Shown: positions 1-64,000 of the stretch, in pieces | How positions within the stretch are numbered: position 1 is the stretch's first letter | How the letters are laid out: each line of letters begins with the position of its first letter | From: Candidatus Poribacteria bacterium | Lineage (GTDB): Bacteria; Poribacteria; WGA-4E; WGA-3G | Reading direction: 5' to 3' | DNA: 64,000 bases | Assembly (NCBI GenBank): GCA_965242965.1 | Contig: OZ251518.1 | Location: 448,001-512,000, forward strand | Made by a program: the position numbers and the translations under genes | Notes under the pieces: generated by a model | Databases searched by the model: none | Told to the model about the DNA's origin: nothing | Seen by the model: the letters and a program-made list of their open reading frames with translations, nothing else

Positions 1-438
1 GCGTAACCGATACATCTGTGGGCCGCCGATATTTTGTTCCCAAGTGCCGTTTTTAACCACGGTATCATAACGCGGAATTTTTCTGGCGCAGGCGAGCAGG
101 AGTGCCATCGCCTGTTCGGAGACTTCGTCAACGCAGTAGGCAGGGACGTTGGTGACAACGATGCCGTGCTGCGTGGCTGCGGCTACGTCAATGTTATCTA
201 ATCCGATGCCGTAGCGGCCGATGATTTGGCATTTTTTCGCGGCGGCGATGACGTTCTCGCGCACCGGTTTCCAACAGGTGAGGATGCCGTCCATCTTCGG
301 TGCGAGCAAGAGGAGCTCTGCTTCGTCTCCGCTCTCAGCGACGATAAGTTCTGCGCCGACGCGGGCGAGGACTTGGCGTTCGGGCTCAACGGAGGGCCAG
401 GCGTAATCGGTGATGAGGATTTTCCACTTGTTTGACAT
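1..438 (-). CDS. D-isomer-specific 2-hydroxyacid dehydrogenase (CtBP/PGDH-like), 5' part; runs off the window
   Basis: Manual translation from ATG at 438: MSNKWKILITDYAWPSVEPERQVL...IIGRYGIGLDNIDVAAATQHGIVVTNVPAYCVDEVSEQAMALLLACARKI. 'RYGIGLDNID' and 'VTNVP' are family motifs. Starts 1 nt after the stop of the upstream oxidase. Confidence 0.85.
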   Translation of the reverse strand, partial: MSNKWKILITDYAWPSVEPERQVLARVGAELIVAESGDEAELLLLAPKMDGILTCWKPVRENVIAAAKKCQIIGRYGIGLDNIDVAAATQHGIVVTNVPAYCVDEVSEQAMALLLACARKIPRYDTVVKNGTWEQNIGGPQMYRLR

Positions 439-439
439 A

Positions 440-1861
440 TTACGGTGCTGCGCGCAGGTCTCGGGAATCTCCTGAATTCGTAATAAAAATTTTGCCGGGG
501 TTCATGATGTTGCCCGGGTCAAGCGCGTTTTTGATGGCGAGCATCAGGTGAACTGCGTCGCCGTGTTCCTTTGCTAATGCTTCGCGTTTGCCGATGCCGA
601 CACCGTGTTCGCCGGTGCAGGTGCCATCCATCTCCAACGCGATATCCACGATGCAGCTGCTGAGGGCTTGCGCTTTTGCTAATTCGTCGTGGTTGTCCGG
701 TTTCAGCGGGAAGACGACGTGGAAATTTCCATCGCCGACGTGCCCGAGGAGTGTGGCTACCATGTCGGATGTCTCCAGCAGTGCTTTCGTTTTGGCGATG
801 CATTCCGCCAATCGGGAAATAGGGACGCATACATCTGTCACGTATCCGACAGAGCCGGGCCGGAGGTTGCACGCGGCGTAGTAACTGTCGTATCGCGCTT
901 GCCAGAGGCGTTTGCGTTCGGTTTCCTCGGTCGCCCACTGAAAATCGGTGCCGCCGTGCTTTAAGGCGAGAGCCCCTGCGGCTTCGGAACTTTCGGCGAC
1001 GGCTTGTGATGAACCGTGGAACTCAAGAAAGAGCGTCGGTGCAACTTTGCAGTTTAATCCAGAGTATTTGTTGACGGCTTCCATCTGCAGTTCGTCTAGC
1101 AATTCGATGCGGGCAAGCGAAATACCGGCTTCGATGAGGCTGATGACTGTGTCCACAGCGGCGGCGACTGTCGTGAAAGCGCAGACAGCGGCGGCGACTG
1201 CTTCCGGCAGCCGAGTCAGTTTCAGCGTTACTTCGGTGATAATGCCGAGTGTGCCTTCCGAACCGATGAAGAGTCGCGTCATATCGTAGCCGGCGGCGGA
1301 TTTTCGCGCTCTGCCGCCTGTGTGTATAATTTTGCCATCGGCGGTGACGACTGTTAAGCCGAGGATGTTATCCTGCATCGTGCCGTATCGGACTGCGCTG
1401 GTGCCGGATGCGCGCGTCGCCGCCATGCCGCCGAGGGAGGCATCGGCACCCGGGTCAACAGGGAAATGCAGTTTCGTCCCGATGTCGGCGAGATGTGTAT
1501 TGAGTCGCAATCGCGTGACACCGGCTTGGACGGTGGCATCCCTGTCGCTTTCGCTGACGTGGAGGATGTTATCCATGTTTTTGAGTGAGACACTCAGCGC
1601 GCCTTGCGTAGAGACAGCGGCACCTTCAACGCCGGTGCCTGTGCCGTAGGGAATAATCGGCATCCTGTGCTTCGCGCAGATTTTGACGATGTCGGCGACT
1701 TCGGCGTTGCTATTCGGGAATGCAACGCCGGCGGGCAGCGCGCCGCGGTGATAGGAGGCATCGCGGGCGTGCGCGTCTCGGATGGCATCGTCAGTGGTAA
1801 AGCGCGCTCCGAGCAGGGAGCTGAGTGCTTGCTGTGCGTGGGTTGTGTCGTGTTGGTTCAT
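440..1861 (-). CDS. FAD-linked oxidase, D-lactate dehydrogenase/GlcD family
   Basis: 473 aa; PYGTGTGVEG, DPGADASLGGM, GSEGTLGIITE, HVGDGNFH, TGEHGVG, LDPGNIMNPGK motifs. Confidence 0.92.
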   Translation of the reverse strand: MNQHDTTHAQQALSSLLGARFTTDDAIRDAHARDASYHRGALPAGVAFPNSNAEVADIVKICAKHRMPIIPYGTGTGVEGAAVSTQGALSVSLKNMDNILHVSESDRDATVQAGVTRLRLNTHLADIGTKLHFPVDPGADASLGGMAATRASGTSAVRYGTMQDNILGLTVVTADGKIIHTGGRARKSAAGYDMTRLFIGSEGTLGIITEVTLKLTRLPEAVAAAVCAFTTVAAAVDTVISLIEAGISLARIELLDELQMEAVNKYSGLNCKVAPTLFLEFHGSSQAVAESSEAAGALALKHGGTDFQWATEETERKRLWQARYDSYYAACNLRPGSVGYVTDVCVPISRLAECIAKTKALLETSDMVATLLGHVGDGNFHVVFPLKPDNHDELAKAQALSSCIVDIALEMDGTCTGEHGVGIGKREALAKEHGDAVHLMLAIKNALDPGNIMNPGKIFITNSGDSRDLRAAP

Positions 1862-1870
1862 AGTGTGAGT

Positions 1871-1899
1871 ATTTTAGCATAATTTGCATTGGAATGCAA
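1871..1899 (-). promoter_or_regulatory. sigma70-type promoter for the oxidase/dehydrogenase pair (near-leaderless)
   Basis: Minus strand TTGCAT, 17 nt, extended -10 TG-c-TAAAAT, 9 nt before the ATG at 1861. Confidence 0.6.
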
Positions 1900-1965
1900 A
1901 GGAAAAAATAGTATTGCATCGAGACGCGGGAGGGCGCGCCGTTTCTTTTTCCGGCGCGCGATACC

Positions 1966-2337
1966 CCGGCGAGGGACAGGCCCTCGCCCTACGATGAGGG
2001 GCATTTTTTACCGTAGCGCGGGGGCCTGTCCCCCGCACGCGTCTCAATTACCGTAGCGCGGGGGCCTGTCCCCCGCGATCTCTACGGTAGACCGCAGCAT
2101 GGCGAGGGACAGGCCCTCGCCCTACGGTAAGGGGAGGCGTTTTTTCACCGTAGCGCGGGGGCCTGTCCCCCGCGATCTCTACGGTAGATCGCAGCATGGC
2201 GAGGGACAGGCCCTCGCCCTACGATGAGGGGCCGTTTTGTGAAGAAGATGGCCCGCCTACCGTAGCGCGGGGGCCTGTCCCCCGCGATCTCTACGCGCGC
2301 GATACCCCGGCGAGGGACAGGCCCTCGCCCTACGGTA
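1966..2337. repeat. Cluster of about 8 GTAG-type REP palindromes (family A), alternating orientation
   Basis: Copies of cgtagcgcgggggcctgtcccccgcg and ggcgagggacaggccctcgccctacg, i.e. a GTAG tetramer abutting a GC hairpin with CCTGT/ACAGG loop. Confidence 0.9.
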
Positions 2338-2338
2338 A

Positions 2339-3922
2339 TCAAGACCGGAACGTAATAAGTGCCGCCACTGCCGCAAAAGCCTCCTCGCGCGTCCGAATTT
2401 CACCATCCAATTGACGCTCCTCAATCTCTGCCAGCAGAAACCCAATTTCCCTTCCCTCTTTTAAGTCAAACCGATGAATCAGGTCTTCGCCCGTGATGAG
2501 TCTTCCCTGCTTCAGGATAGGTAGAAAATGCTGATAGTAGGTATCGACAATCTGCGAGGTCCGCGCATCTGTGATGCCGTGCAGTGCGGACGCGAAAAGC
2601 AGCGCGCCTAACCAATCAGATCCTGTCCGCCGCAAAAAGCGGATTATCTCGCGGCGCGTCAGTTGTTCTGCTGCCAGTAGTCGATGTTCCGACGCGAGGC
2701 ATTTCAGAAATTGCGATGCCTTTCGGCTCAACTTAAGCCGTTTCGCCACATCACCGAGTTCGCCTTGCAGGAGTAGACAGAGTTTAATCAATGAACTGCG
2801 GTTGACTTCCCACTCTAATTCGGTTTCCAGATAGGTGTCGCAGTCTGGCTGCGTGTAGTTCCAGGGATCGCGAGGGACAGGCCCTCGCGCTACGGGCGTG
2901 GCGGCGGGCTTGAGATAGGTGTCGCAGTCTGGCTGCGTGTAGTTCCAGGGATCGCGAGGGACAGGCCCTCGCGCTACGGGCGTGGCGGCGGTATTGAGAT
3001 AGGTATCCCAGTCTGGCTGCGCGGGGTTGGTGGATTCAAATCTGTCTAGTGCGTTCCAGGGATCGCGGGGGACAGGCCCTCGCGCTACGGGCGTGGCGGC
3101 GGACTCTTGAACAGGTTCGCGCGCGCCGGTAGGAGAGACCTCCTGGTCTCGATGCATCCCCGTAGGAGAGACCTCCTGGTCTCGATTTCTTCCGGTAGGA
3201 GAGACCTCCCGGTCTCGATGCCCTCGCGCTACGGGGGTAGGGACAATCTGCGTCAATAATCCTACCTTCCACATTTCTTGCAAATAGGGACTTGCTTTCT
3301 CAACCTTGAGGATTTTCATCAATTCATCGCGAATCCGTTCGGCGGAAACACGAGGCAACAAGGCATGATGTTTTTTGATGAGCGCGAGGGAGTCATGACA
3401 GATTTCAAAGTTGAGTTGCGCCGCGAACCGATAGATACGGATGAGACGAAGCGGGTCTTCGTGGATTACCCGTTCACTCGGAAATCGGAGTTGGCGCGCT
3501 GTTAAATCTGCCATGCCGCCGCCCGGGTCGATTAACCTGGGGACAGGCAAGCGCGCCGACTCCAACATCGCCTCAAGCGGAACCGCCATCGCGTTAATCG
3601 TCAGATCGCGGAGTTGCAAATCATCGTTGAGTGACGCGGCACGAAATTGCGCGAAATCCATACTCACGGTTTGCTTTTTGAAGACAACGCGCGCCGTAGG
3701 AGGCCGCTCATCAAGCCCGACAAAACCCCCACCGACGTGAGCAGCAAACGCTTTCGCAAACGGAATCGCGTCCGTAGCCAACGCGAAGTCCAAATCTGCC
3801 GTGGGACGATTCAGCAGCAGATCGCGGACGCTGCCGCCGACGAGGTAGAGTTCCACACCGCGCGTCTTCGCAAATTTTTGGAGTTGCGCGAGATGAGGGA
3901 TGAGGGTTTCTGGTATCTTCAT
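2339..3922 (-). CDS. Class II tRNA nucleotidyltransferase (CCA/poly(A) polymerase family) with in-frame REP-derived insertion
   Basis: YLVGGSVRDLLL..DLDFA, RDLTINAMA, EDPLRLIRIYRF, VSAERIRDEL and C-terminal LITGEDL...GREIG motifs. The central ~135 aa are REP/tandem-repeat derived. Confidence 0.88.
   Translation of the reverse strand: MKIPETLIPHLAQLQKFAKTRGVELYLVGGSVRDLLLNRPTADLDFALATDAIPFAKAFAAHVGGGFVGLDERPPTARVVFKKQTVSMDFAQFRAASLNDDLQLRDLTINAMAVPLEAMLESARLPVPRLIDPGGGMADLTARQLRFPSERVIHEDPLRLIRIYRFAAQLNFEICHDSLALIKKHHALLPRVSAERIRDELMKILKVEKASPYLQEMWKVGLLTQIVPTPVARGHRDREVSPTGRNRDQEVSPTGMHRDQEVSPTGAREPVQESAATPVARGPVPRDPWNALDRFESTNPAQPDWDTYLNTAATPVARGPVPRDPWNYTQPDCDTYLKPAATPVARGPVPRDPWNYTQPDCDTYLETELEWEVNRSSLIKLCLLLQGELGDVAKRLKLSRKASQFLKCLASEHRLLAAEQLTRREIIRFLRRTGSDWLGALLFASALHGITDARTSQIVDTYYQHFLPILKQGRLITGEDLIHRFDLKEGREIGFLLAEIEERQLDGEIRTREEAFAAVAALITFRS
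2830..3236 (-). repeat. Intragenic REP copies and 84-bp tandem repeats in the nucleotidyltransferase
   Basis: 84-bp period (ataggt at 2831, 2915, 2999) encoding AATPVARGPVPRDPWNYTQPDCDTYL. Three 33-bp-spaced gtaggagagacctcc(t/c)ggtctcgat copies at 3128-3220 encode RD(Q/R)EVSPTG. Confidence 0.93.
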
Positions 3923-4548
3923 TTGCCAGCCTGTGCTTTTCGTCCCCGTGCTTTTTGTCGTTGCGCCTTGCGCGATTGGAACAGGATACCGTCCAGATGC
4001 AGATGCGTCGCATAACCGATGAAACTCGCCACGTAGAACGGCAGCCAGTTTGGGAACGCATCCGGGATCGCGGTATTGAGGAGCAATCCGATGAATTCAA
4101 GCGGTTCTTCCCAGCCCGCGCCCCATTCGGGATATGTAACGTAAATCGGGATGACCAGGAAGAGGCACGGTAACAGGAACATCGTAACTTTGGAATGCGT
4201 CCATCCGCGGTGCTTGCTGATAATCGGCAGCATCGCGAAGAGTCCTAGCAGTGCGGATTCCAGATACATCCCGAAAACGAGGAGAGCGGCGTTCAATGCG
4301 AATAACACCCGATAGAAGAGTTTCTGGCTCTTGCTTTTGATGTCCACATCCGGCCACAATCCGAACAGCACCGCGATGGCGAAGCATCCGGCGATTTTCA
4401 ACGGCTGCACTGGTGATGGAATGGTTGGATTCCATGCCAGCGGTAATTCAGTAAGGAGTGAAACGGCGAGGGTTGCTACAAGAGAGATGACGAAAAAGGT
4501 GGTGTAGGTAATTATCCCGCCGATCCAGTGTTCACGAAACATGCTCAT
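3919..4548 (-). CDS. Inner-membrane metal-dependent hydrolase (YdjM-like)
   Basis: Hydrophobic protein with H, PDVD, HRGWTHS and HLHLD motifs. Start placed at ATG 4548 (ORF track extends to 4584) because the promoter lies over the extension. Confidence 0.8.
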   Translation of the reverse strand: MSMFREHWIGGIITYTTFFVISLVATLAVSLLTELPLAWNPTIPSPVQPLKIAGCFAIAVLFGLWPDVDIKSKSQKLFYRVLFALNAALLVFGMYLESALLGLFAMLPIISKHRGWTHSKVTMFLLPCLFLVIPIYVTYPEWGAGWEEPLEFIGLLLNTAIPDAFPNWLPFYVASFIGYATHLHLDGILFQSRKAQRQKARGRKAQAGK

Positions 4549-4555
4549 AGGAGAT

Positions 4556-4584
4556 AGTCTATCATAATTTTTGAAAAATTGCAA
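4556..4584 (-). promoter_or_regulatory. sigma70-type promoter, leaderless transcript likely
   Basis: Minus strand TTGCAA, 17 nt, TG-a-TAGACT, 7 nt before ATG 4548. Confidence 0.6.
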
Positions 4585-4605
4585 TACCTATAAGCGGTGC
4601 TTGAT

Positions 4606-5228
4606 TACCGTAGGGCGGGGGCCTGTCTCTCGCCGTGTCTGTATTGCGGGGTCGGAGCAGACTCCCGATTCCCGTAGGGCGGGGGCCTGTCCCCCGCCAT
4701 GCCCGGGATAATCGAGCACTCGCGAGGGACAGGCCCTCGCGCTACGGTGAGCGGGAAAACGCTACGGGGATCGAGAGATCGCGAGGGACAGGCCCTCGCG
4801 CTACGGTTATTCGGAGCGGGCTCCTCATTAACCGTAGGGCGGGGGCCTGTCCCCCGCCGTGCCCGTGTCGCGATGAAAGTTCGCGAGGGACAGGCCCTCG
4901 CGCTACGGTGAGCGGGAAAACGCTACGGGGATCGAGAGATCGCGAGGGACAGGCCCTCGCGCTACGGTTGTCGGAGCAGGCTCCTCTTATCGTAGGGCGG
5001 GGGCCTGTCCCCCGCCGTGCCTGTGTTGCGCGGAACGTTCGCGAGGGACAGGCCCTCGCGCTACGATAAAACGGGGCGTTTTGTGTTCCACCGAGCGTTC
5101 GCGAGGGACAGGCCCTCGCGCTACGGTTGTCGGAGCGGGCTCCTCATTAACCGTAGGGCGGGGGCCTGTCCCCCGCCGTGCCCGTGGTAGGCGAGAAATC
5201 GCGAGGGACAGGCCCTCGCCCTACGGTT
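4606..5228. repeat. BIME-like array of about 12 family-A REPs with a 161-bp higher-order duplication
   Basis: Repeated cgtagggcgggggcctgtcccccgcc and tcgcgagggacaggccctcgcgctacg. The block starting at 4721 recurs at 4882 including the spacer gagcgggaaaacgctacggggatcgagaga. Confidence 0.9.
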
Positions 5229-5294
5229 AAATCAAGTTTTTTCACAAAAATCTTAACAAAAAACGCGGAAATCTGCTTAAAATCACATTTTAAT

Positions 5295-5323
5295 TTGACA
5301 AACGCGCAAAAATGTGGTATACT
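5295..5323 (+). promoter_or_regulatory. Strong sigma70-type promoter upstream of the surface-protein gene
   Basis: TTGACA, 17 nt, TG-g-TATACT in an AT-rich context. Confidence 0.75.
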
Positions 5324-5790
5324 ATATACTATATAGTAAAAATTGCCATGTTTAGTGCGAAAACGAACAAAGGATGCCAGACGTGAACTCTCAACCCGTT
5401 TTTCTCATTGCGGATACCCACATCCGCCCGAATAACGCGATTGCAACGACGTGCCAGCCACCCCGGCTGCGCGCCGTGTCTCCATTTGCGCGTCCAGTTG
5501 ATGACACCGCACTAAACATAAGTTCGATTTACCCCCCCCCGTCCTAAATGCCCGTTAACCTTTGACGTTATCGGCAGGAAGGCGGTTCAAGGGGATGTCT
5601 CTCATCTGAATCCCAACCCAAAATCCGCGTGCTTTGCACGCGCCTATGTTCTTTTGCCTCGTGGCACGCGCTCGCCTTCGCGAGTCCGCGCCTGCCACGG
5701 GGCTTTTCGCGTTGCATCGCCCGATGCAGCACCGATGTCTACCAGCGTTGTTCCGGGGAAAATTCACTCCCCACTTTGGGTATTAAGGGG

Positions 5791-5831
5791 CAGGATAACC
5801 GTGGGCACCCGCCCACGGTTATCTTGTTTTC
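5791..5831 (+). terminator. Intrinsic terminator-like hairpin inside the 5' leader (possible attenuator)
   Basis: 16-bp stem caggataaccgtgggc/gcccacggttatcttg (one G-U), 4-nt loop, followed by TTTT; about 80 nt before the ATG at 5912. Confidence 0.5.
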
Positions 5832-5911
5832 TCCGAGACACGCGCGCCTTTCGCCTACCGAGGCGGGAGTCCCCTATTCATTTCATTTCTATAACTCTTG
5901 GAGGCATTTGA

Positions 5912-8900
5912 ATGACAAGCAAATCGCTTTTTTCCTTAAGTTTACTGCTGCTTGCCACCCTAGCGGTTTCCCTCGGAACAGGGACGGAAGCGCAGGCACA
6001 AACTTACACAATTAACGCCGTTAGAATTTATGTGAACCCTGACATGGTAGACCCTAGTGAGGATGGCATGCCCGTTGAGTTTGCCGACGCGCGGACGAGT
6101 CCCATTGGCGGCAAACTGCCGAAGGTTGCCAATTCCTCTGTCGGGACGTTGAGCACCGAGGGAGGTGGTGTTGAAATCACCGCAACAAACGCGCACGATA
6201 GCACAACTCCCTATACCGCGAACGCGGGAGACATCATCGCCATTGCCTTTCAGGTAACCGCGACAGGGGGTTCGGTCCTTCACGGCTCAGTCATCTCTCT
6301 CGCTGGTTGGGAGACGGGCGGCCCACGGGGGATGGTTGGCGTATATACAAAACCCCTGTACCCGAGCCGCTTGATAGAAGGAAGTGGCGGTTCGGCTGTG
6401 ACTGTCCCCTCGCCCTACAACTTTACCGTGGTATACGCCTACCCGGTGAGGTCTGACGACATGGACGCGGATGGCGATTGGCTGTTCCATCGTTCTGGTA
6501 ACAGGCCTTTCCACCGCTGGACTGGAGCGTTAAACGCGACTTATTCCGCCCCTATCACTGTCCGCTATCCCAGGATAGATGGTAGCGTTTCGACGATTCC
6601 GACGGTGACGCGCCTGACGATAAACAGGCCGCCCGCCGGGCAGTCAGGACGCTCCCGCTATTACAAAGTCCGCCAAGAGTGTTTGGATCATCAACGAAAA
6701 TACGCGGCTGTCTACACGAATGCTTGTGAATTAGTGCAGGACCACGGCTGGGCTCTTCCCAACGATCCGACTCATCCGGTAACGCTGGCCAATAGCCTGC
6801 CGACTGCCTTTTTCAAAGCCGGCGACACGATAGAATTTCAGTTGCAGTTTAGCGAAGAGGTGATTGTGACAGGGGCTCCAATCCTAGAGCTCATGCTTGA
6901 TGGGGGCACCGGACGGATGCACTACGTACCCGCCGGGAGTGGAGCAACGACACTTACCTTCCGATACACAGTGCAACAAGGCGATACGGCTTTCGGTGGC
7001 ATCGCGGCTTGGAATGCCTGGGGTAACATCAGGGATGGCAATAGCATCGAAGATATATCAGGGCATAAAGTTAATAGCGTTACCCGGGACGTTGAATCGG
7101 CGATTCGGGCATTTTTTGCCGGTCAAGAGGGCATCAGGGCGGAGGAGGCTCATCCCTGGTTAGACCCGCCAGGTGCCCACTGGAAAAAGTATGCCACCGG
7201 TATCGCTGAATACCTTGTGGATACTGTCCCGCCGACGGTGTGGATTCCCGGCTTGATAAAGAATGGGGAGACACACACCGACGATAGACGGAATACGTTT
7301 GTGAGTGTGGAACCGACTTATCTTGCTGTCCCTACATTTACGGAGGCAGATCTCCGAGCGGTTGTTACGGAAAGTGAATCACAGACAGATGCCTTTGATG
7401 TGGAATTCCGCTTTTTTAATTGGGACGGTGGGGCACTAGCCGACGAAGTGGGGATTAGTTTTACCGGCGATGATGTGGAGATCACGGGGGCGAATGTGGA
7501 GCGAGCCGATTGGGCAGTTGAAACTACCTATATCGGATTAGACCATCGTGCTACCAATCAGTGGCCGCCTACCGACAGAGCGGGGCAGCCAGCGGGTTCA
7601 GCCCATAAGCCAGGGCATGCCAAGAACTCCGCGTCGTTCCTCGTCTACAAGGCGACAATTCGTCCGGCCCTGGGTTTTCAGGGCAACGTGTCCATCAGTT
7701 TGCCGGCGGGTGCTACTCAAGATATCGCCGGCAACGACAGTTATGCCTCAAATACGTTGACAGTGCCCGTGAACAATCCATTGCGCGTGGTGGAAAAGCC
7801 GGAGATTGTCGTGCCTCCCGCCGGTGTCCATACTGCCGGGGATAAGATTGAAGTGGAAGTGACGTATGACAAGGAGAATCTCCGCTATGAAGGCGAGAAC
7901 CCGCCGTATGTGACGCTTTATCTCGGCGAAGAAGTGCCGGCAAATGCAAGGCATGCAACATGGCAACGCGCCGAAGACGCAAATTCCACGAAAGTGACGT
8001 TTGCGTATACGGTGGCAGCAACGGACACGGTGGCAGAGGCAGTGCGTGTCCCTTCCGTCAAGATAATGGTTCCTGAAGAGACGAGTTTGCTTTCTGGTTC
8101 CCTCGGTGCGTCGGCTGAGCGGCAGTCTGGAACAGAGGAGCGTGCGGCGGCATCTGGTGCTGCGCCAACAACGGTGCCGACGGTAGAGCCGTCGCCGTTG
8201 GAAGATACGTCTGGACGTGAGATTGCCCCGGTAGTTTCGGAGACACCGGTGGTGCCGGTGATTTACCTTCCGGAAACGTCAGATCCGAAGGCGGTTGCAT
8301 CGGCTGTGCCTCGCAAGCCCATCGTTTTCAACGAACTCGGCAACGGCAGCGGCGATGCTGATGACTGGCTGGAACTTCGCAATGTCACCGGTGATGCAGT
8401 CTCGTTAAAAGACTGGGAGCTCAGCATCGTGCAGGATGGCAAGAAGGAAGATACCTCCCTGATTGCTTTTGTAGAAGATGTGAGTGTGCCGGCGAATGGG
8501 CTGTTGTTGCTCGTGAATACGTCACCGGACAAAACGTCTCTCGCCGGTGGGGATAACGTGGAGACTGCCGAGGTCGAGACAAAAGGTTCTTCGCACCAGT
8601 ATCTTGTCAAATCGGAGTTGTCCCTACCAGATGATGGCAAGTTCCTCTTGATTCTCCGGAACGCGAAGGATAAACGCGGCTTGAACGAGGCGTTCGTGGA
8701 TGTCGCCGGTGGCGGCGGCAGTGACACGGATGCGTTTGTCCGCGAGCAGACAGGCGATTATGATACGCATGTCTGGCCCTTGCAAGTGTTGCAGGCACCG
8801 GGTGGTGACACTGAAGATGCCCTCGGCTCAGGCAAAGTCTGGCAGCGCGCCAAGGCGGACATTGTGGGATACCACAAAGATGCCTGGGCAGAATCGGCGT

Positions 8901-9994
8901 TCACCGGTATCGGTTACGATAGGAAGGTGACAGAGTCTCCTGCCACTTCCGGCACGCCGGGATATCCGAATGGTGCTGTCAAAACGGAAGCTGCCACGCC
9001 GAAGGGAAGTGTCACGCTCAGCGAAATCATGTTTGATTCTGCAGGTGGCACATTGCCGCAGTGGATCGAACTCTACAACAATTCCAAAACGGATGCAATC
9101 AATCTCAACCGCTGGAGGTTGGAGATTCAGAACGTCGACTCCGAGGATTTAGTCGGCCGCCCGATTGTCACGTTGACGTTAGGAGAAAAAGTGATTCAAC
9201 CGAATCAAACGTTGCTCATCGTCGCAGGTCCGGCGCGTGCGTCATCGGATTCGTATCTGCCGGCGGATAGAGTTTACGATCTGCTTGCACTGCATGAGAA
9301 GAATCTGCGTATCAAGCGTGCGCGGGATACGTTCTTGAGTACCGAGGGGTTCTACTTGCAACTCTCCGATAGAAACGGGAATCTGGTAGACGAAGTCGGG
9401 AATAGGGACAGCGACAGGCGTTCGGATGATGCGCCGGCATGGGCATTACCGCTGAGTTTTGAGGAAGGTTCGCGGAGTTCTGTCATTCGGCGTTACGATA
9501 AAGGGGTTGCGCTGCCGGGACGAAAGCGTGCGAGTTGGGTGTTGGCATCGCGCATCAAGCCGTTTGATGAGTCTCTCCATTACGGCCATGCTGAGGACAT
9601 CGGCACACCGGGGCATCGCGAAGGTGGTGCATTGCCGGTGGAGTTATCCAGTTTCTCGATGACGCGTAATGAAACAGGTGCTGTTGTCTTGACATGGACA
9701 ACCGAATCTGAGGTAGATAACGCCGGTTTCAATCTGCGTCGCAGTGAAAAGCGCGCGAGCGGTTTCACGCTCTTGAATCCTGCCTTAATCGCCGGTGCCG
9801 GCACGACGGGTGAACGTCAAACTTACACGTTTACCGACACATCGGCGAAGCCGGGAATTGAGTATTACTATCAGATCGAGGAAGTTGCGTTTGATGGGAA
9901 GCCGGAGACGTTAGTGACGCGGTTGTTGCCGGGTCCTGTTTCTGCATCTAATCGGATGCTGACGACATTCGGCGAAGTCAAGCAGCAGGAGTAA
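5912..9994 (+). CDS. Large secreted/surface protein with Ig-like modules, two lamin-tail domains and a C-terminal sorting-like tail
   Basis: 1360 aa; signal peptide ending AQA; SD GGAGG. Two related AGD(T/K)IE...(L/V)TFxYTV modules, LTD-like motifs IVFNEL..DWLELRN and LSEIMFD..QWIELYN, LPVELSSF...WTTESEVDNAGFNL domain, terminal RMLTTFGEVKQQE. Confidence 0.8.
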   Translation: MTSKSLFSLSLLLLATLAVSLGTGTEAQAQTYTINAVRIYVNPDMVDPSEDGMPVEFADARTSPIGGKLPKVANSSVGTLSTEGGGVEITATNAHDSTTPYTANAGDIIAIAFQVTATGGSVLHGSVISLAGWETGGPRGMVGVYTKPLYPSRLIEGSGGSAVTVPSPYNFTVVYAYPVRSDDMDADGDWLFHRSGNRPFHRWTGALNATYSAPITVRYPRIDGSVSTIPTVTRLTINRPPAGQSGRSRYYKVRQECLDHQRKYAAVYTNACELVQDHGWALPNDPTHPVTLANSLPTAFFKAGDTIEFQLQFSEEVIVTGAPILELMLDGGTGRMHYVPAGSGATTLTFRYTVQQGDTAFGGIAAWNAWGNIRDGNSIEDISGHKVNSVTRDVESAIRAFFAGQEGIRAEEAHPWLDPPGAHWKKYATGIAEYLVDTVPPTVWIPGLIKNGETHTDDRRNTFVSVEPTYLAVPTFTEADLRAVVTESESQTDAFDVEFRFFNWDGGALADEVGISFTGDDVEITGANVERADWAVETTYIGLDHRATNQWPPTDRAGQPAGSAHKPGHAKNSASFLVYKATIRPALGFQGNVSISLPAGATQDIAGNDSYASNTLTVPVNNPLRVVEKPEIVVPPAGVHTAGDKIEVEVTYDKENLRYEGENPPYVTLYLGEEVPANARHATWQRAEDANSTKVTFAYTVAATDTVAEAVRVPSVKIMVPEETSLLSGSLGASAERQSGTEERAAASGAAPTTVPTVEPSPLEDTSGREIAPVVSETPVVPVIYLPETSDPKAVASAVPRKPIVFNELGNGSGDADDWLELRNVTGDAVSLKDWELSIVQDGKKEDTSLIAFVEDVSVPANGLLLLVNTSPDKTSLAGGDNVETAEVETKGSSHQYLVKSELSLPDDGKFLLILRNAKDKRGLNEAFVDVAGGGGSDTDAFVREQTGDYDTHVWPLQVLQAPGGDTEDALGSGKVWQRAKADIVGYHKDAWAESAFTGIGYDRKVTESPATSGTPGYPNGAVKTEAATPKGSVTLSEIMFDSAGGTLPQWIELYNNSKTDAINLNRWRLEIQNVDSEDLVGRPIVTLTLGEKVIQPNQTLLIVAGPARASSDSYLPADRVYDLLALHEKNLRIKRARDTFLSTEGFYLQLSDRNGNLVDEVGNRDSDRRSDDAPAWALPLSFEEGSRSSVIRRYDKGVALPGRKRASWVLASRIKPFDESLHYGHAEDIGTPGHREGGALPVELSSFSMTRNETGAVVLTWTTESEVDNAGFNLRRSEKRASGFTLLNPALIAGAGTTGERQTYTFTDTSAKPGIEYYYQIEEVAFDGKPETLVTRLLPGPVSASNRMLTTFGEVKQQE

Positions 9995-10004
9995 ACGCAA
10001 TATC

Positions 10005-10430
10005 ACCGTAGCGCGGGGGCCTGTCCCCCGCGATGCCTCTAACTGTCTGAATCAGGATTTTCGGGATTTTAGGATTTTCAGGATTATCTCCCTCGCGGCG
10101 GTGAAACCTCTGTTGAAAAGGACAGCACAGAGCCTACGGACCTAAAACTCCATTTTCCAGCAGTGCCGCATCGGTTGGAGACCAGGGTCCCTAATCTTGC
10201 TAATCGTGATAATCTTGTAAATCCTGCTTCAGACGATTGGCACGGCGAGGGACAGGCCCTCGCCCTACGGTAAAACGGGCCGTTCTGGATACCGTAGCGC
10301 GGGGGCCTGTCCCCCGCGATCGCCTGATAGACCGCAGCATGGCGAGGGACAGGCCCTCGCCCTACGATAAAACAAACCATACTGAATCCATCGCGCGGGG
10401 GAAAACCCATCCCCCGCGCTTTTTTTGTGC
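10005..10430. repeat. REP-A copies plus an inverted pair of 9-bp-periodic AATCCTG/CAGGATT repeats
   Basis: REP-A at about 10006, 10243, 10292 and 10340. caggattttcgggattttaggattttcaggatt (10054-10085) faces aatcttgctaatcgtgataatcttgtaaatcctg (10193-10226). A hairpin plus T-run lies at about 10395-10427. Confidence 0.8.
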
Positions 10431-10487
10431 TTTTCAGACAATAAATGCGCAATACAACCAGACAAAAATCCCCAAAACCATTTTAAC

Positions 10488-10627
10488 TTGACTTTTCACG
10501 TGAAATTATGATATAATTATATCCAGTGTGATTTCGTTCAGAAGAAAATGGCGTGCGCGCCTAAAGAACGGAATCTTTCTGAATTATATCAAAACGTTTG
10601 CAAATGTATCGTGCTCTGTGCTATAAT
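10488..10627 (+). promoter_or_regulatory. Tandem sigma70-type promoters for the rimP-nusA-infB operon
   Basis: TTGACT-18-TATAAT (10488-10517) and TTGCAA-18-TATAAT (10598-10627), both with TG extension. Confidence 0.6.
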
Positions 10628-10637
10628 AGGAGAAATA

Positions 10638-11087
10638 ATGACAGAAACCGAAAAGTCCGCCATTGTTGAGATGTTAACTCCGCTATTGTCCAGCGATGGC
10701 ATTGAATTGGTAGACGTTGAGGCGCATGGTAAGTCGTTACGCCTCTTAATTCACAAACATGGTGGGTTATCGGTGGCCGATTGCCAAGCGGTGAACCTAC
10801 TCGTTCATCCGATTTTGGCAGTGCATCAGCATTTAGCATCTTATACGCAGTTGGAAGTAGCGTCGCCGGGGATAGACAGACCTTTGAGAACGGCGGCGGA
10901 TTTTCGGCGGAATCAGGGACGGCGCGTTCGGATTGAGGCTATCGGGGAAAACGGACAACCCACCGAGGTGCAAGGCACGGTAGAGGAAGTATCGGCTGAG
11001 CGCGTGACACTCACGCAATCCCGCGGTCGGCGCGTTCACGTCGCGCTATCGCGTATTCGCAATGCACAGATAGAGTTGGAGTGGTGA
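10638..11087 (+). CDS. rimP: Ribosome maturation factor RimP
   Basis: IELVDVE, LRLLIHK.GGLSVADC, LEVASPGIDRPL motifs; first gene before nusA. SD AGGAG precedes ATG 10638 (ORF track starts at 10548). Confidence 0.92.
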   Translation: MTETEKSAIVEMLTPLLSSDGIELVDVEAHGKSLRLLIHKHGGLSVADCQAVNLLVHPILAVHQHLASYTQLEVASPGIDRPLRTAADFRRNQGRRVRIEAIGENGQPTEVQGTVEEVSAERVTLTQSRGRRVHVALSRIRNAQIELEW

Positions 11088-11216
11088 GAAGCCCGTTTCG
11101 TTATCGGGACTCAGGCTCCCGGTGTACTCGCATCGAGACCAGGAGAGCTCTCCTACCGCGGGCCGGCACTACAAACGGTGATGGAGTCTCACACAATTTG
11201 AGAAAGGAGGGGGAGG

Positions 11217-12704
11217 ATGTTAGCAAATCTGCAAAATGTTCTTCGTCAAAACACAGCGCATACGGAGTTGCCGGAGCATGTTTTCGTTGACGCGATAGAG
11301 GCGGCACTGCTCGCTGCGGCACGCCGTGTTTACGGTGCGAATGCCGATGTCTCTGTGGAGATTAACCTTGACGCAAGCGAGATACGGTGCTATGTACCGA
11401 AAACCGTTGTCAACATTATGCGGGATTTCTCGACAGAGATTCCGATTGATACCGCGCGACGGCTCCATGCAGGCGCGGAACTTGGCCAAACGCTTGAGGT
11501 GGAAATTAACCCGATGGAGTTTGGACGCATTCCGGCGCAATTGGCGCGGCAAATCCTGCGTCAAAAAATAAAAGAGGCGGAACGCGCAAAAATCTACGAG
11601 GAATTTGAAAACCGCGAGGGTGAACTTGTCACAGGCCATATACAGCGGTTTGAGCGCGGCGGCTTCATTCTCGATCTGGAGCAAACGGAGGCGTTTCTAC
11701 CAGTGCGCGAGGTGCCCCAAGGGCACCATTACGAACGCGGCAAACGACTGCAATGCCTCATCTTGCAAGTGCGCGATGCCAACCGCGGCGCGCCTGTTAT
11801 CGTCTCTCGCACGCATAAAAACCTTATCCAGGGGTTATTTGAGCAAGAGGTGCCCGAAATCTTTGAAGGACAGGTGGAAATCGTCGCAATCGCACGCGAC
11901 CCGGGCAAACGCTCAAAAGTTGCTGTCACCGCAAATGATGAAGCGATAGATGCCGTCGGCACCTGCGTCGGTGTCAAAGGTGTTCGCGTCCAAGCAATCG
12001 TCGCCGAATTGGATGACGAGAAAATCGATCTGATTGAATGGAGCGATGACCCGAGGGTTTTTATCGGCAACTCGCTTTGTCCGGCAGAGGTGTCTCGGGT
12101 GGAGATGAGCGACTCTAACAGAAGCGCGCGCGTCGTTGTCCCAGACAATAAACTCTCTCTCGCCATCGGGCGGCGGGGACAAAACGCCCGGCTCGCCGCG
12201 AAACTGACCGGGTGGAAAGTTGACATCAAGAGCGAATCCGAAGCCGGCGTATCTATTGATGCACTCTTCAAACCGGAAGCAACCGAAGAAGGCATCGCGG
12301 GCGCGGAGATATTCACGGACGCGCCGACTGGACAAACGTTGCTGACGGAAGCGGACGCGCCTGCCGATGAAACCACGCTCTTGCAAGAAGCGGAAGCCGA
12401 CGAAGAAGGACAGGAAGCGATGCTGACAACAGAGACATCGGTACCTGTTAGTGACGATGTGGACAATGTGGACAATGTGGACGATGTGATAGAAATAGCA
12501 CCGGACGAAGCACCGGCAACGGCAGTGCCTGAAGAGGCGACAACTGAAACTGACGATGAACCCGAACCGGCCGAAGAAAGCGAGCCGCGAGAGGAGAAGA
12601 CGGCTGACGGTTCGGACGTAACTGCCGCGGAATTGCCGGATGAACTTTTCCTTGAAGATTTTGAGTTTGAGGAAGAGGAAGCGTTTGACGACGAGAAGAT
12701 GTAA
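11217..12704 (+). CDS. nusA: Transcription termination/antitermination factor NusA with acidic C-terminal tail
   Basis: FGRIPAQ, S1 region, ARDPGKRSKVAV, CVGVKGVRV, LAIGRRGQNARLAAKLTGWKVDI. Confidence 0.97.
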   Translation: MLANLQNVLRQNTAHTELPEHVFVDAIEAALLAAARRVYGANADVSVEINLDASEIRCYVPKTVVNIMRDFSTEIPIDTARRLHAGAELGQTLEVEINPMEFGRIPAQLARQILRQKIKEAERAKIYEEFENREGELVTGHIQRFERGGFILDLEQTEAFLPVREVPQGHHYERGKRLQCLILQVRDANRGAPVIVSRTHKNLIQGLFEQEVPEIFEGQVEIVAIARDPGKRSKVAVTANDEAIDAVGTCVGVKGVRVQAIVAELDDEKIDLIEWSDDPRVFIGNSLCPAEVSRVEMSDSNRSARVVVPDNKLSLAIGRRGQNARLAAKLTGWKVDIKSESEAGVSIDALFKPEATEEGIAGAEIFTDAPTGQTLLTEADAPADETTLLQEAEADEEGQEAMLTTETSVPVSDDVDNVDNVDDVIEIAPDEAPATAVPEEATTETDDEPEPAEESEPREEKTADGSDVTAAELPDELFLEDFEFEEEEAFDDEKM

Positions 12705-12739
12705 ACGCCTCGTCCGTTTTCCCTAGGAGCTGGACTGCT

Positions 12740-12970
12740 ATGGCGAAACAGCCTATTCGCACCTGTATCGGATGCCGCGGCAAATTTCCGCAACGGCACC
12801 TCATCCGCTTCGCATGCCAAGAGGGACGAACGGTGCAACCAGACCGGCGCAAGAATCTCCCCGGGCGCGGTGTCTACACCTGTCGTTCGGAAACGTGTAT
12901 CGAGAATGCGTTTTTCCGGAAAGGCAGCCGATATCGGCTCGTCGGAGTCAAACAGGAGGAATTATTATGA
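12740..12970 (+). CDS. ylxR: YlxR/DUF448 RNA-binding protein
   Basis: PIRTCIGCR...LIRF...GRGVYTC...C; canonical position between nusA and infB. Confidence 0.88.
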   Translation: MAKQPIRTCIGCRGKFPQRHLIRFACQEGRTVQPDRRKNLPGRGVYTCRSETCIENAFFRKGSRYRLVGVKQEELL

Positions 12971-15042
12971 GAGATGGCCCACGGCGGAGGCCAAGAAGAG
13001 CCAAAGCGAATCGTGAGGACAATCAAACTGCTACCCCCGGTACGCGGGTTCACGAATTAGCAAAGCAGTATAAGGTGCGGAGCAAAGTCCTGATGGAACT
13101 GCTCGCAACGCACGGCATTCGTGTCAAAAACCACATGAGTCTGCTTGACGAGAAAGCCGTTCAGTTAGTCAAGGAGGGATTGGGAGAGGTTTCGCCGGAA
13201 GAAGATGCATCGAGTTCGGCGAGTTCGGAGCGTTCGGAAAGGACAGAGCGGCCGGACGGTTCGGCAAAACGCGCCGCCGCCCCTCAGTCCAGAACGCCCG
13301 TGCGCGTCACCGAAGGCATCACCGTTGCCGGCTTGGCGGATTCACTCCATTTACAACCGAACGAGCTCATCATGCGCTTGATGAACCTGAAGGTGATGGC
13401 AAACATCAATCAGCGGTTGGATTACGACACGCTGACGATGCTTGGAACGCATCTGGACTTTGAGGCACTCAAAGCACCGAAGCTGGAAGACGAATTACTG
13501 GCAGAAATCCCAGACCCGCCAGCATCGCTCCAGCCGAGGGCCCCAGTGATTACCATCATGGGGCACGTAGACCACGGTAAAACGTCGCTTTTGGACCGGA
13601 TTCGGCAATCAAACATCAGCGCATCGGAAGCCGGAAATATCACACAACATATTGGGGCTTACCATGTAATGCTGGACACCGGGAGCATCGTTTTCTTAGA
13701 CACGCCCGGCCACGCCGCTTTTACGGCGATGCGGGCGCGCGGCGCACAAGTAACGGACATCGTCGTCCTGATTGTCGCCGCTGACGACGGCGTGATGCCA
13801 CAGACGATAGAGGCACTCAATCACGCCAAGGCGGCGAACGTCCCCATCGTTGTCGCTGTTAATAAGATTGATGTCTCCGGGGCGCGACCGGATTTTGTCA
13901 AGCAACAACTCTCAACGCATGAGCTGGTCCCCGAGGAATGGGGAGGACAGACAATTTGCGTCGAGACCTCGGCGATAGAAGGGACAGGCATCGACTTTTT
14001 GTTGGAGATGCTCCTGCTTGAAGCCGCACTCTTGGAGTTGAAAGCGAATCCGGATAAACGGGCACGCGGCATTGTCATTGAAGCACAAGTGGACAAAGGC
14101 CGCGGCGCAGTTGCAACCGTCCTCGTGCAATCGGGAACGTTGAAGGTGGGCGACGTGTTCGTTTCCGGCAGATATTCCGGGAAAGTCCGCGCCATGATGG
14201 ATGACATGGGGAAACGGATGAAAGTGGCGGGGCCTGCCATTCCAGTGGAGGTGCTCGGCTTTACAGGGGTTCCGGAGGCCGGAGACAGGTTCCATGTCGT
14301 CGGGTCGGAAAAGGATGCCAGAACCATCAGCGAAACACGACAGGACGAATACCGAACGGCGAAACTCGGCGCGAAAAGCCATGTGAGTCTTGACGCGCTC
14401 TACCAGCAGATTCAGGAAGGCGAAGTCAAGGAGTTGAACATTATCGTCAAAGGCGATGTGCAGGGCTCCGTGCAAGCTGTCTCTGAATCCCTAGTCAATC
14501 TGAGCACCGATGAGGTGAAAATCAACATCATCCACCAAGCGACCGGGGGGATTACGGAGACAGACATTCTCCTCGCCTCGGCATCGGAGGCTATCGTCGT
14601 CGGTTTTAACGTTCATCCGACAACCGAAGCGGTGCAGGCGAAGGAGACTGAGGGGATTGATGTCCGCACCTATAACATCATCTATCACCTCATTTCCGAT
14701 ATCCGCTCAGCGATGGAAGGGCTGCTTGAGCCGGAGGTGCGCGAGGTTGTTATCGGGCGCGCCGAAGTGCGGGAGCTCTTCAAGGTGCCGCGCCTCGGCC
14801 TGGTCGCGGGTAGTTACGTCAACTGGGGTAGAATTTCCTATAACCAACCCTTGCGGGTGCTTCGTGACAACCGCTTAATTCACGAAGGCAAGGTGCATTC
14901 ACTGCGCCGGTTCAAGGACAGCGTGAACGAGGTGCAGGCGAACTATGAATGTGGTATCGGCATTGAGACATTCGCGGACTTACAGGTTGGCGATGTCTTG
15001 GAATGCTACGTTCATGAACAGATAGCCAGATCGCTTTCGTAA
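12967..15042 (+). CDS. infB: Translation initiation factor IF-2
   Basis: [42 protein letters not shown] precedes ATG 12967 (ATGA overlap with ylxR); ORF track starts at 12772. Confidence 0.97.
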
Positions 15043-15051
15043 GGCGCGCGC

Positions 15052-15336
15052 ATGCACATCGGTGTCTGTAAGCTCCATCTTCGCATCCCTGAAAGCCGTT
15101 CGCTGAAGACGAAGCGGCGTGTTGTCAAGAGCCTCATCGCCCGGCTCAAAAATCGGTTCAATGTGGCCGTAGCCGAGGTGGCGGCGTTGGATGCGCATCA
15201 GTCTGCTGTGTTAGCCGCCGTTTCGGTTTCCAACGACGCGGCACATCTAAACAGGCTTTTCGCGCACGTGATAACCTTTATTGAGACGCATACCGATGCC
15301 GAATTGGTGGATTATGAAACAGAGTTTTTCTTTTGA
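15052..15336 (+). CDS. DUF503 (YlxP) family protein
   Basis: SRSLKTKRRVVKSLIARLKNRFNVAVAEV; canonical position after infB. Confidence 0.9.
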   Translation: MHIGVCKLHLRIPESRSLKTKRRVVKSLIARLKNRFNVAVAEVAALDAHQSAVLAAVSVSNDAAHLNRLFAHVITFIETHTDAELVDYETEFFF

Positions 15337-15403
15337 CACGCCGCCGCGAAGCGGTAAAGCGCGTCTCCTGGGCTACTGGCGCGCTGCTGCATCAGGCTAA
15401 ATT

Positions 15404-15675
15404 GAGGGTGTTTCATAAATCGTCCAACGTCGCGGTGACAGGCCCTCGCGTTATTGAGCGCGCGCTCCCCGCCTGTAGGTCAGGATCGCCTGATCCTGAC
15501 CCGTTTGTGATCAGGCGATCACAAACTACAGACAGGGGGAAACATCGTGACGATGGAGATCGCGGGGGACAGGCCCCCGCGCTACGGGCACATCGAGACC
15601 GGGAGGTCTCTCCTACGGGGACATCGCTCGCATTGAGACCGGGAGGGCGCGCCAACGGATTTATGAAACACCCTC
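15404..15675. mobile_element. MITE-like element (272 bp) with REP cargo, copy 1
   Basis: 17-bp TIR gagggtgtttcataaat/atttatgaaacaccctc; flanking direct repeat aggctaaatt/agcctaaatt (9/10). Interior holds REP-A, REP-B and a gtaggtcaggatcgcctgatcctgac hairpin pair. Confidence 0.8.
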
Positions 15676-15696
15676 AGCCTAAATTAGGAAACTGAC

Positions 15697-16083
15697 ATGA
15701 CAAACAATAGAAGGCAAGACCGGGTGGGGGCCCTCATCCAACGGGAGTTAAGCGAGATTATCCAACGTTCCATCAAGGACCCGCGTGTTGCGTTTTGCAC
15801 CGTTACGCAGGCTGCAGTATCGCCGGACTTGAAGTATGTAGATGTCAAAGTGAGCGTTATCGGCGATGCAGAGCAGAAAAAGAAAACGCTCGCCGGTCTG
15901 AAAAGCGCGACCGGTTTTATGCGGCGGGAGATCGGCCGCCGCCTCACGCTCCGCTATTCCCCAGAATTGCGGTTCGCGTTGGACGAATCGGTCGATCATC
16001 TGATGAGAATAGACGAACTCCTGCGTTCAGACGAGGTAGAAAGTGACTCTCAGGAGTTAGACAGATCAGACAGACAGGACTAA
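15697..16083 (+). CDS. rbfA: Ribosome-binding factor A
   Basis: RVGALIQRELSEII..IKDPRV, SPDLKY, LRYSPELRFALDES. Confidence 0.96.
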   Translation: MTNNRRQDRVGALIQRELSEIIQRSIKDPRVAFCTVTQAAVSPDLKYVDVKVSVIGDAEQKKKTLAGLKSATGFMRREIGRRLTLRYSPELRFALDESVDHLMRIDELLRSDEVESDSQELDRSDRQD

Positions 16084-16088
16084 AGGCT

Positions 16089-17138
16089 ATGCGTAATTGT
16101 GGTGAACTCCTCACACTATTTGAGCAGTATGAGACATTCGCACTGTCAACGCACATTCGTCCCGATGGGGATGCTATCGGCGCGGTGCTGGGCCTCTATT
16201 TTTTCCTCAAGAAGCTTGGGAAATCGGTGAGGATATTTAATACCGATGAAGTGCCCGAGACGTATCGGTTTCTGCCATCTTGGGATGCGATTGAGGGGTT
16301 AGATGCTGTCGGCAGGTATCGTCCGGAGGTGTTGGTGGTGCTAGACGCAAGTACTCATGAGCGCATCGGCATGAAGTTGGCAAAAAAGTTGCTGCCGTTA
16401 GAGGTGCTGGTTAACATAGACCATCACGCTACGGCGGAGGCGTTCGGGGATGTGAACGTAATTGATGCGGATGCCTCGTCAACTTCGGAGATTGTCTATC
16501 GGCTAATCAAGGCGTATGCACAGCGCGAGAGTGCTGCGCTGGAAGTCTGGCTGTGCGAAGCGAGCGCGCTCTGTCTCTATACCGGCATCATGTTTGACAC
16601 CGGCTGTTTTCGGCATAGCAATGCGACGGCTGAAACGCATCGGGTTGCGGCGGCACTGATCGAGATAGGCGAGTTTCCACCCGATGAAGTCTACCGCAAT
16701 GTTTACGAACAGGTGCCTGTCTCTAAAATTCGCCTGTTGCGCGAAATTCTTGGCACGTTGAACCTCGCCGCTCACGGGAAGATTGCCTCGGTTTACGTCA
16801 CGCAGGAAATGTTTGATAAAACTGGCACGGGCCCGGAATCGGTGGAAGGTGTCGCGAATCAACTCCAAGCGATTGCCGGAGTTGAGGTGGCAATCTGTGT
16901 TACCGAACTTGCCGATGGCAACGCGCGGGTGAGTCTCCGGAGCAAGGGGAATGTTGATGTCAGCGCGCTCGCCGCGGAATTCAAGGGCGGCGGGCACAAA
17001 CGCGCCGCAGGGTGCCGGGTGGAGATGTCTTATCTCGTAACTGTTGAAAAACTCGTTGCAAGGGCACACCGATACATCCCGCTGTCTCAGGAGTCATCCC
17101 AACATCCGGGAAATCTTGAAAATCCTGCTCGGTATTGA
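16089..17138 (+). CDS. nrnA: DHH/DHHA1 phosphoesterase (NrnA-like oligoribonuclease/pAp phosphatase)
   Basis: HIRPDGDAIG, VLDAS, NIDHH, DTGCF, SLRSK, GGGHKRAAG. Confidence 0.9.
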   Translation: MRNCGELLTLFEQYETFALSTHIRPDGDAIGAVLGLYFFLKKLGKSVRIFNTDEVPETYRFLPSWDAIEGLDAVGRYRPEVLVVLDASTHERIGMKLAKKLLPLEVLVNIDHHATAEAFGDVNVIDADASSTSEIVYRLIKAYAQRESAALEVWLCEASALCLYTGIMFDTGCFRHSNATAETHRVAAALIEIGEFPPDEVYRNVYEQVPVSKIRLLREILGTLNLAAHGKIASVYVTQEMFDKTGTGPESVEGVANQLQAIAGVEVAICVTELADGNARVSLRSKGNVDVSALAAEFKGGGHKRAAGCRVEMSYLVTVEKLVARAHRYIPLSQESSQHPGNLENPARY

Positions 17139-17147
17139 GAGGAAAAC

Positions 17148-18122
17148 GTGGAAGTTTTTTATTCTATGGACGACATACCCGAATTGGACAGGGACGCGGC
17201 GGTAACCTTCGGCGTGTTTGACGGAGTCCATATTGGACATCAAGCCGTTATTGAGACGCTTCTTGCACGTGCGAAACACGATAACCTACTCAGCATTCTG
17301 GTGGGATTTTATCCGCATCCGCTGGCATTTCTTGCACCAGAACGGTGCCCGCGTATCTTAATGCCGCTGTCCAAACGCATTAAAATTCTTGAACAACTCG
17401 GCATCAACAAGACAGTCATTCTCCGTTTTGACGCACAGATTGCTTCGATGTCCCCGGCTAATTTTGTGGAGCGCGTGCTGTTAGAGAAGTGTCGCGCCAA
17501 GCAGATTATCGTCGGATACGCGTGCCAGTTTGGAAAAGGACGGGAGGGCAATGCGGCATTCTTGGAGGCACACAGCCAGAACCGGCCCTTTGAAGTCTCT
17601 GTCGTTCCGCCGACACAGATTAACGGTTCGCCTGTCCATAGCACCCGTATCCGTGATGCCATCGCGCGGGGTGATTTGGGTTGGAGTGCGCAGCTGCTCG
17701 GCCGCAGCTATTCAATTATCGGTAATGTGGTTCACGGGGATGGGCGCGGCAAGCACCTCGGCTTTCCGACAGCGAATATCGAGATGGAGAACCAAGTGTG
17801 TCCCCCGAACGGCGTTTACGCCATCCGTGCGCGGTTAATGCCCGATTGCGAAGGCGCGCTTGCTATTGATGGCGTTTTAAACATCGGCACCCGGCCGACA
17901 TTCGCGGGCGCGACGTTTCAGATAGAGGCGCATTTCTTCGATTTTGATGAGACTATCTATGGAAAATCGGTGGAGATATTTTTCGTTGATAAAATCCGAA
18001 GTGAACGGAAGTTCCCGGGGGTTGACGCGCTGGTCCAGCAAATTCAACGAGATATCGCCGCCGCAACCGAGATTCTTGCGGAGGCAGAGCCTTTAGCAGC
18101 GGCGAGACCGGGGAGGGCTTAG
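17148..18122 (+). CDS. ribF: Bifunctional riboflavin kinase/FAD synthetase
   Basis: GVFDGVHIGHQ, STRIR, GRGKHLGFPTAN, NIGTRPTF, EAHFFDF, IRSERKF. Confidence 0.96.
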   Translation: MEVFYSMDDIPELDRDAAVTFGVFDGVHIGHQAVIETLLARAKHDNLLSILVGFYPHPLAFLAPERCPRILMPLSKRIKILEQLGINKTVILRFDAQIASMSPANFVERVLLEKCRAKQIIVGYACQFGKGREGNAAFLEAHSQNRPFEVSVVPPTQINGSPVHSTRIRDAIARGDLGWSAQLLGRSYSIIGNVVHGDGRGKHLGFPTANIEMENQVCPPNGVYAIRARLMPDCEGALAIDGVLNIGTRPTFAGATFQIEAHFFDFDETIYGKSVEIFFVDKIRSERKFPGVDALVQQIQRDIAAATEILAEAEPLAAARPGRA

Positions 18123-18340
18123 TAGCATCGAGACCAGGAGGTCTCTCCTACCTCCGTAGGGCGAGGGCCTGTCCCTCGCCGAGGGCTCTCTTACCACCGT
18201 AGGGCGAGGGCCTGTCCCTCGCCATGCTTCGGTCTACCGGAAACTCGCGGGGGAAACCCTCTCGGATGCGCGTGTGGCATCCGAGGGCCCCCGCGCTACG
18301 GTACTTTGACATTTTCTTGCCAGGTCTCTCCTACGGGGAG
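18103..18340. repeat. REP cluster (families A and B) after ribF, including a REP with a nested hairpin
   Basis: catcgagaccaggaggtctctcctac, two cgtagggcgagggcctgtccctcgcc copies, and gcgggggaaaccctctcggatgc...gcatccgagggcccccgcgctac. Confidence 0.85.
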
Positions 18341-18431
18341 ATCGGAGGTCCTCAGCAGCGGCGATAGGCAACTCCTTGCGCGCCGATATTACGGATGCTT
18401 CGCGGAAAAAATCTCACAAAATCATTTTAAT

Positions 18432-18460
18432 TTGAATTCTCTGTCAATTTGTGGTATAAT
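18432..18460 (+). promoter_or_regulatory. sigma70-type promoter for rpsO-pnp
   Basis: TTGAAT, 17 nt, TG-g-TATAAT. Confidence 0.7.
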
Positions 18461-18466
18461 ATATAA

Positions 18467-18571
18467 TCATCAGGGCCTCCACGAAACACATCGGGTAAGA
18501 TTACGGTATTTCGCAATAGGTCCTGAGCATCAACCGATACGCTCAATATAGGCAAAAGGAGGTGAAAGCGA
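18467..18571 (+). promoter_or_regulatory. Structured rpsO 5' leader (candidate S15 autoregulatory element)
   Basis: Stem tcagggcct/aggtcctga with inner cgaaa/tttcg. Loop ATCGG is complementary to downstream CCGAT; an alternative tgagc/gctca hairpin is possible. Confidence 0.45.
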
Positions 18572-18862
18572 TTGGCAATCGATGCAGAACGGAAGCAGGA
18601 GATTATCCAACAGCACCAGATGCATGAACGGGACACCGGCTCCCCGGAGGCGCAGGTGGCGGTTTTAACTGCGCGCATCAAACATTTGACTGAACATTTT
18701 CAGACGCACAAGAAGGACTATCATTCCCGCTACGGACTTTTCCGCTTAGTTGGTAAGCAGCGGCGGCTGCTGCGGTATCTTTATAGGAAAGATATTACGC
18801 GCTATTACCGTCTCATCAACGAACTCGGCATTCGCGATACAATCGGATCCGAGCGGAGTTAG
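18572..18862 (+). CDS. rpsO: 30S ribosomal protein S15
   Basis: [44 protein letters not shown]; TTG start with AGGAGG SD. Confidence 0.97.
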
Positions 18863-19202
18863 AACGGTTTTATCGGCCCGGCACAGTGTTTCTGTGACAG
18901 TGTTTTTGTGTCGGACCGCGTCAAGGCAATTTCCCATCGCATGCGCGCTCAACTCGCGCGCATAACGGGAAATGCGCACACACCTCTCAACGTCCCAGAG
19001 ACGCAATAGCAGCGCATTGGACGAAAAACGTAGTACGGACGCAAGCGGTGGCTTCGGTAGGCGCGCTTCATAGACGCGCACCGACAGCAGCGCGCGGACA
19101 ACCCGCGACGCTCGGTGGGAAAAGAGTGGATAACGTAAGTCCCGAAACGGAGAGACATGACTGAATAATTTGTTAGAACAGAACAGGAGTTAAGAGCACG
19201 AC

Positions 19203-21488
19203 ATGAAAGTAGAAATGCAACTTGGGAGCGAGAAGCTATCGATTGAAACCGGAAAAGTTGCGAAACAAGCAGACGGTGCCGTTTGGGTGCAATACGGTGG
19301 GACAGTCGTCCTCGTCACAGTCGTCGCTGATGATAGAGAACATGACTTGGATTTCTTCCCCCTCACCGTGGATTACCGCGAGAGAGCCTATGCGGGCGGC
19401 AAAATCCCGACGGTCTATGGCCGCCGCGAGCCCCGTCCCGGCGCATCAGAACAACTCATCGCACGCTTGATCGATCACTGCATCCGGCCGCTATTCCCGA
19501 AGGATTTTAAAGCGGAGGTGCAGGTACTGTGCAACGTATTCTCATCGGACGGTGTCCATCCCGCGGATGTGCCAGCCCTCATCGGCACCTCCGCCGCCTT
19601 GGCCATCTCCGACATCCCGTTTAACGGCCCCGTCGCCGCTGTCACCGTCGGAAGGGTTGACGACAAATTGATAATCAACCCGACTTACGAAGAACTGCAC
19701 GAATCCGACATGGAACTCTTCGTGAGCGGCACCACGGACGCGGTAATGTCTGTCGAAGGCGGCGGACACGAAATCCCCGAAGACGAGGTGATTGACACGA
19801 TTATCACGGCGCATGAGCAGATCCAGGAGGTTATCAAACTCCAAGAGGGATTGGCAGCGGTAATCAGCAGCGAGAAGCGCGCCTACAAGGCCAAAAGCGT
19901 GGAGGCAGACCTCAGCGAACGCGTCCGAAACCTTGCAACGTCACGCATCCGTGAATCCATCGGCATGGAGAATAAGAAGGACCGGGAGGCATATCTTGAA
20001 CAGGTGCAGGAAGAGGTGCTATCCGAAATCCTTGAAGGAGCACCGGAGGAGATAGATACCGCGGCAACTAACAAGGATGCCATTGCTATCCTCAGCGACA
20101 TTGAGAAAGAGGAGATGCGCAGCGCAATCCTCACGCAAGGGACGCGCGTCGATGGGCGCGGTGTGACAGATATCCGGGGCATCTCCGGCGAAGTCGCCTT
20201 GCTGCCGCATACACACGGTTCGGCACTTTTCACCCGCGGGCAGACGCAGGCACTCTGTGTCACGACACTCGGTACCTCCGGCGATGAAGATGTGCAGCGC
20301 GGGCTTGATGGTGAATTGCGGCGCGGCTTTTTCCTCCACTACAACTTCCCTCCGTTCAGCACGGGCGAAGTGAAGCGGATGATGGGCCCTGGCCGCCGCG
20401 AGATAGGGCACGGTGCGCTAGCCGAGAAGGCATTGGAGCCAGTCATCCCTGATAAAGAGGACTTCTCTTACACCATCCGCGTCGTTTCGGAGATTTTGGA
20501 ATCGAACGCGTCGTCCTCAATGGCGACGGTTTGCGGTGCGACGCTGGCACTCATGGATGCCGGTGTGCCGATTACGCGCCCGGTCGCGGGCATCGGGGTT
20601 GGGCTCATCAAAGAGGGTGAGCAGGAAGTTATCCTCACCGATATGCTCGGCACGGAAGATTTTCTCGGCGACATGGATTTCAAAGTCGCTGGGACAAGCG
20701 ACGGTGTCACAGCGGTTCAGATGGATATCAAGATTGCGGGTGTCACACCGGAATTGATGCGCCGTGCGATTCATCAGGCGCGAGAGGCGCGCCTTGCGGT
20801 GATAGAGCAGATGAACGCCGTTATCGCTGAGCCGCGCGAGGAATTATCGCCATACGCACCGCGTATCTACACTCTCCAGATTCCGCAGCAGAAGATTAAG
20901 GACCTCATCGGGCCCCGCGGCAAGACGGTGCAAGGCATTCAGGAGGAGACGAACACTACCATCAACATTGAGGACGATGGTTCGGTGGAAATCGCGGCGA
21001 TGAGCGCGGAAGATGTCAAACTTGCTGAAGAGAAGGTGCGCGCTGTCACGGCACTACCAGAAATCGGCAAGGAATACACCGGCAAAGTGGTGCGCACTGC
21101 GCCGTTTGGTGCGTTCGTTGAAATCCTACCGGGCAAAGATGGCCTCGTCCACATTTCGCAGATGGGCGATGGGTATGTCCGGCGCGCTGAGGATGTGATG
21201 GAGGTAGGCGACGAAGTCACTGTCCGCATTCTTACCATTGACGAACAGGACCGGGTAGATCTCACCCTCATCGCTGCCCGTGGCATTCCGGTTGAAGAAC
21301 TCACCGTGGCATCAAACTCGGAGCGCGAAGGCGAGACAGATGGTCCGCGGGACAACCGTCCGAATTACCGCGACAATCGGCGGAATGACCGGCGCGGTGG
21401 TAACCGTTACGGACAGCGGGGTAATAATGGGCGAGATTCTCGCGAGCGGCGTAACGCGCCTCGTCTGCCGCGGGAACGGATTCGATAG
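19203..21488 (+). CDS. pnp: Polyribonucleotide nucleotidyltransferase (PNPase)
   Basis: ETGKVAKQADG, FFPLTVDY, FTRGQTQ, RREIGHG, GDMDFKVAGT, KH and S1 domains; R/N/G-rich tail. Confidence 0.98.
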   Translation: MKVEMQLGSEKLSIETGKVAKQADGAVWVQYGGTVVLVTVVADDREHDLDFFPLTVDYRERAYAGGKIPTVYGRREPRPGASEQLIARLIDHCIRPLFPKDFKAEVQVLCNVFSSDGVHPADVPALIGTSAALAISDIPFNGPVAAVTVGRVDDKLIINPTYEELHESDMELFVSGTTDAVMSVEGGGHEIPEDEVIDTIITAHEQIQEVIKLQEGLAAVISSEKRAYKAKSVEADLSERVRNLATSRIRESIGMENKKDREAYLEQVQEEVLSEILEGAPEEIDTAATNKDAIAILSDIEKEEMRSAILTQGTRVDGRGVTDIRGISGEVALLPHTHGSALFTRGQTQALCVTTLGTSGDEDVQRGLDGELRRGFFLHYNFPPFSTGEVKRMMGPGRREIGHGALAEKALEPVIPDKEDFSYTIRVVSEILESNASSSMATVCGATLALMDAGVPITRPVAGIGVGLIKEGEQEVILTDMLGTEDFLGDMDFKVAGTSDGVTAVQMDIKIAGVTPELMRRAIHQAREARLAVIEQMNAVIAEPREELSPYAPRIYTLQIPQQKIKDLIGPRGKTVQGIQEETNTTINIEDDGSVEIAAMSAEDVKLAEEKVRAVTALPEIGKEYTGKVVRTAPFGAFVEILPGKDGLVHISQMGDGYVRRAEDVMEVGDEVTVRILTIDEQDRVDLTLIAARGIPVEELTVASNSEREGETDGPRDNRPNYRDNRRNDRRGGNRYGQRGNNGRDSRERRNAPRLPRERIR

Positions 21489-21507
21489 ACAGATGTTTTG
21501 ACAGGAG

Positions 21508-21542
21508 AGGCGGGGGTCACTTCAGGTTATCCTCGCCTTTTT
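21508..21542 (+). terminator. Probable intrinsic terminator after pnp
   Basis: aggcggggg...cctcgcct stem followed by a T-run. Confidence 0.55.
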
Positions 21543-21550
21543 GCTTAATT

Positions 21551-21765
21551 GAGGGTGTTTCATATATCGCTCAACGTCGCGGGAACAGGCCCCGCGCTCT
21601 GCGTCTTGCCATCAAATCGCATCTCCCCTGTAGTTCAGGATCGCCTGATCCTGACCTGTTCGGGATCAGGCGATCCCGAACTACAGAAGTGGGCCCGATG
21701 CCTTTCGGTATTCGCCCGCTCCCCAAGGCGGAATAAATACCGAAACGGAGTTATGAAACACCCTC
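21551..21765. mobile_element. MITE-like element (215 bp) with REP cargo, copy 2
   Basis: 14-bp TIR gagggtgtttcata/tatgaaacaccctc; perfect 8-bp flanking duplication gcttaatt (21543-21550 and 21766-21773); interior homologous to copy 1. Confidence 0.85.
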
Positions 21766-21851
21766 GCTTAATTTCGTGGGACGGGTCCGATGCGCGCTTA
21801 GCACGTAACGCGGGGACCTGTCTCCTGCAAAAAAAATAGGCGGATGTCACC

Positions 21852-22130
21852 ATGAGACATCAAAAACTTTCATCTGCAAGCAAGCGGCGAATTCAGAAAG
21901 CACGAGGCGATCTACTAGACCAGAAGTGGATGACCTATTTTTTGGCCGCCGTGCTGATTTTATTGATTGCCGTGTTTGTCGTTTTATCGTCCCCTGAGTA
22001 TAAAGCGTGGGTAGTGGATACGGCGCGTTCGCTGTTTTATGGAACACGAAAACGGGAGGTGCCGAAGCCGCGCGCCGCGCCTGCACGCCTTGAGACTCCT
22101 GCGTTCCGATGGCAGGAATACAGGTTTTAA
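21852..22130 (+). CDS. Small single-pass membrane protein, hypothetical
   Basis: 92 aa; basic N-terminus, one hydrophobic helix; same strand and spacing as the downstream lipoprotein genes. Confidence 0.6.
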   Translation: MRHQKLSSASKRRIQKARGDLLDQKWMTYFLAAVLILLIAVFVVLSSPEYKAWVVDTARSLFYGTRKREVPKPRAAPARLETPAFRWQEYRF

Positions 22131-22145
22131 GAACTAACAGAGGAA

Positions 22146-22658
22146 ATGACAATGGTAGCGAGATTGATTGCGATAGTGGCAGTCGTCCTCGTCGCGGGCT
22201 GCGGGTATGTCTCCAAGTCAGAGTATCTGGAGCATATCAAGACAATTCGGGTTTCACCTGTCGAGATCCAAGATGCCGATTTCGCTTACGATGAGGCTTC
22301 GCAGCGGCCCTACGATGAGGTTATTCAAGAGAAGTTAATCCAACGCTTCAATCGGAAGTGGCAGGATGGGAATGATTCGCAATTCACGCTGCGGGTTCTG
22401 GATTACAATATCAAGGAGCACGGATTCGGTCCGACTGGCCAAGTTGAATTGCTGCGGATAAGTCTCCAAATTGAATACGAATTTCTGGATCGGGTGCGCA
22501 ACAACATCATCGCCGAGAGCAACAACCACGTGCAGATTCACGATTTCTACATTGTGCCTAATCGAGGCGAACCGCCCGAAACTTTGCCGCAGGCGAAAGG
22601 ATTGTTGATTGATGAACTGATTGAAGATCTTTACAATCAGTTTGCGGAACAGTGGTAA
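22146..22658 (+). CDS. LptE-like lipoprotein
   Basis: Lipobox VAGC-GY; 170 aa; ends in the helix 'LIDELIEDLYNQFAEQW' typical of LptE-like proteins. Confidence 0.65.
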   Translation: MTMVARLIAIVAVVLVAGCGYVSKSEYLEHIKTIRVSPVEIQDADFAYDEASQRPYDEVIQEKLIQRFNRKWQDGNDSQFTLRVLDYNIKEHGFGPTGQVELLRISLQIEYEFLDRVRNNIIAESNNHVQIHDFYIVPNRGEPPETLPQAKGLLIDELIEDLYNQFAEQW

Positions 22659-22741
22659 GGCAAAGTGCGCATCGAGACCAGGAGGTCTCTCCTACCGGGG
22701 ATAAGGTTTCGCATCAACAAATTCCTAATAGGTGGAAGGCT

Positions 22742-23770
22742 ATGATGAAATTTCAACAATGGACAGCGATGGCACTCTTCTCTATCTCACTGCTTCTCGT
22801 CGTCTCTTGTGAGAAGGAGCCGGGAAATTGGACAGCAGTCCACCGAGAGGGAGCGTCTATTTACGGCGTGTGGCGAAGTCCGACAAAAGCCGCGGCCACT
22901 TTGGCAGTTGCGGAGGTGAACCGTAATCTCCTTGACAAGGGTGCGCAGGGGTCGGATTTGCCTATCTTTACGACGTTGGCCCCGATAGAACTCTTACCTG
23001 TTCAAGTCGTCGCCGGGCGCAACGTTTCTCAGGCGGAATGGGTGCAGGCGCGTGTGCCATCGACTTATCAAGGCAAAACCCTCTATCGCGATAGGCCCGC
23101 GGCACCGGACCTTTACCACGCTTACGGTTTTCAGCAGCAGGCGGAGGTGGAATACCAGAGTCGGAAATTCGGTTCAGAGCCGCTCATCTTGCTTGAAATT
23201 TTTGATATGGGCACCGCGGAGAATGCGTTCGGAATTTACAGTTTCAACACATATCCTCGGGCCGAGATGGTCTGGGTGGGAAGCAAGGCACTGCTTTCCG
23301 GTGGCTATCTCCGTTTTGCTAAAGGGAAGTATTTCGTTGAGATAGAGGGTTATGAATTCGCTACCGGCATTCGCGAAGGCATCGTCGCGCTGGCGAAGGC
23401 GATTTCTGCGCAGATTCAAGAGCCGCCGACAAAGGTCCCCCTGTTTGCGATGCTGCCGCATGCCAACCGAATCGGCGGAAGTGACAAATTATTCCGCTCA
23501 CATTGGACGCTGAGCCAAATCTACAGCGGGTTACCGCTAAGCCTCCCGCAGTTGACAGGATTTCCCCTCTGTGTCTCCGCAAGTTATCGCGATAACGATG
23601 CAGATGATTGGGTGAATGCGCGGGTTGTGTTTATCCTCCGGTTCCCTGATGCCGCCACTGCCGAGGCGGCTTGGACGCGCTATCGTGAAGAGGTGACGAA
23701 AGCATCCCCTGCCTTTGAAATGGGGGCAAATGGGGAGATTTTGGTTGATGAACAACTACCTTCGGAGTAA
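22742..23770 (+). CDS. Lipoprotein, DUF6599-like
   Basis: Lipobox VVSC; 'YGFQQ..EVEY', 'LEIFDMGTAENAFGIYS', 'FAKGKYFVEI'. The ORF-track extension to 22652 is REP-B derived (HRDQEVSPTG). Confidence 0.6.
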   Translation: MMKFQQWTAMALFSISLLLVVSCEKEPGNWTAVHREGASIYGVWRSPTKAAATLAVAEVNRNLLDKGAQGSDLPIFTTLAPIELLPVQVVAGRNVSQAEWVQARVPSTYQGKTLYRDRPAAPDLYHAYGFQQQAEVEYQSRKFGSEPLILLEIFDMGTAENAFGIYSFNTYPRAEMVWVGSKALLSGGYLRFAKGKYFVEIEGYEFATGIREGIVALAKAISAQIQEPPTKVPLFAMLPHANRIGGSDKLFRSHWTLSQIYSGLPLSLPQLTGFPLCVSASYRDNDADDWVNARVVFILRFPDAATAEAAWTRYREEVTKASPAFEMGANGEILVDEQLPSE

Positions 23771-23798
23771 AAACTGATGCACTACCTTTCTGAAATGA

Positions 23799-23806
23799 CC
23801 CCCCCC
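23799..23806 (+). repeat. Poly-C (C8) simple sequence repeat in the 5' end of methyltransferase copy 1
   Basis: GGAG-preceded ATG at 23777 reads MHYLSEMTPP-TGA. C7 or C10 would read MHYLSEMTPP(P)DLARMLIRGDNL in frame with the main ORF. Confidence 0.85.
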
Positions 23807-23819
23807 TGATCTGGCCCGG

Positions 23820-25208
23820 ATGCTTATTCGTGGGGATAACTTAATTGAGATGCGGAAGATACCGGATAACGTCGTCGCTCTCATCGCGACGGATCCGCCG
23901 TTCAATTCTAAACGCGACTATTTCGTGCCGTATCGCGATGAACACGGAAAAGAGCCTGACACCCTCGTCAAAGCGTTCACCGATACATGGAAATGGGGCG
24001 ACGCGGCCGAGGCAACGTGCGATGAACTTATTCGCGACATCGGCGGCGCGATAGGCGAGACGATTGAGGGGTTACGACTCTTTTTGAAGCAAACGCCGAT
24101 GATGGCGTATTTGGTGATGATGGGAGTTCGGCTAGTGGAGATGCACCGGATTCTGAAACCGACGGGTTCAATTTATCTCCACTGCGATGCGACTGCGTCG
24201 CACTATCTGAAAATTTTGATGGATGCCGTTTTCGGCGCGAAAAATTTCATGAACGAACTCGTTTGGTGTTATTCCTGGCCCCGGAATTCCAAGCGATATT
24301 ACGCGCGAACGCACGATAGTATTCTTTTTTACACCCTCGGCGACAAATGGACATTCAACGCCGATGCAATACGTCAACCTTACGCGGCGGCATCGGAAGG
24401 CAGAGATGCCTATGCTGCCAATGCATCGCAGTTTGGGGATGCTGTTGTGCTGGATAAGCGCGGGAAACTCCCGCAAGACTGGATAATTCTGCCGCCTGTC
24501 CGTCCGAATGCGAATGAACGTGCAGGTTATCCGACGCAGAAGCCGATAGCCCTCTACAAACGCATCATCCAAGCCTCTAGCAACGAAGGCGATTTGGTGC
24601 TAGATCCGTTCTGTGGTTGCGGCACGACACTCCTTGCGGCGGAGGCACTCAATCGGCGATGGCTCGGCATTGATTTGACATACCTCGCCACGGGAGCCGT
24701 CACACTGCAGATGGAGAAATTCTTCCCGCAGGTGAAGGACAGCATCGTTATCACCGGCACGCCAGAAAACGTAGACACTGCGCTGCAACTTGCCCGCGAA
24801 GACCCGGGTGGGTTTGAGGAGTGGTGTGTGACGCATGTGCTAAAGTTTACCTCAAACGCCAAAAAGGTAGGCGATGGCGGCATTGATGGCACATATCGGT
24901 TTCCTATCGGCAAGGTAAAGGGACGCACGGCTTATGGAAAGATGGTTGCACAGGTGAAAGGTGGGAAGTATAGCCTCGGGCATATCCGTGATTTTCGGAC
25001 AGCGATGACGAATGCACAAGCGGATTTGGGCATCTTTGTCGTGACGCGGCCCCCGAGCGCCGGAATGCGCGCGGAGGCGAGTCGTGCAGGGATGTGGAAA
25101 CATCCGCTGTGGGATATGACATGTCCACGCGTGCAACTTTATGAGATTCAAGATTATTTTGATGGCACCCTGCCGAAGATACCTGTGGGAGAACGGCGGG
25201 TGCTGTGA
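23820..25208 (+). CDS. Beta-class N6A/N4C DNA methyltransferase fused to an Mrr-like PD-(D/E)XK domain, copy 1
   Basis: GDNL, DPPF (motif IV), GSIYLHCD, YPTQKP, DPFCGCGTT (motif I); C-terminal FEEW...DGGIDG...QVKGG...IRDF...GIFV. The true start is probably 23777, across the poly-C. Confidence 0.9.
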   Translation: MLIRGDNLIEMRKIPDNVVALIATDPPFNSKRDYFVPYRDEHGKEPDTLVKAFTDTWKWGDAAEATCDELIRDIGGAIGETIEGLRLFLKQTPMMAYLVMMGVRLVEMHRILKPTGSIYLHCDATASHYLKILMDAVFGAKNFMNELVWCYSWPRNSKRYYARTHDSILFYTLGDKWTFNADAIRQPYAAASEGRDAYAANASQFGDAVVLDKRGKLPQDWIILPPVRPNANERAGYPTQKPIALYKRIIQASSNEGDLVLDPFCGCGTTLLAAEALNRRWLGIDLTYLATGAVTLQMEKFFPQVKDSIVITGTPENVDTALQLAREDPGGFEEWCVTHVLKFTSNAKKVGDGGIDGTYRFPIGKVKGRTAYGKMVAQVKGGKYSLGHIRDFRTAMTNAQADLGIFVVTRPPSAGMRAEASRAGMWKHPLWDMTCPRVQLYEIQDYFDGTLPKIPVGERRVL

Positions 25209-25282
25209 TACCGCTTCTTTCTCGTAGGACGACGGCCGTTACGCCGATGCCTTTGAAATGGCAGCAAATGGGGAAATTTTTG

Positions 25283-25311
25283 TTGACAAACACCTGACTT
25301 TAAAGTAGAAT
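25283..25311 (+). promoter_or_regulatory. sigma70-type promoter for methyltransferase copy 2
   Basis: TTGACA-17-TAGAAT; the -35 lies within a duplicated remnant of the DUF6599-like gene's 3' end. Confidence 0.65.
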
Positions 25312-25396
25312 TACGCTGGCAGTTCTGCGAGTCTATCCATGCTAAAATTACCGAAACAATCGGAGTGAAAGTTGATGCACTACGTCTTTGAAATGA

Positions 25397-25405
25397 CCCC
25401 CCCCC
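25397..25405 (+). repeat. Poly-C (C9) simple sequence repeat in the 5' end of methyltransferase copy 2
   Basis: GGAG-preceded ATG at 25375 reads MHYVFEMTPPLIWPGCLFVGIT-TAA, out of frame. C10 or C7 restores the frame. Confidence 0.85.
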
Positions 25406-25418
25406 TGATCTGGCCCGG

Positions 25419-26861
25419 ATGCTTATTCGTGGGGATAACTTAATTGAGATGCGGAAGATACCGGATAACGTCGTCGCTCTCATCGCGACGGATCCGCCGT
25501 TCAATTCCAAACGCGACTATTTCGTGCCGTATCGCGATGAACACGGAAAAGAGCCTGACACCCTCGTCAAGGCGTTCACCGATACATGGAAATGGGGCGA
25601 CGCGGCCGAGGCGGCATGCGATGAACTCATCCTTGAAGTTGGTGGACAGATAGGTGAGACGATTGAGGGGTTACGACTCTTTTTGAAGCAGACTCCGATG
25701 ATGGCGTATTTGGTGATGATGGGGGTGCGGCTGGTGGAGATGCACCGGATTCTGAAGCCGACAGGTTCGCTGTATCTCCACTGTGATTCGGCCGCCAGTC
25801 ACTACCTAAAACTCCTCTTGGATGCTGTGTTTGGACATGCGAACTACCGTAACGAAATCATCTGGCGGAAGTATGCGGGACGCAAGAACAACGCCAAGCA
25901 TAAATTCGCCACGCAAACTGACACAATCCTGTTTTATGCCAAAAGCAAAAATGCCGTTTTCAATCCGCTGTTTGAGCCAATTTCAGACAAGGAGATTGAG
26001 AAAAAATATCGTTACACCGACGATGATGGAAGGCGGTACCGTTTGAGTTGGGGCCGGCATTATCAGATGACAGGTGAACAGCGGCGTATCTATCTGGACA
26101 AACAACCCGGTGCTGCTATCGGCTCTTTGTGGGCGGAAGATGGATTGCAGCTGAATACCTCTACAAGAGAACGCGCGGGGTATCCGACGCAGAAGCCGAT
26201 AGCCCTCTACAAGCGCATCATCCAAGCCTCCAGCAACGAAGGCGATCTGGTGTTAGATCCGTTCTGTGGTTGCGGCACGACACTTCTCGCTGCGGAGGCA
26301 CTCAATCGGCGATGGCTTGGCATCGATTTGACGTATCTTGCCACGGGAGCCGTCACACTGCAGATGGAGAAATTCTTTCCGCAGGTGAAAGACAGTATTG
26401 TTATCACCGGCACGCCGGAAAACGTAGAAACCGCGCTGCACCTTGCACGCGAAGACCCGGGTGGATTTGAGGAGTGGTGTGTCACGCATGTGCTGAAGTT
26501 TACCTCAAACGCCAAAAAGGTGGGCGATGGCGGCATTGATGGCACCTATCGGTTTCCCATCGGCAAGGTGAAGGGACGCACGGCTTATGGAAAGATGGTT
26601 GCACAAGTGAAAGGTGGGAAATATAGCCTGGGGCATATCCGTGATTTCCGGACGGCGATGACGAATGCGCAGGCGGATTTAGGTATCTTTGTCGTGGCGC
26701 GGCCGCCGAGTGATGGAATGCGCGCCGAGGCGAGTCGTGCAGGGATGTGGAAACATCCACTGTGGGACATGACATGTCCACGCGTGCAGCTTTATGAGAT
26801 TCAGGATTATTTTGATGGCACCATGCCGAAGATACCTGTTGGGGAGCGGCGGGTGCTGTGA
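25419..26861 (+). CDS. Beta-class DNA methyltransferase fused to an Mrr-like domain, copy 2 (different target-recognition region)
   Basis: Near-identical to copy 1 outside the segment between 'DAVFG' and 'ERAGYPTQKP'. Confidence 0.9.
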   Translation: MLIRGDNLIEMRKIPDNVVALIATDPPFNSKRDYFVPYRDEHGKEPDTLVKAFTDTWKWGDAAEAACDELILEVGGQIGETIEGLRLFLKQTPMMAYLVMMGVRLVEMHRILKPTGSLYLHCDSAASHYLKLLLDAVFGHANYRNEIIWRKYAGRKNNAKHKFATQTDTILFYAKSKNAVFNPLFEPISDKEIEKKYRYTDDDGRRYRLSWGRHYQMTGEQRRIYLDKQPGAAIGSLWAEDGLQLNTSTRERAGYPTQKPIALYKRIIQASSNEGDLVLDPFCGCGTTLLAAEALNRRWLGIDLTYLATGAVTLQMEKFFPQVKDSIVITGTPENVETALHLAREDPGGFEEWCVTHVLKFTSNAKKVGDGGIDGTYRFPIGKVKGRTAYGKMVAQVKGGKYSLGHIRDFRTAMTNAQADLGIFVVARPPSDGMRAEASRAGMWKHPLWDMTCPRVQLYEIQDYFDGTMPKIPVGERRVL

Positions 26862-26882
26862 TATCGTCCCCAGGTCAAACGG

Positions 26883-27000
26883 CATCGCGGGGGACAGGCC
26901 CCCGCGCTACGGTGAAAATGAGATTGACATCGCGGGGGACAGGCCCCCGCGCTACGGTGAAAATGAGATTGACATCGCGGGGGACAGGCCCCCGCGCTAC
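26883..27000. repeat. Three direct 45-bp tandem units, each with a REP-A
   Basis: catcgcgggggacaggcccccgcgctac at 26883, 26928 and 26973, joined by ggtgaaaatgagattga. Confidence 0.92.
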
Positions 27001-27025
27001 AGGCCAAATGGATAGGAGGACTCTC

Positions 27026-27784
27026 ATGCGCGGCGATTTTGAAGCATATCTCAACGACGAATTTCGTGACGAAAACGGGAAATTGGATTTAGACGGCCTC
27101 TTGGCGTTAGAGGACGAGGCGGATATGGATGTCGCGGTAATCATGCCGAACACGCAGCCGAATCCACAAAACGCCGAACTTGGTGATGCGATTCGCGGAA
27201 ATCCACGCGCGCTTGGGTGTGCTTTGGTGCATCCGACGGAGCCGGCACCTGTTGAGCAGGTGCGGTTAGCGGCAGAAGAATGGGGCATGCGCGGTATTAA
27301 ACTGATGCCGGCGGTGCATCACTACGACGTTGACGACGAGATTGTCCGTCCGGTAGTTGAGGCGGCGCGTGCGCATGGGCTCATCGTTTCTATTCACTCG
27401 GGTCCTAATAATTGCCATCCGAATCGGATTGGCACCGTAGCAGGGTGGGTGCCGGGAACACCTGTTATCATGGATCACATGGGTTTCCCCGATGATTTGG
27501 ATGCGGCGATTAAAGTGGCGAAGGTTCACAAGAACGTCTCGCTTGGGACAACAATTCTCCGATTTCATCGGCGATGGGGGACAAATCCGGACACCGTTGT
27601 GCCGATAGAGGTAAAAAAAGCGGTTGAGGTGCTGGGTCCGGAGCAGATTGTCTTCGGTTCTAACTTGCCTGAATATCGTCCGAGCCAAGTTATCAACGCG
27701 CTCAAGCGGTTGGAGTTGGGTGATGAGGCGGAAGCCCTCATTTTCGGGGACAATCTCGCCCGGATTTATGGATTGGAAGCTTAG
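27026..27784 (+). CDS. Amidohydrolase_2-like TIM-barrel protein
   Basis: GMRGIKLMP, VSIHSG, VIMDHMG, LGPEQIVFGSNLP, IFGDNLARIY. SD AGGAGG precedes ATG 27026; the ORF-track extension is REP derived. Confidence 0.85.
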   Translation: MRGDFEAYLNDEFRDENGKLDLDGLLALEDEADMDVAVIMPNTQPNPQNAELGDAIRGNPRALGCALVHPTEPAPVEQVRLAAEEWGMRGIKLMPAVHHYDVDDEIVRPVVEAARAHGLIVSIHSGPNNCHPNRIGTVAGWVPGTPVIMDHMGFPDDLDAAIKVAKVHKNVSLGTTILRFHRRWGTNPDTVVPIEVKKAVEVLGPEQIVFGSNLPEYRPSQVINALKRLELGDEAEALIFGDNLARIYGLEA

Positions 27785-27802
27785 CGAAACGGGAGGAGCA
27801 CC

Positions 27803-28786
27803 ATGGATACCAAATGCACACAAAACTTGTCTGCTGTTACGGCGGCGTTGGATGATGTGTATCCATCTGCTGCGTCTCTAGTGGAAAAGGTGATGGCGGA
27901 TGCGCAGGCGTTGCAAGCGGCCGGCGAGACAGCGGCGGCGATTGAGAAGTGGCGTTCGCTTGCAATTCTGGTAGAAGGAGTGGCGGATGCGTTAGCGGCG
28001 CATGCATGGTTTCAGGTAGGTTCACTGCTTTCCGATGCTGGCAAACATGCCGAGGCGGTGGTGGCTTACGATAACGTTATTCGGCTGCGTTCCGATTGCG
28101 GCGAGGCGTATCTCCAGCGTGGCAAGGCAAGAAATGGGTTAGAGCAGTATGAGGCTGCCTTGGTGGACTTGGAGAGGGCCCTGTGTTTGCAGCCCGATGT
28201 TGCGGCGATTTATTCGGCGCGCGGGGTTGCCAAATCCGGTCTCGGGGAGCACGATGCTGCCATGGCAGAGCACGCGAAGGCGTTGCAGTTAACGCCGCGG
28301 TGTGCGTCGGTGTATGCGAACCGCGGCGTGTCAAACATGTATCGCGAGGAAAACGAGGCGGCGGTTGCGGATTTCGACGAGGCGATTCGTTTGGATGCGA
28401 CGCTGTCCGAGGTTTATCATCTCCGCGGGTATGTGAAGTTCTTCCTGAGTCAAGATGAGTCAGCTGTTGCCGATTATGACGAGGCGATTCGTCTCAATCC
28501 CAGGAATGCAGCGAGTTACACGAATCGCGGCTTGATAAAAAAATCGTTGGGACAGCGCAAGGCAGCGTTCGCAGACTACGAGGCGGCAATCCGTGTCGCA
28601 CCAAACTACGCGCAGCCGTATACCTACCGGGCCGAGGAAAACCTCTACTGGGGACATGAGGCAGCGGCGCGCGCGGATTTGGAAATTGCGATGGAACTGG
28701 CACGTGCAGCGGGTGATGAAGCCCATCAGGTTTATGTCACCTATCGGCTTGAGGAACTTGACGAAGCGGAGGAGGCCAACGACTGA
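27803..28786 (+). CDS. Tetratricopeptide-repeat protein, copy 1
   Basis: Repeated 34-aa TPR pattern (AY..RG......G....A.ADYDEAIRLNP); SD GGAGG. Confidence 0.9.
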   Translation: MDTKCTQNLSAVTAALDDVYPSAASLVEKVMADAQALQAAGETAAAIEKWRSLAILVEGVADALAAHAWFQVGSLLSDAGKHAEAVVAYDNVIRLRSDCGEAYLQRGKARNGLEQYEAALVDLERALCLQPDVAAIYSARGVAKSGLGEHDAAMAEHAKALQLTPRCASVYANRGVSNMYREENEAAVADFDEAIRLDATLSEVYHLRGYVKFFLSQDESAVADYDEAIRLNPRNAASYTNRGLIKKSLGQRKAAFADYEAAIRVAPNYAQPYTYRAEENLYWGHEAAARADLEIAMELARAAGDEAHQVYVTYRLEELDEAEEAND

Positions 28787-29286
28787 TGCCTGATTTTTCC
28801 AAATTCAAAAAAGTTGAACCTCGTGACATCTGGTTTCGGGAGGCACAAGACTTTACACCCTGGCTCGCCGAGAATTTGTCATGCCTCTCTGAGTCCTTGA
28901 ACCTAGAGTTGGCCTTTGAGGCGCGTGAGCAACGGGTTGGCGACTTCCGGGCAGACCTGGTGTGTCGGAACGTGATGGATAACTCCCGCGTGGTGATTGA
29001 AAACCAGTTGACGCGGTCAGACCATTCGCACCTCGGCCAAGTCCTGACATACGCAGCCGGGCTCCAAGCCATTACCGTGATTTGGGTAGCTGTAAAATTC
29101 CGGCGTGAGCATCGGGCAACGCTGGATTGGCATAATGAGATAACGGCGGAACGTTTTCGGTTTTTCGGGGTGGAACTCTATACATGGGAAAATCAGACTT
29201 CACGCTATGTAGAGTTTGCTATTGTCTCCAAACCAGAAGGTTGGATGCAGTCGGAAGGCTCTTGCCGGTACCTCATTCCGGAATAA
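28786..29286 (+). CDS. PD-(D/E)XK nuclease-like protein (NucS-like domain seen N-terminal to DUF4268), copy 1
   Basis: RDIW..EAQDFTPWLAENL, RADL, VVIENQL..SDH.HLGQVLTYAAG, IWVA..FR.EHR..LDW.N; TGATG overlap with the TPR gene. Confidence 0.8.
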   Translation: MPDFSKFKKVEPRDIWFREAQDFTPWLAENLSCLSESLNLELAFEAREQRVGDFRADLVCRNVMDNSRVVIENQLTRSDHSHLGQVLTYAAGLQAITVIWVAVKFRREHRATLDWHNEITAERFRFFGVELYTWENQTSRYVEFAIVSKPEGWMQSEGSCRYLIPE

Positions 29287-29361
29287 GGGGAGTGGACAGA
29301 AAAGTCCTGTGCAGACAAAGCTTCCGCGTAGCTGGCACTTAATGTCTATAGGAATAAAACC

Positions 29362-30360
29362 ATGGCAACGAAATCGATAGCACTTCACACGGAACAGCAT
29401 ACGCGAACCGTCGCGGCGGCATTGGGGGATGTGTCTCCATCATCCACATCATTGGTGGAGAAAGCGATGTCGGATGCGCAGGCGTTGCAAGCAGCCGGCG
29501 AGACAGCAGCGGCGATTGAGAAGTGGCGTTCGCTTGCGATTCTGGTGGAAGAGGTGGCGGATGCGTTAGCGGCGCATGCATGGTTTCAGGCCGGTTCACT
29601 ACTTTTGGAATCCGGTGATGCCGCTGCTGCAATTGCCGCTTACGACAACGCGATTCGGTTGCAGCCGGCGTGCGCAGCAGCCTATCTCCACCGCGGTCAG
29701 GCGAAAAATGCATTGGCGCGATATGATTCGGCATTAGCCGATTTAGACAAGGCACTCTGTTTGGATTCAGGGATTGCCGCGGCTTATTCCGCTCGGGGCG
29801 TTGCGCGTTCTGGGCTCGGACAGCACGAAGCCGCCCTTGCCGAGCACGAGGTTGCCTTCCAGTTAACGCCGCAGTGCGCGGAGGCCTATACGAATCGCGG
29901 TTTGTCGAAAATGCTGCAAGGCGAAGATGAGGCGGCTCTCGCTGACTTTGACGAAGCGATTCGTCTCAATCCGGAGATGTCAAAAGTCTATCATTATCGA
30001 GGTGGGTTGAAGTTCTTCCTGAGTCAACGCAAATCCGCAATCTCTGATTATGATGAGGCGATTCGGCTCAATCCCAGGAATGCAGCGAGTTATACGAATC
30101 GCGGACTCATAAAAAAATCGTTGGGACAGCGCAAGGCAGCGTTAGCAGACTACGAGGCGGCAATCCGTGTCGCACCAAACTACGCGCAGTCGTATACCTA
30201 CCGGGCCGAGGAAAACCTCTACTGGGGACATGAGGCGGCGGCGCGCGCGGATTTGGAAATTGCGATGAAACTGGCCCGTGCAGCAGGTGATGAAGCCCAT
30301 CAGGTTTATGTCGCCTATCGGCTTGAGGAACTTGACGAAACGGCGGAGGCCAACGACTGA
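29362..30360 (+). CDS. Tetratricopeptide-repeat protein, copy 2
   Basis: Paralogue of 27803-28786; near-identical N-terminal block and C-terminal third, diverged middle TPRs. Confidence 0.9.
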   Translation: MATKSIALHTEQHTRTVAAALGDVSPSSTSLVEKAMSDAQALQAAGETAAAIEKWRSLAILVEEVADALAAHAWFQAGSLLLESGDAAAAIAAYDNAIRLQPACAAAYLHRGQAKNALARYDSALADLDKALCLDSGIAAAYSARGVARSGLGQHEAALAEHEVAFQLTPQCAEAYTNRGLSKMLQGEDEAALADFDEAIRLNPEMSKVYHYRGGLKFFLSQRKSAISDYDEAIRLNPRNAASYTNRGLIKKSLGQRKAALADYEAAIRVAPNYAQSYTYRAEENLYWGHEAAARADLEIAMKLARAAGDEAHQVYVAYRLEELDETAEAND

Positions 30361-30860
30361 TGCTTGATTTTGACTCACTCAAAAAAGTTGAACCTCGTGA
30401 CATCTGGTTTCGGGAGGCACAAGACTTTACCCCCTGGCTCGCCGAAAATTTGTCATGCCTCTCCGAGTCCTTGAACCTAGAGTTGGCCTTTGAGGCGCGT
30501 GAGCAACGGGTCGGCGACTTCCGGGCAGACCTGGTGTGTAGGAACGTGGCGGATAACTCCCGCGTGGTGATTGAAAACCAGTTGACGAAGTCCGACCATG
30601 GGCACCTCGGCCAAGTCCTGACATATGCAGCCGGGATACCGGCTCTTACCGTCATTTGGGTGGCTACAGAATTCCGGCGTGAACATCGGGCAACGCTGGA
30701 TTGGCAAAACGAAATAACGGAGAAACGGTTCAGTTTTTTCGGCGTGGAACTTCAGACTTGGAGAGACTGGGCATTGCGTTATCGGGTAGAATTTTCTACT
30801 ATCGCCAAACCCCTGGGCTGGACGCAGTCGGAAGATCGGCTACTCTATCAAATTCGGTGA
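30360..30860 (+). CDS. PD-(D/E)XK nuclease-like protein, copy 2
   Basis: Paralogue of 28786-29286, same length (166 aa), diverged C-terminus; TGATG coupling. Confidence 0.8.
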   Translation: MLDFDSLKKVEPRDIWFREAQDFTPWLAENLSCLSESLNLELAFEAREQRVGDFRADLVCRNVADNSRVVIENQLTKSDHGHLGQVLTYAAGIPALTVIWVATEFRREHRATLDWQNEITEKRFSFFGVELQTWRDWALRYRVEFSTIAKPLGWTQSEDRLLYQIR

Positions 30861-30921
30861 TGAACAGAGGGCTCGCGCAAGAAGACTCGCCGGAATCTTG
30901 CCCGGCAAAAGGACAGCAGGA

Positions 30922-31998
30922 ATGAAACGGACACCACTTTATGACATTCACCGCGCGCTGAATGCTAAATGGACTGAATTCGGTGGGTGGGAGATGCCGC
31001 TCCAATATAACAGTATCGTCGCCGAACATCTCGCCGTGCGTAGCACCGCCGGCCTCTTTGACTTATCGCACATGGGGGAGATAGAGGTGCGCGGCAACGG
31101 TGCAGGCAGCTTCCTGCAGAAACTCTGCACGAATGACATCAGTCGGTTAAAAAATGGACAGGCCCAGTATACCCTCCTTTGCAACGAAGCGGGCGGCACC
31201 GTTGACGATGTCCTAGTTTACCGTTTCACTGATACGCGCTACATGGTGGTAGTGAACGCCGCCAATATTGCGAAAGATTTCGCCTGGATGAAGACTCACA
31301 ACGACACTGGGGTAGCACTCGCGGACTTGAGTGAACATACCGTCCTCATCGCGCTGCAAGGACCGGATGCAATTGAAATCCTGAATCCTTTGGTGCCTGA
31401 TGCAGATGTCTCCCAAATCCCATTCTTCCGATTTACGGAGAGTCAGATAGCCGGTATTCCTGCGGTGATTTCGCGCACTGGCTACACCGGCGAAATCGGA
31501 TTTGAGGTATACGTCACCGCCGCGCATAGCAAAGAACTCTGGCATACGCTTTATCCTGCAGTGACAGAAGCAGGTGGGATGCCTGTTGGCCTCGGCGCGC
31601 GCGATACGCTACGGCTTGAGGCAGGCCTCCGCTTATACGGCATAGACATGGACGAACAGACGACACCGCTTGAGGCAGGCCTCGTTCGCTTCGTTAAGTT
31701 GGATAAGGGGGAATTTATCGGTAGGGACGCGCTTCTCGCACAGAAAGAGCGTGGGATTGCCCGGAAATTGGTGGGGTTTCAACTGCGCGACCGGGCGGTA
31801 GCGCGAGCGGGTTACGCTGTGTATCAGCATGGCACGCGCATCGGCACGGTGACAAGCGGCGCGCCCTCGCCGAGCCTCAAACGCAGCATCGGGTTCGCGC
31901 TCATGAACGTGGTGCGTGACAAAAACGTTGATATTGAGATTCGCGGGAGACTGCATCCGGCGGAAATTGTCAAGATACCTTTTTACCGCGCAAAATGA
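30922..31998 (+). CDS. gcvT: Glycine cleavage system T protein (aminomethyltransferase)
   Basis: KRTPLY, FGGWEMPLQY, FDLSHMGE, SRTGYTGE.GFE, GLGARDTLRLEAG. Confidence 0.97.
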   Translation: MKRTPLYDIHRALNAKWTEFGGWEMPLQYNSIVAEHLAVRSTAGLFDLSHMGEIEVRGNGAGSFLQKLCTNDISRLKNGQAQYTLLCNEAGGTVDDVLVYRFTDTRYMVVVNAANIAKDFAWMKTHNDTGVALADLSEHTVLIALQGPDAIEILNPLVPDADVSQIPFFRFTESQIAGIPAVISRTGYTGEIGFEVYVTAAHSKELWHTLYPAVTEAGGMPVGLGARDTLRLEAGLRLYGIDMDEQTTPLEAGLVRFVKLDKGEFIGRDALLAQKERGIARKLVGFQLRDRAVARAGYAVYQHGTRIGTVTSGAPSPSLKRSIGFALMNVVRDKNVDIEIRGRLHPAEIVKIPFYRAK

Positions 31999-32088
31999 AT
32001 TTGACATAGGTTTTGATTTGTGTTACCCTATTAAACGCCACGCTCGGGTGGAACTTTTTCTGTCCGTGCAATATAACTAAAGAGAGGA

Positions 32089-32421
32089 GTGCTTATGATT
32101 CCCCCAATCACGCAGCTGATTATCCGCATTGAGCAGCTAGAATGGGAGCTGCGAGAGGTGAAAGAGGCGTTAGTGGAACTAGAAAGTCCGGTGCTGAAGG
32201 ACTTGACACCGGAGGAACGGTTGACTGCGCACACCGCGCGGTATCAAGCTCAAAAGGAGCGGATGCGGCCTGCGATTGAAAAAGTGCTCGGGAAACCGAA
32301 GCCTGATTCTGAACTTCCCACCGCCGAGGAACTTCAGCGGCGTTCGCTAGAAGATGGCATAAACCCAGAGGACAATGTTTTTAGCAGCCTCATTACCGAA
32401 GAACGGGAGAGGGAACGCTAG
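32089..32421 (+). CDS. Putative antitoxin (coiled-coil small protein)
   Basis: 110 aa directly upstream of, and overlapping by 1 nt, a PIN gene; ends 'FSSLITEERER', resembling VapB-like C-termini. Confidence 0.6.
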   Translation: MLMIPPITQLIIRIEQLEWELREVKEALVELESPVLKDLTPEERLTAHTARYQAQKERMRPAIEKVLGKPKPDSELPTAEELQRRSLEDGINPEDNVFSSLITEERERER

Positions 32422-32918
32422 TGAACTTTTTCTGGGTAGACGGGAATGCAGGTGTTAAACGGTATATCACGGAAGACGGGACACCGCTCATCAATTATTT
32501 CTTTGATCAGGTTCCGCTCAGCCGGATGTTTTTCTTGTTTGACGGTGCAGGCGAGGTAATCAGCGTTTTCGTCCGCCGTTACAATGACAAGACGATTACT
32601 GCAACGCGTTTTAGTGAGATTCGGCAGCAATTTGAAACCGAATTCATCCGACGTGATGAAGTTGTGTTGATATCGCCAACTGCGAATCAAATAACGGAAT
32701 CTTGGGACTTGATTGAAGCGCATTCAGTCAACTGCACCGATGCAATTATTCTGCAGTGCGCGCTGGCTCAAGCGAATGTTTTGCTGCCAAGGGGAGACGG
32801 GCTGGTACTAGTGAGCTCCGATCAGCGGCTCCTTGGTGCCGCTAGACGCGAAGGACTCCTGACATTCGATGCGGAAATCGATAGTCAAGAAGTCTTGGAT
32901 GTCCTCATCAATCAATGA
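32421..32918 (+). CDS. PIN-domain (VapC-like) toxin
   Basis: F.VD....VKRYI.EDGT, E, 'DAIIL' and 'LVSSDQRLL.AA..EGL' acidic PIN residues. Confidence 0.8.
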   Translation: MNFFWVDGNAGVKRYITEDGTPLINYFFDQVPLSRMFFLFDGAGEVISVFVRRYNDKTITATRFSEIRQQFETEFIRRDEVVLISPTANQITESWDLIEAHSVNCTDAIILQCALAQANVLLPRGDGLVLVSSDQRLLGAARREGLLTFDAEIDSQEVLDVLINQ

Positions 32919-33036
32919 ACAGTTGTCTCCTAAATCCTTTGGAGGGATTTGCCCAACTGTCCCTATATGTTTTCAAAGCGCGCTACCTTCGCTACAAGAT
33001 GAAGGAATGATGCCCTTACGAACGGGGCAATACACA

Positions 33037-33420
33037 ATGATGCCACAAAATTTGAGATACATGGAAAGCCATGAATGGGCGCGGCGGGAAGAAGATGTCG
33101 TCACTGTCGGCATTACCGACTACGCCCAGGCGGAAATTCAGGATATTGTCTACGTTGAGCTGCCCGAAGTCGGCACGCACGTCACACAGAAAACGGAGTT
33201 CGGCGTGATAGAATCTGTCAAGGCCGCGTTCGACCTTTACGCGCCTGTCAGTGGCGAGGTTATCGCTGTTAATGACACGCTTGTTGACGCGCCGGAATAT
33301 GTCAATACCTCGCCTTACGAAGATGGGTGGTTGATAAAAATCCGAACGGACGCGCCAGCGGAACTTGAGGCTCTTCTTGATGCAACTGGGTATCAAGCAC
33401 ACATTGAGGAGGAGAATTGA
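33037..33420 (+). CDS. gcvH: Glycine cleavage system H protein
   Basis: [12 protein letters not shown], lipoyl motif [18 protein letters not shown]. Confidence 0.97.
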
Positions 33421-36320
33421 CGTATCAAATGACATCCCCCTTCGCAAATCGCCACATCGGCCCGCGCGCCGAAGACATCATGGAGATGTTAGCCGCCCTC
33501 GGTTACGCTTCAATGGCGGATTTTATTGACGACGTTGTGCCAGAGGATATTCGGTTCCAACCGTCTATCAAGCCCGGGAGGGTTCTCCTACCGGGGATGT
33601 CGGAATCCGAGATGCTTGCGGCGTTAAAGCGGCTCGCTGCGGATAACCGCGTCTACCGTTCCTATATCGGCACGGGTTACTATAACTGTATCGTGCCGCC
33701 GGTTATTCAACGAAACATCCTCGAAAATCCGGGGTGGTATACCCAATACACGCCTTATCAAGCGGAAATCTCGCAAGGACGGTTGGAGGCGTTGCTCAAT
33801 TTCCAGACGATGGTGATTGACTTGACAGGGCTTCCTGTCGCGAATGCCTCGCTTTTAGACGAAGCCACCGCCGCCGCTGAGGCGATGGGGATGTGTTTCG
33901 CTGCGGCACCTGCGCGTTTAAAAAGAGCCCCTACCGGTAGGACTGAGTCGGGCACCTTTTTCGTTTCGGAGACGTGTCATCCCCAGACAATCGCGGTGTT
34001 GCAGACGCGTGCCGAACCCCTCGGCATCCAATTGCGCATCGGTAACCATCGGGAAGTGGATTTCGATGAACCGATTCTCGGCGCGATTGTCCAATATCCT
34101 GCAACAGATGGAACAATTCACGACTACCGCGGCTTCGCCGAACAGGTGCATAACGCCGGGGGGTTGCTCGTTACTGCAGCAGACCTGCTTGCGTTAACAC
34201 TCCTGAAACCGCCCGGCGAATTTGGTGCTGACATTGCCATCGGTAGTGCGCAACGATTCGGCGTGCCGCTTGGCTATGGCGGCCCGCACGCGGCGTTCCT
34301 CTCAACACGTGAAGAGTTCAAACGTCGTATCCCCGGGCGCATCGCAGGCGTATCACACGATGTCACCGGGAAGCCTGCCACCCGATTAGCACTCCAGACG
34401 CGAGAACAACATATCCGCCGCGAAAAGGCGACGAGCAACATTTGCACCGCACAGGTGCTACTCGCTGTAATGGCGGGGATGTATGCTGTCTATCACGGAC
34501 AGGCGGGATTGAAGGGCATTGCGGAACGCGTTCACGCTTTAACTTGCATGCTTCGGACGGGCCTTGAGAAAGCAGGATATGCGATAGGTGATGCTCCCTA
34601 TTTTGATACGCTGTGTATTCAAACGCCTGCCGCCGAAGAAATTCACGCCGCCGCCCGCGCGAAACAGATAAATCTTCGTCCTATCGATGCAACGCACATC
34701 GGTATATCGCTGGACGAGACGACGAGAGAGGCTGATGTTGCGGAACTTCTTGAGATTTTTGGTGGCGTGCCGCAGCCTGTTGAAATTGAGAACGGTGGGG
34801 CGCGCCTACGGGGGATTCCTGAAAAATTCCAACGAAAGACACCCTACCTCACGCACCCTGTTTTCAATAGTTACCACTCTGAAACGGAGATGCTCCGGTA
34901 TATCCACAAACTCCAAGCGAAAGATCTTTCCTTAGTCAACGCGATGATTCCGCTGGGTTCATGCACGATGAAGCTCAACGCCACGGCGGAGATGGTGCCG
35001 GTGACATGGCCGGCATTCAGCGATATTCACCCGTTTGTCCCGGCAAAACAGGCAAAAGGGTATCACGCCTTGTTTGAACAGTTGGAGGCATGGTTGGTAG
35101 AGATAACCGGCTATAGTGGTATCTCCTTGCAACCGAATGCCGGTTCGCAGGGAGAATACGCCGGTCTGCTCGTTATCCGTAAGTATCACCACAGTCGAGG
35201 CGAGGCGCATCGGAACGTCTGCTTAATTCCCACTTCTGCGCACGGCACAAATCCTGCGAGTGCTGTCATGGCAGGGATGCAAGTTGTCGTTGTGGCGTGC
35301 GATGCGGCAGGCAACGTTGATTTAGCCGACTTGCGCGAGAAGGCGGAAACGTATCGCGAAACGCTTGCCGCCGCCATGCTCACCTATCCCTCAACGCACG
35401 GTGTGTTTGAAAAAGAGATTCGCGAAATATGCGATATTGTGCATCGTGCGGGTGGGCAAGTCTACATGGACGGTGCGAATCTCAACGCGCTTGTCGGGCT
35501 CAGCCGGCCTGCGGATATCGGTACCGATGTGTGTCATCTCAATCTGCATAAAACGTTTTGCATCCCGCACGGTGGTGGAGGTCCGGGGATGGGCCCCATC
35601 GGTGTAAAGGCGCATCTCGTTGACTTTTTACCGACGCATCCGATTGTTTCAATGCGAAGTGATGCGTCTCAGGCGATAGGCCCCGTTTCAGCGGCACCGT
35701 GGGGGAGTCCCGGTATCCTCCCGATTTCTTGGGCGTATATCGCCATGATGGGAGCAGATGGCCTGAAATCTGCGACAGAGGTGGCTATTCTCAACGCTAA
35801 CTACATTGCGAAGCGGTTGGTGGGGCACTATCCTATCCTCTATACTGCGGAGAATGGCCGCGTCGCGCACGAGTGCATCATTGATGTTCGCGATTTTAAG
35901 AAAACGGCAAATGTTGACGTAACCGATGTCGCCAAACGACTGATGGACTATGGATTTCACGCCCCCACTGTTTCGTGGCCCGTGCCTGGGACAATGATGA
36001 TTGAACCGACAGAGAGCGAATCTCTCGCGGAACTTGAACGGTTTTGTGACGCGCTCATTTCTATCCGCGAAGAGATTGCAGAGATTGAGAGTGGTGCTGC
36101 GGATAGGCAAGACAACGTCCTCAAAAACGCGCCGCACACAGTAGATGCGGTGACACAGACAGTTTGGCAGCATGCTTACACGCGCGAGGCTGCCGCTTTT
36201 CCAAAGCCGTGGGTGCGCGAGCATAAATTTTGGCCGGCTGTTGCCCGGATTAACGAAGTTCACGGCGACAGAAATCTGGTTTGTGCTTGTCCGCCGCTGA
36301 GTGCATATTCGGGGACGTAG
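33417..36320 (+). CDS. gcvP: Glycine dehydrogenase (decarboxylating), P protein
   Basis: [53 protein letters not shown]. Confidence 0.98.
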
Positions 36321-36340
36321 GGAGAGAGGTGTCATGGCTT

Positions 36341-37747
36341 ATGAAGGCAATAATTATCGGGGCGGGAGAAGTTGGATTTCATACCGCCCAACTATTAACG
36401 CGTGAAGAACACGATGTCGTGTTGATTGACGAATCCGAGGAAGCGTGCGAGCGAGTGAACGAGCAGTTGGACATGCAGACGCTTTGCGGTTCAGGTGCGT
36501 CGCCGCGCCTCATTGATGCTGCGGGGATTGATGAGGCAGAGCTGCTCATCGCGGTTACCAACGTGGATGAGATTAACATGCTGGCATGCCAGATAGCGAG
36601 TCTCCATACGGACTGTATTAAGATTGCGCGCGTCTCCAATCCGGACTATTTCATTCCCGGGAGTGGGCTTGAGCCCAAGGATTTTGGCATCGATTTGCTG
36701 GTGAATCCGGAGCAGTTGTGCGCCGCTGAATTTGTCCGATTGCTCAAGACACCCGAAGCGCGCGAGATTGTTGAATTTGAGAGTGGCAAAGTCCAACTCG
36801 TCTCTTTTCGCGTGAGGCAGTCAAACCCGTTTATCGGCACATCGCTTGCGGCATTAGACGAAAAAGGGCTCTTGGCAGACATTCGTTTTGCCGCCATTAA
36901 CCGCCGGAAGCGTACCAGCGAAAGACAGCATCCGGGGGAAGCGTCGCGGTATATTATTATCCCGCGCGGCACAGATGTCTTGCAACAAGGCGATGATGTA
37001 TTTGTGATTGGGAGTGCTGTCGCGGTGGAGCAGCTGCTCCGTCTCAGCGGCATCATGTTTAACGAGCACCTGGAGCGCGTTATCATCGCTGGCGCGAGCC
37101 CTATCGGTATCCAACTCGCTCGGGCTTTAGAGGAAAACGGCACGAATGTCAAACTGATTGAGGCAAACCAGGCGCGCGCTGAAGTGGCATCGCAGCTCTT
37201 GAAGCGCACCACCGTCTTGCACGGCGACTACCTTCAATTTCGGCTCCTTGAAGAAGCCGGCGTGACAGAGGTGAACGGCTTTGTTTCTGTCACCGGTGAC
37301 GATGAAGACGACATTATGGCGTGCATGACAGCAAAGGAGCACGGTGCGCAGCGCGTCCTCGCGCTTATCCAGCAGCCGCACTATCTGCCGCTGTTAGCGC
37401 GGATTCCGAGGCTTGATGGTGTAGTGAGTCGGCATCTTGCTGTCGTGAGTAATATCCTCCGCCTCATCCGCCGCGGTCAGATTATTTCTGTCGCCTCGCT
37501 CCATGGGATAGAAGCGGAGGTGATTGAAATTGTGGCGGGAGTCAACGCTAAAATTGTCCATAAAGAGCTCTCTTCGTTCAAAAAGAAATTTCCGCAGGAT
37601 GCCGTCATCGGTGCCGTTATTCGGCGTGAGAAACTCATTATTCCCACCGGGGCGAGCGTCATCCAACCGGCAGACAAGGTGATTGTGTTTAGCAGGCCGA
37701 AAGCGATACCGGTTGTCGAAGATCTGTTCGCAGAACGTAGGAATTAG
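36341..37747 (+). CDS. trkA: Trk system potassium uptake protein TrkA
   Basis: IIIGAGEVG Rossmann start, two RCK N/C pairs; adjacent to trkH. Confidence 0.93.
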   Translation: MKAIIIGAGEVGFHTAQLLTREEHDVVLIDESEEACERVNEQLDMQTLCGSGASPRLIDAAGIDEAELLIAVTNVDEINMLACQIASLHTDCIKIARVSNPDYFIPGSGLEPKDFGIDLLVNPEQLCAAEFVRLLKTPEAREIVEFESGKVQLVSFRVRQSNPFIGTSLAALDEKGLLADIRFAAINRRKRTSERQHPGEASRYIIIPRGTDVLQQGDDVFVIGSAVAVEQLLRLSGIMFNEHLERVIIAGASPIGIQLARALEENGTNVKLIEANQARAEVASQLLKRTTVLHGDYLQFRLLEEAGVTEVNGFVSVTGDDEDDIMACMTAKEHGAQRVLALIQQPHYLPLLARIPRLDGVVSRHLAVVSNILRLIRRGQIISVASLHGIEAEVIEIVAGVNAKIVHKELSSFKKKFPQDAVIGAVIRREKLIIPTGASVIQPADKVIVFSRPKAIPVVEDLFAERRN

Positions 37748-37828
37748 GGGAGCAGGATTTCCAAGGTTACGTTTCACGTTTGATAATAGTTTGTCCAACG
37801 ATGATGGGATGCGAGGTGGCTGTCCTAC

Positions 37829-39334
37829 ATGAGCCGTAAACTCATTTTTCACACGCTCGGCAATTTATTAATGTCGCTTGCCGGCACCATGCTCCTGCCG
37901 GTGGTAGTGGCACTCTACTACCAGAACTGGGGTGGGCAGACAGAAACCGACCTGGGTGCGTTTGTGATTTCCGCTGTGCTGACATTAGTCGTCGGCTTGA
38001 TCCTCCGCTTCAGTGTGCGAGGACAGCAGCAGGAACTCGGCATCCGCGAGAGTTTCGCTGTCGTGGCGTTGGGGTGGATAATCGTCGCGCTCTTCGGCGC
38101 GTTTCCTTATCTCATCGCAAACGTGTTTGAAGCGGAGGGACGCACGCCGTGGACAGAATTCTCTTTCTGCTACTTTGAGTCAATGTCCGGCTTTTCGACA
38201 ACCGGCGCGACCTGCCTCACCGAAATTGAGCATCTCTCTCACGCTGTCTTATTCTGGCGGAGCTTCTCGCACTGGCTAGGTGGGATGGGCATCGTTGTCT
38301 TCGCAGTGGCGATTCTACCGATGCTCGGTGTCGGCGGTATGCAGCTCTTTCGCGCCGAAGCACCCGGCCCGCAAATAGAACGGCTCACGCCGCGCATCAC
38401 GCAAACTGCCAAACTGCTTTGGAGTGTGTATGTCCTCCTCTCAGCGATTGAAACGGTGTTGCTGGTTTTCGGCGGCATGTCGCTTTTTGATGCGCTGTGC
38501 CACACCTTCGGCACGATGGCGACAGGCGGGTTTTCCACTAAGAACCTCAGCATCGCGCATTACAACAGCGTCTATGTTGACATGGTAATCTGCTGCTTCA
38601 TGTTCCTCGCAGGCACTAATTTTGCCTTGCATTACCGCATGCTGCGCGGCGATTTCAAGGCATATTTCCAAGATACCGAATTCCGATTTTATTGCCTCGT
38701 CATCGGTGTCAGCATCGTTTTAGTCTCGTGGAATACCGTCACTTTTCCGGTTGACGGACAGATTCCCTACGATTCAATGTGGCCATCGTTGCGCGATGCT
38801 ACCTTCCAGGTGCTTGCAATTATCACGACGACTGGCTACGGCACCGCGGACTTTGAAAAATGGCCCTATCTCTCGCAGTTCATCCTCGTAACGCTGATGT
38901 TCTACGGAGGGTGCGCCGGTTCAACCGGCGGCGGAATGAAGCAGGTGCGGTTCTTGCTTTTGATTAAACAGAGCGGCGCGGAAATCAAGCGGCTCCTTTT
39001 CCCGCACGCCGTGCTGCCCATCCGGATTAACGACAGGGTGGTGCCACCGGAAGTGATGACGAATGTCCTCGGATTTTTCTTCTTTTTTATCGGCATTTTT
39101 GCTATTGTGACATGCGTGATGGCGACGCTGGGGATGGATTTGGTGAGCGCGGCGGCTTGCACAATTGCAACGATGGGGAATATCGGACCGGGGCTCGGCA
39201 CCGTAGGGCCCACGGATAACTACGCGCATATCCATACTGCTGGAAAGTTTATCCTCTCCTTCTGCATGCTCTTGGGACGTTTGGAACTTTACACCGTGCT
39301 GATTCTGTTTTCGCCGAATTTTTGGCGGAAGTAA
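37829..39334 (+). CDS. trkH: Trk system potassium uptake membrane protein TrkH
   Basis: FESMSGFSTTGA, WLGGMGI, TGGFS, TTTGY, GGCAGSTGGG.K, GNIGPG, GRLE. Confidence 0.96.
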   Translation: MSRKLIFHTLGNLLMSLAGTMLLPVVVALYYQNWGGQTETDLGAFVISAVLTLVVGLILRFSVRGQQQELGIRESFAVVALGWIIVALFGAFPYLIANVFEAEGRTPWTEFSFCYFESMSGFSTTGATCLTEIEHLSHAVLFWRSFSHWLGGMGIVVFAVAILPMLGVGGMQLFRAEAPGPQIERLTPRITQTAKLLWSVYVLLSAIETVLLVFGGMSLFDALCHTFGTMATGGFSTKNLSIAHYNSVYVDMVICCFMFLAGTNFALHYRMLRGDFKAYFQDTEFRFYCLVIGVSIVLVSWNTVTFPVDGQIPYDSMWPSLRDATFQVLAIITTTGYGTADFEKWPYLSQFILVTLMFYGGCAGSTGGGMKQVRFLLLIKQSGAEIKRLLFPHAVLPIRINDRVVPPEVMTNVLGFFFFFIGIFAIVTCVMATLGMDLVSAAACTIATMGNIGPGLGTVGPTDNYAHIHTAGKFILSFCMLLGRLELYTVLILFSPNFWRK

Positions 39335-39708
39335 TAGGCAATTCAGTTGTCGTTCGGGCTCGCCGGCAGCCCAGGCCAAACGAGTCACGCTCGGACGAGT
39401 TGATTTTCCTACAGAGACGATACAAATCAGTTTAATTTCATATTACGCAGAGTGAACTCGGAAGGCACATTAAGGACCTAAAGGCCCTTAGGGTTCTTCG
39501 CGAACCGATATGCTATAGACATGAAAGGTCTAAAGGACCTAATGCTATAAACATGCCTCTCCGAACGGAACTGAACAGCGTTTTTGCTAAATAAAAACCT
39601 TGATTTTATTTTTGGAATTTGTCATTATTCTATCAGAAACTTTATCCAAAACGTTGCGGGACGCGTTTCAATACGTTCCCGCGCAACATTACGAGGAGAT
39701 CTACGCTC

Positions 39709-42486
39709 ATGAAAAAGACGCTCATTGCCGTTTTGGTACTGCTCTTAACGGCCACGCTATTTATCACGAACACTACCGCACAAGAAAAAATCACCGGCCC
39801 GTGGCTCTGGATTATTGCGCCAACCGAGGCAAACGAAGGTGGTGCGAATTCCATTGATATTGATTCACTTGCGATTGCCAGCGGAGGCACTGTCACCGAA
39901 TCAGACATCGCCGCAAACGGTGCAAACGCAGGCGGCCGGATAGGGAATTTTGTTTGGACGCTCGGTGAGATTTCGGAGACAGGCGGAGACAATATCAACG
40001 AGTGCCTCAACCGCATCGGCATGATAAACGGCGACGTAAACGACCATTCCTCATACGCGCTATTTCAGTTTAAGGTAGACACCGCCTTGCACGGCGTGAC
40101 GATGCTCGTCGGCAGCGATGACGCTATCAAAGTGTGGCTTAACGGCAAAGTCGTGCATACCAATGCCGTTAACCGCGGGGCAGGCGACTTCCAAGACGAA
40201 TTCCAAGTCAATCTCGTCGCAGGCGATAATCTGTTGCTGGTGAAAGTCAGTGAGCGTGGCGGTGGCTGGAGCATGTTTGTTGGTATAGATGCCTTTCTAG
40301 GAGAAATTGGAGAAATTGTCTCCATACCGGATCTCAACTTAGCATCAGCGATTCGCGAAGCTGCCCAACTACCTTCCGGTACGCCAATCACAACACGGAC
40401 AATGCAAGGGTTACAGGGAATTCAAATCCGCAATCGCGGGATAAGAGACCTCACAGGTCTACAACTGGCGATGAATCTGCAACAATTGGTCTTGGAAGAT
40501 GAGTCATTGATAGCAGATTTTTCACCCCTTGAAAAATTGCCACAACTGACATCGCTATCTCTCAACGGCAGCGCTGTCTGGAATGTAGCTCCCCTAGCAA
40601 ATCTTACGCAATTGAAGGCACTGAGTCTCCGCGAAACCGCTATTGATTTGTCGTTTCTCGCCTCCCTTACACAATTAGATACACTGGATCTCAGCAGCAC
40701 GGGTGTTTCGGATGTGTCGCCGCTCGCCTCCCTCACACAGTTGGAAACGCTGGATCTCAGCAGCACGGGTGTTTCGGATGTGTCGCCGCTCGCGAGTCTT
40801 ACGCAATTGCAGACGTTGAATCTCGGCAGCACGGGTGTTTCGGATGTGTCGCCGCTCGCCTCCCTCACACAGTTGGAAACGCTGGATCTCAGCAGCACGG
40901 GTGTTTCGGATGTGTCGCCGCTCGCGAGTCTTACGCAATTGCAGACGCTGGATCTCCGTAGCACGGGTGTTTCGGATGTGTCGCCGCTCGCGAGTCTTAC
41001 GCAATTGCAGACGCTGAATCTCCGTAGCACGGGTGTTTCAGATGTGGTTCCTCTTGCAAATCTCACACAATTGGAAAAACTAGAAATCAACAACACCGGT
41101 GTGGTAGATGTGGTTCCTCTTGCAAATCTCACACAATTGAAAGCGTTGAATCTTGCCGGCACAGATCTTTCAGACATAGTTCCTCTTGCAAATCTCACAC
41201 AATTGGAATGGTTAGATCTCGGCAGCACAGATGTCTGGGATGTGACACCGTTCACAAGCCTTACACAGTTGGAGTGGCTGAATCTCACCAACACAGATGT
41301 TTCGGATGTGACATCTCTTACAAATCTCACGCAATTGAAGGTACTGAATCTCAATAGCACCGATGTAGCAGATATGTCACTCTGGGTCATAGGCAATCTG
41401 CGTCTGAAGAACTGCCCGCTGAGTTACACCACTATCCACACGTATATTCCCGCGATGCAGGCGAGGGGGATAGGGGTGGAATTTGACAACGTCGCGCATC
41501 CCGCCCTATTGAAAATTTCTGGCGATGGGCAGGAAGGCGAACTCGGGGTGCCGTTAGAAAAACCGTTTTTTGTGAAAGCGATGGCTGAACACGGTAAACC
41601 AATGGTAGGGAGAACAGTTCAATTTGATATCCTTGAGGGCCGCGGGACGCTCAGTTCCAACACCGTGAAGACAGATGCAAGCGGAAATGCACGGGTAACC
41701 CTCACGCTCGGTAGAACTACTGGGGTGAACAAAGTCAAGGCGAGTGTCGTGGGTATCCGTTCTTGGGTATTATTCACAGCTATTGCTATAGGGACGGCCT
41801 CCGAATTTGCGCTAGATGTGAACGGTGATGGCGTGGTGAATATTCTGGATTTGACAGCGGTTTCAGGTCAGTTCGGAGAGACTGGCGAAAATCGCGCCGA
41901 TGTGAACGGTGATGGTGCCGTTAACATTCAGGATTTAGTGTTGGTTGCGGGTGCTTTTGGGGAGGGCGCGGCTGCGCCGCCGGCGCGGGCGGTTTCGCAG
42001 GCGCGTCTGACTGCCTCGGATGTAGAGCGGTGGTTGGGTGAGGCGCGTGCCATAGGAGGGACATCCCTGTCCCGATATGAAATGCATCGAGACCAGGAGG
42101 TCTCTCCTACCGGGAAGAGTCAAGACCAGGAGGCTATCCTACAACTGCGTGGAATTGTGGCACTGGAGCAGCTCCTTGCTAATCTGATTCCGAAGGAGAC
42201 AGCACTGCTGCCAAACTACCCCAATCCGTTTAATCCAGAGACGTGGATACCGTATCAATTGGCAAACCCTGCGGAGGTGACGGTGACGATTTATGCGGCG
42301 AACGGTGCGGTGGTGCGGACTTTGGACTTTGGGCATCGGCGTGCGAGGAGTTATGCGAGTCGAAGTCGTGCTGCGTATTGGGATGGCCGCAATGCACAGG
42401 GAGAGTCTGTTGCAAGCGGGGTCTATTTCTATACGCTCACGGCGGGAGATTTCGCAGCGACGCGGAAGATGCTAATTTTGAAGTAG
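39709..42486 (+). CDS. Secreted internalin-like LRR protein with Ig-like, dockerin-like and FlgD/T9SS-A-like C-terminal domains
   Basis: SD GAGGAG + MKK signal peptide; GSDDAIKVWLNG beta domain; 22-aa LRRs; LLKISGDGQEG Ig-like domain; two DVNGDG.VNI.DL; NYPNPFNPETWIPYQL...YWDGRN..GE.VASGVYFY. Confidence 0.88.
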   Translation: MKKTLIAVLVLLLTATLFITNTTAQEKITGPWLWIIAPTEANEGGANSIDIDSLAIASGGTVTESDIAANGANAGGRIGNFVWTLGEISETGGDNINECLNRIGMINGDVNDHSSYALFQFKVDTALHGVTMLVGSDDAIKVWLNGKVVHTNAVNRGAGDFQDEFQVNLVAGDNLLLVKVSERGGGWSMFVGIDAFLGEIGEIVSIPDLNLASAIREAAQLPSGTPITTRTMQGLQGIQIRNRGIRDLTGLQLAMNLQQLVLEDESLIADFSPLEKLPQLTSLSLNGSAVWNVAPLANLTQLKALSLRETAIDLSFLASLTQLDTLDLSSTGVSDVSPLASLTQLETLDLSSTGVSDVSPLASLTQLQTLNLGSTGVSDVSPLASLTQLETLDLSSTGVSDVSPLASLTQLQTLDLRSTGVSDVSPLASLTQLQTLNLRSTGVSDVVPLANLTQLEKLEINNTGVVDVVPLANLTQLKALNLAGTDLSDIVPLANLTQLEWLDLGSTDVWDVTPFTSLTQLEWLNLTNTDVSDVTSLTNLTQLKVLNLNSTDVADMSLWVIGNLRLKNCPLSYTTIHTYIPAMQARGIGVEFDNVAHPALLKISGDGQEGELGVPLEKPFFVKAMAEHGKPMVGRTVQFDILEGRGTLSSNTVKTDASGNARVTLTLGRTTGVNKVKASVVGIRSWVLFTAIAIGTASEFALDVNGDGVVNILDLTAVSGQFGETGENRADVNGDGAVNIQDLVLVAGAFGEGAAAPPARAVSQARLTASDVERWLGEARAIGGTSLSRYEMHRDQEVSPTGKSQDQEAILQLRGIVALEQLLANLIPKETALLPNYPNPFNPETWIPYQLANPAEVTVTIYAANGAVVRTLDFGHRRARSYASRSRAAYWDGRNAQGESVASGVYFYTLTAGDFAATRKMLILK
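40655..41365 (+). repeat. 66-bp tandem repeats encoding 22-aa LRR units
   Basis: Near-identical units ctggatctcagcagcacgggtgtttcggatgtgtcgccgctcgc..., encoding LDLSSTGVSDVSPLASLTQL(E/Q)T. Confidence 0.92.
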
Positions 42487-42609
42487 TGGGACAGGCGGAG
42501 AGAGAAATCCGCCTTTACCAGACACCCGCATCTTGGAAATCTTTCTGCTAATCCTGAAGATCCTGATTCAGACTCTTAACGACAGAATAGATCTGACATT
42601 TATAGCCCT

Positions 42610-43251
42610 ATGAACACGCATAAACTCCGCAGAGAATACGCCGCCCACGGTGGGCTCATTGAGGAAAACGCCGCCAAAGAGCCGTTTGAGCAGTTCAAGC
42701 AATGGTTCGCCGATGCTGTCGCCGCCGAACTTGACCTGCCGGATGCGATGACGCTGGCGACTGCAACGCCAGATGGAATACCCTCCGCCAGGATGGTCGT
42801 CCTTAGAGGTTTTGATGCGAACGGCTTCTGTTTCTATACAGATTACGACAGCCAAAAGGGAAAAGAGCTCGCACAAAATCCGCACGCCGCGCTTGTCTTC
42901 TATTGGCGTGAGTTGGACCGGCAGGTGCGGAGCGTCGGTACTGTGGAAAAGATGTCGGTGGCAGAATCGGATGCTTACTTCGCGAGTCGGCCGGTAGGGA
43001 GCCAACTTGCGGTGTGGACAGAACGTCAAAGCCGCGTCATCGCCGGACGCGAGCATCTGGAAGCAGGCTTCGCGCGCGCAAAACAAACGTATGCCGAGGG
43101 GAATATCCCGCGTCCATCGGAGTGGGGTGGGTATCGGCTAGTGCCAACGCTGTTTGAATTTTGGCAGGGGTGTCCCAATCGGCTGCACGATAGGCTTTGC
43201 TACACGCTACAATCGGACGGGACGTGGGAAATGACGCGTCTTTCGCCTTGA
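42610..43251 (+). CDS. pdxH: Pyridoxamine 5'-phosphate oxidase
   Basis: LRREY, AMTLAT, ARMV.L, FYT.Y.S.KG, RQVR, YFASRP, EFWQG..NRLHDR. Confidence 0.96.
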   Translation: MNTHKLRREYAAHGGLIEENAAKEPFEQFKQWFADAVAAELDLPDAMTLATATPDGIPSARMVVLRGFDANGFCFYTDYDSQKGKELAQNPHAALVFYWRELDRQVRSVGTVEKMSVAESDAYFASRPVGSQLAVWTERQSRVIAGREHLEAGFARAKQTYAEGNIPRPSEWGGYRLVPTLFEFWQGCPNRLHDRLCYTLQSDGTWEMTRLSP

Positions 43252-43499
43252 ATTTCGTTTGCAAAATTTTTTTTCGTAAAAAAACTTGCAATAATTTTTG
43301 AAATATGCGAAAATAAAAAGCAGGTGGTAAAAACTTTAGTTAAATCTGTCTGAATTAATTGTCGGTAGGCGGGTATTCTCGGTCCCGGCACACCGAAGAA
43401 ATCGATGCCGGGCGGGTGCGACGACGGTGTTGCATCGAGACCGGGAGGTCTCTCCTACTGAGGGCACGGCTCTTCTACGGAGAAAATAGACGAGAACCA

Positions 43500-43868
43500 A
43501 TGTTAATCAATTATCTTCCGATTTTAATGTTAGTGCTTTTCGCAGTGCTTTTTGCGGCGATAAACCTCGCGCTGACCCATATTCTTGGACCGAAACGGCC
43601 GACGCACACGAAGTTGTCCGTTTACGAATCCGGCGTGCGCCCTGTCGGCGATGCGAGGCAGCGGTTTACTATCCGCTTCGACCTCATCGCGATGCTCTTT
43701 ATCATTTTTGACATCGAGGTGGTTTTCCTCTACCCTTGGGCCGTCGTCTTCAAGAAATTCTCGGCGGAAAGTGGGATGTTTATCTTTGTGGAGATGCTGG
43801 TGTTCATCGGCATTCTCCTGCTTGGCTATATTTATGCATGGAAAAAAGGGGGCTTGACATGGGATTAG
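43500..43868 (+). CDS. nuoA: NADH-quinone oxidoreductase subunit A
   Basis: [28 protein letters not shown]. The ORF-track extension upstream is REP derived. Confidence 0.96.
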
Positions 43869-44383
43869 ATTTTGGCGGTGCGCGGAACCTGTCCGCTGAT
43901 GGCGGCCCGGTGGACGGAAATATCATCACGACGACTATTGATAAGGTGGCGAATTGGGGTAGAAAAAACTCGCTGTGGCCGATGCCGTTCGGCACGGCGT
44001 GCTGCGCGATAGAGATGATGGCGACTTTGGCTGCCAAGTTCGATCTTTCGCGTTTCGGTTCGGAGGCGATCCGCTTCTCGCCGCGGCAGTCCGATCTGCT
44101 CATCGTATCCGGGCGCATCTCGATTAAGATGATGCCCGTGCTGAAACGCATCTATGACCAGATGCCGGAACCGAAGTGGGTTATCTCCATGGGCGCGTGC
44201 GCTTCCTGCGGCGGCGTGTTTGATACCTATACGCTCATCCAAGGCGTAGATCAGTTCATTCCGGTGGATGTCTACATCCCCGGATGCCCGCCTCGCCCGG
44301 AAGACCTGATTGACGCGGTGATACAGGTGCAACAGAAAATCGCCGGCGGCGAAGTGCCGAAAGGCGTAGAGGTGGCGGTATGA
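43859..44383 (+). CDS. nuoB: NADH-quinone oxidoreductase subunit B
   Basis: [39 protein letters not shown]. Confidence 0.97.
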
Positions 44384-44922
44384 GCGAAGAACAAACCGCA
44401 GCCGAATCTCCGCTCGTCCTCCAGAAACTGCAGGAGCACTACGCGGACGCGCTATTAGCGCATAACGAGACGCAGGACGGCATTGCTGTCGTTGTCGGCA
44501 AAGAGAAGGCTTACGCGCTCTTGGAATACCTCAAGAACGAGGCGGAACTGGGGTATGCCTACCTCGTCGATGTCACGGCGGTTGACAATTCGCAGCTGGA
44601 ATCGGAGTTGGTGAAATATGATTACGCCCGGTTCATGGTGGTGTATCACCTGTATTCGTATCAGGGGCACTGTCGGGTGCGTGTTAAGGTGCCGGTGCAT
44701 GAACGGGATTTGCGCGTGCGTTCTGTCACGAGTTTGTGGAAGGGCGCGAATTGGTTGGAGCGCGAGACCTACGACATGTTTGGGATAGCGTTTGAGGGGC
44801 ACCCAGACCTCCGACGGATTTTGATGCCGGACGATTTCGATGGGCATCCGCTCCGCAAGGATTATCCGCTCCGCGGCCGCGGCGAGCGCGAGAGTTTCAA
44901 TTTTGAACGGCAGAACGTATAA
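44380..44922 (+). CDS. nuoC: NADH-quinone oxidoreductase subunit C
   Basis: [38 protein letters not shown]. Confidence 0.97.
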
Positions 44923-44991
44923 CGACATTTCTGACCGGGAGGCGGGACCGCCCCGATTTTGGGAGGGGATGTTGAGTGATAGGAGTCTACT

Positions 44992-46188
44992 ATGCACGCT
45001 GAGCTGGAGCGGGCGACTGGGGAGAAAATGGTTCTCAACTTCGGCCCGCAACATCCGGCGACACACGGCACATTGCGCATCGTGTTAGAACTGGATGGCG
45101 AATCGATTTTGAAAGCGACACCGCACCTCGGATACCTGCATACCGGATTCGAGAAGTTGGGGGAACATCTGGATTACAACCAGTTCATCGTCGTCACCGA
45201 CCGGATGAACTACCTGTCCCCGCTTTCCAACAACTTCGGGTATGTGCTTGCTGTGGAGCAGTTGCTCGGCATTGAGGTGCCGAAGCGGTGTCAATATATC
45301 CGCATTTTGATGGCAGAGTTGTCGCGGCTGGCAGACCATTTGCTATGGCTAGGCACTGCGGCTCTCGACTTGGGCGCGTTTTCGGTGTTCCTCTACAGTT
45401 TCCGCGAACGCGAGAAGTTGTATAGTATTTTTGAGAAAACGACCGGGGCGCGATTGACGACGAGTTACACGCGCGTCGGGGGTGTGCTACGCGACCTTTA
45501 CGCTGGGTTCGATGAAGACGTGCGGCAATTCATCACTAATTTCCCGAAGGCGTTGCGGGAGACGCATACGCTCCTCACGCGAAATCGTATCTGGATGGAT
45601 AGAACGAAGGGAGTCGGCGCGATTTCAGGCGAAGACGCGATTAATTACGGCATGACAGGCCCGTGTCTCCGTGCCACCGGTGTCGCGCACGACATCCGGA
45701 AGGCGGAACCCTACTCCTCTTACGATGAAATGACGTTTGAGGTGACGGTGGGCTCAAACGGCGATGTCTACGACAGGTATCTCGTGCGGATGGAGGAGAT
45801 GGTGCAGAGTTGCCATATCGTTCAGCAGGCACTAGATAACCTGCCTGACGGACCGGTTAACGTAGAGGATAACAAGATTTCGCTGCCGCAGAAGTCGGAT
45901 GCGTATGGGCATATTGAGGGGCTTATCCATCATTTCAAGATTATCATGGATGGGCACGGTGTGCAGCCGCCGCTAGGCGAGCACTATTGCGCGACTGAAT
46001 CGCCGAACGGCGAGCTCGGTTTCTATATTGTGAGCGATGGCAGCGGCACCGGGTATCGCATTCGCATCCGGCCGCCGAGTTTCCTGAATTTTCAGGCATT
46101 GCCGCACATGCTAGAAGGCGGCATGGTATCCGATACCGTCGCTGTGTTGGGGAGTTTGAACGTGATTGCGGGAGAGTTGGACCGGTAG
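44992..46188 (+). CDS. nuoD: NADH-quinone oxidoreductase subunit D
   Basis: NFGPQHPATHGTLR, GYLHTGFEK, DRMNYL, ESPNGE, GELDR. Confidence 0.97.
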   Translation: MHAELERATGEKMVLNFGPQHPATHGTLRIVLELDGESILKATPHLGYLHTGFEKLGEHLDYNQFIVVTDRMNYLSPLSNNFGYVLAVEQLLGIEVPKRCQYIRILMAELSRLADHLLWLGTAALDLGAFSVFLYSFREREKLYSIFEKTTGARLTTSYTRVGGVLRDLYAGFDEDVRQFITNFPKALRETHTLLTRNRIWMDRTKGVGAISGEDAINYGMTGPCLRATGVAHDIRKAEPYSSYDEMTFEVTVGSNGDVYDRYLVRMEEMVQSCHIVQQALDNLPDGPVNVEDNKISLPQKSDAYGHIEGLIHHFKIIMDGHGVQPPLGEHYCATESPNGELGFYIVSDGSGTGYRIRIRPPSFLNFQALPHMLEGGMVSDTVAVLGSLNVIAGELDR

Positions 46189-46270
46189 TCATCTGGCACA
46201 TCGGGCCCCGAGGTCTCTCCTACCGGAAAATTGAAACCGGAAGGCGCGCATACCAAAAAATTTTAAAAAG

Positions 46271-46299
46271 TTGACAATTTTTCGGTTTTTTGGTAAAAT
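46271..46299 (+). promoter_or_regulatory. Internal sigma70-type promoter ahead of the VOC gene
   Basis: TTGACA, 17 nt, TG-g-TAAAAT. Confidence 0.72.
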
Positions 46300-46331
46300 C
46301 CAACAGAGCAATTTGGGAGGGTTCTCTCATC

Positions 46332-46673
46332 ATGGAAATCGGAAGCATCATCCTTTTTGTTAAAGATATGAAGGGAGTGACATCGTTTTATCGGGATGTC
46401 GTCGGGTTAACGCCAGATGCCGAACAGCCGTTTCCTGCGCACCGCTTCTTTCGCTTTGATACTGGGCAGTGCAAACTTTGCCTACACAGTGCCAGCAAAC
46501 CGAACGAGGGGAGACAAAAGGTTGGCTTTCACGTTGAAAGTGTCAGTGCAGTGCATGCGGCACTGAAGGCGAAGGGGTTGCGTTTGCGTCCCCTGAAAAA
46601 CGAGGATGGACGCGCATGCTTTGATATTCGGGACCCCGAGAAAAACCGCATTCAGTTTTGGGGAGCCTATTAG
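46332..46673 (+). CDS. VOC (glyoxalase/bleomycin resistance) family protein
   Basis: IILFVKDM....FYRDVVG, F.VES, DPE.NRIQF; SD GGAGG. Confidence 0.85.
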   Translation: MEIGSIILFVKDMKGVTSFYRDVVGLTPDAEQPFPAHRFFRFDTGQCKLCLHSASKPNEGRQKVGFHVESVSAVHAALKAKGLRLRPLKNEDGRACFDIRDPEKNRIQFWGAY

Positions 46674-46793
46674 GGCAGCGCGCTAACCCGGCGCACCCCG
46701 AGCGTAGGAGAGACCTCCCGGTCTCGACTCCCCCGTAGGGCGACGCGCTGACACCGCGCACCCAGAGTGAAGAAAAAGACTAAGGAAAACTAG

Positions 46794-47312
46794 ATGTCAG
46801 AGGAACTCATACAAATTCAGCCAGCTTTTCGGTTTACCGATGAGAACCAACGTGAATTTGACGCGCTTATCGGGCACTACCCGGTGAAGGAAGCGGCGAT
46901 GCTTCCGACGCTCCATCTCGCGCAGAGGCAGGCGGGTTATGTCAGTCCCGCCGTGATGGCACACGTCGCGGAACTGCTAGAAGTCCCCATCATGAAGGTA
47001 AAGGATGTCGTGACGTTCTACCCGATGTTCTTTGAGGAGCCGGTGGGGGAGTATGTTATCCGCGTCTGCCACACGTTGCCGTGTGCGTTGCGCGATTGCA
47101 AAGTCGTGTTGGAGCATCTCAAGGCGAAACTTGACACCGATGTCGCTTCTGAGACAAACCTCGGGAAAGGCACAACCGCCGATGGAAAATTCACCTTGAT
47201 GAAGGTGGAATGCCTCGCGTCCTGCGATGTCGCCCCCGTTATCATGGTGAACGACGATTTATACAAAAACTTGACACCCGAAAAGGTGGATGAGATTTTG
47301 GATAATTTATAG
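46794..47312 (+). CDS. nuoE: NADH-quinone oxidoreductase subunit E
   Basis: VVTFYPMF, C-HTLP-C, ECLASC 2Fe-2S ligands. Confidence 0.95.
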   Translation: MSEELIQIQPAFRFTDENQREFDALIGHYPVKEAAMLPTLHLAQRQAGYVSPAVMAHVAELLEVPIMKVKDVVTFYPMFFEEPVGEYVIRVCHTLPCALRDCKVVLEHLKAKLDTDVASETNLGKGTTADGKFTLMKVECLASCDVAPVIMVNDDLYKNLTPEKVDEILDNL

Positions 47313-47447
47313 CGGGCCCGGTGGCGAGGGCCAGTCCCTCCCCCTGCCTGCCACTTGAAGTCCGTTATTGTTCAAAAGGCTATCGGGCTTCAAAGAAATT
47401 GTTATTGAACGTGAAACGTAATCCTGGAAATCTTGGAAATCCTGCTC

Positions 47448-48917
47448 ATGGTTCAAGAAAAACGCATTCTGTATGAACACTTGGATGTGCCGGAGATTCA
47501 CACCTTTGATGTCTTTCGCCAGCACGATGGCTATGCTCATTTTGAGAAGGCGGTAGGCGACTACCAGCCGGACGACATCGCTAAGATGGTGATGGATGCC
47601 GGGCTGAAAGGCAGAGGCGGTGCCGGCTTTTCCACCGGGTTGAAATGGAGTTTCGTCCCGAAGGATATCAAGCCGTGTTATCTCTGTTGCAACGCCGACG
47701 AAAGCGAGCCGGGGACGTTTAGCAACCGGTATGTCTTGGAGAAAAATCCGCACCTCCTCATTGAGGGTATCCTGATTTGCTGCTACGCGATGGGCATTGA
47801 GACAACTTATGTCTACATCCGCGGCGAATTTACCCTCGGTAAGAAGATGCTGGATGCCGCTATTAAAGAGGCTTACGCCAATGGATACCTCGGCAAAAAT
47901 ATCCGCGGCACCGGACTCAACGTTGATATTTACACGCACCCCGGCGCGGGTGCCTACATCTGCGGTGAAGAAACAGGGCTCATTGAGTCGCTAGAAGGAA
48001 AACGGGGACAGCCGCGGAATAAGCCGCCATTTCCTGCAGTAGAAGGTGTGTTTCGGAAACCTACCGTCGTGCAGAACGTGGAAACGTTGTGTAATCTCCC
48101 GTTCATCGTTGGCAACGGTGTGGAGTGGTATACGGCGATGGGGCCGACGTATGGCGATGCGCGCTTCGATCCGCCGAAACCCGATCCGAATACCGGCACC
48201 AAACTCTACTGCATCAGCGGTGATGTCAACAAACCGGGTGTCTATGAGTTGGAACTGGGATTGACATGTGCTGAACTCATCGAAGTCGCGGGCGGTGTCC
48301 GCGGGAAAGAGGTAAAAGCAGTGATTCCGGGTGGCAGTTCTGCTCCGATTTTGACGCATTATGAATTGGATACGCGCCTTGATTTCACCTCGCTGACGCT
48401 CGCCAAATCGATGCTCGGTTCAGGCGGCATCATCGTGATGAACGAGACGCGCAACATCGTCGATTGCCTATTGAACATCATGAAGTTTTACGCGCATGAA
48501 TCGTGTGGGCAATGCACACCGTGCCGCTGGGGCACGCCGTGGGTGCGTGATATTGTGCAACGCATCGCCGATGGAAACGGACGGCAGAGCACCATCACTC
48601 GTCCCAGATTTGGCATCGCCGAAAACGGCAGATGGGGGGACACCGGCGAGACTGAGGAAATCTACGAAGACCTGGATTTGCTGGAGAGTGTCGCTAACAA
48701 CATCGCTAATGTGGATACGATGACGTGGAATACCATCTGCGTCTTTGGCATCGCCGTTTCGTGGCCCGCTGTCAGTTATCTGCGGAAATTCCGTCCGGAA
48801 TTCGAGGCGGCGATTCAGGAAGGACAACTGACGACGCTTTCGGTTGAGGCGGCGACGGTGCCGCCGGAGGAAAACTACGCTTACCAACAGCGCATCGTTC
48901 CGAGAGAGTTAGAATAA
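47448..48917 (+). CDS. nuoF: NADH-quinone oxidoreductase subunit F
   Basis: GRGGAGF, NADESEPGT, YICGEETGL, ESCGQCTPCR...IC. Confidence 0.97.
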   Translation: MVQEKRILYEHLDVPEIHTFDVFRQHDGYAHFEKAVGDYQPDDIAKMVMDAGLKGRGGAGFSTGLKWSFVPKDIKPCYLCCNADESEPGTFSNRYVLEKNPHLLIEGILICCYAMGIETTYVYIRGEFTLGKKMLDAAIKEAYANGYLGKNIRGTGLNVDIYTHPGAGAYICGEETGLIESLEGKRGQPRNKPPFPAVEGVFRKPTVVQNVETLCNLPFIVGNGVEWYTAMGPTYGDARFDPPKPDPNTGTKLYCISGDVNKPGVYELELGLTCAELIEVAGGVRGKEVKAVIPGGSSAPILTHYELDTRLDFTSLTLAKSMLGSGGIIVMNETRNIVDCLLNIMKFYAHESCGQCTPCRWGTPWVRDIVQRIADGNGRQSTITRPRFGIAENGRWGDTGETEEIYEDLDLLESVANNIANVDTMTWNTICVFGIAVSWPAVSYLRKFRPEFEAAIQEGQLTTLSVEAATVPPEENYAYQQRIVPRELE

Positions 48918-49022
48918 GCCGAAGACTGCAAGAGAAGACAGCGTCTCTCCGAGTCTTTCTGACTGGTTAGGCGAGAAATCTGCCAAGTCAAACGTCAAAC
49001 AACCGCTAGGAACAACAAAAAG

Positions 49023-50663
49023 ATGGCCTTTATTAAACTGAACGAACTTGAGGTGGAGGTAGAGGATGGAACGAATGTCGTGGAAGCCGCCCGGCAGCAC
49101 GGTATTGAGGTGCCGCACTACTGCTATCACCCCGGGCTGAGCCGTCCGGCGAATTGCAGGATGTGCCTCGTTGAGCCTCACGTCTTCTTTCCACCCGCGG
49201 GGAAGATTGTGCCAGACCGGCAGCTCGCGACGGGATGCACGACGATGCTCCGCACTGCGCCGCCGGATAGAAAACTGGACGGCAAATACGATTTTATCGT
49301 CTATACCGATAGCCCGCGTGTGAAAAAGGCGCGGGAGGATATTTTGGAATTCCTTCTCGTCCATCACCCGCTGGATTGTCCCGTGTGCGATCAGGCAGGC
49401 GAATGCGACTTGCAAGATTTCTCCTATCGGCATGGACACGACAAGAGCCGCTACCTAGAGGTGAAGAACGTCCCGCCGAAGAAGGACCTCGGGCCTGATG
49501 TGTTGCTCTATTCCACGCGGTGTATCGTCTGCACGCGCTGCATTCGGTTCTGCCAAGAGGTGTCGGGCAGCAGCGAGCTCGGGTTAATCCACCGCGGTTC
49601 TCACGACGAAATCGACATTCCGCGCGCGCATAATGGCACGCCGTTGCAATTGCTCGATAATAAACTCGCCGGCAATGTAGTGGACATCTGTCCCGTTGGC
49701 GCGTTAATTAGCAAGGATTTCCTCTTCAAATCGCGTCCCTGGTTCATGAAAAAGGCGGACAGCGTCTGTGCAGGATGCAGTGTCGGCTGCAATATCACGG
49801 TGGAATACAAGGAAGATGGCGTTTACCGCCTGAAACCGCGATTCCATGGTGAGATTAACCAACATTGGATGTGCGACGATGGACGGCTCGGATACCACTA
49901 CGTCAACAGCGATGACAGGCTCCAACTGCCTCTGAAGCGGGTAGATGGCGAACTCCAACCGACGCATTGGGCTGATGCCCTGACGCAGGTTACAGAAAAG
50001 TTGTCTGAAGCAGACGCGGCAAACGTCATTATCATCGGCTCAGCGCAAGGCACGAACGAGGATAACTACGTCTTGCAGCAATTCGCGCATGAAGTGCTGA
50101 AAACAGAGCATCTCGGGCTCTTCGGTGCTTTGCAGGGTGAGGAGCATGTCTTCCCGCAGTTTACCATTGAGGCGGACAAAAATCCGAACACCGCCGGCGC
50201 GCGCCAGATGCTGAGCAACGGCACCCCGGTTTTAGAGGGTGAGGCACTCTGGCAAAAGTTCTCCGAGGCGAGCATCGTCTATCTCGTCAGTGGTGCGCCG
50301 CAACGGCCGCTTGAAGAGGCGGAGAAGGCGGCGTTGGAAAACGTGGATTTTCTTATCGTCCAAGATATCCTGCCTTCTGAGGTGACAGCGTTGGCAGATG
50401 TGGTGTTGCCTGGGACAACGTTCGTCGAAAAGGATGGCACGTTCACCAATTCCAAAGGGTGGGTGCAGCGCATTCGCAAGACGGTAGATGCCCCCGGTGA
50501 AGCGCGCGCGGACTGGGAGATTATCCAGCAGATTGCGAAGCAACTCGGCGGTGAAATGGACTACCACTTCGCTGGCGAAATCGCCATCTCTATCGCGGCA
50601 AATGTTCCGGGTTACACCGAGGCGACGCACCAGAACATCGGCGATAAGGGTGTGAAATTGTAA
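49023..50663 (+). CDS. nuoG: NADH-quinone oxidoreductase subunit G
   Basis: CYH, CRMC, HPLDCPVCDQAGEC.LQ, CIVCTRC, DICPVGAL, CAGCSVGC, EKDGTFTN. Confidence 0.93.
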   Translation: MAFIKLNELEVEVEDGTNVVEAARQHGIEVPHYCYHPGLSRPANCRMCLVEPHVFFPPAGKIVPDRQLATGCTTMLRTAPPDRKLDGKYDFIVYTDSPRVKKAREDILEFLLVHHPLDCPVCDQAGECDLQDFSYRHGHDKSRYLEVKNVPPKKDLGPDVLLYSTRCIVCTRCIRFCQEVSGSSELGLIHRGSHDEIDIPRAHNGTPLQLLDNKLAGNVVDICPVGALISKDFLFKSRPWFMKKADSVCAGCSVGCNITVEYKEDGVYRLKPRFHGEINQHWMCDDGRLGYHYVNSDDRLQLPLKRVDGELQPTHWADALTQVTEKLSEADAANVIIIGSAQGTNEDNYVLQQFAHEVLKTEHLGLFGALQGEEHVFPQFTIEADKNPNTAGARQMLSNGTPVLEGEALWQKFSEASIVYLVSGAPQRPLEEAEKAALENVDFLIVQDILPSEVTALADVVLPGTTFVEKDGTFTNSKGWVQRIRKTVDAPGEARADWEIIQQIAKQLGGEMDYHFAGEIAISIAANVPGYTEATHQNIGDKGVKL

Positions 50664-50768
50664 GGACAGGAGCAGGATTTCTAGGATTTCCAAGATGTCC
50701 AAGATGATAGGAAACGTTAAACGTAATCCTAGAAATCTTGTGAATCTTGTCTAATCCTGATTGAAACT

Positions 50769-51959
50769 ATGGATTTACCAATTAACGTTTTATTTTTGAG
50801 TTCCATCGTCAAAATCCTCATCATCGCGCATCTGCTGCTCATCGGAGTGATGGCGATGATTTGGGCGGAACGCCGCGTCAGCGGTTGGATGCAGGACAGG
50901 CTCGGCCCCAACCGTGTCGGCTTCCAAGGCATTCTTCAGCCGATTGCGGATGGCATCAAGTTCCTTCTCAAGGAAGATCTGATTCCGAATCACGTCGATA
51001 AACCGCTTTACGTGCTTGCCCCGGCGATGCTCCTGATTCCGGCGATGATATCAATTGCCGTTGTGCCGTTCGGCAGTGCAATTGAGATTGCCGGGTACAC
51101 GATTCCGATGCAGATTGCACCGGGATTGAACATCGGCATCCTTTACATTTTGGCGATTACGTCACTCGGTGTTTACGGTGTCGTGCTGGGCGCGTGGGCA
51201 TCGAACAATAAATACTCGCTGTTAGGCGGCCTGCGCTCCTCGGCGCAGATGATTAGTTATGAATTGACGCTCGGCTTGGCGATTATCGGCGTGCTAATGC
51301 TCTCCAGTTCGCTAAAGCTTGAGGATATCGCGAGGGAGCAAGGCGCGTATCCGTGGCAGTGGAATTTTCTTATCCACTTCCCTGCGTTCCTCGCGTTTAC
51401 AACGGCGATGTTCGCGGAAACGAACCGTTTGCCGTTCGATCTTGCCGAAGCGGAGCAGGAACTCGTCGCCGGTTATCATACCGAATACAGTAGCATGAAA
51501 TTCGCGATGTTCTTCATGGCAGAATACATGAATATGATTGTCGGTTCAGCGGTGACGGTGACGCTGTTCTTGGGAGGCTGGCATTTCTTTGGATTGGAGA
51601 ACCTCGGCGGACCGGTTTGGAGTGGGCTTATCTCGTTCGCGATTTTCTTCGCGAAGACAGCGTGTTTCCTGTTTGTGTTTATTTGGGTGCGGTGGACGCT
51701 CCCGCGCTTCCGGTATGATCAGCTGATGAACCTCGGTTGGAAATTCCTGTTGCCGGTGGCGTTAAGTTCCATCGTCGTAACGGGACTCCTTTGGGTAACG
51801 ACAGGCGGCAACAAACTGATTATCGGTATCGGCAACGTCGTCGCGGCGTTTATAGTCGTCGCCATTGTCGGCGGTTTGCTAGCGATGAATAAACCCCCGG
51901 AGGTTTCAACGCCGAAGATTGCGGGTTTAGACGAGTTAGAATCGGAGGTGTCGTCATGA
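50769..51959 (+). CDS. nuoH: NADH-quinone oxidoreductase subunit H
   Basis: ERR..GWMQDR.GPNRVG, ADGIK, AETNRLPFDL.EAE.ELVAG, PRFRYDQLM. Confidence 0.97.
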   Translation: MDLPINVLFLSSIVKILIIAHLLLIGVMAMIWAERRVSGWMQDRLGPNRVGFQGILQPIADGIKFLLKEDLIPNHVDKPLYVLAPAMLLIPAMISIAVVPFGSAIEIAGYTIPMQIAPGLNIGILYILAITSLGVYGVVLGAWASNNKYSLLGGLRSSAQMISYELTLGLAIIGVLMLSSSLKLEDIAREQGAYPWQWNFLIHFPAFLAFTTAMFAETNRLPFDLAEAEQELVAGYHTEYSSMKFAMFFMAEYMNMIVGSAVTVTLFLGGWHFFGLENLGGPVWSGLISFAIFFAKTACFLFVFIWVRWTLPRFRYDQLMNLGWKFLLPVALSSIVVTGLLWVTTGGNKLIIGIGNVVAAFIVVAIVGGLLAMNKPPEVSTPKIAGLDELESEVSS

Positions 51960-52501
51960 ATCCAGAGCAGATTCTGTTTTTCGTCTTTGGTTCGCTGTCG
52001 CTGGCGGGTGCGATTTCGGTGATTTCGTTTCGGCATCCGATTTACAGTGCGTTAGCTTTGATTGTGACGTTTTTTGCGCAGGCTGGGCTTTTCGTGCTGC
52101 TAGGCGCGCATTTTGTCGCCGCGGCGCAAGTCATCGTCTACGCGGGCGCAATTATGGTGCTGTTCCTCTTCGTGATTATGCTCCTGAACTTGGGCCGTCG
52201 CCCCGCAGGTTCTGCGGAGGGTAGGGGAAAATGGAAGGGAATTGCCGTGATTTTAGGGATTCTCTTCGCGGCGGAGGGTATCTATATCGCCGTGAACGCG
52301 CTCAACGATAATACCGCTGTTGCATCGGCGGAACCGGCGGCGGAGTCGGTAACGACTTACGATATTGGCACGCTGTTGTTCAGCAAGTATCTTCTACCTT
52401 TTGAGGTTACGTCGCTGATACTGCTGGCGGCGTTGATTGGGGTTATCGTCCTCGTCAAGCGTGAAAGTCCGAGCAAGATTTCCAGGATTACGCAAGATTA
52501 G
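51956..52501 (+). CDS. nuoJ: NADH-quinone oxidoreductase subunit J
   Basis: QVIVYAGAIMVLFLFVIMLL, YLLPFE. Confidence 0.96.
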   Translation: MNPEQILFFVFGSLSLAGAISVISFRHPIYSALALIVTFFAQAGLFVLLGAHFVAAAQVIVYAGAIMVLFLFVIMLLNLGRRPAGSAEGRGKWKGIAVILGILFAAEGIYIAVNALNDNTAVASAEPAAESVTTYDIGTLLFSKYLLPFEVTSLILLAALIGVIVLVKRESPSKISRITQD

Positions 52502-52615
52502 CAGGATTACAGGATACGTTTGATAACAGTTTCTTTGAAGTCCGAGGGCGTTTTGAAACGTAATCTTGGAAATCTTGTGAATCTTGTCTAATCCTGGTCG
52601 GAAAGGGAAAAATCT

Positions 52616-52915
52616 ATGGCATTAGAATACTACCTCATGTTAAGCGCGCTTCTGTTTACCACCGGCGTTGTCGGTGTCCTCGTGCGGAGGAATGCGATTA
52701 TCATTTTTATGTGTATTGAACTGATGCTGAACGCTGCTAACCTCGCTTTCGTGGCGTTCAGTCGTAGCCTCGGCCAAACGGAGGGGCAGGTGTTCGTCTT
52801 CTTTGTGATGACGGTAGCCGCCGCCGAAGTGGCTATTGGGCTCGCGATTATTGTCAGCGTGTTTAAACACCGCCAAACGATTAACGTCGACGAGGTGAAC
52901 TCGCTCAAGGGTTGA
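52616..52915 (+). CDS. nuoK: NADH-quinone oxidoreductase subunit K
   Basis: [24 protein letters not shown]. Confidence 0.97.
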
Positions 52916-53074
52916 TGTTTTTCGTTATTCGCAAGGCGTTCGGCTGGCTTCTCTCGTGCAGAGGAGGGTGTCTTACCAGGCCGAAAAGACGTTGTCTTTT
53001 CTTGGATCGCTAGCGAAAAATAGCGAAAAACGGAAATCCTGTCACGTGCCAAAATCCTGGAGATTCTGATAAAA

Positions 53075-54991
53075 ATGTCAAGAGAACTTATTGTTGTCTT
53101 GTTAATCTCTCCCCTAGTCGGGTTTCTGATTAACGGACTGTTTGGCAAATTCTTAAAGGGTAACGAAAAGTTGAGCGGGGGGATAGGCGCGCTGGCGGTG
53201 CTGGTTTCGTTTGTCTGTGCCATCGTCGCGTTTGCGGGTGTGCAAGGCGGCGCGGTGCTGGAAGGCGATGCAGGCGTGCTTTACGAGTGGATTGCAGGCG
53301 AAGGGTTTACTTTCAACATCGGCTTCCACGTTGACGCGCTGACTACCGTGATGCTGCTCGTTATCACCGGCGTTGGATTCCTTATCCACGTCTATTCAAT
53401 CGGCTACATGCACGGCGATGCGGGGTATACGCGCTATTTTGCGTATCTCAACCTGTTCGTGTTTGCGATGCTGGTGCTGGTGCTGGGCAACAACTACCTG
53501 ATGATGTTCGTTGGGTGGGAAGGTGTAGGGCTCTGCTCCTACCTGCTTATTGGGTTCTGGTATGAGAAACAATCGGCGACAGATGCTGGGAAGAAGGCGT
53601 TCATAGTCAACCGCATCGGTGATTTCGGGTTTCTGCTCGGCATTTTTACGCTGTTCGCCGCATTCAGCAGTTTGGATTTCGCGTCAATCTTTGATGCTGC
53701 GGAAGCCGATAACTTTCAGAAGGTTTTCGGGGCAAGCACGCTAGGTATCGCGACGCTGCTGCTCTTCGTCGGTGCAGTCGGCAAATCGGCACAGATTCCG
53801 CTCTACGTCTGGCTACCGGATGCAATGGAAGGTCCGACACCTGTCAGTGCCTTAATCCACGCCGCTACGATGGTGACAGCGGGTGTCTATATGATTGCGC
53901 GTTCCGCTGTGCTTTATGAACTCGCGCATACCGGACAGGTTGTCGCGTGGATTGGCGTGTTAACGGCGTTTTTCGCCGCGACTATTGCGATAACACAGAA
54001 CGACATCAAGCGCATTCTCGCCTATTCCACTGTGAGCCAACTCGGTTATATGTTCGTCGGTGTCGGTGTCGGCGCGTATGCCTCCGGCATTTTCCATTTG
54101 ATGACGCATGCCTTCTTCAAAGGGCTTATGTTCCTCGCTGCGGGCAGTGTGATGCACGCGATGGCGAATGAATTGGATATGCGGAAGATGGGCGGCTTGT
54201 GGAAGAAAATGCCGATAACGCATTGGACGTTCCTCATCGGCGCGCTTGCGATTGCAGGTTGTCCGTTCCTCAGCGGCTTCTGGAGCAAAGACGAGATTTT
54301 GCACAGCGCGTGGGGCAGCAATCCCGCGATTTACGTCATCGGCATGATTACGGCGTTTTTGACAGCGTTCTACATGTTCCGGCTCATTGTCGTCACCTTT
54401 TATGGGCAGTCGCGGGTGGAGTCAGATGTGGCATCGCATCTGCATGAATCGCCGCCGGTGATGTGGGTGCCGCTGGCGATTCTCGCTATTCCTTCGGCAA
54501 TAATCGGGCTGCTCCTCGGGTGGGGTGGACACCACAGCGCGTTTCACCATTTCACGGACAATGTCTTTAAGGCTGCGAAGGAAATCGGGCACGGAGGACA
54601 CGGCGAAGTTGTTGGCAGCGCGCTACCGTTTCTGATAATTTCGGGCATCGTCGGGGCGGTGGGAATTGGAGCCGCGTGGATGCGATACAGCAAGCGGACT
54701 CCGTCAGAGCAACCCGGAACGGCTCTTCACAAATTGGTAGCGAACAAATACTACATCGACGAGATTTACAACGCTGTCTTCGTGCAGCCGATTAAAAACG
54801 TTTCGCACTATCTGTTGTGGCGCGTCGTGGATACCGGCATTATTGACGGCATTGTTAACGGTGTCGCCGGTGCTATCCGCATCATCGGCGGAACGTTGCG
54901 GCGGCTCCAGACCGGGGTAGTTCAGGCATATATCGTGTCAATGGTTGTAGGCATCGTTATATTCCTTGCCTATTATCTGTTCATGCTATAA
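53075..54991 (+). CDS. nuoL: NADH-quinone oxidoreductase subunit L
   Basis: GWEGVGLCSYLLIGF, KSAQIPL..WLPDAMEGPTPVSALIHAATMV, HAFFK. Confidence 0.97.
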   Translation: MSRELIVVLLISPLVGFLINGLFGKFLKGNEKLSGGIGALAVLVSFVCAIVAFAGVQGGAVLEGDAGVLYEWIAGEGFTFNIGFHVDALTTVMLLVITGVGFLIHVYSIGYMHGDAGYTRYFAYLNLFVFAMLVLVLGNNYLMMFVGWEGVGLCSYLLIGFWYEKQSATDAGKKAFIVNRIGDFGFLLGIFTLFAAFSSLDFASIFDAAEADNFQKVFGASTLGIATLLLFVGAVGKSAQIPLYVWLPDAMEGPTPVSALIHAATMVTAGVYMIARSAVLYELAHTGQVVAWIGVLTAFFAATIAITQNDIKRILAYSTVSQLGYMFVGVGVGAYASGIFHLMTHAFFKGLMFLAAGSVMHAMANELDMRKMGGLWKKMPITHWTFLIGALAIAGCPFLSGFWSKDEILHSAWGSNPAIYVIGMITAFLTAFYMFRLIVVTFYGQSRVESDVASHLHESPPVMWVPLAILAIPSAIIGLLLGWGGHHSAFHHFTDNVFKAAKEIGHGGHGEVVGSALPFLIISGIVGAVGIGAAWMRYSKRTPSEQPGTALHKLVANKYYIDEIYNAVFVQPIKNVSHYLLWRVVDTGIIDGIVNGVAGAIRIIGGTLRRLQTGVVQAYIVSMVVGIVIFLAYYLFML

Positions 54992-55142
54992 TCAACAGCC
55001 CGTTCCTAACGGCACTGTTAAGTTATAGGGCTACACAGAACAAGCTCTTTAGTGACGGTTTGCAACCGCGGCGGTTGCAAACCGCGCTTACCGGTGGAGA
55101 GTTATAGGCATTTGCTTCCGTCCTGTTAATTAGGAGGTTTCA

Positions 55143-56744
55143 TTGTTACTTTCAACAGTCATTTTTTTACCAATCCTCGGTGTTATCGCGATTGCGCTGC
55201 TCAGAGGCATGGGAGCATCCGTTGTCAAAGGCATCGCGCTTGCGGTTGCCCTGCTGACGTTCCTGATTTCGTTGGGGATTTACACGGGATTTGATGCGAA
55301 TTCCGCCGCGATGCAATTTTCGGAAGACAGGGAATGGATTTCAGGGTTAGGCTCGCGTTATCACGTCGGTATTGACGGTATCTCACTGTGGCTGGTACTG
55401 CTGACGACGTTCCTGACACCGGTGTGTATTCTCGCGGCGTGGAATTCCGTGGAGAAGGGGCTCAGCGGCTTCATGATGTCATTGCTGGCTCTTGAAACGG
55501 GGATGCTCGGCGTGTTTTGCGCTATGGACTTGTTCCTGTTCTTCGTGTTTTGGGAGTCGATGCTGATTCCGATGTATTTTCTTATCGGCATCTGGGGTGG
55601 CGAACGGCGCATTTACGCGACTATCAAGTTTGTCCTCTATACGATGGGGGGCAGCGCGCTAATGCTGGTAGGCATTTTGGCACTTTACTTCCAGAACGGC
55701 GACGATGGGTTCGCGCTGCTGCCGTTGTATGAGAAAGCGGGGGGATTCACGCACGCGAATCTCTTGTTCCTCGCATTTTTCATTGCGTTTGCGATTAAAG
55801 TGCCGCTGTTTCCGTTCCACACGTGGCTGCCAGACGCGCACGTTGAGGCACCGACAGTCGGCAGTGTCATCCTTGCCGGTGTGTTGCTGAAGATGGGCAC
55901 TTACGGGATTGTGCGTTTCTGTTTACCACTCTTCCCGGATGCGGCGGCGACGTATACCCCGCTAATCGTAACGCTCGCAGTCATCGGCATCATCTACGGC
56001 GCGTTAGTGGCGATGGTTCAACCAGACCTGAAGAAATTGGTTGCATATTCAAGTGTGAGCCACCTCGGCTTTGTCGTGTTGGGACTTTTCACACAGCACC
56101 ATGCAGGTATCCAAGGCGGCGTGCTGCAAATGATTAATCACGGGCTGAGTACGGGCGCGCTCTTCCTCCTCGTCGGAATGATTTATGAACGCCGACACAG
56201 CCGCATGATTGTCGATTTCGGTGGGGTGGCCAAGTCGATGCCTATCTTCGCCACGGTTTTTATGATTACCACGTTATCCTCTATCGGGTTGCCCGGATTG
56301 AACGGTTTCGTTGGAGAATTTATGATTCTGCTCGGCAGTTTCCACGGTGGCGCGTTCTCGAAAATTTACGTGGTGCTTGCCGCAACCGGTGTGATTCTAG
56401 CGGCGGTGTATATGCTGTGGATGTTCCAACGCGTGATGTTCGGCACGCCGGATAAGACGAACGCGGCTCTTCCGGATTTGAACGCGCGTGAGTTGGCAGT
56501 GCTGCTCCCGGTGCTGCTGTTCATCGTCTGGATAGGCGTGTATCCGAAGCCGTTCTTGAATCCGATGGAGAAGTCGGTGGACGTTGTCGTAACGAAGGTG
56601 CGGCAGCAAACGGCACCCGTGATGGGACACACCGATTTTTTTGATGGCATCGAAAACGAGCCGCAGCGCGTTGTTAAACAACCAATGATTTCATCAAACG
56701 CCTTACGAAAAACGAAAAATCAGAAGGAGGCAGCAACAAAATAA
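55143..56744 (+). CDS. nuoM: NADH-quinone oxidoreductase subunit M
   Basis: KVPLFPFHTWLPDAHVEAP, LLKMG.YG, AYSSVSH.G, GLPGL..FVGEF. Confidence 0.97.
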   Translation: MLLSTVIFLPILGVIAIALLRGMGASVVKGIALAVALLTFLISLGIYTGFDANSAAMQFSEDREWISGLGSRYHVGIDGISLWLVLLTTFLTPVCILAAWNSVEKGLSGFMMSLLALETGMLGVFCAMDLFLFFVFWESMLIPMYFLIGIWGGERRIYATIKFVLYTMGGSALMLVGILALYFQNGDDGFALLPLYEKAGGFTHANLLFLAFFIAFAIKVPLFPFHTWLPDAHVEAPTVGSVILAGVLLKMGTYGIVRFCLPLFPDAAATYTPLIVTLAVIGIIYGALVAMVQPDLKKLVAYSSVSHLGFVVLGLFTQHHAGIQGGVLQMINHGLSTGALFLLVGMIYERRHSRMIVDFGGVAKSMPIFATVFMITTLSSIGLPGLNGFVGEFMILLGSFHGGAFSKIYVVLAATGVILAAVYMLWMFQRVMFGTPDKTNAALPDLNARELAVLLPVLLFIVWIGVYPKPFLNPMEKSVDVVVTKVRQQTAPVMGHTDFFDGIENEPQRVVKQPMISSNALRKTKNQKEAATK

Positions 56745-58340
56745 ATGAAAATAGGTTCTATTTCCCTTGCGTTCTTACCACTTTGTATCCTTTTAGTCCT
56801 TGTCGGCTCCGTGGGCCTCGCATTTGCTGCGGATGACGTGCACGGCGAACACCATGGCGGTGTGTCCGGCGAGAAACTTCCTATCTGGAGTGTCATCCCG
56901 TTCGTCGGCATTTTGCTCTCTATTGCGATTATTCCGGTAGTGGGAGATTCGCATTTCCTTCATCACCACGGCGGGAAGATGGCGGCGGCTTGGGCATTAG
57001 TCTTCGCTATTCCGTATCTCATCGCGTTCCGCGGCGACGCGTTTTACGACATTCTGCACATTTACCTGATAGACTACATTCCGTTTATCGTGCTGTTGTG
57101 GGGCCTGTTTACGGTTGCGGGCGGCGTTCTGGTGCGCGGCACCTTGCGCGGCACCCCGATAGTGAACACGCTTTTGCTCCTCATCGGCACCGCCATCGCC
57201 TCGTGGGTAGGGACGACAGGTGCATCGATGCTCCTCATTCGTCCGTTGATTCGTGCGAACGCGTATCGAAAAAACAAGGTGCATCTGATTGTCTTCTTCA
57301 TCTTCCTAGTAAGCAATATTGGGGGTTCTTTGACACCACTCGGAGATCCGCCGCTGTTTTTGGGGTTTCTGCACGGCGTTCCGTTTTTCTGGACGACTAC
57401 CGCGCTGTTCCCACACATGCTGTTTATCAGTATCATCTTAATCGTGCTTTTCTTCGCGCTGGACACCTTCATGTTTAAACGCGAAGGCGGTGAGGTGCCT
57501 GATGACGGCACCAGCGAACCGATTCGAGTAGAGGGGCTGTTTAACCTCATTTTCCTCGTCGGCATCGTCGCCGCTGTCTTGATGAGCGGCACGTTGAAGT
57601 TGGGCGAAGTGAACATTCTCGGCGTGCATGTCGCATGGCAGAACATCCTCCGAGACGTGACTATTGCGATTATGGGCTTCTTGTCACTCCGGTTTACGCC
57701 ATTTAGTGGCGAATTGCGTCAAGCCAACGAGTTTTCATGGGCACCGATTGAAGAAGTGGCGAAGGTGTTCGCCGGTATCTTTATGACAATTATCCCCGCG
57801 CTGGCGATTTTGAAGGCGGGCGAAAGCGGCGCGTTGAGCGCGTTAAACCGAGCGATTCAAGAATCATCGCACTACTTTTGGATAACCGGTATCCTGTCCA
57901 GTTTCTTGGACAACGCGCCGACGTATTTGACGTTCTATAACACTGCCCTTGGCAAACTGCATCTCACCGAAGACTTGGTGCCGCAAATTCTTACAGGACA
58001 GTTAGTGGAATCGCAGCACTTGGAGTTTGTGAAACTGCTCACCGCTATCTCTGTCGGTGCCGTTTTCATGGGTGCGAATACCTACATCGGCAATGCGCCG
58101 AATTTCATGGTGAAGGCGATTGCGGAGGATAGCGGCATTCCTATGCCGAGTTTCTTCGGCTATACCATCTGGTCTGGGGGAATTTTAATGCCGCTGTTTT
58201 GGATTGTCGCGCGGCTATTTTTCGGCGATGGGCTCGGGCTCATTGATATTGTGGTGCCCCTGGTTGTCATGGCGGCGTTCGTGCTGCTCCTCTTCTTCTC
58301 ACCGCTGGCACGAAAACAGAGCGAAGGGAACGAATCGTAG
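56745..58340 (+). CDS. Putative sodium:proton antiporter (IT superfamily)
   Basis: Polytopic membrane protein; GTTGASMLLIRP, NIGGSLTPLGDPPLFLG, SSFLDNAPTY, TYIGNAPNFMV motifs. Confidence 0.8.
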   Translation: MKIGSISLAFLPLCILLVLVGSVGLAFAADDVHGEHHGGVSGEKLPIWSVIPFVGILLSIAIIPVVGDSHFLHHHGGKMAAAWALVFAIPYLIAFRGDAFYDILHIYLIDYIPFIVLLWGLFTVAGGVLVRGTLRGTPIVNTLLLLIGTAIASWVGTTGASMLLIRPLIRANAYRKNKVHLIVFFIFLVSNIGGSLTPLGDPPLFLGFLHGVPFFWTTTALFPHMLFISIILIVLFFALDTFMFKREGGEVPDDGTSEPIRVEGLFNLIFLVGIVAAVLMSGTLKLGEVNILGVHVAWQNILRDVTIAIMGFLSLRFTPFSGELRQANEFSWAPIEEVAKVFAGIFMTIIPALAILKAGESGALSALNRAIQESSHYFWITGILSSFLDNAPTYLTFYNTALGKLHLTEDLVPQILTGQLVESQHLEFVKLLTAISVGAVFMGANTYIGNAPNFMVKAIAEDSGIPMPSFFGYTIWSGGILMPLFWIVARLFFGDGLGLIDIVVPLVVMAAFVLLLFFSPLARKQSEGNES

Positions 58341-58518
58341 GGCGGATGTCTATGGGTTCCGCCCTACGCTATGAAGGCGGATGTTCTTTCACCTGCCTCT
58401 CATCAAAAACCGAGATATCGGCAACGTCAATAACGTCGATATCGGCACTATGCAGAGCGATGTTCATCAACGTATGAGCTTTCTCAAACGCTTTGCGTCA
58501 ATACGGAAATATGAAAAG

Positions 58519-59979
58519 ATGCCAATAGAAATACCAAATATAGACTGGCAACTGCTGATGCCGGAACTAGTCATCATTTCAACGTTGTTCCTCGTCCTTA
58601 TCTTCGACCTGTTTGACGCTATTTCAAAGCAGGTGCTTGGATGGGTGACACTTTTGGGTGCAGGGATTGCGCTATGGGTATCGGTAACGATGCGCATCGA
58701 AGCGACTTATGGCACCGTCTTTGGCGGGATGTTTTCGGTAAATGGGTTCTCCCTGTTCTTTAACATCATATTCCTCGTTTCAACCATCCTCGTGTCCCTG
58801 ATTTCGCTTCAGTATCTGCGCGGTAACGGGGTAGATGGTGGAAGAGAGAGGAGCCAAGGGCCTTATTACCTGCTCATCTTGCTTGCGACGCTCGGCATGA
58901 TGCTAATGGCGGCGGGCAATGAACTCATCGTCGTGTTCCTCGGCTTGGAATTGATGTCGCTGTCGCTGTATGTGTTGGCGGGCTATTTCCGCGAACGCTC
59001 CGTTTCCAGTGAGGCGGGAATGAAATACCTGTTGCTCGGTGCATTCGCGAGCGCGTTCTTCCTCTACGGTATCGCGCTCCTCTACGGCGGCACCGGTACG
59101 ACGAGTCTTCCGGAAATTGCAACGGCTGTTGCGTCAGGGAGTCCATCGCCGTTGCTGCTCGCGGGGATGTTCCTGCTCATCGTTGGGTTCGGGTTTAAGG
59201 TCGCGATTGTGCCGTTCCATCAGTGGGCACCCGATGTTTACGATGGCGCGCCGACGACGATTGCGGCGTTCATTTCCGCGGGCCCGAAAGCGGCGGGATT
59301 TGCTGCCTTCCTACGGATTTTCACGGAAACACTGCAGAATTTGCACACGGAGTGGAGCGGCGTTGTCATCCTCTTGGCAATGTTGACGATGACAGGTGGG
59401 AATATTCTCGCGATTGCACAGACGAACATCAAGCGGATGCTCGCCTATTCAAGCATCGCGCACGCCGGTTACGTGCTGATAGGCGTAGCAGCGGCAAATC
59501 AGGAGGGTATCTCTAGTGCGATGCTTTATCTACTCGTTTATTGCATTATGAACATCGGCGCGTTCGCCGCTGTCATTTTAGCACAAACGTCAACGGGTGA
59601 ACGGTTGGCAATTTCGGAATACGCGGGGCTCGGATTTAGGAAGCCGCTGCTGGCCTTGTTCCTGACGGTGATGCTGTTATCGCTGGCAGGTTTTCCACCG
59701 ACAGCGGGGTTTGTCGGAAAATTCTACGTCTTCAAATCGGCGGTGCAGGCGGGACATTTCTGGCTTGTCGCCATCGGTGCCGTTAACACAGCAATCTCGG
59801 CATTTTACTATCTGCGGGTTGTCGTGACGATGTATATGCGTGAGCCGGCGGGAGAAGTGGATGTCTCTCCGTATCCACGGACGCTGATAGTGGGGCTTGT
59901 CCTCGCGGCGATTGGCGTGTTGCTGATTGGAATTTTGCCATCGTTGGTGTTCAATTCTGCGCGGAATTCGGTGCTGTGA
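58519..59979 (+). CDS. nuoN: NADH-quinone oxidoreductase subunit N
   Basis: LELMSL..Y.L, EAGMKY, FK...VPFHQWAPDVYDGAP, KRMLAYSSIAH, GFVGKF. Start chosen at MPIEIP (ORF track starts at 58381). Confidence 0.95.
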   Translation: MPIEIPNIDWQLLMPELVIISTLFLVLIFDLFDAISKQVLGWVTLLGAGIALWVSVTMRIEATYGTVFGGMFSVNGFSLFFNIIFLVSTILVSLISLQYLRGNGVDGGRERSQGPYYLLILLATLGMMLMAAGNELIVVFLGLELMSLSLYVLAGYFRERSVSSEAGMKYLLLGAFASAFFLYGIALLYGGTGTTSLPEIATAVASGSPSPLLLAGMFLLIVGFGFKVAIVPFHQWAPDVYDGAPTTIAAFISAGPKAAGFAAFLRIFTETLQNLHTEWSGVVILLAMLTMTGGNILAIAQTNIKRMLAYSSIAHAGYVLIGVAAANQEGISSAMLYLLVYCIMNIGAFAAVILAQTSTGERLAISEYAGLGFRKPLLALFLTVMLLSLAGFPPTAGFVGKFYVFKSAVQAGHFWLVAIGAVNTAISAFYYLRVVVTMYMREPAGEVDVSPYPRTLIVGLVLAAIGVLLIGILPSLVFNSARNSVL

Positions 59980-60182
59980 TTGTTGGGGGTTCTCCTACCG
60001 GAGTTAATCGAGACTAGGAGGGCTCTCCTACTGCCTTTCAAGATGGGAAAGACTCTTACCGGGGACAACTGAATCGCCTTGTCCTCATCACGCCGAGCTT
60101 GACAGTTGCTTCTTGAATAGGGTATCATATACTACCAAATTCATTTGATTCGCCTTGCTCTTGCAGGTAGAAGGTATAGATT

Positions 60183-60675
60183 GATGCAGAAAACTGAGCA
60201 TGATAACGACGAGGAACACTCTGTCCAAGATGCTGTGGAAGAGGGATACGCGGCTTTTCCGGGCGGTATTCCCAAAAGATGGTTAAATCCTGCGATTTAC
60301 CTCTTCCTCACATTCTTGGGGGTGTATGCCTTATGGGTTGGCAGTGGGGAGATTCTTGATGGCAGAAAAGCAGGCATCCATCTGCGGATAACGATGGGAG
60401 TCATCTGGTCACATCTCTCTGATTTCGCTTTCAACTTAACAATCGCCATGATTGGCGGTAGCAAAATATTGGAGCGTGTCATGTATTATTTACAGGCGAA
60501 GAAATTAGCGAAGCAGCTGGAACGGCGGGCTGAAGCGGCGGAACGGCTCGCGGCAGAGTATAAACAGCAGCTGGAACAGGCGCAACAGCACCTTGAGCAG
60601 GAACGACTGCGCGCCGATGCGGCTGAGAAGCGCGCCGATGCGGCAGAAGCAAAAAACGGCAGCGATTCGCAATAA
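60183..60675 (+). CDS. Hypothetical membrane protein with C-terminal coiled coil
   Basis: Two hydrophobic segments, then ERRAEAAERL...RADAAEKRADAAE; own promoter candidate TTGACA-18-TATCAT at 60099-60128. Confidence 0.65.
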
Positions 60676-60772
60676 ACGCGGCTCGCGTCTTTGTATCGCG
60701 GGGGACAGGCCCCCGCGAGTGTTGCTCGAAGGAGAGGGACAGGAGCCCCTCGCGCTACGGTATCGGCAGCCT

Positions 60773-61507
60773 CTAGCCGGATTCGTCCTTTTTCTTCGGG
60801 CGATACGCGGTCAGGTGCGGTGGAAGCGGCAGATATTTCCGTCCCTTTTTCCGCTCTTTTTCCGATTGTTCTGCCAAGTGCTCGTAGAGTTCATCGATAG
60901 TCTTGAACTCTTCGCTGATTTCCCGTTTGATGCGGTAGCATTCTTCAAGGACCGGGTCGGTGTAAGTCTCCGGGTCAAAGTCGGGAACCGGATACTTTTG
61001 ACGTATTTCTTTCACGACAAATTCCTCCATTAAGGTTGTCGGCGTGCAGATAATGACAGGCTGAAACCCAGCGGCTTCGCACACGCGGCGAATCTGCCGC
61101 AGTTGATTTTCATTCACGAGATGCTTGTGGTTCCACGAGGCAAGGTAGTCCACGCCATACACTGTGGCGATGGCGGTGTGTTCAGCGTCCGCTCCCGAGT
61201 TTTCTGGTATGGCTCGCGCCGCGACCAGCTGCCGCGCGAGCGCACGCGCCTGCGAGGACAGGGGCAAACTGTGTAGATGTGCTATCGCTGCCTCTCGTTT
61301 CATCGCTTGGAGCGTGTCACCTCTGCGGATTTCAACGAGGACTGAATCTGAAACCACAAGATCAAATTGATGCTGATAGTCGTTCAGAAAACGGCGGCTT
61401 TCTGCTTGCCATGCTGCTAATTTCGGGTTAGCACTTGGGTCCGCCACCGCGTAACTGATAACCGTCGGATCGAGATAGACCCGAGGGTTTTGCGCATAGG
61501 TTAACAT
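60773..61507 (-). CDS. PIN-domain toxin fused to an antitoxin-like C-terminal domain
   Basis: VYLDPTVISY, VSD.V..EI..GD, DAEH.AIA...DYLASWN.KHL.N, ICTP, then a DPVLEECYRIKREIS module. Confidence 0.8.
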   Translation of the reverse strand: MLTYAQNPRVYLDPTVISYAVADPSANPKLAAWQAESRRFLNDYQHQFDLVVSDSVLVEIRRGDTLQAMKREAAIAHLHSLPLSSQARALARQLVAARAIPENSGADAEHTAIATVYGVDYLASWNHKHLVNENQLRQIRRVCEAAGFQPVIICTPTTLMEEFVVKEIRQKYPVPDFDPETYTDPVLEECYRIKREISEEFKTIDELYEHLAEQSEKERKKGRKYLPLPPHLTAYRPKKKDESG

Positions 61508-61513
61508 GCAACT

Positions 61514-61542
61514 ATTATACCACAAATTTCAACGAATGTCAA
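61514..61542 (-). promoter_or_regulatory. Consensus sigma70 promoter, leaderless PIN transcript
   Basis: Minus strand TTGACA-17-TATAAT with TG extension; ATG 61507 falls at the expected +1. Confidence 0.8.
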
Positions 61543-61725
61543 GAAAATATCATGTTAACCCCAGAATCGTTTAGTGCGCAGAACAACGGTTAAGACAGAT
61601 TGCTAGAGTTAGCAGATTTGGATTAATCGGGCGCAGTGCTTTACGGCGGTGCAGGCAGCGGCCATAGAAATCCATGCTTCCGGTCGCCCCGATTTGCGGA
61701 AATCGTAAAAATTTTGAAATTTTTT

Positions 61726-61754
61726 TTGCATTTTCTTAATTTTTGTGGTATAAT
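61726..61754 (+). promoter_or_regulatory. sigma70-type promoter of the atp operon
   Basis: TTGCAT, 17 nt, TG-g-TATAAT. Confidence 0.72.
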
Positions 61755-61832
61755 ATATAGCGTTGTCTAATGTAAAAGGTGCACGATTGCAAAGCGCGCC
61801 TACCGAGGTGTCTGCTTTGAGAGGGAATAGCC

Positions 61833-62126
61833 ATGTTTAAGCGTCGGATGAAACAGTTCAAGCACGAGAATATCGGCATGTTTGACCTTGCTTCGATTGG
61901 TTTGACGCTTGCTTTAGCGATTGGCATCGGCGCGTTCGGTGGCAAGTGGCTCGGGGGGAAATTAGGCAACGAAACGGTTGGATTGTTCATCGGTTTCGGG
62001 CTGGGCGTTGCGGCGGGATTCATGGAGATGTTCCGCGCCGTCGCCCGATGGAACCGACACCTGGAAGGGGAAGAGAAACAGCGGCGTGAGGCAAAACGTC
62101 GGGAACAGAAGGACCCGCCTCAATGA
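61833..62126 (+). CDS. AtpZ/AtpI-family small membrane protein (ATP synthase gene 1)
   Basis: Two Gly-rich TM helices (IGIGAFGGKWL...GLFIGFGLGVAAGF); first gene of the atp operon. Confidence 0.8.
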   Translation: MFKRRMKQFKHENIGMFDLASIGLTLALAIGIGAFGGKWLGGKLGNETVGLFIGFGLGVAAGFMEMFRAVARWNRHLEGEEKQRREAKRREQKDPPQ

Positions 62127-62527
62127 GTTCTGCTTTTGAAGTGGATGACCGGTTTATCCGACACATCTATATTTTAAGCATCATTTTCACGGTGCTGATT
62201 GCCGGGCTACTTTTCTGGTTCAAACGGAGCGCGGTGCCGAGTTTTCTCATCGGCAGTGCTATCAGCCTGAGCATGCTCTGGTCCGTAGAGTTTGTCGTTC
62301 GCAGGCTTATCCGGCCCGGGAAATCGGCAAAGACGAAATACCTGCTCGGTGCAATCGCACTCGGTAAGTATGCGGTGCTTGGAGGCTGCCTCTACCTGCT
62401 CTTTAAAATGGAGTGGCGGAACGACTACGCGCTCGCTGGCGGGATTGCTTTAACGCAAGTTGCAATCATCTTTAAAGCGGTGGGGCTCATCGTGTCACAC
62501 CTCTCAAACGCGAAAAACGAAAAATGA
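62123..62527 (+). CDS. atpI: ATP synthase subunit I
   Basis: Four TM helices; lies immediately before atpB. Confidence 0.75.
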   Translation: MSSAFEVDDRFIRHIYILSIIFTVLIAGLLFWFKRSAVPSFLIGSAISLSMLWSVEFVVRRLIRPGKSAKTKYLLGAIALGKYAVLGGCLYLLFKMEWRNDYALAGGIALTQVAIIFKAVGLIVSHLSNAKNEK

Positions 62528-63351
62528 TAAAACGATTGTGGATCTTTTTAACTTTCGGCATGAGCCTCGCAAGTTCCGGCTGGGCGGCGGAAGACGCGCA
62601 CCGTTCTTGGCTCAAGCCGCTTTCAGATGTGCTGCCGAATAATATCATTCCGGAACCAGGACGGTGGCATCAACCAGACCTGATTGCGAATACCTACTTC
62701 GCGGTCGTCCTGCTCACCGTGCTTTTTGTCTTCGCGACGCGCAACCTGAAACAACTGCCGGAAGGAAAAGGACAGACCTTGTTGGAGTTGTTTGTCGGTG
62801 GGATAATGGATTTCTTCGGGGGCATCCTCGGCGAACACGGCAGGAAGTATGTGCCGTTCGTTGGCTCCTACTTTATCTTTATTATCACGCTGAATTACTT
62901 GGGGTTGATTCCCGGTTTTCAGTCACCGACTGCCGATCTGAATACCACGCTCGCCCTCGGCATTTCAGCCGTGCTCGGCGTTCAAATCATCGCTATTAAG
63001 GAAAACGGACTCGGCGGTTATCTGAAGCACCTGCTCGGAGATCCGCCGTGGCTTGGGATTCTGATGTTTCCGCTAGAAGTGATTGCGCAGCTCTCACGGG
63101 CCGGTTCGCTTGCTATTCGGCTTTTCGGGAATATCTTCGGGGAAGAATCGGTTATTATTGAGCTCACTAAACTGGGACTCATCCTGACGATTGCCTCTAT
63201 CCCATTTTTACCCGTGCAAGTCCCAATGCTCTTCTTTGGGCTGTTCGGCGGTTTTCTACAAGCGTTCGTTTTCACGCTTTTAACCTCAATTTACATTGTG
63301 CTGTTTGTAGAGCACGACGCGGATGCACACGGTGCTGAAGCGCATCATTAA
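62524..63351 (+). CDS. atpB: F0F1 ATP synthase subunit a
   Basis: NYLGLIPG, PTADLNTT, SLAIRLFGNI, LQAFVFTLL..IY. Confidence 0.97.
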   Translation: MIKRLWIFLTFGMSLASSGWAAEDAHRSWLKPLSDVLPNNIIPEPGRWHQPDLIANTYFAVVLLTVLFVFATRNLKQLPEGKGQTLLELFVGGIMDFFGGILGEHGRKYVPFVGSYFIFIITLNYLGLIPGFQSPTADLNTTLALGISAVLGVQIIAIKENGLGGYLKHLLGDPPWLGILMFPLEVIAQLSRAGSLAIRLFGNIFGEESVIIELTKLGLILTIASIPFLPVQVPMLFFGLFGGFLQAFVFTLLTSIYIVLFVEHDADAHGAEAHH

Positions 63352-63490
63352 TTTTGATATAGAACAGACGCAGATTTCCGCTTTCTAACTGTGTTGCGCT
63401 AGTAGGAGGGACCTCCTGGTCTCGATGCAATACCGTGTTGCGTCCGTTCCTATGATAAAAGAACCTGAAAGTTTAAGGAGGCTTTTGATA

Positions 63491-63787
63491 ATGATTTATC
63501 TAGCTGTTTTGGCATTTGGCGTGACCTTGGGGCTGCCAATTGCCGTGATTTTCGCATCAACCGCTCAAGGCAGAGCCACTAGCACTGCCCTTGAGGGAAT
63601 CGCCCGTCAACCCGAATCCGCTCCACGCATCCAGACCGCGATGATCATCGGTTTGGCACTCATTGAATCGCTCGTTATCTACGCGCTGTTGATGTTCTTC
63701 ATCCTGCAGGCGAAACTCCCCGAAGGCGACATGTTAAAGCAGATGATTCAATCTGATGCACAACGTGTCACAACGCAACAGCGGTAA
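63491..63787 (+). CDS. atpE: F0F1 ATP synthase subunit c
   Basis: GIARQPE loop, GLALIESLVIY; SD AAGGAGG precedes ATG 63491. Confidence 0.96.
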   Translation: MIYLAVLAFGVTLGLPIAVIFASTAQGRATSTALEGIARQPESAPRIQTAMIIGLALIESLVIYALLMFFILQAKLPEGDMLKQMIQSDAQRVTTQQR

Positions 63788-63815
63788 GTTAACGGCAGAC
63801 CACGGGATACGAACG

Positions 63816-64000
63816 ATGGTAACAAAAATCTACCGAATCATGCGCTGTTCGTGCAAGCCGCTTCGGCTAGCGGTGTGTCTCATGCTGATAGGTTTCGCAG
63901 CAGCGAACGTGTTTGCTGCTGACGAAACCGCGGCCGATGGAGGAGGGCTCTTGGCCCTCATTGGAATCGATCCGCAGACGATTATCATCCAAGTCATCGG
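63816..64000 (+). CDS. atpF: F0F1 ATP synthase subunit b, 5' part; truncated by the window end
   Basis: Open frame MVTKIYR...FAADETAADGGGLLALIGIDPQTIIIQVI directly after atpE; resembles subunit b N-termini. Confidence 0.7.
   Translation, partial: MVTKIYRIMRCSCKPLRLAVCLMLIGFAAANVFAADETAADGGGLLALIGIDPQTIIIQVI

Follow-up and report, generated by a model that had tools for sequence, protein, structure and literature searches.

The window analysed here, a stretch of 64,000 nt from a member of Candidatus Poribacteria, harbours two tandem paralogous genes, copy 1 (462 aa) and copy 2 (480 aa), the features of which are collected in Table 1. Their main-frame ATGs are spaced by 1599 bp, and the ATGs of their upstream leaders, beginning with MHY, by 1598 bp. 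It had originally been predicted that in these paralogues an SD-led MHY start is split from the main frame by a run of eight or nine cytosines, and the coordinates confirmed this arrangement. The genes adjoining the pair, for DUF6599 and Amidohydro_2 proteins, are the same in the window and at the orthologous locus of another Poribacteria species (L015). No cognate restriction gene was found beside the pair among the neighbours inspected at both loci.

Table 1. Features of the tandem methyltransferase pair, in positions of the window
Feature	Position	Strand	Remarks
Copy 1 GGAG SD-like motif	23764..23767	+	9 nt 5' of MHY start; shared with copy 2 and both L015 copies
Copy 1 leader frame, MHYLSEMTPP and stop	23777..23809	+	Homologous to intact leaders of P0002 and P0011; stop TGA 23807-23809
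Copy 1 poly-C tract, C8	23799..23806	+	In frame if C7 or C10
Copy 1 main ORF, predicted beta-class N6/N4 DNA methyltransferase with Mrr-like domain	23820..25208	+	Frame open from 23799
Copy 1 TRD type 1, 93 aa, AKNFMNELVWCYSW...	24237..24515	+	93% identity to TRD of L015 copy B
Copy 1 Mrr-like PD-(D/E)xK-type domain, GDGGIDG ... AQVK	24798..25142	+	Pfam, invariant motif columns, structure model, fold search
Sigma-70-like promoter 5' of copy 2 (TTGACA, 17 nt, TAGAAT)	25283..25311	+	Consensus match only, 11/12
Copy 2 GGAG motif	25362..25365	+	Precedes MHY start at 25375
Copy 2 leader frame, MHYVFEMTPPLIWPGCLFVGIT and stop	25375..25443	+	Stop 25441-25443; overlaps internal ATG
Copy 2 poly-C tract, C9	25397..25405	+	In frame if C7 or C10
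Copy 2 main ORF, 480 aa from internal ATG	25419..26861	+	Frame open from 25392
Copy 2 TRD type 2, 111 aa, HANYRNEIIWRKYAG...	25836..26168	+	96% identity to TRD of L015 copy A
Copy 2 Mrr-like domain	26451..26795	+	Pfam

The two proteins share 79% identity overall, with 95% in the core vs 22% in the TRD, and the divergence is limited to the TRD segments between DAVFG and ERAGYPTQKP, where it had been expected. The many synonymous differences noted in the original prediction were likewise seen in the C-terminal 230 codons (dN 0.010, dS 0.379). Judging from their different TRDs, the two copies presumably methylate different motifs.

Domain architecture and relation to known systems

Both proteins matched Pfam N6_N4_Mtase (E about 1e-45; 156.9 and 153.5 bits at a cut-off of 26.7) with the motif order DPPF (IV), TRD, FxGxG (I), DPPF and FCGCGT being invariant or nearly so. 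By their sequence, both are beta-class N6A/N4C DNA methyltransferases (PF01555). In PADLOC, MTase_II scored 7e-55 vs 2e-44 for MTase_III, and in sequence matches to solved structures M.RsrI reached 2e-20 vs 4e-8 for EcoP15I Mod. PADLOC returned generic MTase_II, MTase_III and orphan-MTase models alone, and no named defence system. The enzyme family is very large, as 7999 of the 8000 scored candidates matched at E <= 0.001.

For the C-terminal domain, Pfam Mrr_cat scored 24.9 and 23.5 bits (cut-off 21) and NA-iREase1, an 'inactive' model, slightly more with 31.8 and 30.5 bits (cut-off 27). Across 81 sequences of this domain D53, G55, G58 and K81 were invariant, and I56, D57, Q79 and V80 were conserved in at least 90%; both marks of an Mrr-like domain (PF04471), namely a Pfam score above cut-off and a conserved D ... 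QxK, were found. The fold search placed MspJI and AspBHI on top (TM-score 0.53-0.56, best E 1.2e-3), with no match at or below E 0.001, and comparison of the domain sequence with the PDB gave chance-level matches to unrelated proteins (best E 0.0056) and no significant stretch. We consider the domain a putative nuclease by fold and motif. It should be added that a literature match for the Pfam pair N6_N4_Mtase and Mrr_cat concerned Shedu.

The best sequence matches among solved structures, the Type II beta-class enzymes M.RsrI, M.MboIIA and CcrM, have the same order of DPPF, TRD and FxGxG; unlike the Poribacteria pair, they carry neither a C-terminal nuclease-fold domain nor a leader tract. 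Type IIG enzymes typically consist of an N-terminal PD-ExK nuclease, a gamma-class methyltransferase and a C-terminal TRD, whereas the present proteins begin with the beta-class methyltransferase, have the TRD inside it and end with the putative nuclease-fold domain. The union of nuclease and methyltransferase in a single chain, which defines Type IIG, was found at the domain level only, as N6_N4_Mtase with Mrr_cat. The pair resembles in this respect Cj0031 of Campylobacter jejuni (Type IIG), which, according to PMC4889913, has both modules in one polypeptide, is switched by a poly-G/C tract of 9 in frame and differs in its motif through TRD variation among strains; Cj0031, however, is 1243 aa long with the tract mid-gene, whereas the Poribacteria proteins have about 470 aa and the tract at codons 8-10. 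The nuclease domain of Mrr, MspJI and AspBHI possesses a PD-QxK catalytic site (PMC12707154), and the likeness to these enzymes consists in the Mrr_cat score, the near-invariant D...QVK and the best fold matches, MspJI and AspBHI. The fold match is modest, though, and these enzymes are modification-dependent, with the nuclease fused to a reader (wH or SRA) and not to a methyltransferase.

The phase-variable methyltransferases portrayed in PMC5909438 have in common with the pair the beta class (PF01555), conserved 5' and 3' parts around a variable central TRD, and a simple repeat, often homopolymeric G/C, in the 5' part of the coding sequence; a genome may contain several such genes that switch independently, with TRD alleles shuffled by recombination. 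The Poribacteria pair differs from them in that it has no adjacent res, is closer to Type II beta-class enzymes and bears the C-terminal Mrr-like domain; furthermore, it belongs to a large-genome sponge symbiont that is uncultured, and its switching, with any regulon, would be a candidate property. In the duplicated hsdS of Type I systems (PMC7394358), specificity modules with homologous flanks are likewise exchanged by recombination, but there by inverted repeats in a rapid switch, whereas the repeats here are direct and the exchange is known only from an order swap between two species. The pair does not fit a Type III restriction-modification system (Mod + Res), since a res helicase-nuclease gene was not adjacent in the window or at L015.

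Leaders, poly-C tracts and the orthologous locus

The Leu codon of LIRGDNL lies 46 nt (copy 1) or 47 nt (copy 2) from the MHY ATG, and thus C7 or C10 brings either copy in frame, so that the in-frame lengths proposed originally were borne out by frame arithmetic: C8 of copy 1 is one C over, and C9 of copy 2 is one C under or two over. The leader is in frame in the close relatives P0002 (MHSLFEVPPPLLNRALVRGDNL) and P0011 (MHYLHELPPLLNRALVRGDNL), which identifies MHY as the ancestral start and the tract as coding for Pro-Pro(-Pro); on this comparison, the leader is ancestral coding sequence. All four copies, those of the window and of L015, have a GGAG ahead of the MHY ATG. No SD-like motif was found ahead of the internal ATGs at 23820 and 25419, as the original prediction had stated; such motifs occurred at 22 of 39 crude gene starts of the window vs 20% of random positions.

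The Arg directly 5' of the internal ATG is invariant in 67/67 aligned sequences (65 database homologues and the two window copies). Both window copies share the internal ATG with six close relatives (protein clusters P0001 and P0003-P0007), which are called from this internal Met, and distant relatives have Thr or Ala there; most family members possess just 5 residues before LIRGDNL. Cluster P0001 counts 54 members. The claim that both copies are OFF was not supported as worded, for each has an in-frame internal ATG, though its product would be devoid of the invariant Arg. The OFF state may therefore be leaky, given these ATGs in the window copies and another in-frame one in L015 copy A at 4438 (MSLPPPDW...). 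The full-length AlphaFold model (pLDDT 76, N-terminal residues of moderate confidence) gave nothing decisive on the folding of the internal-start protein.

Long C/G runs as such are within Markov expectation: the window holds 3 runs of at least 8, and 200 simulations under a first-order Markov model averaged 1.5 of them and reached 5 at most. Chance does not, however, account for where the tracts lie, for their conservation at the orthologous locus or for their codon make-up. CCC accounts for 17% of Pro codons, and none of the 38 other Pro-Pro pairs encoded by 41 window ORFs uses CCC-CCC; this codon usage argues for a selected homopolymer. Pure C runs occupy the same codons (8-10) in four paralogous and orthologous copies, with lengths of 8, 9, 9 and 10 in the two paralogues of each of two species. 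Homopolymers of a hypermutable length (about 8 or more) thus lie within a reading frame, C8 and C9 in the MHY frame, and a change in repeat number shifts the enzyme in or out of frame (in frame at C7/C10 in the window and C8/C11 at L015). Elsewhere, a G8 of locus L002 sits in repeat-rich non-coding DNA, a C9 of L034 encodes PPP in frame in a Chloroflexaceae homologue, at the 3' end of the gene, and long G/C runs are also present in the loci L024, L045, L046, L050, L074 and L077.

Locus L015 is syntenic with the window, in the order pnp, lipoprotein, DUF6599, two methyltransferases and amidohydrolase; flanking genes have a dS of 0.28-0.55, and 5/5 pairs are collinear with matching length. In its methyltransferase pair the same codons are occupied by C9 and C10 tracts, again pure and not in frame with MHY; the sequence just 3' of them has diverged while the tracts stayed pure C. 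The relatives, compared as the original prediction had suggested, thus keep the leader intact (P0002 and P0011) and the tract with differing lengths (L015). The species of L015 has a further, unrelated N6_N4 methyltransferase gene (locus L003), which a G9 interrupts 54 codons after the start; no cognate restriction gene was found beside it. None of the five inspected tracts, two each in the window and L015 and the one of L003, is in frame with the ancestral start, whereas fast neutral switching would predict about a third of tracts in frame. This bias counts against the switch proposed below and could reflect biased sequencing, another route of expression or a selective advantage of OFF.

The main frames of all four genes are open over 461-479 codons with a dN/dS of about 0.03-0.1 at a dS of 0.4-1.0. 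For the TRDs, dN was 0.015 and dS 0.48 between copy 2 and L015 copy A, and 0.045 and 0.45 between copy 1 and L015 copy B. Purifying selection is strong on each of the four genes, none of which is decaying. In L015 copy B the main frame has no start codon before LIRGDNL and the gene is nonetheless conserved, so that selection could have kept it only if its tract was sometimes in frame or slipped.

TRD types 1 and 2 stand in opposite order in the window and at L015. Both window copies resemble L015 copy A more closely in their 5' cores and copy B in their 3' cores; these affinities fit whole-gene and TRD-only exchange alike, and the 18-nt leaders are too short to separate the two. The recombination through homologous flanks that had been envisaged found support here, as TRD types are swapped between species and the flanking cores homogenised within each genome. 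The cores of the two genes appear to recombine with each other in concerted evolution.

A candidate contingency switch and competing readings

We consider it fairly probable that the C tracts are selected, hypermutable and serve as contingency (phase-variation) switches for both methyltransferase genes. The true start of each gene would be the SD-led MHY ATG, and codons 8-10 an uninterrupted poly-C for Pro-Pro(-Pro), held as a homopolymer by selection. Slipped-strand mispairing at the DNA level would alter the tract length and, by this, set the SD-led start in or out of frame with the enzyme, turning each gene ON or OFF. The most to be expected from the majority genotype here would be a protein shortened at its N-terminus and begun at the internal ATG, which has no SD. 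Core regions would exchange by recombination, TRD cassettes would have traded places between species, and we infer that a defence or regulatory role may be attached to the pair. The four-state epigenetic/defence cassette of the original prediction, and any phasevarion, would be candidate consequences. Poly-G/C tracts of such length phase-vary methyltransferase and restriction-modification genes elsewhere, as recorded in PMC5909438 and PMC4889913.

That out-of-frame is the normal resting state, with expression of a potentially self-toxic methyltransferase-nuclease fusion dependent on slippage through rare DNA ON variants or RNA slippage, is suggested by all five inspected tracts being out of frame despite strong purifying selection, and we regard it as quite unlikely. 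If true, the DNA route would give a sponge symbiont population a methylome with two switches and four states, and with it a means of defence bet-hedging, and the RNA route would make C-run slippage a built-in dose limiter; contingency-locus biology would then extend to an uncultured, large-genome, mutualistic phylum and to an uncharacterised enzyme family.

The enzymes might also be made at any tract length, with the internal ATG (MLIRGDNL) as the now working start and the MHY leader as a vestige or regulatory upstream ORF; the leader stop of copy 1 lies 10 nt 5' of that ATG, and termination-reinitiation would be possible. This explanation, unlikely in our judgement, is consistent with the shared ATG of the window copies and six close relatives, replaced by Thr/Ala in distant ones, with the five residues that most family members have before LIRGDNL, and with strong purifying selection despite out-of-frame tracts; its product, however, would be without the Arg invariant in 67/67, the ATG has no SD-like motif, L015 copy B is equally conserved without such a start, and maintenance of the homopolymer would be left unexplained. 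A homopolymer error of assembly or sequencing, with real tracts of C7 or C10 and ordinary, constitutively expressed genes, would agree with 5/5 inspected tracts being off by one or two bases, which is an error type of several platforms, and with three of the five being exactly one base over. We take such an error to be rather improbable: the break is seen in two independent assemblies, six more protein clusters on other contigs are also called from the internal Met, long window ORFs are intact (up to 1360 aa), the 5/5 flanking gene pairs of window and L015 are collinear and match in length, and it would still have to be explained why four copies have, contrary to codon preference, a pure C run at codons 8-10.

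Low, constant synthesis of full-length protein by RNA-level recoding, through RNA polymerase slippage or ribosomal frameshifting, could, as one option, use CCC-UGA for a +1 shift in copy 1 and C-CCC-CCC for a -1 shift in copy 2. CCC-UGA is a shift-prone context, and the part of the original prediction that pointed to it is compatible with copy 1, where +1 at CCC-TGA (23804-23809) enters the main frame exactly; in addition, no inspected tract is in frame although the ORFs are under selection. The idea did not extend beyond copy 1, and the different corrections (+1 or -1) among the four copies argue against a single programmed ribosomal shift of the prfB kind. Moreover, no stimulatory RNA structure was found around the tract (z = -0.21), Rfam gave no match, and an SD-like stimulator just 5' of the tract is absent, all of which makes recoding very unlikely. 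The study of bacterial RNA polymerase slippage in PMC6260861 tested A/T runs only. Finally, both copies being out of frame with a conserved start could be taken as the first lesions of genes being lost, but four main frames open over 461-479 codons, the low dN/dS given above and the intact DPPF, FCGCGT and D...QVK motifs leave pseudogene decay with hardly any probability.

Implications for Poribacteria

Switching of methyltransferases by homopolymers is textbook knowledge for host-adapted pathogens with small genomes. Poribacteria are dominant, uncultured sponge symbionts, rich in defence genes according to sponge metagenome studies, and among the papers listed in our literature searches none dealt with phase variation in sponge symbionts or Poribacteria. 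The contingency switch proposed here thus looks like a known kind of device in pathogens and, as a candidate, a new one for Poribacteria. It also bears on annotation, as gene callers pick the internal Met and the switch becomes hidden. In addition, an uncharacterised and very large enzyme architecture is flagged, that of a beta-class methyltransferase with a C-terminal Mrr-like domain, and the locus is a natural test case, since single long reads of sponge metagenomes can connect its tract length, methylation motif and TRD type. The conserved candidate poly-C switch of the pair, together with the third Poribacteria methyltransferase, suggests that the same bet-hedging logic may operate in mutualistic symbionts under heavy phage pressure.

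Architecture and leader of the tandem pair

Two tandem paralogues (copies 1 and 2) were located at positions 23777-26861 of the window, and the best related loci were all Poribacteria MAGs. Each carries an SD-led ATG, opening with MHY, an uninterrupted C run and a main frame in another phase, along with a divergent TRD stretch, which confirms the original observation; frame arithmetic likewise bears out that either copy, given a tract of C7 or C10, would have its MHY start in phase with the main frame. Coordinates are compiled in the table.

Coordinates of leaders, tracts, frames and REP-like elements
Feature	Position	Strand	Description
Copy 1 leader start	ATG 23777; GGAG 9 nt upstream		opens short frame MHYLSEMTPP, then stop
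Copy 2 leader start	ATG 25375; GGAG 9 nt upstream		opens short frame MHYVFEMTPPLIWPGCLFVGIT, then stop
Copy 1 C run	23799-23806		C8, uninterrupted
Copy 2 C run	25397-25405		C9, uninterrupted
Copy 1 main frame	23820-25208		462 aa; phase differs from leader; first ATG gives MLIRGDNL...
Copy 2 main frame	25419-26861		480 aa; phase differs from leader; first ATG gives MLIRGDNL...
L015 copy A tract			C9; C8 or C11 in frame with MHY
L015 copy B tract			C10; C8 or C11 in frame; main frame without start codon before LIRGDNL
L003 tract	5273-5281 (in 5263-5291)	minus	G9; splits methyltransferase gene 54 codons from start
REP-like element	window 1973-5224, 10008-10365, 15566, 18156-18218, 26891-27000		intergenic clusters

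Pfam matched both proteins to N6_N4_Mtase (E ~1e-45) and, at the C-terminus, to Mrr_cat / NA-iREase1. In NCBIfam, PADLOC and PDB sequence searches the catalytic part came out closest to beta-class enzymes of Type II, e.g. M.RsrI, with Type III Mod further away. The stretch between DAVFG and ERAGYPTQKP corresponds to the TRD position of beta-class enzymes; the two proteins were 22% identical inside this stretch and 95% outside it. Over the C-terminal 230 codons dN was 0.010 and dS 0.379, which agrees with the original description of near-identical residues alongside numerous synonymous changes. No separate restriction gene adjoined the pair among the neighbours checked in the window and in L015, the syntenic locus of another Poribacteria species.

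Across 81 aligned C-terminal domains, the GDGGIDG motif was invariant at its first Asp and both Gly, and at least 90% conserved at its Ile and second Asp; in QVK the Lys was invariant and the Gln-Val at least 90% conserved. The AlphaFold model of the domain (pLDDT 83) matched best, among PDB structures, the catalytic domains of MspJI and AspBHI (TM-score 0.53-0.56, E 1.2e-3 to 7.5e-3; no PDB match with E <= 0.001). Since the catalytic site of Mrr is PD-QxK, according to a review (PMC12707154), the conserved motif and the fold matches make the domain a plausible candidate for an active nuclease.

The homologue search scored 8000 candidates, 7999 with E <= 0.001, and most among the 120 matches listed start with MH(E/Q/K)NRTLIRGDNL. 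Longer N-termini among the closest relatives were found in the protein clusters P0002 (88% identical; MHSLFEVPPPLLNRALVRGDNL), P0011 (MHYLHELPPLLNRALVRGDNL) and P0009 and P0012 (MQYLFENTQLPNRTLIRGDNL). The window leader, MHYLSEMTPP(P)DLARMLIRGDNL, is the same as in these relatives, and the SD-led ATG is for this reason the ancestral start, with the C run coding Pro-Pro(-Pro). In the window, CCC is a minority Pro codon (17%), and CCC-CCC was used for 0 of 38 further Pro-Pro pairs in 41 ORFs; the homopolymer is therefore not a consequence of proline coding. The long C runs of the window were C8, C9 and C9, with C6 and C7 absent. The third of them (C9, 5532-5540) lies in non-coding DNA after a 57-aa ORF (5374-5547), about 370 nt 5' of a 1360-aa secreted-looking Lamin Tail Domain protein (5912-9994). 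A C9 run also occurs towards the 3' end of a distant Chloroflexaceae homologue (L034, 1761-1769), where it reads in frame as PPP.

Tracts and selection in a second species

The neighbourhood of L015 is that of the window (pnp, small lipoprotein gene, DUF6599, two methyltransferase genes, amidohydrolase, TPR, gcvT), the flanking genes differing from their window counterparts by dS of 0.28-0.55. Both of its copies, A and B, share the leader and, at the corresponding position, an unbroken C run, and the sequence directly 3' of the tract has diverged between the two loci. Tract lengths in the four copies were 8, 9, 9 and 10, all four out of frame with MHY. In copy A, C9 brings a different ATG (4438; MSLPPPDW...) in frame with the enzyme, an in-frame ATG being available in two of three tract phases; this alternative start is also the one annotated for cluster P0008 (24 member sequences).

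The main frames of all four copies are open (461-479 codons), dN/dS was ~0.03-0.1 in all parts and all comparisons, and the orthologous TRDs showed dN 0.015 / dS 0.48 and dN 0.045 / dS 0.45. By these measures all four genes are under strong purifying selection and not decaying. L015 copy B can yield an intact N-terminus only if its tract alters in length or slippage occurs, and its conservation would be hard to explain otherwise.

On another contig of the L015 species (L003), a G9 tract interrupts an N6_N4 methyltransferase gene whose N-terminus resembles Type III Mod; G8 or G11 would restore the frame, and no res gene was found near it. This appears to be a second, independent case. When G/C runs of at least 8 were counted in the window and in 18 Poribacteria loci among 80 fetched, five of the seven found lay in methyltransferase genes, within 60 codons of the start, four of these five sharing one origin and the loci having been picked for carrying a methyltransferase.

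Recombination and neighbouring duplications

The conserved parts at the 5' and 3' sides were more alike between copies of one genome than in any cross-species pair, and around the tract identity reached 99% between the window copies and 94% between L015 A and B. The TRDs matched across species: window copy 1 with L015-B (93% aa) and window copy 2 with L015-A (96% aa), at a dS equal to the species divergence. Both species thus inherited the same two TRD alleles, but their order with respect to the shared flanking genes is reversed, and the surrounding cores were homogenised by gene conversion. The swap may have involved whole genes or TRDs only. The predicted exchange of TRDs via recombination is supported by this swapped order and within-genome homogenisation. 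P0009 and P0012 add two further TRD types to the same scaffold.

In the spacer between the methyltransferase genes (25209-25374), the 3' end of the upstream DUF6599 gene recurs in degraded form, and the duplicated unit therefore included the tail of that gene. The spacer also contains a 60-nt insertion, which bears a sigma-70-like promoter close to consensus (25283-25311); copy 1, starting 6 nt past the DUF6599 stop, is without such a promoter. The window has 33 occurrences of a REP-like palindrome (core GGGACAGGCCCCCGCGCTAC, within a GC-rich hairpin; <=2 mismatches; 0 expected), and its cluster directly 3' of copy 2 consists of 2.6 copies of a 45-bp unit (26883-27000). A second tandem duplication follows downstream, in which a TPR protein gene and a gene of a 166-aa protein, the latter with no Pfam match, are present twice (27803-29286 and 29362-30860); L015 has a single TPR gene, then a single gene resembling the 166-aa one. 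A 955-aa ORF (39619-42486) includes about ten tandem 66-bp units (40657-41337), giving a 22-residue repeat.

Competing explanations and the proposed switch

Translation could bypass the tract by initiating at the internal ATG, the first of the main frame. That ATG arose lineage-specifically, and the leader stop of copy 1 lies 10 nt 5' of it, both in favour of such initiation. However, when 65 of the 120 homologues listed were aligned with both window copies, the Arg directly 5' of this ATG was invariant (67/67), and it would be lost from a product initiated at 23820 or 25419; the Thr replaced by Met in the window was at least 90% conserved. Furthermore, no SD-like motif precedes the internal ATG (such motifs accompany 22 of 39 crude window gene starts vs 20% of random positions), and the explanation is inapplicable to L015-B. 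We regard it as unlikely. Homopolymer assembly error, somewhat more doubtful still, is weakened by the break being present in two independent assemblies, by intact long ORFs in the window and by collinear flanking gene pairs (5/5), and it leaves the existence of the tract unexplained.

Slippage at the RNA level would suit copy 1, where a +1 shift at CCC-TGA reaches the main frame, but the four copies require different corrections, and neither RNA structure (z = -0.21) nor an Rfam match was found, which renders it improbable. Pseudogenisation is contradicted by the open frames and low dN/dS and is very hard to credit.

The ancestral SD-led frame and the pure C runs of 8/9/9/10, kept against Pro codon preference, uphold the tracts as candidate switches. 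Together with the TRD exchange, this gives the original interpretation partial support, its both-OFF state and four-state epigenetic/defence cassette standing as proposals. All five inspected tracts were out of frame (chance probability ~0.13), and the internal Met is the annotated start of six further close protein clusters (P0001, P0003-P0007), possibly an indirect sign of the same state. As a whole, the out-of-frame pattern points to one of three causes: selection for OFF, a bias in sequencing or a different route of expression.

We consider it reasonably probable that the pair represents contingency switches. Their logic is that of Cj0031, a poly-G-switched Type IIG enzyme (PMC4889913), whereas enzyme architecture, tandem two-TRD arrangement and host set the window pair apart from known switched systems. 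Changes in the length of selected hypermutable poly-C tracts would turn SD-led translation of the methyltransferase-nuclease fusions on or off, for two enzymes of different specificity within a recombining tandem array.
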